From Eukaryota sp. GEM-RC1 (taxonomy: Eukaryota): a stretch of 64,000 bases of DNA. Each line of letters starts with the position of its first letter. Positions within the stretch are counted from its first letter, which is position 1. The notes below the pieces were generated by a model. The model saw only the letters and a list, made by a program, of their open reading frames with translations, was not told where the DNA came from and made no database searches. The stretch lies in NCBI GenBank assembly GCA_040285855.1, contig JAUFOQ010000004.1:1426001-1490000 (forward strand), in the 5' to 3' direction. The position numbers and the translations under genes were made by a program. Positions 1 to 64,000 of the stretch are shown here, one piece after another.

Positions 1-3000
1 ATTACATGGACTAATAACATCAAGGAACTTACCATTAATTAGACCAGATTCTATAATGGTGTAGTTATTCCCAGTTGAATCATACATTGTTTCAAATTCT
101 ATTTCTAATATTCCATCTAAATAAGCAGTTGAACCAATAATTAATTGAGTAAAAGAATCACCACTATTGATTTGAATAGAGACGATTGAAGAAGGTAACA
201 GAGCAAGGCTATCATCAAATATAATTAAAGGCAAAGGAATGAGTTTTCCAGCATTCGAGGTATTGTTGAAAACTGTTCCTGATCCCTTTAAAATTTGGAA
301 TACTGACAAATCCAAATTTTGATCTAAAATGACGTTTGCATCTGACAATACGATACCAGCATCAGAAGTGAATGTAGTTGTAGATAACGAAACGAAATTT
401 CTCATCAAAACATCAGAATGACAAGTGAAAGAACCACTAGAAGATTGGAATTGTGAAACTGACACATCATCAAGAATTAGGTGACTGAAGAAATCAAAAG
501 AATTTGCCAATTGAACTTGACCAGTGATTGATGAATTATCTACTGATGCTTGAACAGATAAAGAAGATGAGAAATTTCCTGAATTAATCTCAGAATATTT
601 TTCTACTGACAATGGCGAACTTCCAAGTATTTGGCAATGAAAACAAGAGAAATAAGCAACAATAGTCTGAGTACTTGAAGCTGACTCAAAAGTTGAAAAT
701 GATAAATCTAAAATATGAATAATAGCTGAGTCAAAATCATTCTGAAAATGACTGTTAATAGCGATCAAAATAACAGTTGATGACGAGATATCTACTGAAT
801 CATCATAGAAGAGCTCACTGGAATTTAAGGTTATATGGATGCTATCAGAATTAATTTTTGAGTCTTCACTTAAGCTCATAATCGATTCACTGTTGAGCTC
901 GACTTGCTCTGAATTTTCAAAAGTAAAGTTATTTAATTGTAAGTTTGATGAAATCAAAGAAACTGAACTGATGTATATTTTTGCTGATACAAACAAAATG
1001 TTTGAATCAACAAATGAAAGGTGTCCCCAATCAACTTGAGGGTTATAAAAACTCAACTCATTAATCTCATCACTGGATAGAGTAGTGGTGGAAAAATGGC
1101 GTCATGAACAACACTTGAATTAATTAATTGAAAGGTTGAGTCAGGTAGTGAAAAACAGAAGAGCGAATAGCAGAAAAGATCAACGTTTGAAAGAGATAGA
1201 TTGGTGCTTACTATCTCAAGTAAAGTCTCGTCAAATGCTTCCAATCACCACGTCACCGAGACCAATCACTTCCCAATCAACGTCATGTACATTCCCCAAT
1301 CCATTGTTAAAAGTGTAATTTCCACTATGAAAATAAACCTGCCCTTTTCTGCCCATTCTGTCTAAAACTCCTTTAAAAGAAGCACAAGGACTATCAAAAG
1401 TTCCACAACAAGGATCATCAATGCCAGTAGTAGAAACGTAAGCGGTTTGATTTAAGTCGAGTACATTATCATTGACAGAGACAACTAGAGAAGTTTCTGA
1501 ATAGATAGTAGTAATAAGTGAATTACAGGGACTAATAACATCATGAAACTTACCATTAATTAGACCAGATTCTATAATAGTGTAGTTATTCCCAGTTGAA
1601 TCATACATTGTTTCAAATTCTATTTCTAATATTCCATCTAAATAAGCAGTTGAACCAATAATTAATTGAGTAAAAGAATCACCACTATTGATTTGAATAG
1701 AGACGATTGAAGAAGGTAACAGAGCAAGGCTATCATCAAATATAATTAAAGGCAAAGGAATGAGTTTTCCAGCATTCGAGGTATTGTTGAAAACTGTTCC
1801 TAATCCTCTTAAAATTTGGAATACTGACAAATCCAAATTTTGCTCTAAAATGACGTTTGCATCTGACAATAAGATACCAGCAAACGAATTGAATGTAGTT
1901 GTAGATAATGTAACGAAATTTTTCATCAAAACATCAGAATGACAAGTGATTGAACCACTAGAAGACTGGAATTCTGAAACTGACACGTCATCAAGAATCA
2001 CGTGACTGAAGAAATCAAAAGAATTCGCCAATTGAATTCGACCAGTGATTGATGAATTATCTACTGATTCTTGAACAATAAAAGAAGATGAAAAATTTCC
2101 TGAATTAATCTCAGAATATGTTTCTACTGACAATGGCGAATTTCCAAGTATTTGGCAATGAAAACAAGAGAAATAAGCAACAATAGTGTGAGTACTTGAA
2201 ACTGACTCAAAAGTTGAAAATGATAAATCTAAAATATGGATATTAGCAAAATCAAAATCATTCTGAAAATGACTGTTGACAGCAATCAAACTGACATTTG
2301 ATGACGAGATATCGACCGAGTCATCATAATAGAGCTCACTTGAATTTAAGGTTATATGGAGGCTATCTGAATTAATTTTTGAGTCTTCACTTAAGCTCAT
2401 AATCGATTCACTGTCAAGCATGACTTCCTCTAAATTTTCAAAAGTAAAGTTATTTAATTGTAAGTTTGAAGAAATCAAAGAAACAGAACTGATGAACATT
2501 TTTGCTGATAGAAACATAATGTTTGAATCAATAATTGAAACGTATCCCCAATGATCTTGAGGAGTATCAAAACTGAAGTGATTAATCTCATCAATGGATA
2601 GAGTAGTGGCGGAAAAAACAGCGTCATGAACAACACTTGAATTAATTAATTGAAAGGTTGAGTCAGGTAGAGAAAAACAATAGGCGGAATAGCAAAAATG
2701 TCAATGTTTGAAAGGGAAAGATTGGAGTGAACGATTTCAAATAGAGTCTCATCAATGCCTTCAATAATGACGTCACCGACACCAATCAATTGCCAATCAA
2801 CGTCAGTTACATTTCCCAATCCTTGATTAAAGGTGTAACTTCCTTCGTGGAAAATAACCTTCCCTTTCCTTCCCATTCTTTCAAAAACTCCTCTAAAAGA
2901 AGCACAAGGACTATCGAAAGTTCCACAACAAGGGTCATCAACACCAGTAGTAGAAATGTAAGAAATGGTGTTTAAATGAGCAATATAGTCATCGAAGAAT

Positions 3001-5500
3001 CCAATAACTGAAGTAGAAGTATACTCAATATTGAAAATAGAAGAACACGTGCTTTTGACTGAAGTAAATTGACCCAAACGATGGCAAGAATCAATAAGTA
3101 CGTATTGTTTACCACCCCAATGTTTGAAAGGATCAAATTCTACTTCTATTGTACCAACTAGAAAAGCAGTTGAACCTACAATTACTTGAGTAGAAGAATT
3201 ATCATTATTGATTTGAATAGAGACAGTAGAAGAAGGAAAAAGTGAAAGATTATCATCAAAAATAATTAAAGGTAAGGGAATTATTTGCCCAGCGTTTGAG
3301 GTGTTGTCAAAAACTACTCCTAATCCCTTTAAAATTTGAAAATCTAGCAATTCAAAATTTTGATTTAAAATGACGTTTGCATCTGAAAGAATGATACCAG
3401 CAACCGAATTGAATGTAGTTGTAGAAAATGTAACGAAATTTCTCATCAAAACATCAGAATGACAAGTGATAGAACCACTAGAAGACTGGAATTCTGAAAC
3501 TGACACGTCATCAAGAATCACGTGACTGAAGAAATCAACAGAGTTCGCCAAGTGTATGAGACCAGTGATGGAAGAATTAACTGCTGATTCTTGAACAATT
3601 AAAGAAGATGAGAAATTTCCTGAATTAATGTCAGAATATGTTTCTATCGACAATAGGGAACTTCCAAGTATTTGACAACGGAAACAAGTAAAATAAGCAA
3701 TAGTAGTGTGAGTATCAGAAGCTGACTCAAAAGTTGAAAAGAATAAATCTAAAATATGAATATTAGCAAAGTCAAAATCATTTTGAAAATGACTGTTGAA
3801 AGCGATCAAAATAACATTTGATGACGAGATATCGACCGAATCATCATAATAGAGCTCACTGGAATTTAAGGTTATATGGAGGCTATCAGAATTAATTTTT
3901 GAGTCTTCACTTAAGCTCATAATCGATTCACTGTCAAGATTAACTTGCTCTAAATTTTTAAAAGTAAAGTTATTTAATTGTAAATTTGAAGAAACCAAAG
4001 ACATTGAACTAATGTGCATTTGTGCCGAAAAAAACATAATGTTTGAATCAATAAACGAAACGTGTCCCCAATGAAGTTGAGGGTTATCAAAACTTAATTG
4101 ATTAATCTCATCAATGGATAGAGTAGTGGCGGAAAAAACGGCGTCATGAACAACACTTGAATTGATAAATTGGAAAGTTGAATCCGGTAGAGAAAAACAA
4201 AAGGAGGAATAGCAGAAAATGTCAATATTTGAAACAGAAACATTCGAGTGAACTATTTCAAATACAGGGACATCAACTCCTTCAATGATGAGGTCACCAA
4301 GACCAATCACTTCCCAATCAACGTGATTTACTTTACCCAATCCCTGGTCAAAAGTGTAACTTCCTTCATGGAAATACACCTTTCCTTTCCTTCCCATTCT
4401 GTCTAAAACTCCTTTAAAAGAAGCACAAGGACTATCAAAAGTTCCACAACAAGGATCATCATTACCAGAAGGAGAAATGTAAGAAGTTTGATTTAAGTCG
4501 ACTACAAAATCATTTACAGAAACAATTAGAGAAGTTTCTGAATAAAACGTGGTGATAAGTGAAGCGCAAGGATTAAAACTACTAAATCTTCCATTAATTA
4601 GACCAGCTTCTATAAGAGTGTAATTATTTCCAGTTGAATCATACTTTGTGTCAAGTTCCAGTTCTAGTATTCCATCTAAATAAGCAGTTGAACCAATAAT
4701 TAGTTGAGTAGAGGAATAATCATTGTTGATTTGAAGAGAGACGATAGAAGAAGAAGAAAGAAATATGTTGTCTTCAAAAGTGAAATTTGAGGAAGGTTTA
4801 ATTTTCCCACAATTTGAAGTATTAGTAATAATAGTACCAAATCCTGTAATAATTTGATAATCAAGTATTACAAAAAAAGGATCAAAAAGTAAAGTTGAAC
4901 CGTATAGAGTCAAAGTTCCATTGTAAATAAAGGAAATTTTGGAAATACCAACATCATTTTTCATCAAAACATCAGAATGACAAATGATAGAACCACTAGA
5001 AGACTGGAATTCTGAAACTGACACGTCATCAAGAATAACATGACTGAAGAAATCAAAAGAATTCGCCAATTGCACTTGACCAGTGATTGATGAATTATCT
5101 ACTGATTCTTGAACAATTAAAGAAGAAGAGAAATTTCCAGAATTAATCTCAGAATATGTTTCTATCAAAAATGCCGAGCTTCCAAGTATTTGACAATGAA
5201 AACAAGAGAAATAAGCAACAATAGTCTGAGTAGTTGAAACTGACTCAAAAGTTGAAACATATAAATCCAAAATCCGAAAATTAGCAATGTCAAAATCACT
5301 CTGAAAGCGACTGCTTATGGCAATTAGACTAACACTTGATGACGAGAAATCGAATGAATCATCAAAGTAGAGCTCACTTGAATTTAAAGTTATAGTTAGA
5401 TCTTCAGAAGCAATTTTTGAGTCTCGCGTAAAATTTACTAATGAATTATCAAAGAGTTCAAGACTTTTTAAATTGTTTAACGCTACCTCTCTTAATTGCA
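1..5500 (-). repeat. Tandem ~1.52-kb (~507 aa) coding modules of copy C
   Basis: Marker DDPCCGTFDSPCASF recurs at ~1400, ~2920 and ~4440. Confidence 0.9.
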
Positions 5501-5619
5501 GTTTTGAGTAACTTAGATAAATTGTTTTGAGGTCTAACTCATATACCGCTAACTTTACTTCTGAATTGATGATAGAAAGTTTTCCTTGTCCCGAGATACC
5601 ACTGGGACGTGTTGAACTA

Positions 5620-6071
5620 TACGCAAGATTAGAGTAATAATACGAAACAATGTCCGTAATGTCGCTGCCAATTAAACCTTCAATACGACCAGGATTCGAA
5701 GTAGTAGAAGTACTTCTGCCTAGAGCACCATACCTATCCCTACCCCACGACCACACGTCATTGTTGACGTCAACAGCAGTGGAATGCCACCATCTTGCAG
5801 CTGCAGTGATGACTTTTCCAACAACCTTTAGTTCAACTGGATTAACAGAACTAGAACTAGACCCAGTACCTAGACGACCGCTACTATTTACACCCCATGA
5901 CCATAGTTTAGAGTTCACATCAATTCCATGTGCGTGGGTACCAGTAGTGGTTATAAAAACAAACTCAATATCCTCAGCAAATGGAGTTGGAGTTGAGTAA
6001 GATCCAGAACCACCTAATTTTCTTCCACAAGTAAGAGTAGAACCATCCTCTTTGATGAAAAAGGCAGATGT
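5620..6071 (-). other. Partial RCC1/BLIP-II-like propeller (last ~3 blades) of copy C
   Basis: KLWSWGVNSSGRLG…HSTAVDVNNDVWSWGRDRYGALG RCC1-repeat motifs. Confidence 0.85.
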
Positions 6072-6078
6072 AACTACT

Positions 6079-6240
6079 TGTCGGAATTCGGCAGTTCGCT
6101 TGGTTGTTTAATAGTCTTTATTTTAATTTCATTTCTGGGTGGGATTCCAGTTTTTAGTATATACTCTTTTATATGTTTTGATTTTTTGCATTGATAAATG
6201 CTTCGATTATATACAATTAGACATATGCAATATACAATCA
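6079..6240 (-). mobile_element. Possible LTR-like fragment at the breakpoint truncating copy C
   Basis: Unique ~160 bp. The minus strand has TATAAAAG, then AATAAA, and ends …TTCCGACA. No target-site duplication found. Confidence 0.25.
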
Positions 6241-6530
6241 CCCAGTTCACGCTTTGTCAAATGATGCTAAAAGACGAAGATAACCCGTATGTACGAGAAG
6301 TTTTTGTTACTGTATATACTTATACTAGTTGGAGCCATGTTGGATCCAATATCTATGGGTTCCAACAAAGAACAAGATATGACTAAGGTGAACAATCTCA
6401 ATTAATATTTGTTTATTTTGAAAAGGTACATGAACTGCAAATTACCCTTCAAAGGACGTCAGAACAATAACTTACTATTAAAATATTTACCTACTGAGAC
6501 AAAAGAGAAGTGAAAACAACAATAATATCT

Positions 6531-7710
6531 CTATGAAAACTGTGTAACTTTAAAAACATTAATAACACTAAGCAAGGCTAGAAATGCAAAAATTAAACGA
6601 TCAATAGAAACAGAATTGGCAGCCATGAACAACATTAAAATTGTTTGAATTATCAAATATAAAGGCAAAGTGAAAAATGACGATGATACCATCAAAATAT
6701 ACACAACTGATGAAACAAAATGATATGTTCTTCGTTGAAGATATAGAACAAAAACAACTGATATACAGTGAATGATTAATAAGATAAAGTAGATTAACGG
6801 TTGAGGTGAAACAAGAAAGTGTTGGTGAAGAGTTCCAAAGATGAAATTAATTGAAACTAGAGCAGAAGTTGTCAAGAATGCACTGTGATAAAATTTAAAT
6901 TGTTTCAATTTCCTGAATATAAAGTACGATGAAATAAAGGAAAACAATTGAAAAGATGACGCGACAATAAAGTAACTATCAATGTCAAATTCAAATGCTG
7001 ATAGAATAAATTCAAAGAATACTAGTACAGAACTGGCAGATTTGGTCAAAATTATAGGAATAGAGATCAGTGTTATGAATAACACGTTGGAAAATCTAGA
7101 CATTGATTTAAGTACTTGAGCTTTTTGAAACTCTGAAGTTGAAAAGAGAAGAATATCGTGATGATTTTGCACTAATTCTAGGAACTTTAACATCGAAAAG
7201 TCAGTTAAATAGATGGCAAATATTAATATAACCAACATTCCCACTTTGAAAAGATAATATTCTTCACCAATACAGAAGATTCTGGTAGATATTGAATCGT
7301 CAGTACAATATTGACATAAATCTCCATAAGAATAAGGAGATTTGCAAGAATTTTTTCACAATTGAACCAAATATCACACTCATCTAGTTCCCAAGTAACA
7401 TTGTTTAACATGAAACCAGGTTCAATTCCAGTCAAATTTCCATATCCACATTCAGCTAAATGAGGACAAGGTAAGCAAGCATCTACAGAATCTAGAGTGT
7501 TTAAAGGACAAACACAATGCTCAAGATCACTAGAGCCTTTTGAAGAGTAACTCTAGGATACGGACAAGATCTGCATTCTGAATTGAAGTCTGAATTTGAA
7601 TAATAATTTAAAGCACATTCCACACAGACACCGAGAGAATTAAATTCCATTCCTTTTGGACATAGACAGCCGTTTCCAGAATTCAATTTAGGTAAGTGAC
7701 AATCATTTGA
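6531..7710 (-). other. Cys-rich (GCC2/GCC3-like) region followed by multi-pass transmembrane C-terminus, copy A
   Basis: CLCPKGMEF…CVECALNYYSN…CRSCPYPRVT…CVCP…CLPCP…C motif, then roughly 7-8 hydrophobic stretches; unbroken in copy B ORF 35808-37196. Confidence 0.7.
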
Positions 7711-10700
7711 AACTAGATCGACAGTCGCAGATCGAGCAAAATAGGAAAATGTAATCGTCATTGATTGGATTGGATCCGTGATTATTTCCAGATTCCCACC
7801 AATAACTATGACAGCCTGTTCATCAGTTGAACTAGCTACAGTTTCATAAACAGGTATAAGTTCCGAAGAATTAAGGAAATTGTGTTGAGTAATTAAGTAT
7901 GTGGAAGGCTTGACCAAAGTACAGGATTTGTCAAAAACATTTGATTATCACATTCAAGAAGTTCAACAGTTTCTACTGTCAAAATATGAGTAAACTTTTG
8001 AATAATTGTGAAATTTGATTGAACGAATTGGTTTACAAACTGGAGTTCAAGGTAATGATAGTCAAAACTGAAAGTAGAAGCAGATGAAAATACCAAACTA
8101 TCTGAAAATAGTTCAAAAGAAGTCCAATTAAAAGTTGAAGTTAGAATAGTTAAATTACCTTCACATTCAACAACAAATCCAATGAAATCCATACAAAGAA
8201 CTGGAATTGTCAAGTTCAAGGCATAAGAGTAAGATTCAAGATAGTCCTGAACAAATACCAATTCCACAGCTTTACCAGGAGTAAAAGTAATAGTAAATGG
8301 AGCTTGAGAATGGAAACAATTAGGAGAAATTAGATGAATCGAATAAGAGAGATGAGAAGCAGTAAGAAGGTGAGAAGTCATTGAGATTGAACTTTCAAAT
8401 TGTTCAATATTAGAATATATTTCATTTCCCATCTTCAATTGAATAGTTTCTTCAATTTCTTCTCCCAATGATGTAATTCCTTTGTTGATATCAACAGGAG
8501 TTAGACAAGTATATGACTGATAACCGTAAAATTCCAACTCTAAAAGAAACACGTCATTTCGAGGAATTAAAATAATTTCATCAACTTTTGGTAGAACATT
8601 ATCTATTCCACACATCAAAGCAAAAGAAAAACCACTGGGAATTTGTTTACAGGAATATTTTGGTGAAAGAGTTTGATTGTTTACAATCAGTTTAAAAGGA
8701 AGGTTAGCATCAAAATGTTGACAACTGGAATTTGTAGTAATGACAACCTTGAAAATATCAAAAGAAGAATTAAAATTAACTGAAATGGCGTCACCAGATT
8801 TTAAAAATTCAGAACAAAATGATACATCTACATTGCAGCAACGAGATCCATCAAAAACCATGTCAGTAGAGATATTTGAAATGTATCGAGTATTTTGAAT
8901 TTGGGGATGATGAGAATTTGGTAAGTAACAAATTTCTTCTAAAAAGGCTTCACCATGGACTGAAAAAGAGTTAACAAACAACTCGTCAAAGTAAACGTTT
9001 ACTGGAACAACAACTTGAAATGTGGAAATAATTAAGTTTCTGCAAATAAATGTAGAATTTGAAACTGTTCCAGGAAAGGTTTTACCTCCAACAACACACT
9101 TAAACTGAGAATAAAGAAGTCCGATGAAGTCAACTCCAATGTCACGATGTTCATAAACACTGACGTGATCTGAGCTTGTAAATTCAGTATTGAATATTTT
9201 AATATCACCAATAATTTGATTTTTGAATCCAATATGTTTCCAAGTCCATTGCAAATCACTTTCACCTAATGAGAAACTGAACGAAGAAATATTAAATGAA
9301 TAAGTATACGAAAAAGGAAGGTTCCATAATCGTCTTCAAATAATTGAATTTGATCAGATGCAACAATTAAATTTTTGAGTTGGAAGTCGGAGAATAATGG
9401 ACATTTCGAAAGTACAGAAATTTGAACGATCACGTCATCAATGGTTGAAAAGAACAAAGAAGAAGTAATTGAAATGGTAGGTGGAAGCACAACTTCTCGT
9501 ATTAATTGAAAAGAAAAGGAACTTTCTAAATATTGAACGTTCAATTCAAATGAAGATTCGCCTTGATTTACACTGAAGAAATTTAAAATAAGTGATCCTT
9601 GTAGAGATTCTTGGTCTAATATTTCACAATTGGAAATACATTCTATGGAAATAGAGTAATTGTACTGATTAAAATTGACTGTAAAAGACTGATGAATAGC
9701 AACTTCATAAAAGAAAGGAAACTGATCGTCTATCAAATCAGTCATCAAGGCAACTGCCATTGATTGTGGTGATTGGTGTAATGTTATGAGAGGATCATCA
9801 TCATATAATTCAAACACATTTGAGCCCCTTTTAAGGAGCATAGTTTGACGACCGTGCGAAAGATAAATATTTGAAATTTCTTCCAATAATAAGAACTCAA
9901 TTCGAGAATCGTTTTGAATGAGCGGAGGTAGAACTAGATAATTGTCGACTTCGAAGGCTAATTTAAGATCAAAAGCAGAAGCAAAAGATCTTCCAAAAGC
10001 AATAAAGAATCCAATAGAAATCACGTCAACTTCAAACGTGACTAAATCTTCATCAACATTGGATAACTCAGATGCTAATTCTCCAAATATAAAACTACTC
10101 TGTATAGCTGAGTACTCGTAGAAATGAATTCCTTCAACTTCTAGAGAAATTTCATGAACAAAACTAGAGTCAAACCACTGAATAAATCGAGGAGAAATTG
10201 AATTGGGTAAGACAATAAAAGGTAAGTTAAAGATAGGATAACAACCAACTTCACTACATAATTCTAAGTCTTCAGGATATCCAGGCACTGAAGACATAAA
10301 CTCAATGTGAGCAAGATTAGGAGTGGTTTGAAAATTTACAATTTCAATGAAATTTGGAATATCCAAAGTCACTTGGAAATCGTTTAGGGAAACCTCTCCA
10401 TAGAGACTATAAACATTAATCTCACAAGGTTGGTTGACAAAGCAAACTAAGGAAGTATTATAAGCTTCTAATGACGTGATTGGAAGTGATAGAATAATAG
10501 AAATACCAGTAGTAAATTCAATATGAGTAATAAATCTATTTAGACCAACTAATTCTCCAGTATAAATGATCATTTCATCAGTTGTTAGGTCTTGTACAAC
10601 AGCTGAAGAACCAGACATCTGAATATTAGAATTTGAAAAACAGTCAAACATTTGACCAAAATATGATCCAAATATTCTCAAAATATTTCCAGAAGGGGAA

Positions 10701-13700
10701 AGTACCAATGGGAAAACTCCATGTCTTGGAGCTATAAGTTGAAGTTGAAATACATTACTGGTTTGATTTCCAATTATTACATAAACATTGAAAATGTTAC
10801 TGTCAACTGAACAAACGTAAGGAATATAATGAACAATTTCTTCATGAGAATGATTTGCCACACGTGTTGAAGCAATTTCAGAAACTAAAGATGAATAGTC
10901 AAAACTTGTTGAAAGATCTTGACCAATGATTGAAAGCTCTCCGTTCAATAGGAATGGATACGGATAAACAAAAGAAATGACAGGCTTTTTAAAGCAGTAA
11001 GTAAAGGAAATTATTGAAGAATCTGTTGATCTAGATACGAACATTTCATGACAACCATGACCTTCAAAAAGAAGAAATTCAAATTTTCATGATTAATTGA
11101 ATAATACGCAAGACTTTCATTTACCCAAGCGGTTGAATGATGAATAACAATAGGATCTAACCCAAGATTAAAAGCAAAAGTGGTACAAATCCACCTCTAG
11201 TTGGAGGTTCTAGACTAACAAACTCAATTGGACAAATGGGAATGAATAAATGTTGGAACGAAAATATTCTGGAAATAGTTAAATTGAAATGAATTGAATT
11301 ATTCATTGGATTGAAGGAAATGTCATCATTTAAAAAGAAGTCAAGAGAATTCAATAGAAAGTTGTGGTAGAATTCATCATTATTGGGGACTGAGAGTTCT
11401 AGTAACTCTGAAAGATAGTCTATATTATGGAAATTCAGCGAAACTTGACAAATAGACGTGTTACAACAGTTTTGTGTAGGAGAAATTGAAATATTTGAGA
11501 ATATTTGAGAAAGATCTAAAAATGGATCGTTCCCAAACAATAAGTCCCCATTAAGTGAAGCAAATTTTGAAATAATTGGATATCCAGAAGAGAATGTAAT
11601 TGATGAATTTTGAGCTGTTAGGGAGGATAAGAACAAGACTTCTGTTGAATTAGTCAGAGTGACTGAAGAGTTGGTGACTTCAAAGTCAGATTTAAAGACT
11701 GTTTGGTAGGTACATCCAGAAAATTTAAAATTATTCAAAAGAACTGAAGAATTCGAAATTCTAAAGTAAGGTTCTATTTCTCCAAAAGAAGAAAGTGACT
11801 TGCATTGTTGAATAGAAACTTTGTCAAAATCAACATAAGATTTTGAAATACTGAATAAAGAGGTCGATTCAAAGAAATTTACTGAGAGTTGGGAAATAGA
11901 AAGAGAAGAATCAGATACTTCAAACAGTGTTAATGACTCAATGTCTTGAATAGTCCAAAGTTGAAGTGAACAAGAAGAATTATAGAGGGTTACAAAAGAG
12001 TCAATCAGAGTGAAATTTTCAAATGCTACATTATTTGATGTAAAAAAAGTATCACTAAAATTGAGTGCAGAATATAAAACCATATTAGAAAAAGTGGCAT
12101 CGTTCAGAATCAGATTGGAATTAAAAGAATATAGTAAATGAAGCGATGCGATATTATTGATTACAAGATTAGAAGCAGTGACATTGGATAAAATAAAATG
12201 AATTAAACTTAAATCCTCAGAATTATTTTCCTCGTCAATGAATAGACCAGTAGATTTAGCTGATCTATGTATTCGAAAATTTTGAAGTAACACGTCACTG
12301 TTGAAGGAATACACGATTCTATTTGAAATTTCAAAAAGGCGGCATCAAATAGACTAAAACTGGTTGTAATTAAGTCAAAAGAACATCTGACAAGACTGAA
12401 AAAATTTCGACATGTACCAAGGATATATCACTATCAAATGACGTGATGATGGGAATACTGATGACGTCAGCATATAAGTTTGTAATCAAAAATTGAGAAC
12501 TAGAAGTGTTGAACATGTAATGATTTGCTGAATTCGAGAACGTAGAGATAAGAATTTCTAAAGAATTCAATTCAATTTTACTGTTCGTAGCTTGAATCAG
12601 GGCACTTAACTGACAATGAGCAAAGCTTAAAGAAGTTGAATTCATCAAAGAATTTCTTAGAACGGAAAATTCATGACTAACACTGGAAGTTTCTAGCGTA
12701 AACATGGACAACACAATAACAGAATCTTTGGAAATGAGAACCGAACTGGTGATTGTTTTTGAAATCATAACTCCTTGACAGTAGAGCTCAGAGGTATCTA
12801 ATTTGAGGACATTCGTGACATCAGCATTTACAGTAGTGACGTTTTCAAATCGGAATGAAGATGATACGAGATGAATAAAGCTTCCACTTGAATTAATGGA
12901 TTTAAGTTCTGAATTAGAAATTGAACCGGTAGAATCATTGAAGATGAGGAAGTTGGCACTCGTGATTTGATCTAAAAGTAAGTAATTAAGAGAAAAGGTT
13001 GATGAAGACACTGATATTGTTGACGTATCAGACTTGGAATGAAACTTAGACACACTAACATTTGAAAAGGTGGAATTTGAAAAATTAATCAACATTAAAC
13101 TATCAGCATTAAAGCTAAGAATAAGCAAGTCGTTAAATGTAATAAATGATTCATAAGAGAATAGTAGTGGAGATGTCAGTTGATCAACATTGAGTTGTGT
13201 GGCATTGAGAGTGGAACCTAGAATTGTAATTAAAGAAATATTGGTATAAAAAGGACCGGAAATATCAATAGAATGAGCATTGACAGTACCATGTGAAATA
13301 CTAAACAAAGAGTTTGATAAGTCATTTGTTGAGCCAAACTCAACTGAAAAGAGATCAACACGTGATTCAGATATTTGGAAAACTTCAAATATTGTTGAAT
13401 AATACAAATGTAAGTGTTCTACTCGCATTCCAGTCTCCACTGCTTTAATAAATGTATCCAAAGTCGTGGAGTTGTGAACTATCAGAGTATTGACTTCAAT
13501 ATCTGACATTGCTGCAACCAAAAATGATTGTGTGTTAGCATTGAATATCTCAGTGTTGATTAGATTGACAGTTGAGTAATTAAACCGGAAAGTAACGTCA
13601 GTAATAACATTGGAGACTAGTGAGTAATCAATTGAACATAAACTTGATTCAGATAAATTAAGAATTGAGAAGGAATAAATCTCAATAAAAGAACAGGAAA

Positions 13701-16700
13701 TAAAGGTTAATTCAGTAGTTTTTGCATCAATAAGAGACATAACTCTAATTGTACGAAACCAAACATTGTCAAAGCTAGCAGAAGAATTAACAATTGAAAT
13801 CATATCTAAATTAACACTACTTACATTGGAAAAATAGAAGAACTAATGATTAAAGTAGAATGAGTTGCAGAACCAATTGATCGAGAGCTAACATTGTTAA
13901 AAGAAGTATTTGAAAGATAAACTTCACTAGAAATGAATTCAAAGAGAGTACAATTAAGTAACTCAAAAGCAAGAAGGTCGCTAATAAAGTGGGAATTGCT
14001 TAGATGAATTAATGAAAAATCGTTAGGAGTAGAAATGTTAAAAAATACCAAATTTTTGAAAACTAGATCGGATCGGTGTCCAATCAAAAATGATTCAATC
14101 AAAGTGAGATTAGTATCCAGACTAACGTCATGCAGACTTAATGTAGAATTATTTAGATCGAAAAAAGTTTCCAACTTCGCATCTCCGACTTCAACCAAAT
14201 TGACTGTGACCACTGAATCGTCGGCATTGATAAGTGATTGAGAAGACTCCACGTCAATAATAGAACTATTGGACAAAGAAGCTGAAGAAGAAGTAAGAGA
14301 GAGGAAGTGTTTTAAATTGAGAATGTTGAAATGGGAAAGAGTTAGTGAAAATGTTGAATCATTGAAATTGAAGAAAGAACTTCCATAAATCATAGAAAAC
14401 GTTGACTCTTCAATAGTTACAATAGAAAGATTATCTACAGAGACCAGTACTTGAACTTCAATAGAATGGAAAGAACTATTTGATATTCCTATTTCAGAAT
14501 TAGAACTAAATATGACAGATGACGTATTGGAATTTGTCAAAGAAAGAGCGGAAATTACTACTGATGAATCCGTAAAAGAGAATATTGAACACTCAATTGC
14601 AGATAATAAGAAATCAACAGCTGTGAATTCTGAGTGATTGAACATAAACAGAGGATCAGAAGCGTCACGTATATAAGCAGCATTGATTGAGCTCATTTCA
14701 ATAATGCTAAATTCAGAGTAAAGAAATGACTTATTAATTCTCATAGAATCAATATCCAAGTGATTAATAATAACATTACTGCTAAATAATTCAACAACTA
14801 AAGAAGTATCAACCTTAGTCAAATAAGTAGTATCAAAACTCATAGATCCATCGTCCAAATGAAAAAGTGACGTAAAAGAAGAGTTTTCTATAAGTAAGTT
14901 GTTCATAGATCCATTACAATGTAGACATGTTAAGAGTAAGTCAGCATTGGAGTGAGTTAGTATAATTGAAGAAAGAACTAAATGAGAGTCAACAATGTTG
15001 AAGAGATTGTTGGAAATTGCAGCTAAATTTGTGTTGATTGAATAGCTTTCACTTGAATCATTTGAACCTTCATTAATTTGATGAAAATCCAAAACGTGAA
15101 TAGTTGAATTCGCAGATGTAGTAAGCAAAAATCCAGTAGTTAAAATTGAATCAAAAACCTTAGCCAAATTCAGTTCTAATGTTGAATCAGAAAGATCAAA
15201 AACATGATCGGTAATCAATTTTGATAAGCTCACGTCATTGAGACGAAGAACTGAAGTAGAACCATCAAAAACTGACGTACTATTCATACCAACAGAACAC
15301 AAGGAATCAACAAACAAGTGACTATTTGTTGGCTCGAAAAGTACATTGAAACTGGAAAATACTACTGAAATATTAAATAATGAGACATTAGAATTAACAA
15401 TAAGAAAACCAAACTCTGCTTGGTTATAAGAGATAATGGTATTTTCAATGAAACAACTGCCGACTTTGTTTAAAGCAACTAACGAACCAGATGATTCAGA
15501 AGTATTTAATTTGTTCAAAAACAGCGAACCCTCCATTAAATTGAAGAATCCCAAACTACTTTCTAAATTTGTAGAAGAAATAGAAACAGAATCGATAATA
15601 ATAGAACAATCCGTTGAGAAAAGAAAGGTATTAGAAATTGACATGTGGTGCAACAGAAAATGATTCATAACAATGATTGAATTGGAAACGTGATACACAC
15701 GTGATGCTGACGTGTTCGACATCATGAAGTCGGAAAATGAAAGATCACATTCATTCAAAGTAAACATATTAGTAACAGAAGAATTACTAACGAAGACCCT
15801 TTGGAAAGCACCAACAGATTGTTTTGTATTAAAAAATTCCACAATACTTGACCGACTCAATGAAATATCTTTGAGCTCTAAAATTGTCGGTTGAGCCAGA
15901 ATGACAGTTTCTAAGTAACTGTCATAAATATTCAAAAAATTGATATCCAAAAGATTGACCTCCATTAACTCAATAAGACTTCCAGTTGTATCAAAAATGT
16001 CCATATCAGTAATAGAAACGGTACCTCTGAGAATATCAAAACACGTGTCACAAGTAACAGTAGAAATGGTTAATTCATTTAGTTCAACTGGACCGTTTGA
16101 TGACTCAATCAGTGACTTACAATTAATATCTTGAAAAACAATGGTTTGGAGGTCAATCTTTGAGTTGGAAACGAAGATGATCGCACTTGAAGAATCAATA
16201 CTGAACAGGTTAAATTCGATTAAAATGATTTCAGCATCGTCTGCGGATAATAACTGATCAATGTTAATTGATGATGAAACTGAAAAACGATCCATAATAA
16301 ATACACTAGTTTTGATTGAAAAAATAATTGTAGTGGTAACAGACTCAAAAGACAGTCCATTTTCAATGATTTGACTTTCGACAAGATCAAAAACAGTAAA
16401 CGAAAAGTAAGAATTTGAACAAAATGAATAAGACAAAGTAATGTTAGACTTTGTTAATTGAAATAATGATGATGAGTTAATATTTAAAAAAAGTGCTGTA
16501 AGAAACATACAATGGTGTGTTGTCAAGAACAAAAGGGGAATCCGTAAAAGATCCAGAAACACTAACATTTTGTAAAATTAATTGCGAATTACTAGACCTT
16601 AATAAACTGGAGGAATTCGACTTGAAACTACAGTTTGATAGAAAAACTGTAGATGTATCAGTCAGTATTGTAGTAGAACCAGCTTCATGAAAGATGTTTG

Positions 16701-19700
16701 AATTAATTAATTGGATAATGGAATCAACAAAAGAAAAACAACTAGGAGAATAACAAACAATATCAATGTTGGAAAGAGACAACTTGGAATGTAATACTTC
16801 TGAAAAAGTCTGGTAGATTCCATCAATCACCACGTCACCTAGACCAATCAATTGCCAATCAACGTCATTTACATCACCCAATCCATTTTTAAAAGTGTAA
16901 TTTCCACTATGAAAATATATTGTCCCTTTTCTTCCCATTCTTTCTACAACTCTTTTGAAAGAAGCACAAGGACTATCAAAAGTTCCACAACAAGGATCAT
17001 CAACTCCAGTAGTAGAAATGTAAGAAATTTGATTTAAGTCGAGTACATTATCATTGACAAAGACAATTAGAGAAGTTTCTGAATAGATGGTAGTAATAAG
17101 TGAATTACAGGGACTAATAACATCATGAAACTTACCATTAATTAGACCAGATTCTATAATAGTGTAGTTATTCCCAGTTGAATCATACATTGTTTCCAAA
17201 ATCTATTTCTAATATTCCATCTAAATAAGCAGTTGAACCAACAATTAATTGAGTAAAAGAATCATCATTATTGATTTGAATAGAGACGATTGAAGAAGGT
17301 AAAAGAGCAAGAATATCATCAAAAGCAATTAAAGGTAAAGGAATGAGTGTTCCAGCGTTTGAGGTGTTGTTGAAAACTGTTCCTGATCCTCGTAAAATTT
17401 GAAAATGGGTCAATTCCAAATTTTGATCTAAGATGACGTTTGCATCAGACAATACGATACCAGCATCAGAATTAAATGTAGTTGTAGATAACGTAACAAA
17501 ACTTCTCATCAAAACATCAGAATGACAAGTGATAGAACCACTAGAAGACTGGAATTCTGAAACTGACACGTCATCAAGAATCACGTGACTGAAGAAATCA
17601 AAAGAATTCGCCAATTGAATTCGACCAGTGATTGATGAATTATCTACTGATTCTTGAACAATTAAAGCAGATGAGAAGTTTCCTGAGTTAATCTCAGAAT
17701 ACGTTTCTATCAAAAATGCCGAACTTCCAAGTATTTGGCAATGAAAACAAGAGAAATAAGCAACAATAGTCTGAGTACTGGAAGCTGACTCAAAAGTTGA
17801 AAAGGATAAATCTAAAATATGGATATTAGCAAAGTCAAAATCATTCTGAAAATGACTGTTAATAGCGATCAAAATAACATTTGATGACGAGATATCTACC
17901 GAATCATCATAATAGAGCTCACTTGAACTTAAGGTTATATGGAGGCTATCAGAGTTAATTTTTGAGTCTTCACTTAAGCTCATAATCGATTCTCTGTCAA
18001 GCTCGACTTGCTCTAAATTTTCGAAAGTAAAGTTATTTAATTGTAAATTTGATGAAATCAAAGTAACAGAACTGATGAACATTTGTGCCGATAAAAACAT
18101 AATGTTTGAATCAATTAATGAAACGTGGCCCCAATCAACTTGAGGGTTATCAAAACTGAATTGATTAATCTCATCAATGGAAAGGGTAGTGGTGGAAAAA
18201 GGGCGTCATGAACAACATTTGAATTAATTAATTGGAAAGTTGAGTCCGATAGTGAAAAACAGAAGAGCGAATAGCAGAAAATATCAACGTCTGAAAGAGA
18301 AAGATTGGTGCCTACTATTTCCAAATAAAGTATCGTCAAATGCTTCAATCACCACGTCACCGAGACCAATCACTTCCCAATCAACGTCATGTACCTTCCC
18401 AATCCATTCTTAAAAGTGTAATTTCCGCTATGAAAATAAACCTGCCCTTTTCTGCCCATTCTGTCTACAACTCCTTTGAAAGAAGCACAAGGACTGTCGA
18501 AAGTACCACAACAAGGATCATCAACGCCAGTAGTGGAAATGTAAGAAACTTGATTTAAGTCGAGTACATTATCATTGACAGAGACAATTAGAGAAGACTC
18601 TGAATAGATGGTAGTAATGAGTGAATTACAGGGACTAATAACAGCATGAAACTTTCCATTAATTAAACCAGATTCTATAATAGTGTAGTTATTCCCAGTT
18701 GAATCATAAATTGTCTCAAATTCTAGTTCTAATATTCCATCTAAATAAGCAGTTGAACCAACAGTTAATTGAGTACAAGAATCATCATTATTAATTTGAA
18801 TAGAGACGATTGAAGAAGGTAAAAGAGCAAGATTATCATCAAAAGCAATTAAAGGTAAAGGAATGAGTTTTCCAGCGTTCGAGGTGTTGTTGAAAACTGT
18901 TCCTGATCCTCGTAAAATTTGAAATACTGACAATTCCAAATTTTGCTCTAAAATGACGTTTGCATCTGACAATATGATACCAGCATCAGAATTGAATGTA
19001 GTTGTAGATAACGTAACAAAACTTCTCATCAAAACATCAGAATGACAAGTGATATAACCACTAGAAGACTGGAATTCTGAAACTGACACGTCATCAAGAA
19101 TCACGTGACTGAAGAAATCAAAAGAATTCGCCAAATGAATTCGACCAGTGATTGATGAATTATCTACTGATTCTTGAACAATTAAAGCAGATGAGAAGTT
19201 TCCTGAGTTAATCTCAGAATACGTTTCTATCAAAAATGCCGAACTTCCAAGTATTTGGCAATGAAAACAAGAGAAATAAGCAACAATAGTCTGAGTACTG
19301 GAAGCTGACTCAAAAGTTGAAAAGGATAAATCTAAAATATGGATATTAGCAAAGTCAAAATCATTCTGAAAATGACTGTTGATAGCAATCAAACTGACAT
19401 TTGATGACGAGATATCGACCGAATCATCATAATAGAGCTCACTTGAATTTAAGGTTATATGGAGGCTATCAGAATTAATTTTTGAGTCTTCACTTAAGCT
19501 CATAATCGATTCACTGTTGAGCTCGACTTGCTCTAAATTTTCAAAAGTAAAGTTGTTTAATTGTAAGTTTGAAGAAATCAAAGAAACAGAACTGATGAAC
19601 ATTTTTGCTGATAGAAACAAAATGTTTGAATCAATAATTGAAAAGTATCCCCAATGATCTTGAGGAGTATCAAAACTGATTTGATCAATCTCATCAATGG

Positions 19701-22700
19701 ATAGAGTAGTGGCGGAAAAAACGGCGTCATGAACAACACTTGAATTAATTAATTGAAAGGATGAGTCAGGTAGAGAAAAACAATAGGCGGAATAGCAAAA
19801 ATGTTAACATTTGAAAGAGAAAGATTGGAGTGAACGATTTCAAATAGAGTTTCATCAATGCCTTCAATAATGACGTCACCGAGACCAATCAATTGCCAAT
19901 CAACGTCAGTTACATTCCCCAATCCTTGATTAAAGGTGTAACTTCCTTCGTGGAAAATAACCTTCCCTTTCCTTCCCATTCTTTCAAAAACTCCTCTAAA
20001 AGAAGCACAAGGACTATCGAAAGTACCACAGCAAGGATCATCAACACCAGTAGTAGAAATGTAAGAAATGGTGTTTAAATGAGCAATATAGTCATCGAAC
20101 GATCCAATTACTGAAGTAGAAGTATACTCAATATTGAAAATAGAAGAACAAGTGCTTTTGACTGAAGTAAATCGACCTAAACGATGGTAAGAATCAATAA
20201 GTACGTATTGTTTACCACCCCAATGTTTGAAAGGATCAAATTCTACTTCTATTGTACCATCTAGAAAAGCAGTTGAACCTACAATTACTTGAGTAGAAAA
20301 ATTATCATTATTGATTTGAATAGAGACTGTAGAAGAAAGAGAAAGTGAAAGGTTGTCATCAAAAATAATTAAAGGTAAAGGAATTATTTGTCCAGTGTTT
20401 GAGGTGTTGTCAAAAATTACTCCTAAGCCCTTTAAAATTTGAAATTCTGACAATTCCAAATTTTGCTCTAAGATGACGTTTGCATCTGAAAGAATGACAC
20501 CAACATCAGAAGCAAATGTAGTTGAAGATAATGTAACGAAATTTCTCTTCAAAACGTCAGAATGACAAGTGATTGAACCACTAGAGGACTGGAATTCTGA
20601 AACTGACACGTCATCAAGAATCACGTGACTGAAGAAATGAAAAGAATTAGCCAACTGAATTTGACCAGTGATTGATGAATTATCTGCTGATTCTTGAACA
20701 ATTAAAGAAGACGAGAAATTTCCAGAGTTAATCTCAGAATATTTTTCTATCGACAATAGGGAACTTCCTAGTATTTGGCAATGAAAACAAGAGAAATAAG
20801 CAACAATAGTTTTAGTACTTGAAGCTGACTCAAAAGTTGAAAAGGACAAATCTAAAATACGAATATTAGCAAAGTCAAAATCATTTTGAAAATGACTGTT
20901 AATAGCGATCAAAGTCACATTTGATGACGAGATATCTACTGAATCATCATAATAGAGCTCACTGGAATATAAGGTTATATGGAGGCTATCAGAATTAATT
21001 TTTGAGTCTTCACTTAAGCTCATAATCGATTCACTGTTGAGCTCGACTTGCTCTAAATTTTCGAAAGTAAAGTTATTTAATTGTAAATTTGATGAAATCA
21101 AAGTAACAGAACTGATGAACATTTGTGCCGATAAAAACATAATGTTTGAATCAACAAATGAAAGGTGTCCCCAATGATCTTGCGGGTTATCAAAACTTAA
21201 TTGATTAATCTCATCAATGGAAAGAGTAGTGGTGGAAAAAACAGCATCATTAACAACACTTGAATTGATAAATTGGAAAGTTGAATCCGGTAGAGAAAAA
21301 CAATAGGCGGAATAACAAAAATGTCAATATTTGAAACAGAAAGATTCGAGTGAACTATTTCAAATAAAGGGACATCAACTCCTTCAATGATGAGGTCACC
21401 AAGACCAATCACTTCCCAATCAACGTCATTTACCTTCCCCAATCCCTGATCAAAAGTGTAATTTCCACTATGGAAATAAACTTTCCCTTTTCTTCCCATT
21501 CGTTCTAAAACTCCTCTAAAAGAAGCACAAGGGCTATCAAAAGTTCCGCAACAAGGATCATCATTACCAGAAGGAGAAATGTAAGAAGTTTGATTTAAGT
21601 CGACTACAAAATCATTTACAGAAACAATTAGAGAAGTTTCTGAATAAAACGTGGTGATAAGTGAAGCGCAAGGATTAATACTACTAAATCTTCCATTAAT
21701 TAGACCAGCTTCTATAAGAGTGTAATTATTCCCAGTTGAATCATACTTTGTGCCAAGTTCCAGTTCTAGTATTCCATCTAAATAAGCAGTTGAACCAATA
21801 ATTAGTTGAGTAGAGGAATAATCATTGTTGATTTGAAGAGAGACGATGGAAGAAGAAGAAAGAGAAAGGTTGTCTTCAAAAGTAAAGTTCGAGGAAGGTT
21901 TAATTTTGCCAAAATTTGAAGTATTTGTAGTAATAGCACCAAATCCTGTAATAATTTGATAATCAAGGATTACAAAACAAGGGTCAAAAAGTAAAGTTGA
22001 ATCGTTTAGAGTCAAAGTATCATAGTAAATTAAGGAAACTTTGGATATACTAACATCATTTTTCATCAAAACGTCAGAATGACACGTAATAGACCTGTTA
22101 GAAGAAGGCTGAAATTCTGAAACTGACACGTCATCAAGAATCACGTGACTGAAGAAATCAAAAGAATTCGCCAATTGAATTCGACCAGTGATTGATGAAT
22201 TATCTACTGATTCTTGAACAATTAAAGAAGATGAGAAGTTTCCAGAATTAATCTCAGAATATTTTTCTACCGACAATGGCGAACTTCCAAGTATTTGGCA
22301 ATGAAAACAAGAGAAATAAGCAACAATAGTTTTAGTACTTGAAACTGACTCAAAAGTTGAAAAGGATAAATCTAAAATATGAAGATTAGCAAGGATAACA
22401 TCATTCTGAAAACGACTGTTGATAGCTACCACACTAACATTTGATGACGAGATATCTACTGAATCATCAAAATAGAGCTCACTTGAATTTAAGGTTATAT
22501 GGAGACTATCTGAATTAATTTTAGAGTCCACTGTTAAATTTGCTAAGGAATCAAACAGTACGAGGGTTTTTAAATTGTCCAAGATGACGTCACTTGATTG
22601 AAGAGTCGAAGAACTTAGAGAAATTGTTTTGAAGTCAAACTTGGTCGATGATAATTGTACTTCTGAATGGACAAGAGAAAGTTTACCATTGCCGTGGATA

Positions 22701-25689
22701 CTACTAACAGTTAGTGGAGTGTAATCCAAAGCGTTAATCTCAGAAAGTGTTAAAGTTTTTCTGAATATCTGCACTGCACGAATTCGTCCTTTAAAAGAGC
22801 CAGCTATAGGAAAATACAATGAAGGATGGGAACTGTATGATGCAGTAAACTGCAGTTCTTGATTACCATTGAAGTAAATACGAGCTGTTGATGAAGAATA
22901 AGCCATAACCAAGTGGATCCATTGGCGTCGTGGAGGATGAATATCACGATATCGGCTTCCCCAGCCAGTCAAAGTGCCGTCAATGTAAGTTCTACCAGAA
23001 GAACTATGAAGGCCGATTCTTCCATCTTCATAGTATATCCACAAAGAAATAGAGGCGTCTCTCCATCCAGTGGGACCCACAAGGTTTGGAATATGGAGAG
23101 TGTTACCAGATTTGATATCTAGATAACCCCCAACTCCATCTTGTTTCCACTCTCAGGTCCTTCAATTTTGATAGCATCAGAGTCGTGAATACCTGAATGG
23201 TCAATTGTGTTGTAAGAATCATGCCAAGTATAGTGTAAGAAGAGGTTTGAATTTGAATCTGTGTTAGTACCACTGCTTTTAAGTACAACACCAGTGACGT
23301 TTACAAACTCAAGTACACTCAACTCATCGAGTTCAAGGACACCATCTTGGTGATCAAAGTAACCACTGACTATAAGTTTGTGACTGATTAGGAACGTGCG
23401 AAGACTCTCCAAAACAACAGAGTTTGCTGAAGTAAAGGATGAAGAAGAAGAGAGATCTGTGTGGAAAGTACCTGCATTAAGTAGAAGAGTATTCGTGACA
23501 GTGAGAGTTGAGTTGTTTTTAAAGAGGAGAACTGCATTGGAAGATACTGTTAGAGATGATGCGGAGACTGCCACGTCATCAAGAAACACGTGACTAAACA
23601 AATCAACTGAGTTGCCAAATTGAACTGTACCAGTGATCAAAGAATTCTCAGCAGATTCAAGAACAATTAATGAAGATGAGAAATTTCCAGAATTAACTTC
23701 TAAATATGAATCTATTGACAACAATGAATTTCTTAGTACCTGACAATAAGAGCACAAGAGTGAACCAACAATTACTTCAGAATCAAATGACTCAAAAGTT
23801 GCAAAGGATAAATCTAAAAGATGGAAATTGGTGAAGCCAATAGTATTCTGAAAATGACTGTTGATGACAATTAAATTCAGTTTTGATATAGTGATGTCAT
23901 TTGAACCGTCACAGTAGAGCTCACTGGAATTTAAAGTTATAGTTAGATCATCAGATTCAATCTTTGAGTCTTGAGTTAAATTAACCAACGAATTATCACA
24001 GAGCTCAAGGTTTTTTAAATTGTTCAAGGACACGTCATTTAAGTAGAGAGTTGAGTAACTTAGGGAAATTGTGTTGAGGGCAATGTTGTACGATGATAAT
24101 TGTACTTCTGAACTGATAAGAGACAGTTTTCCTTGTCCCGAGACAATACTCGAGTGAGAGCAATAACTATAGGCAAAATTAGACCGATAATATGCACTAA
24201 TACTAGTAACTCCTTTACCTTCCAAATGAGTAATACGACCTGGTATGGTTGCAGGAGAACTTTGAGAAGTAGTTCTACCTAGAGCACCATTAGAATCCCC
24301 ACCCCAAGACCATACGTCGTTATTAACGTCAACAGCAGTAGAGTGTTGCGGTCCTGCAGCTGCAGTAATCACTTTCCCAATGTTTTTTACTTCAACTGGA
24401 GTAGCAGAGTCTGATGTACTACCCCTACCTAGTCTACCATGATCACCCCTACCCCAACTCCATAGCTTCTGGTTAACATCAATTCCAACAGCGTGCCAAA
24501 GAACAGTGTCAATAAAGACAAACTCAATATCCTCAGCAAATGGAGTTGGAGTTGAATAAGTTCCAGTATCACCTAATCTAAAACCACAAGTAAGAGTAGA
24601 ACCATCCTCTTTAATGAAAAAAGCAGCACGTCCAGCAGCAATAAATTTAATATTTTGTAAGGAATTGATTAACATTGGTGAATGTTCGTTAATGGTGTTT
24701 GTCTTACATAAAACATTATCCCTACCCCATCCCCATCCATAAACTTTACCATCTCTAGTTAAAGCAAATGCAGTAAGAAATCGACCAGCAATTTGTTTAA
24801 CATTACTTAAATTTGGAATTAACGTAGGTGTATATATGTTGTTTGTATGCCCTAACCCTAACTGACCATCTCGATTCCACCCCCAAGAATAAACATACCC
24901 AGAAATATTCAAGGCACGATTTGAGCGAGCAGAAGCAACTGCCTGCACAATATTTGAAATTTGAATTTTTGCATGAACTTTCCGATCCCCACCGACATAT
25001 CCTAGAGGTGAATAATTGTTACTTCCAGAAGTGTAAACGTCACCATTTACCAAAAGAACTAGAGAATGATCTATTGCAGCAGAAGCTTGTCTAATAGGGT
25101 AAGGAAGAGTAAATGACTCAGGTGACAATTGATTTCCTGATAGTCCTCCTCCAAGTTGACCATCATTATTCCTTCCCCAAACATGAAGAACATCAGAACT
25201 GATTGAGGATTCACCATCATTGAAAGAAGTGTAAGTAACATTGTCCAAAACAAGCTCACTGAACTCATCTAGATCAATAGAACCACGTTTCCAATCAAAG
25301 AGATCAGTGACAACCAGTTTGTGGGACAGGAAGGACACAAGGTCAGCATCCAAGACAAGAGAGTGTACGGAAGTAGAAGAAGAAGAGATTGCGTTGGTGT
25401 GTAAAGTACCTCCATTAAGGAGGAGAGTACCAGAGATAGTTAAAGTCGAGTGGGCTTTGAAGAAGAGAACAACGCTAGAGGACAAAGTGAGGGACGATAT
25501 GATAACGTGATCATCTATAGTGACAGTGATGGTTGTAGACTGAGTAGAAATAACAACAGAAGAAGAAATCGAAGGAGAACCAGTCTGATCCCAATTGCTT
25601 CCTTCAGACCAAAGTCCAGAACTTGTGGCATCCCATTTGAAGATCGAGCCGAGAACGCAACAACTCAGAAGAAGGAGTCCGATGATCAT
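6531..25689 (-). CDS. Giant (~6,400 aa) modular cell-surface/membrane protein, copy A: signal peptide, RCC1 propeller, LamG-like domain, 4 repeat modules, beta-helix-like stalk, IPT/TIG-like, Cys-rich, multi-TM. Split by indels in this assembly.
   Basis: ATG at 25689 gives MIIGLLLLSCCVLG (signal peptide). A chain of abutting or overlapping minus-strand ORFs from 23119-25722 to 6531-7244 joins at homopolymers; several breaks are in-frame in copy B. Confidence 0.8.
16800..22600 (-). repeat. Four tandem ~1.52-kb coding modules of copy A
   Basis: DDPCCGTFDSPCASF at ~16980, ~18500, ~20020 and ~21540. Confidence 0.9.
22720..23250 (-). other. LamG/concanavalin A-like domain in slot 2 of copy A
   Basis: LFLHYTW…DHSG…ASISLWI…QWIHLVMAYSSSTARIYFNG…FKGRIRAVQIFRKTLTLSEINAL fits the Laminin_G_3 consensus; one frameshift near 23125. 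Confidence 0.8.
24165..25190 (-). other. Complete 7-repeat RCC1/BLIP-II-like propeller, slot 1 of copy A
   Basis: Seven repeats of the H-S-L…G-x-V-Y-x-W-G-x-N-x-x-G-Q-L-G type. Confidence 0.9.
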
Positions 25690-26834
25690 TAACCTGAATT
25701 GAATAGAGAAAAGTGCCTTCAAAAATGAAATCCAGACTTTCTAATCTCCACATTGAAGTCCACAGCCCTCTATACCAGTTCCCGTTACATTATGTTAGCA
25801 CTACACATCATCTACAATGTACGTACACATTTTGATACTCTTCACATAGACAGTATTTCATGACCCTTCGCCATTTGACACAAAGTTGAACTCTCAATAC
25901 AACAAACACATATGTCAGAATCGTTCAAGTAGCATTATCTACCTACAATAGGAAATAGAACGTGTTCTCTTCATGATCAAAGATCTCGATTAGGCTGCAT
26001 GATACATGTTGCTCTTCCATCATAAGGATCGCTCCCAGTACTCAAACATGTTATATACTACCCTCTGTGGATCCATGACTGACATCACCGATTTACTTCT
26101 CCGCCCATCATTAAACTCAGAATCATTGAATGAGTCTTTGCCATGCGTAGTTTATCATATATCATCTCTATTAGTGCATTATGATACATCCACACTTCTC
26201 TAAGTACTCTTTCAATACTTGAATTTGTCATTGTTGCGATCTCACCTAACACTTCAGCTGAAGTTCTCTAAGCTGACCGGTGATAGAATACAAAACGGTT
26301 CTTACAGTTCGATCAAAGTATAGAAGACTTTAAACTGTGATTAAGAATATGCTTTGGTCACAAGAATAAGAACATTTCCGATCGTGAAAAACGGTCCTGC
26401 TGATAAATACTGTTTTAGTTGACACTCTAAAACTCAGCGTCTGTGGATGATTTTTATAGCAACATAACAACAATACTGATGAGCCGATGTTGTTTCCTTT
26501 AGAATACATGTACTTTTGTGATGAGTTACAGAGTGCGTGTTGACTCAAATTCGCACCAACAACAATAAAAACTGCTGTTAGTTACGAACAAACACATGGT
26601 ACAATCAATAATATGATTCAATATGAACAAACAATGTATGAGATGTCAAGACCTTAAATCTGTATCTATCAACAATACGAATGATCGATTATAAGTTCTA
26701 AAAAAATCCTGTTGCAACTCAGGAAAGAAGCAAGAACCAAAACTGGAACAGTTTTAGAAACATCAAAAGATATTTCAAATATTCGCTATAAAACTAAATT
26801 GGAGTTACAGGAGGGCTGAGGACCAACTGACAGT

Positions 26835-27149
26835 TTAATTAAAAAAAACGCGGACGGAAACATCTTTCGAGTGAAGTCTAATGCCGAAAACCAACTTGAA
26901 GCACTGTTTATTGTAAACTGGGAGGTACTGCCGATTGCCAGAAGATTTCGGCATGTTTTTTGTCCTGACAGTACTTACAAGACAAATACATTTGGTATGA
27001 CAATGTTCCTTGTGGCTGGTTTTACGATAGTTGACTATATATATAACTGAAGCAGTTTTGACTGCATTGCACTTTATTGCGAACTCTAATTGTTCTTGTG
27101 TAGTATAACTCTTGTAGACGAGAAATTCTAGAAATATTGAGATGTGCAT
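26835..27149 (-). pseudogene. Possible degenerate FAR1/MULE-type N-terminal DNA-binding fragment
   Basis: SYTTQEQLEFAIK…VNYRKTS…TKCIC loosely resembles MULE N-termini; adjacent to a MULE transposase remnant. Confidence 0.25.
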
Positions 27150-27484
27150 TTGGTAAAACCTTTGCTATGACTGGTAAGTGGAGTCGATGAACTTTCACTG
27201 TTGGTCCTGTCTCGTGTCTAAACACAACATTTTCTTGAAACTGTTGTGGGTTTACATGGAGAAACAATACACAATGGGGTCTATTTTAATAAATTTAAGA
27301 ATTCCGAAACTGATTGTGAATAATGGTTCAATTGGTTGTTCTGGATCTATTCCCTTATTATAGATTTATTTGATATAAACGTTGTATTATCTACAGTACT
27401 CTAATACAAGTTTTAATTCAACAAGAACACTAGCTTAGCTGAAACTACAATAAAAAATTGTTATAATAAAATTTAAATTCATCG

Positions 27485-28609
27485 TTCAGCGCTGCCTGTG
27501 TCTTTATGGCGAAAGAAACTGAATACTACTACAGTACCTTTGGACTCTGGAACAATTTAAAGATCTATTTAACAACCATCCAGGAGTTTTTATTATATAT
27601 ACGAAAACGGCATTGATTAATGTTGTCAGGAAAATGTTTCCTACATCCGGTCACGTTTTATGCTTGTTACATATCGTACAAAATTTAATCCAAATTAAGA
27701 ACGCTAAAAAAATTTTTGATCCAGCAAGGAAAATATTTATGGAACATTTTGACTCTGTAATTCAAAGTGAAGCAGTCGAAGAATTTTGTTGGAATTTGAA
27801 TGTGATGACAGGCAAATATGAAAATGATCGAGAATGTGGTGATGCCTTCATATATTTAATTAACAATTGGTTCGATATGAAGGAAAGTTTCTGTTATTAC
27901 AATATTGATCAATTCACTCACTTTGAAACTTACACTAACAATCGGGCCGAGTCCGCCCACAATGCACTAAAATCCGGAGATCGAATGTACAAAAGAGACT
28001 TGGAGAGTGATATGGAGAAAGCTATGGCTACTATGGAGCATCCAGTAATCGACTTAAGAAGGAAAATTGATGTTGATAAGCAGAGAGTCGACCGAGAACT
28101 GATCAACACCGATTTATTTGTGAACGTAATTCGACACGTGTCATCTTTTGCTTTGTTGAAGGTTTTACAAATTATTGCTTTTAGCCAAACGAATCACGTG
28201 GATTCAGTATGTTCAGGTAGAACTGAGAGAATAACTGGAATTCCATGTATTCACAGCATTAAAAGAACACAAAGACTTTCCAAAGTCATGTTTCATCGAC
28301 AGTGGTGGTTAGAAGAGGAAGAAGAATCAGGTCAAATTTCTAATCCTGTTGAAGAACTGTTCAATCAATGGCGGTCTACTGACTCAGCAGCAGACAAGGT
28401 ACGGTGAAGAGGCTGCCAATGTGGGTTTAGCAATATCTGCCCATCGATACGAAGGTCCAAAAGTTCATGAGGAGAATGTTAGGGTGATGAGAACTGAAAA
28501 GAAGAAAACCGCAAGGAAATGTAGAGTGTGTCGCCGGGAAGGACATGATAGCAGAAGTCATTGTCAAAGATGTAAGAAAGTCAAGAAAGATTGTGATTGT
28601 GAGCACTAG
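27485..28609 (+). mobile_element. Degenerate Mutator-like (MULE) transposase
   Basis: ALINVVRKMFP…HVLCLLH (CxxH), TNNRAESAHNALK (catalytic E), SWIM-like C…TGIPCIH, C-terminal knuckle CRVCRREGHDSRSHC; N-terminus missing; frameshift near 28405. Confidence 0.85.
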
Positions 28610-30350
28610 AGCAATAGTGTACTGTAGAATGTAGAATTTGAACTACTAAAGTATATGTGATAACGGAAGCAGAAGCTCCCAGGTCCAGAACATAAAGAGG
28701 GAGACAATGAAGCAGTGACGAAGAAATGATGATATCACTAATGGATCAGAAAGCAACTTGTCAAGTCAGTGTCAAGATTGTAGTCATATTCCTTTAAACC
28801 GTTTTGTGCTTAAGACTTACAACACTGTACTTACTTAGACACGAAATCACAGATCTTTCTTCTGAAACGTGACTTTTTGTCTAACAACAATAACTACACC
28901 TTTGTGTATAAGGTTTAAGTTCAAATACAGTTCCTCTTCGCAATATCCTCAAACAACTGTAGTTCCAGCACTGAACCTGCATGCACAGTTGTACAGTCTC
29001 TTCCAGATAGTCTAAATATGCAGCAATGTAACACATGTCCTTCCATCAATGTTTCCAAACCCATAGCGATAGTTACAATGGATGATGTACACCCGTCGTG
29101 TCTGCCCAATTCCCCCTCTCACTTCCCCCTCATCGCAACAACACCGGGGCACAGATCAACCCAAAGATCTTATTCACTGTCAACATCCCATTCTGTAAAC
29201 GTGATAGCTGACGATTCCGCATCACGTTCCAAATCTCCAACTCACTATGAGTCTATGCTCGTGGACCAGATTCGCCAGTCCCATGTAGAATTGATACTCA
29301 AACATTCTCTGTTATGAACAATACTGTTATCAAAGTTGTTATCATTTAGGTTACAGACTTTAAGTAGCTCTAATGAAACACATGTTGTAGAACTGTTTCA
29401 TGATGAAGGCTTGACCTGATAATCTGTACATTTCGCCATTTTTGAAAAATTATTATTATTCTGTAAATATTGACAAGACAAATACAATGTCCTCTACTAT
29501 TGCTTACATACACACGTTGAAAAGCAGAGCCAAATCTCCTCCAATCAGGGTCTCCAATAAATAATTTATCAGCAAAATTATTGCAATAAATATATCACAA
29601 TAATTTATTTTTGGCAAATCGCGATATCAGTATTTATTGCAATTATTTCTGATAATTTTTCACATCTGTTTTCGGACGTGATTCCATCAAACATCTACAA
29701 TTCAGTGTTCTTTTCCAACATCTGTGTCTCTCTTCTGTTGTAAATGTTCTTTCTCGAGTTTTATAGGTTCTATTACTGTGGCGGAAAAAACACATGTCTT
29801 ATTTCAAAGCGTTCATCGATCAATCATCTGATTATGTTGATCTTTTTTTCATATCAGCTACTTCGAACATCGTTGTACGTCTGTTCTCAAAGGTGGGACT
29901 TCGGCTGACTGATCGTAGATCCAAGCTCCATCTTTCAGCCCTTCGTGGTGACGTCATTTTGAACGTAAACAGTAAGTACTTGAATTTCGACGCTGTGAGA
30001 GCTACTCTCATTTGAGTTAGAGTGTCTTTCTAGTTAATTAAATTAAAGTTCTTTCATCTTTTCATATCAATTATTTATCATTGATAAATAGTGATATATC
30101 ACAATAATGTATTTTCATCAATTTCTGACAGAAAATATATTGCAATATATTTTTGGACATCACTGCAGGCTCCAATATACCAACTACAAACTTACAATGT
30201 TCTTTTTTTTCAATAATGATTGGTGAGTGCGAGGATGTGGAACAATCACAATGATGATAGTCTTTATGACAAGTAGCAAACAGTGAGTGATGGAATCAAC
30301 AACTATACTCTAGGAAATAATGACTCATTGATGATCATTTAATAATAAAC
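27931..30350 (+). repeat. Direct repeat of MULE 3' half plus downstream DNA (second copy 32517-34290); this copy is interrupted by a hAT element
   Basis: 27931-29500 is near-identical to 32517-34090; similarity resumes at ~30210 vs ~34145. Confidence 0.85.
29546..30165 (+). mobile_element. Non-autonomous hAT deletion derivative (~620 bp)
   Basis: Imperfect TIRs CAGGGTCTCCAATAAATA / CAGTGATGTCCAAAAATA; subterminal TATTGCAAT and TATCACAATA repeats; ORF 29794-30015 SATSNIVVRLFSKVGLRLTDRRSKL resembles the hAT C-terminal dimerisation motif; absent from the paralogous site near 34100-34140. Confidence 0.8.
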
Positions 30351-32516
30351 CATATACTTGTGGAAATTGATCAATCAATGTCACATCAGAACCTTGTTTA
30401 AATCAATTGAAACATTAGCGAAAGCTGGATCTTTTTTCTCAGTCGAGCTAGAACGAACTGTAAAATTAAAATCTAAACTTTCAAATTATTTTAATTAATG
30501 ATTCTGTAGCTTCTTTAAAGCAAATTTTAAAGACAAAATGTTTGGACATGGAATTTCTTTGCTATCAACAGGAAAACAAGATGACCATAACTCAGGAGAA
30601 AGATTTCCTATTTCATCACGGAGATGGTGGAGAGAGAAGCTGCAAGTACTTTCAAGAAGAGAAGTTCTTGATGAATATCGATTTCAAAACTCGAATACAA
30701 ATTTCTTTCCACCACCAATGAACGCTGCTTTAGTCCACCATTTAGAAGATGTAGATCCTAAACCTCCAAGATACGCACAGGAAAATGTATGGTTACTTAA
30801 AATGTTGGGGTTGACTTGAAGAAGGAATGAAAGAAAGTCTGTGCGAATTTTGTTAAAAGCTTTACAGAAATCATGCAATAACTCAGGTACAAGGGACCTT
30901 AGAAATGAGTAGTTTTACCAGAATAACAAATTTTGAGCATGAAAAATTTTAAGTGTTTTTCAATTTCAAGAACTTTGATCTTATCCGACTCTTGTTGAAT
31001 CGAAATCAAGTAATAGTCAAGATTTTTGACAATATCCTCTTTCTTTCCAAAAAAGAAAAACAACCAAGAAATCTGAAACTTGAAGAAGAATAATTAATGA
31101 AAGGGACTTCAATTGAACGAATTGTTAATAAATTTGGTTGTTTTCCTATAAAGGACCTAGAGGATCACCTTGTTTTACACCTGTTAGTGAAGAAAGATTA
31201 GCCGAGTTGTAGAGCAAATCAAACGAACTACCATAAAAAGTATGAAAAACAACTGATGAAACACAGCTGGAAAATGTTCTTGTAATTGTGGTAAAATAGC
31301 AGCACATCTGACAAAGTTGAATGCGTTTTTAAGTCAAGATTAAAAAGAAAATTGTCAACAAAATATGACGGTATGAAGACAATTGTAATGAGAGTTGTAG
31401 CCTGTAACAGGCACGGCTGTCTAAAAATTGAACCTTTAACTAATTCTGCGATTAGACCAAACCGTTATTGAATAATAGATCAAGACTGTACATTAATTAC
31501 TAGTGTTGTACCAAACGTATCCAAATATCTGTGGATATGCGTGTCCGTTTTCGAAACGTTAGTTCATGGTTATACATCTCAATTGTTCTGCTCCAACATT
31601 CTCTGTTCGAAAAAAGTCCGATTACATGATTGAACAAGATTTTGATCTGTTCTTTGGTGTGTGTGCAGGTGTACAAATGTACAAATGTCTAACATGTTGT
31701 TATGGACAGAACTTCCCAATGAAATGAAATTGAGAGTGACAATTGGTATAAGGACCAGCTAAGTTAAACGGAACATACTTTTCAACAACTTAACGGTAAT
31801 TACCAAGTTTTGGAAACGTATATTGATAATCCAAGTAAACGAGTTAGTTGGGTAACAAACTCTGAATTTCAGGTGAAAACGATTGAATAGAACTAGTTGT
31901 TACTGGGTCTATAATTGAATAGGCTTAAAAGTTTTCCTTTGAGTCAGTCAGCAACATCACATTCACTTCTACTGATATAACCGCAAAATATTTTCATTCT
32001 ATTACCTTAATGATTATTGATGGAGTTGTGTTTGGTATTATTGTTGGTGTACTAAGGAATTTCTAAACTTCATGTTGTTTGAAAAATTGTGTTGAACAGT
32101 TGGTAAAATGTACAACATGTCGTACTTATTTATCATTTTCGCTTTCTAAGTAAACGGATGGATGTGTTGATTCTATAACAAGTGCTTTACTGATGACTGG
32201 CCGGAATTGGGTGGTTGGTTTACTAGCCTCTGTATTAATATGGTTTTGTCGTGTGGCTGTCCCAATCATTGGGTTCCACTGTTTCAATTTTTGCTATGTA
32301 ATATATATAAATTTCTCGCACTGACGATAGCAACTTTGATATACATGTAATTGACAAGTGTTGTATAAAACATGTATTATATACATACTTTGTGTTCTTC
32401 CTATGTGTGATGTCTTCCTATAACAACTATATATGACTAAGGTATTTTCAACTACAAACAATTCATTTATTTTGAGTAATATGAAGGTGCTAATTGAAAG
32501 AAATTGGGAAAAAAAT

Positions 32517-33197
32517 TACACGAACAATCAAGCCGAGTCCGCCCACAATGCACTAAAATCCGGAGATCAAATGTACAAAAGAGACTTGGAGAGTGATATG
32601 GAGAAAGCTATGGCTACTATGGAGCATCCAGTAATCGACTTAAGAAGGAAAATTGATGTTGATAAGCAGAGAGTCGACCGAGAACTGATCAACACCGATT
32701 TATTTGTGAACGTAATTCGACACGTGTCATCTTTTGCTTTGTTGAAGGTTTTACAAATTATTGCTTTTAGCCAAACGAATCACGTGGATTCAGTATGTTC
32801 AGGTAGAACTGAGAGAATAACTGGAATTCCATGTATTCACAGCATTAAAAGAACACAAAGACTTTCCAAAGTCATGTTTCATCGACAGTGGTGGTTAGAA
32901 GAGGAAGAAGAATCAGGTCAAATTTCTAATCCTGTTGAAGAACTGCTCAATCAATGGCGGTCTACTGACTCAGCAGCAGACAAGGTACGGTTAGAAGAGG
33001 CTGCCAATGTGGGTTTAGCAAGGTCTGTCCATCGATACGAAGGTCCAAAAGTTCATGAGGAGAATGGTAGGGTGATGAGAACTGAAAAGAAGAAAACCGC
33101 AAGGAAATGTAGAGTGTGTCGCCGGGAAGGACATGATAGCAGAAGTCATTGTCAAAGATGTAAGAAATTCAAGAAAGATTGTGGTTGTGAGCACTAG
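32517..33197 (+). mobile_element. Second, 5'-truncated copy of the MULE transposase
   Basis: Near-identical to 27931-28609 from YTNN(Q/R)AESAHNALK onward; upstream sequence is unrelated. Confidence 0.85.
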
Positions 33198-35807
33198 AGC
33201 AATAGTGTACTGTAGAATGTAGAATTTGAACTACTAAAGTATATGTGATAACGGAAGCAGAAGCTCCCAGGTCCAGAACATAAAGAGGGAGACAATGAAG
33301 CAGTGACGAAGAAATGATGATATCACTAAAATGGATCAGAAAACAACTTGTCAAGAATCTAGTCAGTTCTACATGTAGTTCTTTTGTACTTAAGACTTAC
33401 AACACTGTACTTACTTAGACACGAAATCACAGATCTTTCTTCTGAAACGTGACTTTTTGTCCAACAACAATAACTACACCTTTGTGTATGGGGTTTAAGT
33501 TCAAATACAGTTCCTCTTCGCAATATCCTCAAACAACTGTAGTTCCAGCACTGAACCTGCATGCACCGTTGTACAGTCTCTTCCGGATAGTCTAAATATG
33601 CAACAATGTAACACCTGTCCTTCCATCAGTGTTTCCAAACCCATGACAGTTCCAATGGAAGATGTACATTCTTCATCTCTGCCGAATTCCCCCTCTCATT
33701 TCCCCCCTCATCGCAACAACACCGGGGCACAGATCAACCCAAAGATCATATTCACTGTCATCATCCCATTCTGTAAACGTGATAGCTGACGATTCCGCAT
33801 CACGTTCCAAATCTCCAACTCACTATGAGTCTATGCTCGTGGACCAGATTCGCCAGTCCCATGTAGAATTGATACTCAAACATTCTCTGTTATGAGCATT
33901 ACTATTAGTATAGTTGTTATCATTTAGGTTACTGACTTTAAGTATATGTAGCTCTAATGAAACACGTGTTGTGGAAGTGTTTCAGTGAGAAGACTTGTCT
34001 TAATCTGTACATTCCACAGTTTTTGAAAAATTATTTTTGTATTATTCTGTAAATATTGACACGACAAATACACTGTCCACTACTATTACACCTTCTTTCA
34101 TACTTGGAAATTACAGCAAACATATATGCGTACTCAATACCTATCAATAATGATTGGTGAGTGTAAGGTTATGAATAAATCACAATGATTTATGAAAGCC
34201 ATCATAATAAGCAACAGATGAAATCAACTACCGGTACTGCACGACTCAAAGTCAACGATTCAACTAACACTAACAATTAGATAACCATGTACTATGTTGA
34301 TTGCGTTTGTAATCACTTCTTTTATAACGCAGTTTTTTAGCCACTCAAAATTTTAATGCTCGTCGATCAAATCAGCCACAATGTCTTAAAGTGAGAAGCA
34401 AAAAGTACTGGAGCTATGTTGGGTTTAAAAATGGACTGTGAATTGCTGTTGGAATATGTATTCTAATATGATTTATACTTGAAGGTGGTGATCACAAATA
34501 ACCAGCGGAGTCACTACAGAGCCTATTCTTGATGAATGTAAAACATAATAGAAGGAATTAACCAAAGCGTATGACCCATTTCTGTTCATGGTAGGCGGTG
34601 AACTAACTCAGTTCAGTTCACAATATATATGAACTAAACTCAAGTAATTATCATTGATATTACATTCAGTGTCTACTAGTAACACACTTGGAAAATATTG
34701 TTTTGCTACATACAGGATATATCACAAGGATTGAATTAGATTGTTTCATCGAATGGTTCCATTTCATATACAAATAAAAACACAGCAATTATGTCGTCTC
34801 CAGCAATAAGAAAGATAGAACATATTTTTCTCCTAGACACGTTTTTTATACATGTATGAAGAAATAATTCTGTAATATACTATCATTACAACAACACCTA
34901 TCACTATCAAATCTGACCAAAGCTTCCTTTTTATAGAAGGAACTCTCTGTTAGTTAATTTTTGAAGATGATAAGGGCAATTGTTAAACCACAGCAAATAC
35001 TATACAATCCAATTGTAACACATGATTAAAGCGTTTTCTTAATCATCTTGTTTCCGACTTGCAAACAAAATTCTTTAACAAATTCAATACACTTTTTGCT
35101 AATCGATACATCAAAAGAACATACTTGACTCTCGACTTGTTTCACATATTTAAGATCCATTAATGGTTTTTGGGACTTCTCCTGCTTGACTTGTTTCTAC
35201 ATGTAATTGGGAAGGTTTTACATCCACTTTTTGAACAAAAGTGTTACAACATACCATTTTCATTAACAGCCTCACTGAAATACAACAAATCACCCGAATT
35301 TGGATCAGACACAGCTCACGTTTATGATTAAGCGGATATTTAAAACTCTTTAGATGACGTGCTCCAACAAAAGTCAGCAGATTCAGCATCTGAAATGTGA
35401 CAAAGCGTTTGTGCAAAGAACATGAGGGAGTTGTGTAAGACACTCTACCTACGTTGATATAATAGACAGTTGCTAAGTTCACGCTTTGACAAATGATGCT
35501 AAACCTCGAAGATAAACCATGTATACGAATGAGTTTGTGTGCTGAAACATCCAACCACGACGAGAAGTTCTATGCTACTATATACTTACAACAGTTTTGA
35601 GCTTTTGTATGTTGAATCCATTGCCATATGGGTTCCAATAAAGAACAAGATATGACTAAGGTGAACAATCTCAGTTAAAATTCGTTTATTTTCAAAAAGT
35701 TGAATGAGCTACTGCAAATTACCCTACAAAGTACGTCAGAACAATAACTTACTATTACAATATTTACCCACTGAGACAAAAGAGAAGTGAAAACAACAAT
35801 GATATCT

Positions 35808-38800
35808 CTACGAAAACTGCGTAATTTTAAAAACATTAATAACACTAAGCAAGGCTAAAAATGCAAAAATTAAACGATCAATAGAAACAGAATTGGCAGC
35901 CATGAACAACATTAAAATTGTTTGAATTATCAAATATAAAGGCAAAGTGAAAAATGACGATGATACCATTAGAATGTAAACAATTGATGGAACAAAATGA
36001 TATGTTCTTCGTTGAAGATATAGAACAAAAACAACTGATATACAGTGAATGAATAATAAGATAAAGTTGATTAACGACTGAGGTGAAACAAGAAAGTGTT
36101 GGTGAAGAGTTCCAAAGATGAAATTAATTGAAACTAGAGCAGAAGTAGTCAAGAAAGCACTGTGGTAAAATTTAAATTGTTTCAATTTCCTGAATATAAA
36201 GTATGATGAAATAAAGGAAAACAATTGAAAAGATGACGCGACAATAAAGTAACTATCAATGTCAAATTCAAATGCTGATAGAATAAATTCAAAGAATACT
36301 AGTACCGAACTGGCAGATTTGGTCAAAATTATAGGAATAGAGATCAATGTTATGAATAACACGTTGGAAAATCTGGACATTGATTTGAGCACTTGAGCTC
36401 TTTGAAATTCTGAAGTTGAAAAGAGAAGAATATCGTGATGATTTTGCACTAATTCTAGGAACTTTAACATCGATAAGTCAGTTAAATAGATGGCAAATAT
36501 TAACATAACCAACTTTCCCACTTTGAAAAGATAATATTCTTCACCAATACAGAAGATTCTGGTAGATATTGAATCGTCAGTACAATATTGACATAAATCT
36601 CCATAAGAATAAGGAGATTTGCAAGAATTTTCTTCACAATTGAACCAAATATCACACTCATCTAGTTCCCAAGTAACATTGTTTAACATGAAACCAGGTT
36701 CAATTCCAGTCAAATTTCCATATCCACATTCAGCTAAATGAGGACAAGGTAAACAAGCATCTACAGAATCTAGAGTGTTTAAAGGACAAACACAATGGTC
36801 AAGATCACTAGAGCCTTTTTGAAGAGTAACTCTAGGATAAGGACAGGACCGACATTCTGAATTAAATTCTGAATTTGAATAATAATTTAGAGCACATTCC
36901 ACACATTCACCGAGAGAATTAAATTCCATTCCTTTTGGGCATAAACAGCCGTTTCCAGAATTCAATTTAGGAAAGTGACAATCATTTGAAACTAGATCTA
37001 CAGTCGCAGATCGAGCAAAATAGGAAAATGTAATCGTCATTGATTGGATTGGATCCGTGATTATTTCCAGATTCTCACCAATAACTATGACAGCCTGTTC
37101 ATCAGTTGAACTAGCTACAGTATCATAAACATGTATAAGTTTTGAAGAATTAAGGAAATTGTGTTGAGTAATTAAGAATATGGAAGGCTTGACCAAAGTA
37201 CAAGATTTGTCAAAAACATTTGATTATCACATTCAAGAAGTTCAACAGTTTCTACTGTCAAAATATGAGTAAACTTTTGAATAATTGTGAAATTTGATTG
37301 AACGAATTGGTCTATGAACTGGAGTTCAAGGTAATGATAGTCAAAATTGAAAGTAGAAGCAGATGAAAATACCAAACTATCTGAAAATAGTTCAAAAGAA
37401 GTCCAATTAAAAGTTGAAGTTAGTGTAGTTAAATTACCTTCACATTCAACAACAAATCCAATGGAATCCATACAAAGAACTGGAATTGTCAAGTTCAATG
37501 CATAAGAGTAAGATTCAAGATAGTCCTGAACAAACACCAATTCCAGTGCTTTACCAGGAGTAAAAGTAATAGTAAATGGAGCTTGAGTATGAAAACAATT
37601 AGGTGAAATTAGATGAATCGAATAAGAGAGATGAGAAGCAGTAAGAAGATGAGAAGTCATTGAGATTGAACTTTCAAATTGTTCGACATTAGAATATATT
37701 TCATTTCCCATCTTTAATTGAATAGTTTCTTCAATTTCTTCTCCCAATGATGTAATTCCTTTGTTGATATCAACAGGAGTTAGACAAGTATATGACTGAT
37801 AACCGTAAAACTCCAACTCTAAAAGAAACACGTCATTTTGAGGAATTAAAGTAATTTCATCAACTTTTGGTAGAACATTATCTATTCCACACATCAAAGC
37901 AAAGGAAAAACCACTGGGAATTTGTTTACAAGAATATTTTGGTGAAAGAGTTTGATTGTTTACAATCAGCTCAAAAGGAAGGTTAGCATCAAAATGTTGA
38001 CAACTGGAATTTGTAGTAATGACAACCTTGAAAATATCAAAAGAAGAATTAAAATTAACTGAAATGGCATCACCAGATTTTAAAAATTCGGAACAAAATG
38101 ATACATCTACATTGCAGCAACGAGATCCATCAAAAACCATGTCAGTAGAGATATTTGAAATGTATCGAGTATTTTGAATTTGGGGATGATGAGAATTTGG
38201 TAAGTAACAAATTTCTTCTAAAAAGGCTTCACCATGGACTGAAAAGAGTTAACAAACAACTCGTCAAAGTAAACGTTTACTGGAACAACAACTTGAAAAG
38301 TGGAAATAATTAAATTTCTGCAAAAAATGTAGAATTTGAAACTGTTCCAGGAAAGGTTTTACCTCCAACAACACACATAAACTGAGAGTATAGAAGTCCG
38401 ACGAAATCAACTCCAATGTCGCGATGTTCATAAACACTGACGTGATCTGAACTGGTAAATTCTGTATTGAATATTTTAATATCACCAATAATTTGATTTT
38501 TGAATCCAATATGTTTCCAAGTCCATTGCAAATCACTTTCACCTAATGAGAAACTGAACGAAGAAATGTTAAACGAATAAGTGTATGAAAAACGGAAGGT
38601 TGCATAATCGTCTTCAAATATTTGAATTTGATCAGATGAAACAATTAAATTTTTGAGTTGAAAGTCGGAGAATAATGGACATATCGAAAGTACAGAAATT
38701 TGAACAATCACGTCATCAATGGTTGAAAAGAACAAAGGAGAAGTAATGGAAATGGTAGGTGGAAGCACAACTTCCCGTATTAATTGAAAAGAAAAGGAAC

Positions 38801-41800
38801 TTTCCAAATATTCAACGTTGAATTCAAATGAAGATTCGGCTTGATTTACACTCAAGAAATTTAAAATAAGTGATCCCTGTAGAGATTCTTGGTCTAATAT
38901 TTCACAATTTGAAATACATTCTACAGTAATAGAGTAATTGTACTGATTGAAATTGACTGTAAAAGACTGATGAATAGCAACTTCATAAAAGAAAGGAAAC
39001 TGATCGTCAATCAGATCAGTCATCAAGGCAACTGTCATTGATTGTGGTGATTGATGTAACGTGATAAAAGGATCGTCATCATATAATTCAAGCACATTTG
39101 AGCCCCTTTTAAGGAACATAGTTTGACGGCCGTGCGAAAGATAAATATTTGAAATTTCTTCCAATAATAAGAACTCAATTCGAGAATCGTTTTGAATGAG
39201 CGGAGGTAGAACTAGATAATTGTCGACTTCGAAGGCTAATTTAAGATCAAAAGCAGAAGCAAAAGATCTTCCAAAAGCAATAAAGAATCCAATAGAAATC
39301 ACGTCAACTTCAAACGTGACTAAATCTTCATCAACAATAGATAACTCAGATGTTAATTCTCCAAATATAAAACTACTCTCAATAGCTGAGTACTCGTAGA
39401 AATGAATTCCTTCAACTTCGAGAGAAATTTCATGAACAAAACTAGACTCAAACCACTGAATAAATCGAGGAGAAATTGAATTGGGTAAGACAATATAAGG
39501 TAAATTAAAGATAGGATAACAACCAACTTCACTACATAATTCTAAATCATCAGGATATCCAGGCACTGAAGACATAAACTCAATGTGAGCAAGACCAGGA
39601 GTTGTTTGAAAATTTACAATTTCAATGGAATTTGGAATGTCCAAAGTCACTTGGAAATCGTTCAGAGAAACCTCTCCATAGAGACTATAAACAGTAATCT
39701 CACACGGTTGGTTAACAAAGCAAACCAAGGAAGTATTATAAGCTTCTAATGACGTGATTGGAAGTGATAGAATAATAGAAATACCCGTAGTAAATTCAAT
39801 ATGAGTAATAAATCTATTTAGACCAACTAATTCTCCAGTATAAATGATCATTTCATTAGTTGTTAGGTCTTGTACAACAGCTGAAGAACCAGACATTTGA
39901 ATAGTAGAATTGGAAAAACAGTTAAACATTTGGCCAAAATATGATCCAAAAATTCTCAAAATATTTCCAGAAGGGGAAAGTACCAATGGGAAAACTCCAT
40001 GTCTTGGAGCTATAAGTTGAAGTTGAAATACATTACTGGTTTGATTTCCAATTATTACATAAAGATTGAAAATGTTACTTTCAACTGAACAAACGTAAGG
40101 AATATAATGAACAATTTCTTCATGAGAATGATTTGACACACGTGTTGAAGCAATGTCAGAAACTAAAGATGAATAGTCAAAACTTGTTGAAAGATCTTGG
40201 CCAATGATTGAAAGTTCTCCGTTCATTAGGAATGGATACGGATAAACAAAAGAAATGACAGGTTTTTTAAAACAATAAGTAAAGGAAATTATTGAAGAAT
40301 CTGTCGACCTAGATACGAACATCTCATGACAACCATGACCTTCAAAAAGAAGAAATTCAAATTTTCATGATTACTTGAATAATACGCAAGACTTTCATTT
40401 ACCCAAGCAGTTGAATGATGAATAACAATAGGAACTAACCCAAGATTAAAAGCAAACAGTGGTACAAATCCACCTCTAGTTGGAGGTTCTAGACTAACAA
40501 ACTCAATAGGACAAATAGGAATGAATAAATGTTGGAATGAAAATATTCTGGAAATAGTTAAATTGAAATAAATTGAATTATTCATTGGATTGAAGGAAAT
40601 GCTATCATTTAAAAAGAAATCAAGAGAATTCAATAGAAAGTTGTGGTAGAATTCATCATTATTAGGAACTGAGAGTTCTAGTAACTCTGAAAGATAGTCG
40701 ATATTATTGAAATTAAGATAAACTTGACAGAAAGACGTGTTACAGCAGTGTTGTGAAGGAAAAATTGAAATGTTTGAGAAGATTTGAGAAAGATCTAAGA
40801 ATGGATCGTTCCCAAACAATAAGTCCCGATTAATTGAAGCAAATTTTGAAATAATTGGATATCCAGAAGAGAATGTAATTGATGAATTTTGAGCCGTTAG
40901 GGAGGATAAGAACAAGACTTCTGTTGAATTAGTCAGAATAAGTGAAGAGTTGGTGATTTCAAAGTCAGATTTAAAGACTGTTTGGTATGTGCAACCCGAA
41001 AATTTAAAATTATTCAACATTACTGAAGAATTCGAAACTCTAAAGTAAGGTTCTATTTCTCCAAAAGAAGAAAGTGACTTGCATTGTTGAATAGAAACTT
41101 TGTCAAAATCAACAAAAGATTTTGAAATATTGAATAAAGAGGTCGATTCAAAGAAATTTACTGAGAGTTGGGAAATAGAAAGAGAAGAATCAAATACTTG
41201 AAACAGTGTTAATGACTCAATGTCTTGAATAGTCCAAAGGTGAAGTGAACAAGAAGAATTATAGAGGGTTACAAAAGAGTCAATCAGAGTGAAATTTTCA
41301 AATGCTACAGTATTTGATGTAAAAATAGTATCACTAAAATTGAGTGCAGAATATAAAACCATATTAGAAAAAGTGGCATCGTTCAGAATCAGATTGGAAT
41401 TAAAAGAATATAGCAAATGATGAGATACGATATTATTGATTACAAGACTAGAAGCAGTGACATTGGATGAAATAAAATGAATTAAACTTAAATCCTCAGA
41501 ATTATTTTCATCATCAAAGAATAGACCAGTAGTTTTAGCTGATCTATGTATTCGAAAATTTTGAATCAACACGTCACTGTTGGAGGAATACACGATTCTA
41601 TTTGAAATTTCAAAAAGTCGGCATCAAATAGACTAAAACTGGTTGTAATTAAGTCAAAAGAACATCTGACAAGACTGAAACAATTTCGACATGTATCAAG
41701 GAGATTTCGCAATCAAATGACGTGATGACGGGAACATTGATGACGTCAGCATATAAGTTTGTAATCAAAAATTGAGAACTAGAAGTGTTGAACATGTAAG

Positions 41801-44800
41801 GATTTGCTGAATTCAAGAATGTAGAGATAAGAATTTCTAAAGAATTCAATTCAATTTGACTGTTCGTAGCTTGAATTAGGGCACTTAATTGACAATGAGC
41901 AAAGCTTAAAGAAGTTGAATTCATTAAAGAATTTCTCAACACTGAAAATTCATGACTAACACTGGAAGTTTCTAGCGTAAACATAGACATCACAATAACA
42001 GACTCTTTGGAAATGAGAACTGAATTGGTGATTGTTTTTGATATCATAACTCCTTGACAGTAGAGCTCAGAGGTATCTAATTTGAGGACATTCGTGACAT
42101 CAGCATTTACAGTAGTGACGTTTTCAAATCGGAATGAAGATGATACGAGATGAATAAAACTTTCACTTGAATTGATGGATGTATGTTCTGAATTAGAAAT
42201 TGAACCGGTAGAATCATTGAAGATGAGGAAGTTGGCACTCGTGATTTGGTCTAAAACTAAGTAATTAAGGGAAAAAGTTGATGAAGTCACTGATATTGTT
42301 GACGTATCAGACTTGGAATGAAACTTAGACACACTAACATTTGAAAAGGTGGAATTTGAAAAATTAATCAACATTAGACTATAAGCATTAAAGCTAAGAA
42401 TAAGCAAGTCGTTAAATGTAATAAATGATTCATAAGAGAATAATAATGGAGATGTCAGTTGATCAACATTAAACTGTGTGGCCTTAAGAGTTGAACCTAG
42501 AACTTTAATTAAAGAAATATTGGTATTAAAAGGACCGGAAATATCAATAGAATGAGCATTGACAGTACCATGTGAAATACTAAACAAAGAGTCTGATAAG
42601 TCATTTGTTGAGCCAAAATCAACTGAAAAGAGATCAACACGTGATTCAGATATTTGGAAAACTTCAAATATTGTTGAATAATACAAATGTAAGTGTTCTA
42701 CTCGCATTCCAGTCTCCACTGCTTTAATAAATGTATCCAAAGTCGTGGAGTTGTGAACTATCAAAGTATTGACTTCAATATCTGACATTACCGCTATCAA
42801 AAATGATTGTGTGTTAGCATTGAATATCTCAGTGTTGATAAGATTGAGAGTTGAATAATTGAACTGGAAAGTAACGTCAGTAAAGGCATTGGAGACTAGT
42901 GAGTAATCAATTGAACACGAACTTGAATCAGATAAATTAAGAATTGAGAAAGAATAAATGTCAGTAAAAGAACAGTAAATAAAGGTTAATTCAGTAGTTT
43001 TTGCATCAATAAGAGACAAAGCTCTAATTGTACGAAACCGGACATTGTCAAAGCCAGCAGAAGAATTAATAATTGAAATCATATCCAAATTAACACTACA
43101 TACATTGGAAAAAATAGAAGAACTAATGATTAAAGTAGAATGAGTTGCAGAACCAATTGATCGAGAGCTAACATTGTTAAAAGAAGTATTTGAAAGGTAA
43201 ACTTCACTAGAAATGAATTCAAAGAGAGTACAATTAAGTAACTCAAAAGCAAGAAGGTCGCTAACAAAGTTGGAATTGCTTAGATGAATTAATGAAAAAT
43301 CGTTAGGAGTAGAAATGTTAAAAAATACCAAATTTTTGAAAACTAGATCGGATCGGTGTCCAATCAAAAATGATTCAATCAAAGTGAGATTAGTATTCAA
43401 AGTAACGTCATGCAGAATTAATGTAGAATCATTTAGATCGAAAAAGATTCCAACTTCGCATCTCCGACTTCAACCAAATTGATTGTGACCACTGAATCGT
43501 CGGCATTGATAAGTGATTGAGAAGACTCCACGTCAATAATAGAACTATTTGACAAAGAAGCTGAAGAAGAAGTAAGAGAGAGGAAGTGTTTTAAATTGAG
43601 AATGTTGAAATGCGAAAGAGTTAGTGAAAATGTTGAATCATTGAAATTGAAGAAAGAACTTCCATAAATCATAGAAAACGTTGACCCTTCAACAGTTACA
43701 TTAGAAAGATTATCTACAGAGACCAGTACTTGAACCTCAATAGAATGGAAAGAACTATTTGATATTCCTAATTCAGAATTAGAACTAAATATGACAGATG
43801 ACGTGTTGGAATTTGTCAAAAAGAGCGGAAATTACTGCTGATGAATCCTTAAAAGAGAATATTGAACACTCAACTGCAGATAATAAGATATCAACAACTG
43901 TGAATTGTGAGCGATTAAACATAAACAGAGGATCAGAAGCATCACGTATATAAGAAGCATTGATTGAACTCATTACAATAATGCTAAATTCTGAGTAGAG
44001 AAATGACTTATTAATTCTCATAGAATCAATATCCAAGTGATTAATAATAACATTACTGTCAAAGATTTCAAAAGCTAAAGAAGTATTAACCTTAGTCAAG
44101 GATGTAGTATTAAAACTCATAGATCCATGGTCTAAATGAATAAGTGAAGTAAAAGAAGAGTTTTCAATAAGTAAGTTGTTCATAGATCCATTACAATGTA
44201 GACATGTTAAGAGCACGTTAGCATTCGTTTGAGTTAGTATAATTGAAGATAGATCTAAATGAGAGTCAACAATGTTGAAGAGATTGTTGGAAATTGCAGC
44301 TAACTTTGTGTTGATTGAATAGCTTCCACTTGAGTCATTTGAACAAGTTGACCCTTCATTAATTTGATGAAAATCCAAAAAGTCAAGAGTTGAATTTGTA
44401 GATTTAGTAAGCAAAAACCAGTAGTTAAAATTGAATCATAAACCTTAGCCAAATTAAGTTCTAATGTTGAATCAGAAAGATCAAAAACACTGTTTGTAAT
44501 CAATTTTGATAAATTGAGGTCAATGAGACGAAGAACTGATGTAGATCCATCAAAACTGACGTACTATTCATACCAACAGAACACAAGGAATCAATAAACA
44601 AGTGACTATTTGTTGGCTCGAAAAGTACATTGAAGCTGGAAAATACTACTGAAATATTAAATAATGAGACATTGGAATTAACAATAAGAAAACCAAATTC
44701 TGCTTGGTTATAAGAGATGATGGTATTTTCAATGAAACAACTGTCGACTTTGTTTAAAGCAACTAACGATCCAGAAGATTCAGAAGTATTTAATTTGTTC

Positions 44801-47800
44801 AAAAACAGCGAACCCTCTATTAAATTGAAGAATCCCAAAGTACTTTCTAAATTTGTAGAAGAAATAGAAACAGAATCGATAATAATAGAACAATCCGTTG
44901 ATAGAAGAAAAGTATTGGAGATTGACAAGTGGTGCAACACAAAATGATTCATAACAATGATTGAATTGGAGATGTGATACACACGTGATGCTGACGTGTT
45001 CGACATCATGAAGTCGGAAAATGACAGATCACATTCATTCAAAGTAAACATATTAGTAACAGAAGAATTACTAACGAAGAACCTTTGGAAAGCACCAACA
45101 GATTGTTTTGAATTAAAAAATTCCACAATACTTGACCGAATCAATGAAATATCATTGAGCTCTAAAATTGTCGGTTGAGCCAGAATGACAGTTTCTAAGT
45201 AACTGTCATAAATATTCAAAAATTGATATCCAAAAGATTGACCTCCATTAACTCAATAAGACTTCCAGTCGTATCAAAAATGTCCATATCAGTAATAAAA
45301 ACAGTACCTCTGAGAATATCAAAACACGTGTCACAAGTAACAGTAGAAATGGTTAATTCATTTAGTTCAACTGGACCGTTTGATGACTCAATCAGTGACT
45401 TACAATTAATATCTTGAAAAACAAAGGTTTGGAGGTCAATCTTTGAGTTGGAAACGAAGATGATTGCACTTGAAGAATCAATACTGAACAGGTTAAAGTC
45501 AATTAAAACGATTTCAGCATCGTTAGCAGATAGTAACTGATCAATTTTAATTGATGATGAAACTGTAAAACGATCCATAATAAATACACTAGAGTTGATT
45601 GAAAAGATAATTGAAGTGGTAACAGACTCAAAAGAAAGACCATTTTCAATGATCTGACTTTCGACAAGATCAAAAACAACATACGAAAAGTTAGAATTTG
45701 AACAAAATGAATAAGACAAAGTAATGTTAGACTTTGTTAATTGAAATAATGATGATGAGTTAATATTTAAAAAAGTGCTGTAAGAAATATCCAATGGTGT
45801 GTTGTCAAGGACAAAAGGGGAATCCGTAAAAGATCCAGAAACACTAACATTTTGTAAAATTAATTGGGAATTACTAGACCTTAATAAACTGGAGGAATTC
45901 GACTCGAAACTACAGTTTGATAGAAAAACTGTAGATGTATCAGTCAGTATTGTAGTAGAACCAGCTTCATGAAAGATATTTGAATTAATTAATTGGATAA
46001 TGGAATCATCAAAAGTAAAACAACTAGGAGAATGACAAACAATATCAATGTTGGAAAGAGAAAACTTGGAATGTAGTACTTCCGAAAAAGTCTGGTAGAT
46101 TCCATCAATCACAACGTCCCCTAGACCAATCAATTGCCAATCAACGTCATTTACATCACCCAATCCATTTTTAAAGGTGTAAATTCCACTATGAAAATAT
46201 ACTGTCCCTTTTGTTCCCATTCTGTCTACAACTCTATTGAAAGAAGCACAAGGACTATCAAAAGTACCACAACAAGGATCATCAACGCCAGTAGTAGAAA
46301 TGTAAGAAACTTGATTTAAGTCGAGTACATTATCATTGATAGAGACAACTAGAGAAGTTTCTGAATAGATAGCAGTAATGAGTGAATTACAAGGACTAAT
46401 AACATCATGAAACTTACCATTAATTAGACCAGATTCTATAATAGTGTAGTTATTCCCAGTTGAATCATACATTGTTTCAAATTCTATTTCTAATATTCCA
46501 TCTAAATAAGCAGTTGAACCAATAATTAATTGAGTAAAAGAATCACCACTATTGATTTGAATAGAGACGATAGAAGAAGGTAAAAGAGCAAGAATATCAT
46601 CAAAAGCAATTAAAGGTAAAGGAATGAGTTTTCCAGCGTTCGAGGTGTTGTTGAAAACTGTTCCTAACCCTCTTAAAATTTGAAATTCTGACAATTCCAA
46701 ATTTTGCTCTAAAATGACGTTTGCATCTGACAATATGATACCAGCAACCGAATTGAATGTAGTTGTAGATAATGTAACGAAATTTTTCATCAAAACATCA
46801 GAATGACAAGTGATAGAACCACTAGAAGACTGGAATTCTGAAACTGACACGTCATCAAGAATCACGTGACTGAAGAAATCAAAAGAATTCGCCAATTGAA
46901 TCCGACCAGTGATTGATGAATTATCTACTGATTCTTGAACAATAAAAGAAGATGAAAAATTTCCTGAATTAATCTCAGAATATGTTTCAACTGACAATGG
47001 CGAAGTTCCAAGTATTTGGCAATGAAAACAAGAGAAATAAGCAACAATAGTGTGAGTACTTGAAACTGACTCAAAAGTTGAAAATGATAAATCTAAAATA
47101 TGGATGGAAGCAAAATCAAAATCATTCTGAAAATGACTGTTGACAGCGATCAAAATAACATTTGATGAAGAGATATCGACTGAATCATCAAAGTAGAGCT
47201 CACTGAAATGTAAGGTTACATGGATGCTATCAGAATTAATTTTTGAGTCTTCACTTAAGCTCATAATCGATTCACTGTCAAGCTCGAGTTGCTCTAAATT
47301 TTCAAAAGTAAAGTTATTTAATTGTAAGTTTGAAGAAATCAAAGAAACAGAACTGATGAACATTTTTGCTGATAGAAACATAAAGTTTGAATCAATTAAT
47401 GAAAGGTGTCCCCAATGATCTTGAGGGGTATCAAAACTTAATTGATTAATCTCATCAATGGATAGGGTAGTGGTGGAAAAACGGCGTCATGAACAACACT
47501 TGAATTGATTAATTGCAAGGTTGAGTCAGGTAGTGAAAAACAGAAGAGCGAATAGCAGAAAATATCAACGTTTGAAAGAGAAAGATTGGTGCTTATTATT
47601 TCAAGTAAAGTCTCGTCAAATGCTTCCAATCACCACGTCACCGAGACCAATCACTTCCCAATCAACGTCATGTACCTTCCTCAATCCATTGTTAAAGGTG
47701 TAATTTCCACTATGAAAATAGACCTGCCCTTTTATGCCCATTCTGTCTAAAACTCCTTTAAAAGAAGCACAAGGACTATCAAAAGTTCCACAACAAGGAT

Positions 47801-50800
47801 CATCAACGCCAGTAGTAGAAACGTAGGAAATTTGATTCAAGTCGACTACATTATCATTGACAGAGACAATTAGAGAAGTTTCTGAATAGATAGTAGTAAT
47901 AAGTGAATTACATGGACTAATAACATCATGAAACTTACCATTAATTAGACCAGATTCTATAATAGTGTAGTTATTCCCAGTTGAATCATACTTTGTCTCA
48001 AATTCTAGTTCTAATATTCCATCTAAATAAGCAGTTGAACCAATAATTATTTGAGTAAAAGAATCACCACTATTGATTTGAATAGAGACGATTGAAGAAG
48101 GTAAAAGAGCAAGGTTGTCATCAAAATCAATTAAAGGTAAAGGAATGAGTTTTCCAGCGTTTGAGGTATTGTTGAAAACTGTTCCTAATCCTCTTAAAAT
48201 TTGAAATTCTGACAATTCCAAATTTTGCTCTAAAATGACGTTTGCATCTGACAATACGATACCATCATCAGAAGTGAATGAAGTAGCAGATAACGTTACG
48301 AAATTTCTCATCAAAACATCAGAATGACAAGTGATAGAACCACTAGAAGACTGGAATTCTGACACTGACACGTCATCAAGAATCACATGACTGAAGAAAT
48401 CAAAAGAATTCGCCAATTGAATTCGACCAGTCATTGATGAATTAAATACTGATTCTTGAACAATGAAAGAAGACGAGATATTTCCCGAGTTAATCTCAGA
48501 ATATGTTTCTACCGACAATGGGGAACTTCCAAGTATTTGGCAATGAAAACAAGAGAAATAAGCAACAATAGTCTGAGTACTTGAAGCTGACTGAAAAGTT
48601 GAAAAGGATAAATCTAAAATATGAATATTAGCAAAATCAAAATCATTCTGAAAATGACTGTTGATAGCAATCACAATAACATCTGATGACGAGATATCTA
48701 CCGAATCATCATAATAGAGCTCACTTGAACTTAAGGTTATATGGAGGCTATCAGAAGTAATTTTTGAGTCTTGACTTAAGCTCATAATTGATTCTCTGTC
48801 AAGCTCGAGTTGCTCTAGATTTTCAAAAGTAAAGTTATTTAATTGTAAATTTGAAGAAATCAACGAAACTGAACTGATGAACATTTTGCCGATAGAAACA
48901 TAATGTTTGAATCAACAAATGAAAGGTGTCCCCAATGATCTTGAGGATTATCAAAACTTAATTGATTAATCTCATCAATGGATAGAGTAGTGGTGGAAAA
49001 AACGGCGTCATGAACAACACTTGAATTAATTAATTGAAAGTTTGAGTCAGGTAGAGAAAAACAACAGGATGAATAGCAAAAAATGTTAACATTTGAAAGA
49101 GAAAGATTAGAGTGAACGATTTCAAATAGAGTCTCATCAATGCCTTCAATAACGACGTCACCGACACCAATCAATTGCCAATCAACGTCAGTTACATTCC
49201 CCAATCCTTGATTAAAGGTGTAACTTCCTTCGTGGAAAATTACCTTCCCTTTCCTTCCCATTCTGTCTAAAACTCCTCTAAAAGAAGCACATGGACTATC
49301 GAAAGTTCCACAACAAGGATCATCAACACCAGTGGTAGAAATGTAAGAAATGGTGTTTAAATGAGCAATATAGTCATCGAAAGACCCAATTACTGAAGTA
49401 GAAGTATACTCAACATTAAAAATAGAAGAACACGTGCTTTTGACTGAAGTAAATTGACCCAAACGATGGCAAGAATCAATAAGGACGTATTGTTTACCAC
49501 CCCAATGTTTGAAAGGATCAAATTCTACTTCTATTGTACCATCTAGAAAAGCAGTTGAACCTACAGTTACTTGAGTTGAAGAATTATCACTATTGATTTG
49601 AATAGAGACAGTAGAAGAAGGAAAAAGTGAAAGATTATCATCAAAATTAATTAAAGGTAATGGAATTATTTGCCCAGCGTTTGAGGTGTTGTCAAAAATT
49701 ACTCCTAATCCTCTTAAAATTTGAAAATCTAGCAATTCAAAATTTTGCTCTAAAATGACGTTTGCATCTGAGAGAATGATATCAGCATCAGAATCGAATG
49801 AAGTTGTAGACATTGTAACGAAATTTCTCATCAAAACATCAGAATGACAAGTGATAGAACCACTAGAAGACTGGAATTCTGAAACTGACACGTCATCAAG
49901 AATCATGTGACTGAAGAAATCAAAAGAATTCGCCAATTGAATTCGACCAGTGATTGATGAATTATCTACTGATTCTTGAACAATTAAAGCAGATGAGAAG
50001 TTTCCTGAATTAATCTCAGAATATTTTTCTACTGACAATGTCGAACTTCCAAGTATTTGGCAACTAAAACAATAGAAATGAGCAACAATAGTGTTAGTAC
50101 TTGAAGCTGACTGAAAAGTTGAAAAGGATAAATCCAAAATATGAATATGATCAAATGCAAAATCACTCTGAAAATGACTGTTGATAGCAATCACAATAAC
50201 ATTTGATGACGAGATATCTACCGAATCATCATAATAGAGCTCACTTGAACTTAAGGTTATATGGAGGCTATCAGAAGTAATTTTTGAGTCTTGACTTAAG
50301 CTCATAATCGATTCACTGTCAAGATCGACTTGCTCTAAAATTTCAAAAGTAAAGTTGTTTAATTGTAAATTTGAAGAAATCAAAGAAACTGAACTGATGA
50401 ACATTTTTGCTGATAGAAACATAATGTTTGAATCAATAAATGAAAGGTGTCCCCAATGATCTTGAGGAGTATCAAAACTGAATTGATTAATCTCATCAAT
50501 GGATAGAGTAGTGGCGGAAAAAACGGCGTCATGAACAACACTTGAATTAATTAATTGAAAGGATGAGTCAGGTAGAGAAAAACAATAGGCGGAATAGCAA
50601 AAAATGTCAATATTTGAAAGAGAAAGATTGGAGTGAACGATTTCAAATAGAGTCTCATCAATTCCTTCAATAATGACGTCACCGAGACCAATCAATTGCC
50701 AATCAACGTCAGTTACATTCCCCAATCCTTGATTAAAAGTGTAACTTCCTTCGTGGAAAATAACCTCCCCTTTCCTTCCCATTCTTTCAAAAACTCCTCT

Positions 50801-53800
50801 AAAAGAAGCACAAGGACTGTCGAAAGTTCCACAACAAGGATCATCAACACCAATGGTAGAAATGTAGGAAGTTTGATTTAAGTCGACAACAAAATCATTT
50901 ACAGAGACAATTAGAGACGTTCTTGAATAAAACGTAGTCATAAGTGAAGCACATGGATTAATACTACTGAATCTTCCATTAATTTGACCAGCTTCTATAA
51001 GAGTGTAATTGTTTCCTGTTGAATCATACTTTGTGTCAAGTTTCAGTTCTAATATTCCATCTAAATAAGCAGTTGAACCAACAATTATATGAGTAGAGGA
51101 AAAATAACTGTTGATTTGAAGAGATATGATGGAACCAGTAGAAAGAGAAAGGTTGTCTTCAAAAGTGAAGTTCGAGGAAGGTTTAATTTTGCCACAATTT
51201 GAAGTATTAGTAATAATAGTACCAAATCCTGTAATAATTTGATAATCAAGGATTACAAAAGAGGATCAAAAAGAAAAAATTGAATCGTATAGAGTCAAAG
51301 TATCATGGTAAATAAAAGAAACTTCGGAAATAGCAACATCATTTTTGATCAAAACATCAGAATGACACGTAATAGATCCATAAGATGACTGGAATTCTGA
51401 TACTGACACGTCATCAAGAATCACGTGACTAAAGAAATCAAAAGAATTCGCCAATTGAATTCGACCAGTGATTGATGACTTATCTACTGACTCTTGAACA
51501 GTTAATGAAGATGAGAAATTTCCAGAATTAATCTCAGCATATTTTTGTACCGACAATGGGGAACTTCCTAGTATTTGGCAATGAGAACAGAAGAAATAAG
51601 CAACAAAAGTCTGAGTACTTGCAGCAGACTCAAAAGTTGAAAATGATAAATCCAAAATATGAATATTATCAAAGACAAAATCATTCAGAAAACTACTGTT
51701 GATAGCGATCAAACTGAGTGTTGATGATAAAATCTCAATCGAATCATCAAAATCTAGCTTACTTGAATTTAAAGTTATAGTAAGATTATCAGAAACAATT
51801 TTTGAATCTTGAGTTAAATTAACCAACGAATTACCACAGAGCTCAAGATTTTTTAAATTGTAGAAAGATATCTCACTTAACTTGAGAGTTGAGAATTTTA
51901 AGGAAATTTTTCTGATGTCAAACTGGTATGATGATAACTTTACATTGGAATTAACAAGAGAAAGTATTCCTTGTCCCGAGATACCACTAGAGTGTGAACT
52001 ATAAGCAAAATTGCACTCCTGCCGTGCACTGATACTAGTAACTCCTTTGCCCTCCAAATGAGTAATACGACCTGGTGCCCACCTTTCATCATTCGAATAT
52101 GTACTTCTACCTAGAGCACCATTCCAATGATCACCCCAAGACCACACGTCATTGTTGACGTCAACAGCAGTGGAATGTCGCAACCCTGCAGCTGCCGTAA
52201 TCACTTTCCCAATGTTTTTTACTTCAACTGGAGTAGTAGAAGAGGATGTCGTACCCCTACCTAGTCTACCATTGCGACCATCACCCCAACTCCACAGCTT
52301 CTGGTTAACATCAATTCCAAGAGCGTGATACTCATGGGTGTCAATAAAGGTAAACTCAATATCCTCAGCAAATGGAATTGGAGTTGCGTAAGTTACGGAC
52401 TCAGCCAGTTTTCTACCACAAGTAAGAGTAGAACCATCATCTTTGATGAAAAAAGCAGCACGGCCAGCAGCAATAAATTTAATATTTTCCAATGGTTCGA
52501 TTGGGAATGGTGAATGAACGCTATCAGTACTACATAAAATGTTGCGATTACCACTTCCCCATCCAAAAACTTTACCGTCTCTAGTTAAAGCAAAGGCTGT
52601 GTGTAATCGACCAGCAATTTGCTTAACATTATTTAAATTAGGGATTAAAGTAGGAGTGGCTCTGTTCTCTGTATGTCCTAACCCTAATTCACCATGAAGG
52701 TTATATCCCCAAGAGTAAACATAACCAGAAGAATCCAGTGCGTAACTTGACACAGAAGAAGCAACAACCTGAATAATATCGGATACTTCAATTTTCTCAT
52801 GAACATTCCGATTATCCCCATCGTATCCTAGTTCTCCGTACGTATTAGTTCCAGCAGTGTAAGCGTCACCATTTATTAAGACAACTAGAGAATGAAAGTT
52901 TCCAACAGAAGTTTGTCTAATAGGATAAGGGAGATTGAATGACTCAGGTAACAATTGATGTCCTGATAGTCCTCCTCCTAGATGACCATTGATATTCCTT
53001 CCCCAAACATGAAGAACATCAGAATTTAATGAAGATTCACCATCACTGAACAGGGTTAAAGTAACAGTGTCCAATACCAGTTCACTGAACCCATCTAGAT
53101 CAATTGATCCGCGTTTCCAATTAAAGAGACCCGTGACTATGAGTTTGTGAGAAACGAGAGAGACAACGTCAGTCTCCAAAACTAGAGAGTTTACTGATGT
53201 AAAGGAAGATGAAGAAGACAGATCAGTGTGAAAAGTACCTCCATTAAGAAGAAGAGTATCAGTTACAGTGAGAGTTGAGTTCTTTTTGAAAAGAAGAGCC
53301 GCATTGGAAAATATAGCTAGAGATGATGCAGAGAATGCCACGTCATCAAGAATCACGTGACTGAAGAAATCAATTATGTTGTCAAATTGAACTTCCCCTG
53401 TGATCAAAGAATTCTCAGCAGATTCCAGAACAATTAATGGAGTTGAGAAATTGCCAGAATTAACTTCTAAATGTGAATCGATTGTCAACAATGAATTTCC
53501 TAGTACCTGACAATGAGAGCACAAGAGAGAACCAACAATTACTTCAGAATCAAATGACGCAACAGTTGAAAAGGATAAATCTAAAAGGTGAAAATTGGTG
53601 ACGAGAAAATCATTCAGAAAATGACTGTTGATAACAATTAAACTCAGTTTTGATATGGAAATGTCATTCGAATCGTCACAGTAGAGCTCACTTGAGTTTA
53701 AAGTGATAGTTAGATCATGAGATTCAATTTTTGAGTCTTGAGTTAAATTAACCAACGAATTATCACAGATTTCAAGATATTTTACATTGTTCAAGGATAT

Positions 53801-55453
53801 GTCATTTAAGTAGAGAGTTGAATAACTTAAAGAAACTGTTTTGAGCTCAAACTTTTTGATGATAAAACGACTTCTGAATTGATGAGAGAAAGTTGCCCAT
53901 ATCCCAAGATACCACTGGATTGTGAACTATAAGCAAAATTAGAGGGCCAAGATGCACTAATATCTGTTACTCCTTTGCCATCCAAATGAGTAATACGACC
54001 TGGAAAGAATGATGGAGAACTTTGAGATGCAGTCCTACCTAGAGAACCATCCCAGTTCCGACCCCAAGACCACACATCATTGATGAAGTCAACAGCAGTG
54101 GAATGTACATAACCTGCAGTTGCTGTAATCACTTTCCCAATGTTTTTTACTTTAACTGGAGTAGTAGAGGCAGTGGAAGTACCCCTACCTAGTCTACCAT
54201 TGCCACCATCACCCCAACTCCATAGCTTCTGGTTGACATCAATTCCAAGAGCGTGATGAGTAATGGTGTCAATAAAGGTAAACTCAATATCCTCAGCAAA
54301 TTGAGTTGGAGTTGAGTAAGTTCCTGATTCACCTAATTTTAAACCACAAGTAACAGTAGAACCATCCTCTTTCATGAAAAAAGCAGCACGTCCAGCAGCA
54401 ATAAATTTAATATCCTGTAGCGATTCCATTAACAACGGTGAAGGTTGATTGACAGTACTTGACCTACACAAGGTGTTATCATGACCCCAACCCCATCCAT
54501 AAACTTTACCATCTCTAGTTAAAGCAAAGGTTGTTTGATATCGACCAGCAATTTGTTTAACATTACTTAAATTTAGAATTAAAGTGGGAGTATCTATGAA
54601 GTTTGTATGTCCCAATCCTAACTCACCATTATAGTTACCTCCCCAAGAGTATACAAAACCAGAAGAACTCAAGGCGTAACTTGACCAAGAAGAAGCAAGA
54701 ACGTGAATAACAGTGGAAATTTGAACCTTTTCATGAACATTCCGATTATCACCATCATATCCTAGTTGGCCACGATTGTTTCGTCCAGAAGTGTAAAGGT
54801 AACCATTTGATAACAGAACTAATGAATGGGTTTGTCCACCAGAAGCTTGTTTAATAGGATAAGGGAGACTGAATGACTCTGGGAATTCTTGATTTCCTGA
54901 AAGTCCTCCTCCAAGTTGACCACGATTATTTCTTCCCCAAACATGAAGGACACCAGAACTGACAGGGGATTCCTCATCACTAAAAAGAAGTTGACGTGAC
55001 ACCATCCAGAACAAGTTCACTTAACCCACTTAGATCCATTGAACCACGTTTCCAATCAAAGCCGCTGGTAACAATGAGTTTGTGGGAGAATAGAGAGACA
55101 AGATCAGCGTCTAAAACAAGAGAGTTTACTGATGTAAAGGAAGAAGAAGAAGAGATATCAGATCGTAACGTACCTCCATTAAGGAGAAGAGTATCAGTGA
55201 TAGTGAGAGTAGAGTGATCTATGAAGAGGATCACGACATTGGAGGACAAAGTGAGGGATGATATGGTGATGTGAACATCAACAGTGACGGTAAGTGTTGT
55301 AGATCGGGCGGGGAGGACAACAGAAGAAGATATTGAAGGAGTAAGGGCGGGATTCCAATTGTTTCCTTCAGACCAAAGTCCAGAACTTGCGGCATCCCAT
55401 TTAAAGACCGCACCGAGAACGCAACAACACAGTAAAAGGAGTCCGATGATCAT
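35808..55453 (-). CDS. Giant (~6,550 aa) modular cell-surface/membrane protein, copy B: signal peptide, two RCC1 propellers, 4 repeat modules, stalk, IPT/TIG-like, Cys-rich, multi-TM. Split by indels.
   Basis: ATG at 55453 gives MIIGLLLLCCCVLG. Chain of minus-strand ORFs from 54980-55486 to 35808-37196; IPT-like PVISFVYPYPFLMNGELSIIGQDL and LSPSGNILRIFGSYFG. Confidence 0.8.
46100..51900 (-). repeat. Four tandem ~1.52-kb coding modules of copy B
   Basis: DDPCCGTFDSPCASF at ~46260, ~47780, ~49300 and ~50820. Confidence 0.9.
52000..53020 (-). other. 7-repeat RCC1-like propeller, slot 2 of copy B
   Basis: LHVWGRNINGHLGGG … VWSWGDHWNGALG … CNFAY. Confidence 0.9.
53930..54950 (-). other. 7-repeat RCC1-like propeller, slot 1 of copy B
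   Basis: LHVWGRNNRGQLGGG … VWSWGRNWDGSLG … SNFAY. Confidence 0.9.
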
Positions 55454-56124
55454 TAACCCAAATTGAATAGAGAAAAGTACCTTCAAAAATGAAAATCAGA
55501 CTTTCTAATTCTCCACAATCCTCTGTACCAGTTCCCGTTACATTATGTTAGCACTACACATCATCTACAATGTACGTACACATATTGTCCACTTATACAA
55601 TCCAAGTAGACTGTACTTCATGACCCTTCATCATTTGGCACAAAGTTGAACTCTCAATACAACAAACATATATGTCAGAATCGTTCAAGTAGCATTATCT
55701 ACCTACAATAGGCAATAGAACGTGTTCTCTTCATGATCAAAGATCTCGATTAGGCTGCATGATACATGTTGCTCTTCCTTTGTAAAGATGAGTGTCCATG
55801 ATCGGGTCCATGTACTCAAACATGTTAATACTACCCTCTGTGGATCCATGACAGACACCGCCGATATACTTCACCGTCCATCAATAAACTCAGAATCATT
55901 TAATGAGTCTTTGCCCTGCGTAGTTTATCATATATCCTCTCTATTAGTGCATTCTGATACATCCACATTTCTCTAAGTACACCTCTTTCAATACTTGGAT
56001 TTGTCATTGTTGCGACCTCACCTAACACTTCAGCTGAAGGTCTCTATGCTGACTGGTGATAGAATAGAAAACGGTTCTTACAGTTCGATCAAAGTATAGA
56101 AGACCTTAAACTGTGATTAAGAAC

Positions 56125-56862
56125 TAAGGCTGTTAAAAGATATCAGGTCACAGGTCAGGTCAAAGTCTTGATCCTATCTTGACCTGACCTTTGACCCGAT
56201 GGGAGAACTGTTGTGTTTATAGTTGCTGTTCAGTTGTTTGTTATGTTGAACTCCAAAAAAGTAAAGAAATTGCTAAATAAATCATTAGAGCTGTCAACGG
56301 CTTGAGCCGAATGGTTTGGCTTGGAGAAATCCAAACTGGTTCGGCTTTGGCTTGAGCCATTTGAGTAAGCCGAACCAAATTTCGATATGGTTTGGCTCAA
56401 GTCGTTCGGTTTACGGCTTGAGCCGAACCGTTTGACAGCTCTATAAATCATTTTATAAATTATTTTAATAAGTCATTTTCTGAATTAGTATTTATTAATT
56501 TATTGTTGCAAATAAACGCTTAATAAATCTTTAAATTCAAAACCAAATCTTAACCATGCATTCAGACAGACAAGAGCTTGAGCATCGTCAACTTGTAAAC
56601 ATTGTCATTCTCACCACTGGAAGATTGTATAATCCACACATGACAGAATATGTAGCTAGTGTAGAACGTTTTGATACATAATAATAGATCTGTGCTGTCA
56701 GTCCATCATGATTTTGAACTAGAGCACAGACATTGAGCAGAGAAGACCGAATCTGAGCTATCTTGACCTGACCTTTGACCCGATGGAAGGTATCTTGATC
56801 AGACCTGAGACACGACCTGACCCGAGTGCCGATGATCGTATCTTAACTTTTTAACAGCCTTA
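56125..56862. mobile_element. Non-autonomous TIR element (hAT-like), 738 bp
   Basis: Perfect 14-bp TIR TAAGGCTGTTAAAA / TTTTAACAGCCTTA; subterminal GACCTGACC repeats; absent from the paralogous empty site at ~26340 (GATTAAGAATATGC). Confidence 0.85.
56286..56443. mobile_element. Nested hAT-type MITE, 158 bp
   Basis: 12-bp TIR TAGAGCTGTCAA; perfect 8-bp TSD TAAATCAT (56278-56285 and 56444-56451); internal GGCTTGAGCC repeats. Confidence 0.92.
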
Positions 56863-57245
56863 GAATATGCTTTGGTCATAAGAATAAGAACATTTCCGAT
56901 CGTGAAAAACGATCCTGCTTTATTTTGGTTATATACTGATAATTATTGTTTTAGTTGACACCCAGAAACTCAGAATCTGTGGATGGTCTTTATAGCATCA
57001 CAACAATACTGATGAACCAATGTTGTTTCCTTTAGATTACTTTTCTGATAAGTTACAGTGAGTGTGGACTCAAAATCGCACTGTCAACAATAAAAACTGC
57101 TGTTAGTTACCAACAAACACAGAATACAATCACTAGTATGATTCAATACGAACAAAAAATGTAAGAGATGTCAAGAATCTGTATATATCAACAACATGAA
57201 TGATCGATTCATAAAACTTCCATCCAAGACTCTGTTTTTCTGTAA

Positions 57246-60200
57246 ATGACCCACTTCCAAGACTTTGCTCAGCAATGTCTTACATCCATCTCTTCCAAGC
57301 CTTCCAATGAGATTGAAGATGCCCTCAACCTCGTTCTTTCTCCATCAACTCCTCACACCACTAGACAAAACGCACAACTATTTCTGGATCAACTAAAGTC
57401 ATCTTCACCCATAAATTCTCGTTTACAACTCGTCTTCTCCCTTCTCTCTTCCCAATCAAACCAACTTCAATTCTTTTCCTTCTCAATATTACAACATATC
57501 ATTGATCACGAATGGTCCACCATCTCTTCCCAAGAACAAGACTCTCTTATCTCCTTTCTCCTAGGCATCTGTCTTTCCGATACGTATCCTTTAGTCTTCT
57601 TCAAGGCTGCAGATATCTTTGGAAGAGGATGTAGAAAGTTCCTCTTTTCTTCTACAGCTGCAGAACGCTTTCTCTCTCCTTCTCTTGTAGGATTTCAAAC
57701 AGCTTCTGATGAAAAGAGTTTGAAAGTACCTTGTGATATTATTAAAAATGTATTTGAAAATTGTGCTTTGGATGGGACTCGAAAAGAAGTTCGAACAGTC
57801 ATGTCAAATGTCACCATTCATTATGCAGGAATATTCTTTTCTAAAATTCCAGATATTTTAAAATTTCAATCAATTGAAGCAGTTACTGCTGCCACGTCAT
57901 CAATGAATTTTGGTTATAATGTTGTCATTGAACATTCTGATGAACTTTGTCAGTTGTTGTCTTGCTTGTCCTCCCAGTATTCTTTTGAGTTTCAAGATGC
58001 TGTTTTAGATCTATTTTTGGCTTTTGTTGGACGTAAAATTGATGCTCAGTACACCAATCAATTTTGCAAAGTTTTTGATTTTATTTTGAGCCAATCAGAT
58101 TTGATTGTACGAAAAGGGGAACTATCGCGATACGATTTCCATACGAAATTTGTTGATCTAATTATGACGTATCTCAGCAAATTCCATAACCTAATTTCAA
58201 ATAATTCTAATTTAATTCAAAAATTACTAAATTCTCTACTATTATGGAGTCAACATCCTAGTCAAAAGATTTTCTCAATGATTCTACAATCACTGTCTGA
58301 ATTTGAAAGATTTTCTCCTAAAGTTGATGGAGAAAGTGCTCCTTTTTCTGCTTTTGGTGACGTGTCATTTTTGAACTTTTTTATTGACCGGTCAATTATC
58401 ATGATTGGTAAAGTCGGTTATCCTTCTAAGTTGGACGAATCTTCTGACATTGAACCTCATTCAGAGATCAATCAGATTAGATCGTTTATATCACATGATT
58501 TTGACACGATTGACACTTATCATTCGTTCTTGTCGCAATTACGTAGTATTTTCAAAACTTTTTTTAAATATTTACTGAAGTCCAGCAATTATGCCACTGT
58601 ATTTGAGATTCTTTTGTCACTTTATTGTCGTTATCTGACACAAACTTTTGATATTTTACCTAAGAGAAGTCAACCTTTTTCTCTTCATTCTCCATCAATA
58701 ATTCTGTTAGATTCTTCTGTATTCGCACTCGAGTCTTTTTTCAAAATTTTAAATTTTGCCATTGTTGAAAGTTTTGCAAATGAACTCAAGAGTAAATCTG
58801 AAATGTTACTAAATTATTTGTTAAATTTAAAATGCTCAGACTGTTTTCAAATACTATTTATCTCTTCCGTCATTGTGAATCTACTTCCGTTCTTCCTTCA
58901 AGCTGGAGGTGATTCAACCTTCTTTTCAAAAACAATCTCCACCTTCCTTTCTTGGTGCCATTTCACACCCCCCTCATGAAAGAAGCAACTTTCCATCAAA
59001 GAATACGTCATCAACACGCAGAAAAGCAGCTACTTCAATTCTAGAACTGTCTAATAAGTGTCCGAATAAGTTTGCTGACGTCAGTCAGTCAGTTATTGAT
59101 TGTTTAATCAATAATGATTATGGAGCTCCTGAAGACGTAAAACTCTATCTTTATGAATCTTTAGCCGAAGTTTCTAACTCTTTCCCAAACAGAGAAATGG
59201 GGGTCAATTTCATGACCCAGTTATACACTCCAATCATCAATCAGTTTAATAACCTAGTCAATAGCGAATTGACTTCTTCACCAACTAAATTTCTAGAGTT
59301 TTTGAAATAACTAAACCTGAAATTACTACAGCTGGAGTTGCAAATAGGTCTTTATTCTATTGGAACATTGCCTTTATTGCTGTGGCAATTAAGAGAACTT
59401 TAAATTCTGTTAATATATTCAAACAAACTTTTGAGTCAGTTGTCAAATTATTTCTGTTTATCAATTCTCTACTAGATCCACAACACTCATCGATTGTTCC
59501 TCGACAACTTTTTGATCCTGATTCTGACGTGAGCCAAACTGTTTCTGATGAAGTCTTCACAGCTGATTACTTAGTGATTGAAAAGGGATCAGCACCGATC
59601 TCGACTCAATTATCTGCTTTCAAGTTCGTTTTCTACCACGTTAAAGGTTTCTGCATCACTGTTTTCAGTCAGAGTTCTTACAAATATTTCATTTTTGATA
59701 CCAACTTTATTCAAATTTTCAACGAACACTATTTTTCTCTTTTTAAATATCTCCCAGATTCTGATATTCGAGTTTTCCTTCGAAGTTTTGGTGAAGCTCA
59801 AATCTTTGCACTTCCATCATGTTCTAGTCCTCCTTTTGTTTATCAAAATTTAATATGTCCTTTTATTGAAGCAGTCTGTAATAAGCTCAGAATGACTGCG
59901 AGTGAGCTCAATCAGTTAGCCAATCAACCAAAATCAGACACGCTAGGGACAGAAATCACAAAAGAAAAGAATTTCGCTGATTTATCAAAAGAACTTTTTA
60001 ATGTTTTTGGTGCTTTATTTAAAACTGACCAACAATTCGAAGTCATGGAAGCTAGTTACGTCAGCATTAGTTGTCCTTCTTTTGCTGTCAGAGTAATGGA
60101 ATCTATTTGTTCAATTCTTCCCATTATTTCCAATTGGTCCATTTACTAAGTTTTTAAGTATTTTTTCTCGGTTTTTTGTTCCTGCGATGCGCGAACCAAT

Positions 60201-60528
60201 TCTGCAAGAATTCATTGGTTTTAAAATGTTAGAATCTGTTCTTGTTACAATTAAAACATCCCCAATTATTTCAAAAGACATTCCGGGCGAAAGTTTCAGT
60301 TTTATTCGTGATGTTTATGTTGTATTCGCTTATCTTGAGAGCAAATCCTCCTTCTCCACACCTCCTCTACCAGTATCTGTTCCAAATGTTCCAGTTGTAG
60401 CTCATTACCCAAGGATTTTGTTTCAAAAACTAGTTGGTTCAACTGATCAATTAGATCAATACATACGACAGTGTGCGGTGTTTACTGATCAACGAACTGC
60501 ATTTAAACAGTTTCTGGGATTTGAGTGA
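57246..60528 (+). CDS. XPO5: Exportin-5-like karyopherin (three apparent indel errors, ~58970, ~59300, ~60140)
   Basis: Importin-beta-like N-terminus (RQNAQLFLDQLK; QFFSFSILQHIIDHEW); exportin-5-like motifs QHPS, KVGYPSK, DFDTIDTYHSF, RRKAATSILEL; four ORFs join by single-base shifts. Confidence 0.75.
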
Positions 60529-60670
60529 TCCAATTTAAAAAAATCGAGATTTTAAAATGTTAGTATGAATGCTGAAGATTGGTATAGTTTGATTAGTTAG
60601 TTTTTGTTTTTTTGGTCATGTTGTGGATTCACTCAGAGAATTAATTGGAAATAAATTCACAATATTTTAA

Positions 60671-62217
60671 TTATTTGGAATATATTGGGCGGATTGGATG
60701 AGCCTCGGTATTAAACACAAAATCTGTACAAAATTTACGATTTCTCGTAAACAATAAATAAAAATATTTTAAAGTCTCTGCTAGAAACCAAGAGGGTTGC
60801 CAGTCATCAATGTCAAAGTCACCATGATTTAGATTGGACAAACAATGAAATCCTCCACTCTTAGTTTGTAAAGGCAGGAGATGTGACCACATGCGTTCAC
60901 CAATTTTTAAATATTCATCATTTTGAAATAGACACCACCCAAAGTAAACAGATTCAATAACTTCAGGTCTGAGTAAATGTCTGGAATCTGCGGTAGTCCA
61001 GGAAGAATTAGAACGAGAAAACTCTTGTGGATAACTAAACTCTGGGGCTGGGGTGAAATAAATACTTTTGTAGTTTTTAATAAGAGTAGGTTTTTGCAAT
61101 AATTTAGAATTTACAAAATGAACTCCGTCAGGTGCTGGAGAGTTAACACCCAAAGAAGAACAGGTTTTGACTAATTCTTGAGTGACTTTTTTCAAAAATT
61201 CAAGTGTGGTAGAATTTAAAATATTCTCGTTTTCAATTAAGAATCGAGCTAACACTGCTGGGAAAAAACACGATAAATGCTCCATTTTACCACTAAAAGA
61301 CTTGATATCCGCATCGTATTCACCCATAAACATTTCATTACTATCAGAAAACCCAATTAGAAAATTAAAAATATTCGGCAGCATCGACATTGTCATTTTC
61401 GAATAATGCCTACTTCCCTTCAACAAAATTAAATTTTTCATTACATACTCAACATAGCTATCAGACAAGCCATTCAAGGTATAAGCACTTCCAACATTTT
61501 CCCCAACAACTCCAGATAATAAAGTAGGTAACAATCCAGAAACTAAAAGCTCAGACTTAGTCCCATTTTTAACCTTTTCAATCTCAATTACTGTATTAAT
61601 CTTTTCCACTATACTCTGACTAGCTTTCTTAACCCTAACGTCTCCAGTCCTAGCATACAAAGCGTTAAGTTCAAGAGTAAGTGTTCCAAACTCTGACAGC
61701 ACAGCATCTCCTTGAGTCCAAGAATGGAATGAGCCCTGTTGATTACGAAAGTCCCAAGTAGAGTAAGGGAAGAGATTTGGTTGAGAGAGGAAGGCTGGGA
61801 GTAGAGATTCAGCTAGTTTAGCAGCGTAGGAGAGCAGACGTTCGTCGAAGGTTAAGTCGTAAGAGCTTATTAGAGATCCTATGACTCGGATGGTGAACTC
61901 GAAAAGAGAGACAGATTGATGGAGGTAGCGATGGAGATGTTTGGGGAGTTCAGACATGGCGTGGTGGAAGAGGTCGTGGTGATTGAGGAGTAGCATCGTA
62001 TCAAGAGAGTCAATCATAGAGAGAGGTAGGTGGAACATTGATTGAGAGGATTGTTGGACAGGGTTGAGTTCATCGTTAGGGTATGCAACATGAAGGTAAT
62101 GTAGATAAGATTGACGAAAGGCTTGTCTAACCTGTTCTGCTGGAGGAATAGTACAGTATGTAGATGAAAGACACAAACAGATAATAAAGATGAATATGAT
62201 GTGTTTGTAAGGGGCAT
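60671..62217 (-). CDS. Glycoside hydrolase family 47 (class I alpha-1,2-mannosidase)
   Basis: DELNP, SLFEFTIRVIGSLISSY, SEFGTLTLE, DSYVEY, MEHLSCF, LRPEVIES, SWFLAETLKYFYLLF, FNTEAHP; N-terminal hydrophobic stretch. Start uncertain: the ATG at 62217 is in frame only if one G is missing from GGGG at 62211-62214. Confidence 0.92.
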
Positions 62218-62241
62218 TGACAACACCTTTGCCCAAAAGAC
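62211..62241 (+). repeat. 31-bp perfect direct repeat, copy 1 (GGGGCATTGACAACACCTTTGCCCAAAAGAC)
   Basis: Identical to 62960-62990. Confidence 0.97.
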
Positions 62242-62943
62242 CAGTGTTTCAGAAATACGCATACTTCAGCCTAAATACGCCATATTTGAACTTCTAAGTT
62301 AAGTACGTACTTCCCATACTTATCGTACTTCTCTAACCCACCTACATTCTTATGCTCATCATCTCTGTTTCTTCATAGAATCCTGTTGAGCAATACGTTT
62401 CATCTGTTCTGAGTCGTTCATCCACCTCCATTTACACAAGTTCTCCCAATACTCTTCTTAGTTTGGTACCCAGGCGTTCTTTTCAACCGACTTAGCACAA
62501 TGTTAGTCAAGTGGAGTTTATTTCTCACGGTACACACAAAACTTTTGTAAACATCTGCTTCTATAGCACCTCTTATTGAGGGAATTAGCTAACATTGGCA
62601 TCAAACCTACTGATGCACCTCCTGACGTCTGAAAGAAGAGCTTGCTTAACCGTTGAAGAACCTTCTTAAGACAAGTACTGTTCCACATCTTGATTTCTGC
62701 TGAAGACCTTGAACTGATGTGTTTTTTTCAAGATGGTGATAAAGATTTTTATGAGTTCAATAAATGTTCATACAATATTGGTGTTGTTATGACCCCCTAT
62801 CTTGAGAACAAAAGGGGTACAAAAGGGGTCAATCAATGCAGATTAGACTCCAGAACAGGAAAATACGTGAAGTACGTACGAGTACGTATTTACACAGAAG
62901 TACGTACTTAACAAATTTGTACGTACACGAACTCCAAAAACTG
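62242..62943 (+). mobile_element. Degenerate hAT-like deletion derivative
   Basis: Ends CAGTGTTT / AAAAACTG; 16-bp subterminal inverted repeat GTTAAGTACGTACTTC (62298-62313 and 62897-62912); decayed BED-finger-like VWY…AQC*SSG…TQNFCKHLLL*H (62461-62570); ISAEDLELMCFF resembles a hAT C-terminus; no TSD. Confidence 0.6.
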
Positions 62944-62959
62944 TTGATTACAAACTGTT

Positions 62960-62990
62960 GGGGCATTGACAACACCTTTGCCCAAAAGAC
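62960..62990 (+). repeat. 31-bp perfect direct repeat, copy 2
   Basis: Identical to 62211-62241. Confidence 0.97.
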
Positions 62991-63132
62991 TTTGCTGTGG
63001 TTCTCAACTCAAATGGATATTCCCAAAGTACACAACTTTGTTAATTTTCATTTTGATTAGAGTATCGAAACCACAGACACGCAGTGAGCTAAGCCCACTG
63101 CGCTGTGTACCGTTAAAAGTACACTAAAGTTA
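62960..63132 (-). ncRNA. Putative Fanzor omega-RNA (scaffold, with or without guide)
   Basis: Directly 3' of the Fanzor stop codon. Stems: 63105-63110/63119-63124, 63080-63089/63093-63102, long-range 62995-63002/63069-63076, 63024-63029/63035-63040, 62961-62965/62979-62983. Confidence 0.6.
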
Positions 63133-64000
63133 TTAACGAGAGACCTTCTTCTTCTTGACTGACTTTACGCTTCTTCTTTTAGGCGAACTCATTTCTTTTG
63201 GTGGATTCTTGCATGACGTTTTGTTATGACCTTCTTGGCCACAATTTCCACATGTTGGTTTCTTACGAGTCTTTCCTGTTGAAGTTTTCAACTTTCTGGT
63301 CGCAGTCTTCTTCTTCTTCTGGTCTCTCGCCAAAGTATCCTTACCACTCTCGAGATCTGTTGTTTGAGTTTTAGATCTCTCGAGAGCGGATGGCCTACCT
63401 TGACCATTGATCGTTGCTTCAATGATGGAATAGATATTAATGGCAGAATTTAGGTCTCTATTCCAATAAGTACCACAATCAGCATCTGAGCACTTTACCA
63501 GTCCCCAGGGTGTGGATTTAGCTTCTTCTTCCAATGACTTCTGCTTCACCTCCCACTCTGCTTCCAAAATCCCGCTGGTTTAGAGGATCTTGTTTGTTTT
63601 TGAGCAAAATTTCTCTTCTTAACTTTCTCTTCTTCCTTCTTAGCTGTCTCTTACCTTTGGGACCAAGAACCTTTAGTTCTGAAACATTTTCACATTCTAC
63701 GAAAGTTGATTTTTCCTTAGCACATTTGGAACAACACTTGCTTGTTCTGTATTCATCAACAAGAAATATTTGGTATCCATATCTTCTTAACATTTTACGG
63801 ATTTCCGCTCCTCTAACAGTAGACGTTTTACCCTTTCTTGTTTTACCTTTTGAGCTCCAATCCCCATAGCCAATGACGACGTCTTCTGGAGGTCCATATA
63901 TTAAATTGAAGCGTTCTAGCATGTTTTTCTCCGAACGTTGGTTATTAGAATAAATTTGGAATTTCCTCTTTCTAAACCAGTCATCTTCGTAGAAAGAACT
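63133..64000 (-). CDS. Fanzor1 (eukaryotic TnpB-like RNA-guided endonuclease), 3' part; 5' end outside the window
   Basis: Frame open from 64000: FYEDDWFRKRKFQIYSNNQRSEKNML…VVIGYGDWS…LVDEYRTSKCCSKC…WGLVKCSDADCGTYWNRDLNSAINI. This gives the relocated RuvC-II E, the Cys4 zinc finger and the RuvC-III D. One frameshift near 63565. Confidence 0.9.

What the first reader, a model, noticed from the sequence alone, without database searches (positions are those of the whole stretch)
22600..23400. Interchangeable domain cassette: the same scaffold slot holds an RCC1 propeller in copies B and C but a LamG domain in copy A
Seen: each head domain sits between conserved flanks, …SHKL(I/V)VT…DL(D/S)xxSELVLDxVT…[domain]…(S/H)G(Q/N)GKLSLxxSEV(Q/K)LSS…. 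Slot 1 is RCC1 in A and B. Slot 2 is RCC1 in B (52000-53020) and C, but an unrelated ~175-aa LamG/ConA-like fold in A, with the flanks preserved on both sides. No introns are evident at the borders. Inference: binding domains are swapped by recombination between homologous flanks, a plug-in architecture reminiscent of bacterial polymorphic adhesins/toxins.
Basis: partly seen in the sequence, partly recalled or inferred. Interest (0 to 1): 0.78.

Follow-up and report, generated by a model that had tools for sequence, protein, structure and literature searches.

The report
Swappable heads on protist surface protein
In a family of giant, likely cell-surface proteins from a free-living microbial eukaryote, one position holds either of two unrelated folds (a propeller or a lectin-like sandwich), and the copy examined is a patchwork that was likely made by recombination between gene copies, which would let the cell vary what it binds.

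Summary
Real, with corrections. Copy A (about 6,400 codons, minus strand) has a LamG domain (22694-23292) where copy B has an RCC1 propeller. Copy C is cut off mid-RCC1 and has no left flank. A frame break inside the LamG looks like a consensus error. A and B switch from 13% to 43% mismatch at 23406 and back near 22430-22545. In between, both proximal flanks match LamG-bearing paralogues rather than B, and synonymous divergence rises too. So a roughly 0.9-1 kb flank+domain+flank tract was exchanged. Among 49 paralogues, 30 filled slots hold RCC1 (22), LamG (7) or a CBM-like domain (1). All four two-slot RCC1/LamG orders occur, and scaffold trees reject one LamG clade (AU p=0.0003). A model of a paralogue puts both flanks in one beta-helix with the head looping out. 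It works like CdiA's exchangeable receptor-binding domains but is not a toxin system, Pmp or var gene. Not shown: reads, expression, ligands, direction of the swap, ongoing switching (nearest LamG only 55% identical). The scan had no note on this sequence, and one loosely similar note on other (giant-virus) DNA.

The parts
6531..25689 (-). Copy A: one gene of about 6,390 codons read across frame breaks (signal peptide, RCC1 slot, LamG slot, three stalk repeats, long beta-rich body, Cys-rich region, several hydrophobic segments)
25234..25689 (-). Signal-peptide-like start and left flank of slot 1 (predicted beta-helix)
   Evidence: weak Amnionless hits in paralogues
24139..25200 (-). Slot 1 head of A: RCC1 beta-propeller
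23404..24138 (-). Inter-slot scaffold; counterpart of B 53171-53904 (82% aa, dS 0.30) and of P0033 440-565
23293..23403 (-). Proximal left flank inside the exchanged tract: 73% to P0003/P0033 (LamG type), 43% to B; left crossover at 23409-23403
22694..23292 (-). Slot 2 head of A: LamG/ConA-like domain, sister to the P0003 LamG (98/96), at most 55% identical; frame break near 23150
22430..22693 (-). Proximal right flank: the first ~50-60 aa are closest to LamG paralogues P0041/P0033 (73/70%); right crossover between about 22545 and 22430
16680..21240 (-). Three ~1.52-kb stalk repeats; each begins with a relic of the LamG C-terminal helix (21233, 19713, 18193)
6531..7900 (-). Ephrin-receptor-like Cys-rich repeat and membrane-spanning C-terminus (Pfam hit and hydropathy taken on the B counterpart 35808-37223)
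35808..55453 (-). Copy B: same gene with RCC1 in both slots
51977..53026 (-). Slot 2 head of B: RCC1 propeller at the position of A's LamG
53905..54960 (-). Slot 1 head of B: RCC1 propeller
1..6071 (-). Copy C: 5'-truncated copy that starts in the second half of an RCC1 propeller, has the right flank and stalk repeats, and runs off the window

Best explanation
Copies A and B are paralogous genes for giant, likely membrane-anchored proteins whose predicted beta-helix stalk carries a folded head in one predicted loop, and the head in slot 2 (LamG in A, RCC1 in B) was likely exchanged by ectopic recombination or gene conversion with crossovers in the shared flanks. Shown: the two domains, their common flanks, the mosaic boundaries, and the mix of heads across paralogues. 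Predicted: left and right flanks form one continuous beta-helix, so any domain whose ends lie close together can be displayed there without breaking the stalk. Inferred: a ~0.9-1 kb tract (37 codons of flank, the LamG, ~50-90 codons of flank) came from a P0003/P0033-type paralogue into an RCC1-RCC1 gene. The reverse direction is not excluded. Inferred: the heads are variable binding modules (glycan or protein ligands on prey bacteria, surfaces or viruses), and shuffling diversifies the repertoire over evolutionary time.
For: Left change-point A vs B at 23406, mismatch 0.126 to 0.434; right at about 22426, 0.303 to 0.109; 0 of 300 permutations reach either. Among codons with the same residue, synonymous differences are 34 of 184 distal vs 7 of 16 proximal on the left (p=0.025) and 21 of 135 vs 16 of 34 on the right (p=0.0003); dS is 0.30 outside and about 1.3 inside. 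Triplet A/B/P0003: breakpoint-corrected permutation p=0.0035. With P0033 and P0041, B-like:donor-like sites are 16:3 then 1:12 (left) and 1:16 then 42:7 (right) (these split points were chosen after seeing the data). Census of 49 proteins: 36 left flanks, followed by RCC1 22, LamG 7, other 1, truncated 6. Two-slot orders: RCC1-LamG (A), RCC1-RCC1 (B), LamG-RCC1 (P0033), LamG-LamG (P0006, second domain cut). The N-terminal scaffolds of LamG genes P0003 and P0033 group with RCC1 genes A, B and P0034 (100/99); one LamG clade is rejected, AU p=0.0009 (17 rows) and 0.0003 (22 rows). The model of P0025 (pLDDT 74.7) matches the Vag8 beta-helix at Z 17.6, rmsd 4.6, 280 residues aligned over 22-528, more than either flank alone (about 150 and 165); the LamG at 174-363 matches separately at Z 15.8. 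dN/dS is below 1 in all 14 pairs (0.15-0.55), highest in the RCC1 heads.
Against: No reads, expression or localisation data were available. The closest LamG is only 55% identical, so no donor copy was found and the swap may be old. Against P0003 alone the right flank gave a clear signal in only 1 of 4 triplets. B and C, both RCC1, also show a right-flank change-point (0.237 to 0.114), so high divergence near the heads is general. The direction is unresolved: A, B and P0033 inter-slot scaffolds are about equidistant. Paralogue architectures come from automated gene models that are visibly stitched across breaks. The structure is of a paralogue, and continuity was inferred from aligned lengths, not from coordinates.
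Confidence: 0.8

Rival explanations
1. Vertical inheritance with co-adaptation: RCC1 and LamG modules are old fixed architectures, and the proximal flanks follow the head type because they pack against it, while the distal scaffold is homogenised by conversion.
For: Proximal flanks cluster by head type. Divergence rises toward the heads in all pairs, including RCC1-RCC1. No near-identical donor exists in the set.
Against: Synonymous sites change at the same boundaries. The left boundary falls within 6 nt. Sequence on both sides of the tract is B-like. AU tests reject a LamG clade. Homogenising both sides is itself recombination in the flanks.
Confidence: 0.1
2. Misassembly: a LamG module from another locus was stitched into copy A through the repeated flanks.
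For: The region is repetitive (83-93% internal and inter-copy identity) and carries many indel errors.
Against: Both junctions are in frame. No paralogue carries this LamG (at most 55%). The same slot holds LamG in 6 other proteins. The flanks at the junctions differ from other copies by 13-30%, which long reads usually resolve (own knowledge).
Confidence: 0.05
3. The mosaic is real but functionless: the copies are decaying pseudogenes and the swap is a by-product of recombination in a repeat-rich region.
For: Every copy has many frame breaks, including one inside the LamG. C is truncated. Transposon remnants lie between the copies.
Against: 20 of 22 A/B downstream indels are of 1-2 nt, mostly at base runs. 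The neighbouring exportin-like gene is broken the same way. dN/dS is 0.15-0.55 throughout. Purifying selection in the past does not prove present function.
Confidence: 0.05

Closest known systems
CdiA effectors with modular receptor-binding domains (PMC5371414, passages read)
   Same: A variable binding domain sits inside a long filamentous protein between conserved FHA-repeat regions and is proposed to be exchanged by recombination.
   Different: CdiA class I-III binding domains share 24-27% identity and are thought to share a fold; here the heads are unrelated folds. No TPS domain, C-terminal toxin or immunity gene was found. The host is a eukaryote and the anchor is a multi-pass membrane region.
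Bacterial polymorphic toxin systems (PMC3482391, abstract and passages)
   Same: A constant body with a replaceable part; orphan 5'-truncated copies downstream (copy C resembles one in position only).
   Different: There the C-terminal toxin is replaced by one crossover together with its immunity gene. Here an internal, N-terminal-region binding domain is replaced with two crossovers, and there is no toxin domain.
Plasmodium var/PfEMP1 ectopic recombination (PMC4270465, abstract and section 8)
   Same: Large eukaryotic surface-protein family; in-frame crossovers in short identity blocks between divergent paralogues; distal part variable.
   Different: In var genes 109 of 110 crossovers join the same domain class and keep the architecture; here the domain class changes. 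No DBL/CIDR domains. The host lineage is free-living, not parasitic. Ongoing mitotic shuffling is shown for var and not here.
Chlamydial and trichomonad Pmp proteins; autotransporter passengers such as Vag8 (PMC11166332 passages; PMC6701047 abstract)
   Same: Right-handed beta-helix with variable side loops; adhesion role; trichomonads are also metamonads (10.1101/2024.09.26.614816, listing only).
   Different: No GGA[ILV] motif (0 in 5,989 residues of copy A), no Pmp Pfam hit, no autotransporter barrel. The loops here hold whole 150-360 aa domains.

Membership tests
Laminin_G_3 / ConA-like lectin superfamily (the head in A slot 2) | Match to PF13385 above the curated cut-off | tested here: met
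   34.1 bits vs 27.6
Laminin_G_3 / ConA-like lectin superfamily (the head in A slot 2) | ConA-like beta-sandwich fold | tested here: met
   On paralogue models: Z 15.8 (P0025) and 12.3 (P0003) to AbnA domain 4
Laminin_G_3 / ConA-like lectin superfamily (the head in A slot 2) | Binds carbohydrate | not testable with these tools
   Needs a binding assay
RCC1-like beta-propeller (heads in A1, B1, B2, C) | PF25390/PF00415 matches | tested here: met
   PF25390 188-202 bits vs cut-off 150 for A1, B1, B2; C is a half domain at 65 bits
CdiA (contact-dependent inhibition) | Exchangeable internal binding domain in a beta-helical stalk | tested here: met
   (fold predicted; binding not tested)
CdiA (contact-dependent inhibition) | TPS domain, C-terminal toxin, cdiB/cdiI neighbours | tested here: not met
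   No such Pfam family among the 20 window ORFs and 4; the C-terminus is Cys-rich plus hydrophobic segments
Polymorphic toxin system | Variable C-terminal toxin domain with adjacent immunity gene | tested here: not met
   The variable part is in the N-terminal 1,000 residues; the C-terminus is the most conserved part (96% aa)
Pmp family | GGA[ILV]/FxxN repeat pairs | tested here: not met
   0 GGA[ILV] in 5,989 residues translated from 11 ORFs of copy A
Pmp family | Parallel beta-helix body | tested here: met
   Predicted: Z 15-17.6 to beta-helix proteins
var/PfEMP1 | DBL and CIDR domains | tested here: not met
   No such Pfam hits
var/PfEMP1 | Frequent ongoing mitotic recombination | not testable with these tools
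   No sequencing runs were available

The most novel reading that the evidence does not exclude
A free-living protist runs an active combinatorial receptor repertoire: dozens of clustered genes, with truncated copies such as C as donors, keep plugging unrelated recognition folds (RCC1 propeller, LamG, CBM-like) into loops of a beta-helix stalk, giving cell-to-cell variation in prey or virus recognition.
Probability: 0.15. Interest if true: 0.88.

Novelty: new variant of a known kind. Interest (0 to 1): 0.63.

Why it matters
Exchange of binding domains through conserved flanks is known from bacterial CdiA, and in-class recombination from parasite var genes. Here three unrelated folds occupy one internal loop of a predicted beta-helix in a lineage described as a free-living bacterivore (PMC11316075, passages), where host immunity cannot be the driver. 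The family gives mapped crossovers for studying how domain shuffling happens without introns. It also supplies candidate receptors for prey recognition in metamonads, and a natural display scaffold that tolerates 150-360 aa inserts. I found no description of it in 10 full-text searches; PMC11316075 has 0 occurrences of RCC1, laminin or adhesin in its main text (supplements not read).

Tried and rejected
No whole genome was held, so the family census rests on protein searches, not DNA. No sequencing run was listed; that is no evidence either way, and read laying was not used. A search with A's own slot-2 flank region returned only 2 proteins, both repeating the window's copies. The metagenome scan gave 1 locus, L001, whose match lies inside a 2,353-aa reverse-transcriptase-like ORF (read by eye), rejected as chance. 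The viral contig scan found nothing. The profile search of 1.84 billion representatives gave 42 hits; every named one is from Eukaryota sp. GEM-RC1 and 3 carry no name, so no bacterial or other-species source of the scaffold was found. One weak bacterial hit (P0032, E 3.5e-4) and Atlas leads under 0.9 are not enough to claim gene transfer. The first fold model (P0003) did not test the flanks because other domains filled the list. Foldseek lists only reflect the shared ConA-like fold; the neurotoxin binding domains among them imply no toxin relationship. My interim reading that A's right flank was RCC1-type was dropped when P0033 and P0041 proved closer. Apparent empty slots in P0056 and P0033 were not used, because gene models may splice over broken DNA. 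Rows left out of the census: P0001, P0005, P0014, P0017 and P0038 (they repeat the window's copies) and P0032 (bacterial). P0040 is also window-encoded; it stayed among the 49 but had no hit. P0056 and P0057 arrived later and are not counted.
Full report
Setting. The window holds three minus-strand copies of one very long gene: A (25689-6531, about 6,390 codons), B (55453-35808, about 6,550) and C (6071 to the window edge). A and B start with a signal-peptide-like sequence. They end in an ephrin-receptor-like Cys-rich repeat (E 5.4e-7) and at least five hydrophobic segments (on B). Every named relative but one weak bacterial hit is a hypothetical protein of Eukaryota sp. GEM-RC1. A paper describes Skoliomonas sp. 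GEM-RC as a free-living bacterivorous metamonad (PMC11316075, passages).

Observation. Slot 2 of A holds a LamG domain and the same position of B holds an RCC1 propeller; slot 1 is RCC1 in both. The insert in A is 23292-22694. Both junctions lie in open frames. A frame break sits inside the LamG near 23150.

Are the breaks real? Of 22 indels between A and B downstream of the slot, 20 are of 1-2 nt, mostly in base runs. The exportin-like neighbour on the other strand changes frame at such runs too. All 14 segment pairs have dN/dS of 0.15-0.55. I read the breaks as consensus errors (inference); no reads were available to prove it.

Mosaic boundaries. A and B differ at 12.6% of sites through the inter-slot scaffold and at 43.4% from 23406 on (support interval 23409-23403). 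On the right they go from 30.3% to 10.9% at about 22426. No permutation of 300 reached either value. Synonymous differences rise at both boundaries (34 of 184 vs 7 of 16, p=0.025; 21 of 135 vs 16 of 34, p=0.0003), which packing constraints do not explain. Segment by segment, A's nearest relatives are P0033 slot 2 and B (RCC1, 83 and 81%) for the distal left flank, and P0003/P0033 slot 1 (LamG, 73%) for the proximal left flank. They are P0003 for the LamG (55%, 98/96 in a tree of 31 LamG domains), P0041/P0033 (LamG, 73/70%) for the proximal right flank, and then the window's own copies again. The triplet A/B/P0003 has a breakpoint-corrected p of 0.0035. So the exchanged unit is flank+head+flank, with crossovers in homologous scaffold. 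Against this: with P0003 alone the right flank was clear in only 1 of 4 triplets, and B vs C shows a right-flank change-point without a change of head type. I take the latter as RCC1-for-RCC1 exchange (inference).

Family census. In 49 proteins, 36 left flanks are followed by RCC1 (22), LamG (7), another 147-aa domain (1, P0012) or a truncation (6) (rows left out are listed under Tried and rejected). The P0012 insert resembles CBM_4_9 at 0.89 in the Atlas, a lead only; P0027 carries the end of a similar domain. All four two-slot orders of RCC1 and LamG are present (A, B, P0033, P0006). In trees of the N-terminal scaffold, LamG genes P0003 and P0033 sit in a 100/99 group with A, B and P0034 (RCC1), and one LamG clade is rejected (AU p=0.0009 with 17 rows; 0.0003 with 22 rows, whose bootstrap had not fully settled). 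At least two switches are thus needed, besides the one in A. These architectures come from automated gene models, some visibly stitched across breaks.

Age and direction. A profile of the last 45 residues of paralogue LamG domains, built without the right flank, hits the true LamG and the start of all 9 stalk repeats in the window, and nothing else in six frames (weak scores of 3.5-11.1 bits). LamG has therefore been paired with this flank since before the stalk expanded (inference). No close donor was found, so the swap in A is old or its donor unsampled. B and P0033 both have RCC1 behind the same inter-slot scaffold, which favours LamG entering A, but the three are about equidistant and unrooted.

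Structure. A model of paralogue P0025 (20 rows, pLDDT 74.7, pTM 0.64) aligns to the Vag8 passenger beta-helix with Z 17.6, rmsd 4.6, over 280 residues spanning 22-528. It aligns to 5nxk with Z 15.0, rmsd 3.8, 229 residues over 49-473. The LamG (174-363) matches AbnA domain 4 separately at Z 15.8. Neither flank alone has that many residues, so the model places both flanks in one beta-helix with the head looping out (inferred from counts). The stalk region of P0003 (712-970) is a pectin-lyase-type beta-helix (Z 15-17.5). RCC1 propellers and LamG sandwiches both have their ends close together (own knowledge), which would make them fit one loop.

Mechanism. Shown: domains, flanks, mosaic boundaries, mixed heads across paralogues, and rising A/B identity from the heads (about 0.8) to the membrane end (0.95-0.98). 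Predicted: the beta-helix loop. Inferred: ectopic recombination or conversion among clustered paralogues; surface display; binding of prey, substrate or virus ligands by the heads, which show the highest dN/dS (0.45-0.55 for RCC1) but no ratio above 1.

Comparison. It works like CdiA, whose internal receptor-binding domains are exchangeable (PMC5371414, passages), and like var recombination in using in-frame crossovers between divergent paralogues (PMC4270465, abstract and section 8). It fails membership in CdiA, polymorphic toxins (PMC3482391, passages), Pmps (PMC11166332, passages; PMC6701047, abstract) and var. What differs is the exchange of unrelated folds in an internal loop, in a non-parasitic eukaryotic lineage. 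PMC11603281 (passages) describes the feeding of these cells and has 0 occurrences of glycocalyx or coat. Ten searches found no description of the family; supplements were not read. The scan's index had nothing by sequence or place and one note on a within-fold lectin swap in a giant-virus protein, not checked here.

Verdict. A real feature and a well-supported past domain exchange; a new variant of a known kind. Interest 0.63, held down by the lack of reads, of any functional data and of evidence for ongoing switching.

Noticed in passing
window 21233, 19713, 18193; 50515, 48994, 47474; 4130, 2610, 1089 (minus strand): All 9 stalk repeats begin with a relic of the LamG C-terminal helix just before the right-flank motif, like an emptied LamG slot.
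   Followed up: yes
window 63518-64000 (-): ORF cut by the window edge with a weak TnpB/Cas12f-like TNB match (PF07282, E 2.2e-4, below cut-off); could be a Fanzor-type element (label recalled).
   Followed up: no
window 27523-29501 and 32424-34087 (+): Two MULE transposase remnants (PF10551, E 5.4e-5, below cut-off, for the first), 93.7% alike over 1.6 kb, between copies A and B.
   Followed up: no
window about 56124-56861: A ~740-nt insertion upstream of copy B, absent upstream of A, with 15-nt terminal inverted repeats and apparently a second inverted-repeat element nested inside (read by eye).
   Followed up: no
window 57246-60530 (+): Importin-beta/exportin-like gene broken by frame changes at base runs; used as a control for indel errors.
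   Followed up: partly
window 60671-62248 (-): Intact GH47 alpha-mannosidase gene (E 1.4e-87).
   Followed up: no
window 6067-6293: Copy C starts about 200 nt after the end of A's 3' homology to B, with no promoter-side homology: a rearrangement junction, and a possible donor fragment.
   Followed up: partly
proteins P0019, P0024, P0026, P0028, P0029, P0031, P0033, P0034: Further slot types exist: RCC1 followed by a different right flank, and a second, divergent LamG class (9 of 31 domains, 100/100) in another scaffold context; P0033 appears to lack that domain at the matching place.
   Followed up: partly

Follow-up and report, generated by a model that had tools for sequence, protein, structure and literature searches.

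A 64-kb window of Eukaryota (Skoliomonas) sp. GEM-RC1, meaning the whole stretch of DNA analysed here, carries tandem minus-strand genes of ~19 kb with three whole RCC1 propellers and one half. Short codon blocks differ from copy to copy within the propellers. In this study, we asked whether these blocks form a binding surface driven apart by selection, and by what mutational process they were changed.

Architecture of the giant proteins

The genes and domains in the window were as follows.

35808..55453 (-): gene 1, giant protein of ~6,500 codons (ORF chain with ATG, read across single-base breaks)
53926..54948 (-): RCC1 propeller A of gene 1, 341 codons (RCC1 E 1e-48)
51998..53014 (-): RCC1 propeller B of gene 1, 339 codons, the copy used for modelling
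36792..36917 (-): Ephrin_rec_like (GCC2/3-type) cysteine-rich repeat before the gene 1 anchor (Pfam PF07699, E 5e-7, above cut-off)
35838..36512 (-): predicted multi-pass membrane anchor of gene 1 (hydropathy)
6531..25689 (-): gene 2, paralogue of ~6,400 codons; it carries propeller C and, in place of gene 1 propeller B, a LamG-like cassette
24166..25188 (-): RCC1 propeller C of gene 2, 341 codons
22733..23256 (-): LamG/concanavalin-like cassette of gene 2, ends approximate, one internal frameshift (Pfam PF13385, E 4e-8)
1..6068 (-): gene 3, 5'-truncated paralogue that begins mid-propeller and continues past the window edge
5616..6068 (-): RCC1 half propeller, copy D of gene 3, 151 codons, second half only

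Gene 1 encodes, in order, a signal peptide, a spacer, propeller A, a second spacer, propeller B, a long beta-rich stalk, the Cys-rich repeat and the multi-pass anchor; the annotated protein P0001 is its N-terminal part. By hydropathy, the anchor has six hydrophobic segments above 1.5, four of them above 1.9, and the tail is nearly absent. PF00415 scores were 146-170 bits for A, B and C and 53 bits for D (cut-off 21.7), and the codon alignment contained no internal stop in any copy. The stalks of genes 1 and 2 are 93.5% identical over 16.4 kb. The N-terminal spacer matched beta-strand-repeat and autotransporter passenger models at TM 0.56-0.72, all below the bar for naming. A sequence-only reading had placed the propellers on a giant surface protein of a protist, and both the predicted architecture and the source organism agree with this. 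The long stalk may keep the tip far from the membrane.

Every window gene is broken in the assembly, which is described as long-read R9.4 with short-read correction (PMC11316075). Single-base indels are numerous here, also in the neighbouring exportin-like gene, and the reading-frame breaks are probably nanopore errors. Translation with genetic code 4 or 6 left the ORFs separate, and a short intron at break 41651 yielded a stop; two missing bases in T runs account for that break. An assembly or base-calling artefact could in principle also produce variable blocks. However, the errors seen are indels of 1-2 bases, mostly in or beside base runs, whereas the blocks differ by in-frame substitutions, and do so at matching structural sites across 28 domains of proteins from at least six contigs. 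An artefact is next to negligible as their source.

Variable codons on one propeller face

The sequence-only reading had listed hypervariable blocks in a conserved framework, after WG and before a conserved H/S. In the codon alignment of A, B, C and D, the blocks were found at these places. Two details of the listing needed correction. Copy D reads TGT in the aligned block where GTH had been given, a shift of one position. D is without the first half, so the GNYN and GQT blocks are found in A, B and C alone. In propeller A, the variable codons are residues 6/8/9, 39/40, 56/58/59, 87/88, 104/106/107, 137/138, 154/156/157, 230/231, 247/249/250, 280/281, 297-300 and 334/335. At 34 motif-defined sites, a class defined after the four-copy alignment had been inspected, residues differed in 84% of 147 codon pairs among A-D. 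The difference was 25% of 1190 codon pairs outside these sites and 18% of 135 in the opposite-face turns. The blocks are rich in W/Y/R/H/N/D, as had been claimed (75/117 residues at the 34 sites vs 185/950 elsewhere).

An AlphaFold2 model of propeller B, built from an 83-row alignment, had a pLDDT of 97.3 and a pTM of 0.93. Foldseek with this model found a seven-bladed propeller, with TM 0.91 to HERC2 RLD2 and 0.89 to UVR8. The strand order of the model places the A-B loop and the start of the C-D loop on one face and the B-C turn on the opposite face. Query residues 280/281 align to the WR of UVR8 GWRHT, and residue 247 aligns to the UVR8 Trp after WG (W94 by offset count); these UVR8 residues are described as part of the dimer interface (PMC4501546). 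BLIP-II is described as binding via apical turns and inter-blade loops. The location of the blocks on one face, also part of the earlier reading, is borne out by both strand topology and UVR8 alignment. The variable sites fall on one face of this confident model and match the dimer face of UVR8, an assignment made from strand order and alignment, not from measured distances.

Paralogues beyond the window were compared as proteins only, and several of their gene models have gaps resembling false introns. P0092 (= copy D), P0001 and P0002 (for which the window copies were used) and P0306 (without a propeller) were left out of the counts. Each of the 28 GEM propeller domains examined (28/28) has its own face fingerprint. 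Mean entropy over these domains was 2.78 bits at the variable sites. It was lower both on the opposite face (0.90 bits; Mann-Whitney p 2e-11) and in other loops (1.38 bits; p 2e-13). The tips of the family occur as RCC-RCC, RCC-LamG, RCC-LamG x2-3, LamG-RCC-LamG-LamG and other-RCC-RCC. RCC1, LamG and an unnamed sugar-binding-like domain stand as cassettes in differing orders between repeated spacers. The LamG cassettes are variable, and their alignment is gap-rich. In total, the common stalk carries a repertoire of no fewer than 28 different propeller faces and 22 LamG cassettes. These comparisons show a paralogue family with variability on one face, a conserved opposite face and cassettes in differing orders.

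Selection, mutation and exchange at the face codons

Free 'x' positions of the RCC1 repeat would also vary if they drifted neutrally while the rest of the fold was held fixed. The same five positions per blade were indeed highly variable in 1369 blades from 282 non-GEM proteins, which the earlier reading had not mentioned and which lowers the surprise. Variability there was 0.75-0.82 in non-GEM blades at a framework divergence of 0.1-0.3, and 0.86 in GEM. Three of ten close non-GEM pairs change at these positions 4-5 times as often as in the blade framework (9/115 vs 11/622, 6/75 vs 6/405 and 22/70 vs 31/378); the other seven have 0-2 changes at the five positions. On the other hand, residue choice differs. 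R/W/Y/H/N/D make up 41% of the five positions in non-GEM blades, 64% in the window and 55% in the GEM family, and Arg and Trp are enriched in the window (16.7% and 9.8%) over generic blades (4.6% and 1.7%).

DNA for codon models came from 3.5 copies (A, B, C and half D). With multi-base rates at zero, dN/dS at the 34 sites was 2.76 (p 4e-6), and the LRT of M8 vs M8a was 36.9, with 12/22 high-posterior sites belonging to the 34-site class. Multi-base rates fixed from the stalk gave dN/dS of 2.4-2.7 (p ≤6e-5), and a strict 30-site motif rule gave 3.3-4.3 (p ≤7e-7). When multi-base rates were left free, however, dN/dS was 1.24 (p 0.35) and the M8 vs M8a LRT dropped to 4.1. The 54 sites chosen by entropy from 22 non-window domains, taken all together, gave 1.1-1.3, which was not significant and is what neutral drift predicts. 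Against drift, the stalk-derived multi-base rates are 3-6 times below those needed to erase the signal. Thirty equally variable off-face sites had dN/dS of 0.8-0.95, unlike the on-face sites, and the opposite face had 0.15-0.19. Neutral simulation at the gene's own rate predicted a difference of 0.70, while 0.84 was observed, a level reached in 2/1000 simulations (P 0.002).

We also compared the face with its neutral expectation in 23 close paralogue pairs. Nine pairs differed more (p<0.05), nine were indistinguishable and five differed less (P0008/P0153, P0008/P0009, P0009/P0153, P0010/P0014 and P0123a/b); such conservation of the face is unlike drift. Taken with both sides of this evidence, relaxed constraint is an unlikely account. 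The proposed diversifying selection was supported, though not under every model: dN/dS was 2.4-4.3 (p ≤6e-5) with multi-base rates at zero or set from the stalk, but the signal was weak or lost with these rates free, and selection was episodic. These results support dN/dS above 1 at the face codons, in a model-dependent way. New copies may alter the binding face quickly, and some lineages may afterwards hold it fixed.

A dedicated process could rewrite the codons by local hypermutation or by short-tract conversion from donors elsewhere, for example truncated copies. Among A/B/C codon pairs at the 34 sites, 62/102 differ at 2-3 bases. The free synonymous rate in this class was ~3 (LRT 8.35, 4.59 and 2.86 as multi-base rates rise), and a neutral but hypermutable model fits at least as well as selection with a background synonymous rate. 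The family also recombines, and truncated copy D lies in the array. However, conserved codons beside or inside the blocks carry synonymous changes at the background level (27/114 vs 195/854). Neutral third positions differ in 0.315 (28/89), close to the 0.30 predicted by selection and below the 0.41 of threefold hypermutation (P 0.066).

In diversity-generating retroelements, variable codons that favour Y, N, D, H and R are scattered over a rigid scaffold, and the GEM propellers share these features. Unlike in these elements, third positions vary, and each of the 12 ordered pairs had block mismatches at all four bases; mutagenesis of this type was rejected for its missing adenine bias. No template repeat was found in the window, and a scan of 25 window ORFs showed no reverse transcriptase. 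Donor-cassette antigenic variation of the vls/pilS/VSG type involves silent donors and variation among the cells of a clone. Local donors were rejected, as only 1/41 block 12-mers recurs elsewhere in the window. The targeted short-tract replacement put forward earlier was not supported, and we regard a dedicated process as very unlikely.

Evidence for exchange came from the wider family. Trees of the two propeller halves, for which gapped domains were omitted and 21/28 domains used, rejected each other (AU p 0.002 and 0.0002). A PHI-like test gave p 0.003 and a stalk runs test p 0.012; the second propeller of P0307, near-identical to P0007, was left out of the recombination tests and of the generic-blade comparison. 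No mosaic signal was detected among A, B and C alone (p 0.15). Synonymous difference along the stalk rises from ~0.06 near the anchor to 0.18-0.20 near the tip. Recombination among paralogues is supported statistically, in a model-dependent manner. Duplication and unequal exchange may have kept the stalks alike while the tips were swapped.

Gene conversion could instead have reset the framework around old faces, inflating dN/dS, with selection that is balancing, not directional. The recombination signals, the stalk identity gradient and a star-like tree of A, B and C are consistent with this. However, older flanking synonymous sites would be expected and the flanks are at background, no tract signal was seen among A, B and C, and selection on the face would still be required; old faces are a quite improbable explanation. 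The reading we favour, and consider likely, is a multigene family of predicted membrane-anchored giants in which ~30 one-face codons of plug-in RCC1 tips have been driven apart by episodic positive selection acting on ordinary mutations, most likely for prey recognition.

Known systems and putative role

The Podospora HNWD/NWD proteins (het-d, het-e) are described as non-self receptors, namely intracellular NACHT proteins with WD40 repeats (PMC1805685). As described there, they share with the GEM propellers a recombining multigene family and a propeller in which a few positively selected codons per blade, paired around conserved residues, lie on one interaction face. Their WD40 blades are near-identical and exchanged as units, whereas each GEM RCC1 blade position keeps its own framework; exchange involves whole propellers or parts, and the propellers belong to a giant protein predicted to be extracellular. 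No Pfam match to NACHT was found, and the gene products have a signal peptide and multi-pass anchor instead, which places them outside the HNWD/NLR family proper. GAIN/GPS and 7tm_2 of adhesion GPCRs also had no Pfam match, and the anchor, with its six segments, is nearly tailless.

UVR8, HERC2 RLD2, BLIP-II and the CRINKLY4 ectodomain have the same fold as the GEM propellers (TM 0.89-0.92). Secreted BLIP-II is described as binding by apical loops, and the CRINKLY4 propeller as having a poorly conserved putative groove. Unlike the GEM repertoire, each of these four is encoded by one gene or a small family and has fixed partners. Our literature search found no description of an RCC1 paralogue repertoire under positive selection.

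Metagenomic multi-RCC1-repeat proteins have the same five variable positions per blade, rich in Y, S, N and D; those with names are bacterial, such as the P0131 cluster and Paceibacterota prepilin-type proteins. They differ from the GEM propellers, with a best single-domain score of 179 bits and 25-38% identity, and the spacer, stalk and LamG modules had no match among 426 non-GEM proteins. Thirty loci came out of a metagenome scan, with best segments 22-45% identical and no close relative among them. In a profile search of 1.84 billion representatives, the spacer plus propeller matches among the best 150 listed were GEM proteins only, in a list crowded by multi-repeat proteins. A viral fold search returned RCC1-like proteins at 13-29% identity and nothing specific.

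BspA proteins are leucine-rich-repeat proteins. Trichomonad BspA and Pmp are described as enlarged families of metamonad surface proteins that have repeat domains and a link to adhesion (PMC6701047), and resemble the GEM family in these features of expansion and repeats. Their species are host-associated whereas GEM-RC1 is free-living, and Chlam_PMP, PATR or related Pfam repeats had no match in the window proteins.

The RCC1 propellers probably serve as exchangeable binding tips, and the family as a germline binder repertoire built by episodic positive selection and cassette shuffling. The source flagellate is described as bacterivorous (PMC11603281). Because of this lifestyle, the lectin-like sister cassettes and the lack of a signalling tail, prey capture is preferred, and prey-cell surfaces are the leading, still tentative, candidate ligand. 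A virus or parasite decoy or defence is a less probable role, self or kin adhesion is somewhat less probable again, and any other role is improbable. It is even more doubtful that faces are rewritten codon by codon, by local hypermutation or conversion from truncated donors, and shuffled with lectin-like cassettes onto giant stalks; if true, this would be an antibody-like binder library giving anticipatory recognition in a free-living single-celled eukaryote.

The five positions per blade also vary in bacterial RCC1 repeats at large, which suggests that the fold is widely used as a binder scaffold and makes the GEM case less singular and the theme broader. The five tolerant positions per blade, mapped on a natural scaffold, are useful for binder design. 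Recognition of prey, viruses or kin by free-living phagotrophs is in large part an open question. The GEM family is a concrete and testable candidate for such recognition, with confidently modelled domains of ~340 residues. Recognition repertoires shaped by selection are known from fungal WD40 receptors, and the GEM family would add to them a case with the RCC1 fold in a free-living anaerobic metamonad.

Giant genes of the window and their neighbours

Three tandem genes were found on the minus strand of the window, each a chain of long ORFs across changing frames. The RCC1 propeller copies on this strand were designated A (53926-54948), B (51998-53014), C (24166-25188) and D (5616-6068, a half only).

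Tandem genes of the window
Gene 1: ATG at 55453, about 6,500 codons, minus strand; propellers A and B
Gene 2: ATG at 25689, about 6,400 codons, minus strand; propeller C and a LamG-like domain
Gene 3: first codons mid-propeller (6068), minus strand; ORF chain

Genes 1 and 2 open with a signal-like hydrophobic segment, and at the other end of each lies a multi-pass hydrophobic region followed by nearly no tail. In the C-terminal part of gene 1, an Ephrin_rec_like repeat is followed by six hydrophobic segments. Gene 3 begins mid-propeller (~6070) about 460 bp past the stop of gene 2, and the annotation joins it to the end of gene 2 (protein P0092); this start reflects either genuine truncation or an assembly error. 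When the coding parts of genes 1 and 2 were compared, all frame-changing gaps were 1-2 bases long and lay mostly within or next to base runs. Breaks common to both genes fell in T runs preceding G. No frame break of either kind fell inside a propeller. The GEM-RC assembly combined nanopore R9.4 reads with short-read correction, according to PMC11316075. We infer that the frame breaks are sequencing errors.

Several other elements were observed. A Fanzor1-like TnpB nuclease gene (63136-64000, minus strand, extending past the window) matched a Spizellomyces Fanzor (E 2.6e-9) and Parasitella Fanzor 1 structures (4.4e-8). Its Cas12f1-like_TNB matches were weak, the frame changes once near 63520-63580, and the last ORF finishes with a knuckle-like CxxCxxxxHxxxxC motif together with a basic tail. 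Two MULE-transposase-like remnants (27523-29501 and 32424-34087, plus strand; 93.7% identity over 1.6 kb) lie between genes 1 and 2. An exact 31-nt direct repeat (62211-62241 and 62960-62990) overlaps an intact GH47 mannosidase ORF (60674-62248) at the 5' end of that ORF and has a perfect inverted pair of 16 nt (62298-62313, 62897-62912) between its two copies; 62211-62990 is perhaps a small insertion element. About 740 bp upstream of gene 1 (56124-56861), absent upstream of gene 2, contain nested direct and inverted repeats and are likely non-autonomous elements. An exportin/importin-beta-like gene (57246-60146, plus strand) gave weak IBN_N and Exportin-5 matches and has two breaks, both at base runs. 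In another protein, P0003, RING and IBR domains (residues 1-180) precede the propeller, probably by gene-model fusion.

Variable blocks on one propeller face

Hypervariable blocks, as the sequence-only reading had described, were present on the codon alignment of the copies, although one copy D block had been quoted off by one residue. A class of 34 sites was defined as the two residues preceding the conserved His/Ser and positions +1, +3 and +4 after WG. Residues differed in 84% of codon pairs at these sites; the figure was 25% for the rest of the sites and 18% for the turns on the opposite side. Protein searches yielded 23 GEM proteins and a cluster look-up two more, giving 28 propeller domains, a lower bound on family size. 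Mean entropy over these domains reached 2.78 bits at the variable sites, with 0.90 for the opposite face and 1.38 for the remaining loops, and the face fingerprints were distinct in 28/28 propellers.

A model of propeller B, built with an 83-row alignment, reached pLDDT 97.3 and TM ~0.9 against HERC2 RLD2 and UVR8. In this model, the variable sites are predicted to lie on one face, as had been claimed: the A-B loop and the start of the C-D loop share one side of the antiparallel blade, with the conserved B-C turn opposite. They align with the WR pair of UVR8 GWRHT and with the UVR8 Trp after WG, which are dimer-interface residues according to PMC4501546. BLIP-II uses apical turns and inter-blade loops for binding (10.1101/2024.08.26.609822). 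A long last-blade loop (residues 309-315), which carries indels, also scored high, with 5 of the 22 high-scoring sites.

A set of 282 non-GEM proteins supplied 1369 blades, in which the same five positions varied nearly as strongly at equal framework divergence (0.75-0.82, against 0.86 in GEM). R/W/Y/H/N/D made up 41% of residues there in non-GEM blades, and Arg and Trp were in excess in the window copies. Among ten close non-GEM pairs, the face changed 4-5 times as much as the blade framework in three; the other seven had at most two such changes. Since generic blades also vary at these positions, the pattern is a property of the scaffold, lifted above the neutral rate in the window copies.

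Selection and mutation at the face codons

Codon tests used the DNA of the four window copies. Single-hit models gave a class dN/dS of 2.76 (p 4e-6; M8 vs M8a LRT 36.9), but with double and triple changes left free this fell to 1.24 (p 0.35; M8 LRT 4.1). Multi-base rates estimated from the stalk, the long beta-rich part between tip and anchor (4771 codon pairs), were far lower (0.017-0.03 and 0.001-0.004). Fixing the rates at stalk values gave 2.4-2.7 (p ≤6e-5), and at 0.07/0.016 the class dN/dS was 1.68 (p 0.013). The observed divergence was met in 2/1000 neutral simulation runs. Because the class had been drawn after the alignment was seen, the test was repeated with other site sets. A strict motif rule (30 sites) gave 3.3-4.3, and 24 class sites variable also in 22 non-window domains gave 1.9-2.4 (p 0.006 and 0.0003). 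Off-face sites of equal variability (n=30) gave 0.8-0.95, the opposite face 0.15-0.19, and all 54 entropy-picked sites pooled 1.1-1.3, which did not reach significance. In 23 close protein pairs, which are not independent, the face changed more than the neutral expectation in nine, less in five and neither in nine. The diversifying selection proposed earlier is supported by dN/dS above 1 at motif sites, but it depends on the model, with weak or lost support under free multi-base changes. From the split among pairs and the site tests, diversification looks episodic and strongest in the clade of the window copies. In the distal stalk (47600-51990 vs 18340-22706), a fit put about 7% of codons in a candidate class with dN/dS near 2.8, or 1.9 with multi-base changes.

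Local hypermutation or short-tract replacement could instead rewrite the face codons, and on this likelihood and direct counts leaned opposite ways. Likelihood could not tell whether selection or local hypermutability of the codons was at work, and leaned to a raised synonymous rate. By direct count, conserved codons within the blocks or next to them changed at the background rate (27/114 vs 195/854), 1/41 block words recurred elsewhere in the window, and adenine bias was absent; these counts lean against the short-tract replacement of the sequence-only reading. Neutral third positions differed in 28/89, nearer the 0.30 predicted by selection than the 0.41 of threefold hypermutation (P 0.066).

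Domain shuffling and a probable surface-binder repertoire

Propellers, LamG domains (22 aligned) and one unnamed cassette alternate with repeated spacers in differing orders. The cassette (P0124 153-294, P0306 152-250 and P0307 152-294; ~140 residues) occupies the place that RCC1 or LamG domains take in other copies and had no Pfam match; by eye, we take it to resemble a carbohydrate-binding beta-sandwich. The trees of the two propeller halves rejected each other, and a PHI-like test gave p 0.003, signals at the protein level to which gene-model errors and rate clustering could add. Runs were significant in the three stalks (p 0.012) but not among A, B and C (p 0.15). Synonymous differences at same-residue codons between genes 1 and 2 rose from ~6% near the anchor to 18-20% near the tip.

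According to PMC9218822, most of the highly repetitive RCC1/BLIP-II propellers come from bacteria. Paceibacterota prepilin-type proteins (P0131 cluster, P0434-P0446) have more than 20 RCC1 blades, with face positions that change from one blade to the next; one pair had 9/115 changed sites on the face and 11/622 in the framework. The working mode resembles that of the fungal HNWD WD40 repertoire (PMC1805685), but the window genes do not belong to that family, nor to diversity-generating retroelements, the Pmp surface proteins known from trichomonads (PMC6701047) or the adhesion-GPCR families. Among the papers listed in literature searches, none described this family, and the main text of the genome paper (PMC11316075) contains neither 'RCC1' nor 'surface'.

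A database protein identical to A plus B carries the name Eukaryota sp. GEM-RC1. According to PMC11316075 and PMC11603281, this organism, Skoliomonas sp. GEM-RC, is an anaerobic metamonad of soda lakes that feeds on bacteria. We consider it fairly probable that these genes form a germline surface-binder repertoire. Duplication and exchange would provide new propeller copies, and ordinary mutation with episodic positive selection would remodel one face. Our best guess is that these faces may serve in prey recognition.

Follow-up and report, generated by a model that had tools for sequence, protein, structure and literature searches.

A 31-bp repeat shared by the flank of a Fanzor1 gene and the start of a mannosidase gene, and its probable origin as an insertion scar

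A Fanzor1 gene beside a mannosidase gene

The window analysed here is a stretch of 64,000 nt (64 kb) from Eukaryota sp. GEM-RC1. At its far end lies a Fanzor1 gene with a structured RNA region, followed on the minus strand by a duplicated 31-mer, a short filler, an insert and a GH47 mannosidase gene. The features of the locus are:

60671-62210, minus strand: GH47 alpha-1,2-mannosidase gene (PF01532, E 1e-87) with a predicted 5' signal peptide
62241-62211, minus strand: gene-side copy of the 31-mer, with an ATG at 62217-62215 and TTA directly after the copy
62943-62242, no strand assigned: insert of 702 bp with imperfect CAG...CTG ends, a subterminal inverted repeat and no recognisable protein
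62959-62944, minus strand: filler of 16 nt, made of AACA, the reverse complement of flank positions 1-8, and TCAA
62990-62960, minus strand: Fanzor-side copy of the 31-mer, an exact repeat with a weak hairpin (62983-62961) and a motif match (62984-62973)
63076-62995, minus strand: long stem c of the predicted omega-RNA (as low in 2/500 shuffles), whose closing base 62995 is a candidate element end
63103-63079, minus strand: hairpin b of the predicted fold, 11 bp
63124-63105, minus strand: hairpin a, 7 bp, pair probabilities 0.89-1.0, likely SL1
63133-64000, minus strand: 3' part of the Fanzor1 gene (RuvC-II E, C4 zinc finger, RuvC-III RD, zinc-knuckle/basic tail), whose 5' part lies past the window

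The Fanzor gene, with its stop codon at 63135-63133, carries the Fanzor1 motif D-X(n)-[TS][TS]-XX-C4 zinc finger-X(n)-RD with the RuvC-II glutamate, and VDEYRTSKCCSKC and WNRD are found in the frames of the window; RuvC-I falls outside the window and before the start of the window's own gene model (P0002). That model scores above the cut-off for PF07282, and the best PDB matches of the window Fanzor are SpuFz1 (E 3e-12) and PpFz1 (E 2e-7), to which a profile of relatives added GtFz1. These three are the only Fanzor/TnpB structures matched, which places the protein nearer to Fanzor1 than to Fanzor2 or TnpB; the Fanzor identity proposed by an earlier, sequence-only reading of this DNA is thus borne out, as Fanzor1. 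The reading frame is broken once, near 63575, where a T/G run varies among copies; the break is possibly an assembly error. Fanzor1 was matched by 7 of the 332 candidate proteins, and four of them besides the window's own model (P0001, P0003, P0005 and P0128) are 97% identical to the window Fanzor over the matched stretch, so the family is multicopy. The nearest named Fanzor proteins are labelled Eukaryota sp. GEM-RC1 and TZLM1-RC, and the host group is that of Skoliomonas-like metamonads. Among the matches listed, no published work names Fanzor together with this protist group. In the available text of a published paper, Fanzor1 has hAT elements more often than any others as its neighbours (PMC10530073).

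The Fanzor family has further features of its own. The subfamily bears a C-terminal CxxCxxxGHxxxxC zinc knuckle and basic tail (63136-63260, minus strand), which weakly resembles retroviral nucleocapsid knuckles and is missing from the viral Fanzor1 relatives. A hairpin with 25-nt arms lies inside the coding sequence (63331-63402, minus strand), about 200 nt before the stop. A sister Fanzor1 family (~69% identical, 13 cluster members; P0136, 1182 aa) has an unusual partner for Fanzor, a DNA polymerase B 3'-5' exonuclease domain (PF03104, E 6e-10) that either stands before the Fanzor or is fused with it.

Directly 3' of the Fanzor1 open reading frame the sequence is predicted to form a structured omega-RNA with a 7-bp first stem-loop. 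The stretch 63124-62995 folds at -50.0 kcal/mol, none of 500 shuffles folds equally low, and the pair probabilities of hairpins a, b and c are mostly near 1. SL1 has 7 bp in three solved Fanzor1 RNAs in the consulted passages of PMC11423790, and hairpin a is likely SL1. The structured region had been read as reaching 62960, a claim that we revise, as its strongly structured part stops at 62995. A GGGCA/TGCCC hairpin had also been noted within the 31-mer; it is present (pair probabilities 0.5-0.8), but taken alone it lies within the shuffle range, 126 of 500 shuffles folding equally well, and we rejected it as significant in itself. Searches with this region returned little: seven Rfam matches all fell far under the gathering score, an exact search for the 24-nt omega-RNA hairpin in prokaryote genomes and viral contigs gave no copy, a protein search with an antisense frame spanning the element end, meant to catch gene models in other copies, gave nothing, and the region 62200-63133 in translation was matched by none of 20 Fanzor-family proteins.

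The assignment of the neighbouring gene to GH47 in the same reading holds. Its open frame runs from 60671 to 62248, and its two closest orthologues are 45% and 42% identical. The 31-mer had been said to cover the only plausible ATG of this gene, and this stands in part: an ATG does lie inside the repeat, but as assembled it is one base out of the GH47 frame, and an intron-joined start is also possible. Two of 15 possible GT-AG introns join an ATG inside the insert to the GH47 frame with the signal peptide kept, so that the ATG in the repeat is not strictly the sole possible start. Its position is apt, just before the predicted signal peptide and 29 codons ahead of a conserved Val; in the two closest orthologues this distance is 27 and 22 codons. 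The deposited gene model, which begins at 62038, is without the signal peptide. A miscount of the C run at 62214-62211 is a plausible explanation of the out-of-frame ATG, because frame breaks in a neighbouring gene and indels in base runs are found elsewhere in the window: the frame of an exportin-like neighbour is broken three times within 3.3 kb, and 12 of the 27 single-base indels between two 16-kb paralogous segments are in runs of 4 or more. Against a miscount, the GH47 frame is unbroken over 10 runs of 5 or more bases. Since a miscount and an intron-joined start are both possible, the ATG does not tell if the 31-mer came from the host or from the element.

The exportin/importin-beta-like gene itself (57246-60528, plus strand) is split into four frames, probably by assembly indels. 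The paralogous segments (6293-22706 and 35560-51989, 93% identical) form a 16-kb segmental duplication, whose genes are very large, are built of repeats, resemble surface-protein genes and have frames broken in many places.

The repeat, the filler and the insert

The exact 31-bp repeat reported at 62990-62960 and 62241-62211 is present: the copies are identical, in direct orientation and 749 bp apart. The 31-mer has two exact matches within the 64 kb, no such repeat appeared in 100 shuffles, and an exact DNA search in viral contigs gave no further copy. Its G+C content is 52%, a value seen in 65 of the 2064 31-nt tiles of the window (~3%), and 66 of the 2064 tiles (~3%) fold as well as its hairpin. 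Similarity between the two copies ends sharply at 31 nt, and the bases after them differ, AAC on the Fanzor side and TTA on the gene side. The 718 bp between the copies consist of the 16-nt filler and the 702-bp non-coding insert.

The filler had been described as carrying the inverse of the flank of one copy, and the 8 nt directly after the gene-side copy do recur in it as their reverse complement. Its AACA equals positions 6-9 of the same flank, so that 12 of its 16 bases come from the 9 bases past the gene-side copy, 8 of these inverted. In a chance test of 20000 random flanks, 26 matched in their first 8 nt, and 189 matched over 8 bases anywhere within 20 nt. The filler is likely repair DNA templated on the gene-side flank, and this origin implies that both 31-mers come from one ancestral site.

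The insert was earlier called a hAT remnant. hAT ends have short TIRs beginning (C/T)A(G/A), plus subterminal repeats. The termini of the insert agree in 7 of 9 bases, and it carries a perfect 16-nt subterminal inverted repeat (62897-62912 and 62298-62313). An 8-bp TSD is absent from its junctions, whose flanks are GTAATCAA and GTCTTTTG. A Pfam search gave no family in five short frames or in six frames read through stops, and hAT identity by protein was dropped for want of a transposase family there; one 56-aa frame had two weak repeat-protein matches among 1.84 billion, and its atlas rows were all below 0.9. No second copy of the insert exists inside the 64-kb window. Helitron1 hallmarks are 5'-TC, CTRR-3' and a 3' subterminal hairpin (PMC3627910, available passages), and by eye, in one copy, 62947-62241 can be read as TC...CTGG, with a weak hairpin rich in A/T that lies 11 nt short of the end. 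Because protein homology and an 8-bp TSD are both lacking, the ends are alike in 7 of 9 bases only and Helitron-type ends are equally readable, the hAT label is thus a guess; the insert is probably mobile DNA of some kind.

Other mobile DNA lies in the window. A hAT-type MITE of 158 bp (56286-56443), about 6 kb from the insert, has ends TAGAGCTGTCAA and a flanking direct repeat of 8-10 bp, and is nested inside a second element (56124-56861) with ends TAAGGCTGTTAAAA. Two MULE remnants, 94% identical, are found at 27926-29501 and 32512-34087 (PF10551, E 5e-5 for the first).

Candidate element ends and the reach of the guide

Where the Fanzor element ends was judged from folding and from the omega-RNAs of relatives whose proteins are 28-37% identical. 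Eleven omega-RNA ends of relatives were chosen by eye (alignment A4), leaving out re-fetched or identical loci, loci cut by a contig end, nine loci with no recognisable end (L008-L012, L020-L022, L026) and, from 120 viral loci with a degenerate omega-RNA pattern, the 119 that lack a Fanzor (L064 has one). For these 11 omega-RNAs, all 76 of 76 cells have the last helix closing with the element end and the TA duplication, a count biased in favour of the structure because the structure was drawn from the same alignment; two pairs are changed on both sides. In the consulted passages, stem 2 of SpuFz1 stops directly before the guide (PMC10432273), and Yoon et al. describe a stem-loop flanking the guide in all cases (10.1101/2023.08.09.552727). 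Since the last helix of the relatives and of SpuFz1 closes at the element end or guide, an end at 62995 or at ~62960 would be expected.

Among the giant-virus-type Fanzor1 loci (L001-L007, L017, L023, L027, L030 and L064), the omega-RNA has two domains: a first hairpin domain with 0-4 inserted hairpins and, past an A/C-rich linker of 9-11 nt, a helix closed by the TIR end and TA.

By our estimate an end at ~62960, with the 31-mer as element end, is a tentative first choice, and 62995 follows it very closely as a possible end. Bearing on 62995, stem c resembles the GtFz1 RNA by eye (Table S3 of PMC11423790). Bearing on ~62960, the last stem of PpFz1 is as short as 4 bp in the excerpted text (PMC11423790), and the TTA after the gene-side copy fits two related element ends. 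PIF/Harbinger ends have a GG(G/C)CC TIR and a TAA/TTA duplication (PMC4423477, in part); the 62960 end reads GGGGC inward, one mismatch from that consensus, with TTA after the gene-side copy and AAC after the Fanzor-side copy. An end at 62973 appears unlikely. The terminal 12-nt motif of the relatives is matched at 62984-62973 (11.0 bits, 0.019 expected per 200 nt, with one of four matrices, after being first noticed by eye); a TA duplication is absent after this motif, TT standing there, and no partner strand is free. The TT does not fit a Tc1/mariner-type element ending at 62973. An end within 62992-62987 seems doubtful, and one anywhere else more doubtful still. No helix closes at 62991-62988 save a leader pairing ACUUU/AAAGU with probability ~0.4, and 62991 as a special position was rejected. 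Of the 18 hits that a covariance model of the 11 relatives gave in 10 kb, the best was 63128-62966, at a non-significant E of 1.5, which lends weak support to the 5' start.

The sequence-only reading had offered two models, with the 31-mer either as guide or as the terminus of the element. These are too few, as a Fanzor end upstream of the 31-mer (62995) or within it (62973) is also possible. A second insertion likely determined where the duplication begins and stops, so the Fanzor end need not match either edge of the repeat.

For 42 candidate ends, the 15-nt guide that each would give was compared with the gene-side copy. The match is full (15/15) for 17 ends (62991-62975), and at 13 of these the four TAM-side bases do not differ from those at the end of the element itself; were such shared bases a TAM, we infer, every copy would cleave itself. 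A full match with a changed 4-nt TAM side is found at only 4 of the 42 ends (62991-62988). An end at 62995 would leave guide bases 1-4 mismatched to the gene-side copy, ends at 62987-62960 would have the TAM-side bases of the element's own end, and at 62960 the guide would be filler. The gene-side copy is therefore predicted to stay uncut, by mismatch, by an own-end TAM side or by a filler guide.

Cleavage of the gene start would require a scaffold ending at 62991-62988, so that the 31-mer is the guide, and a TAM created by chance from the end of the insert, through which Fanzor would cut or bind the GH47 start. Besides the full match, two things speak for it: the ACUUU/AAAGU leader helix could close there, and a pseudoknot of guide-adjacent bases with a 5' loop is known in TnpB and Fanzor2 (10.1101/2023.08.09.552727, available part). 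No Fanzor1 example examined closes its scaffold so, however, and a perfect cis target would be expected to mutate fast, whereas this copy is undamaged. SpuFz1 depends strictly on its TAM, as described in the accessible text (PMC10432273), and the known Fanzor1 TAMs (CATA, TTAAN, ATN) are A/T-rich, whereas the bases offered here are ACTG, CTGG, TGGT or GGTC. Because only four ends qualify and the offered bases are unlike known TAMs, we regard real self-targeting as hardly credible. We give no greater credence to the earlier proposal that this Fanzor is now programmed against a host gene start: any Fanzor inserted there would by default take its guide from the flank, which is not a reprogramming. 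By title or abstract, no natural Fanzor self-targeting of a host gene appears among the literature matches listed. The wider proposition, that the guide hits the adjacent gene start with a new TAM and cuts, binds or represses the mannosidase, or in a milder form that the start codon or first exon comes from transposon-end DNA with a frozen Fanzor cut-and-repair junction, is highly improbable in our estimate.

Origin of the duplication and comparison with known systems

We consider it fairly probable that the two 31-mers are one ancestral junction between the Fanzor1 element and the GH47 start, duplicated when the 702-bp piece was inserted with one clean and one repaired junction. The locus would then probably be an ordinary insertion scar, and not a nuclease aimed at a host gene. 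In the order of events that we infer, a copy of the multicopy Fanzor1 would have inserted 0-35 bp from the GH47 start; a Fanzor at a gene start has the gene's 5' DNA as its guide by construction, so the match between guide and gene is automatic. The right end of the insert would later have joined cleanly at the first base of the 31-mer, while the upstream free end may have been extended by DNA synthesis through the 31-mer and ~9 further bases. A template switch would have yielded the inverted 8-mer, and after the loss of ~5 bases the end would have been ligated to the left end of the insert. For this reading, an exact repeat brackets one insert that has transposon-like ends and the 16-nt subterminal inverted repeat, and the templated filler is compatible with the break-repair scar that had been suggested from the letters alone. 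Comparable cases are described in the passages available to us. The Fanzor-bearing elements CRe-1,2,3 have long duplications of 7-19 bp, some of 44-443 bp, with extra bases (PMC3627910), filler at transposon breaks in rice averages 13 bp (PMC4423477), hAT and MULE cleavage forms hairpins in flanking DNA (PMC5499845), and aberrant Ac transposition gives direct duplications in maize Ac/Ds (PMC3744419).

Against the insertion scar, the insert has no transposase homology or normal TSD, whereas the nearby hAT-type MITE has a TSD. The length of the repeat also equals the TIR length of related Fanzor1 elements (~25-33 bp), and the duplication begins just 4 nt away from where stem c closes, with its midpoint 20 nt away; Fanzor1 cuts 14-21 nt past the TAM, according to the part of PMC10432273 seen. 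The nearness of the repeat centre to the Fanzor1 cut position is unforeseen under chance insertion. These two coincidences, of length and of centring, feed two other explanations. On one hand, the 31-mer may be the TIR of a transposon family, of which the Fanzor element and a non-autonomous relative (the insert with the gene-side copy) carry one each, nested or adjacent, the second having hit GH47 codon 2-3 and left no in-frame start. The out-of-frame ATG, the fit in length, the G+C content and hairpin that are each rare among the tiles of the window, and the TTA after the gene-side copy, as in Harbinger or TTAN elements (PMC4423477 and PMC3627910, in the portions available), are all consistent with this. 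The inverse-flank bases after the Fanzor-side copy would be left unexplained, the flanks of the two copies differ and their similarity ends abruptly, and the ATG stands at an orthologue-like distance from the conserved Val in a gene otherwise intact. We therefore hold shared TIRs to be a rather unlikely source of the repeat.

On the other hand, the duplication may be a scar of Fanzor cutting: the nuclease would have cut an empty allele 14-21 nt beyond the TAM, and repair that copied the filled allele would have overshot, folded back and captured the insert. With an end at 62995, the published cut positions (PMC10432273, in part) would fall at ~62981-62974, in the middle of the 31-mer, and the filler resembles repair synthesis. 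This account depends on the uncertain end 62995, however, and asks that both broken ends be extended and that 702 bp with transposon-like ends be captured at the junction; moreover, staggered Fanzor cuts leave overhangs of a few bases, not 31. It strikes us as improbable, and we give no more credence to an assembly artefact in which a Fanzor allele and an insert allele were merged or a long read was chimeric. The window does contain indel errors, as in the exportin-like gene and the runs of the paralogous segments, and the frame break of the Fanzor gene falls at a variable run; yet merging is not expected to yield a templated inverted filler, the two copies do not differ and the GH47 frame stays unbroken across its runs.

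If the ordinary insertion scar is the true reading, a match between a guide and a host gene can arise whenever the flank of a Fanzor is duplicated, a pitfall for scans that seek domesticated Fanzors. If instead the element ended at 62991-62988 with a working TAM, this would be a natural eukaryotic RNA-guided nuclease on a host gene start, and would bear on the co-option of Fanzor for host regulation. A side value of the locus is the record of Fanzor1 families in the host protist group.

Compared with known systems, as far as the cited texts were available, the protein and its RNA are like SpuFz1, PpFz1 and GtFz1 (PMC10432273; PMC11423790) in the RuvC-II/zinc-finger/RD layout, the structured 3' RNA, the 7-bp first hairpin and the multicopy state, and unlike them in the metamonad-like protist host, the extra C-terminal zinc knuckle and the duplicated downstream flank. 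The TA-duplicating TIR Fanzor1 elements of giant viruses (PGv-1 type, PMC3627910) share 28-37% protein identity, a similar first hairpin and the 12-nt motif, whereas here TT and not TA follows the motif, and their linker-plus-TTTACAC motif is absent (best 0.6 bits). The duplication itself is like that of the CRe-1,2,3 Fanzor1 Helitron2 elements of Chlamydomonas (PMC3627910), which have long variable TSDs and short extra sequence at one junction; there, however, the duplication flanks the Fanzor element itself, and here a separate 702-bp insert lies downstream. Aberrant hAT transposition (Ac/Ds, PMC3744419) and hAT/MULE footprints (PMC5499845) likewise give direct duplication by a transposon end and inverted flank bases at a repaired junction; here, by contrast, the junctions have no 8-bp TSD and hAT is a guess for the insert.
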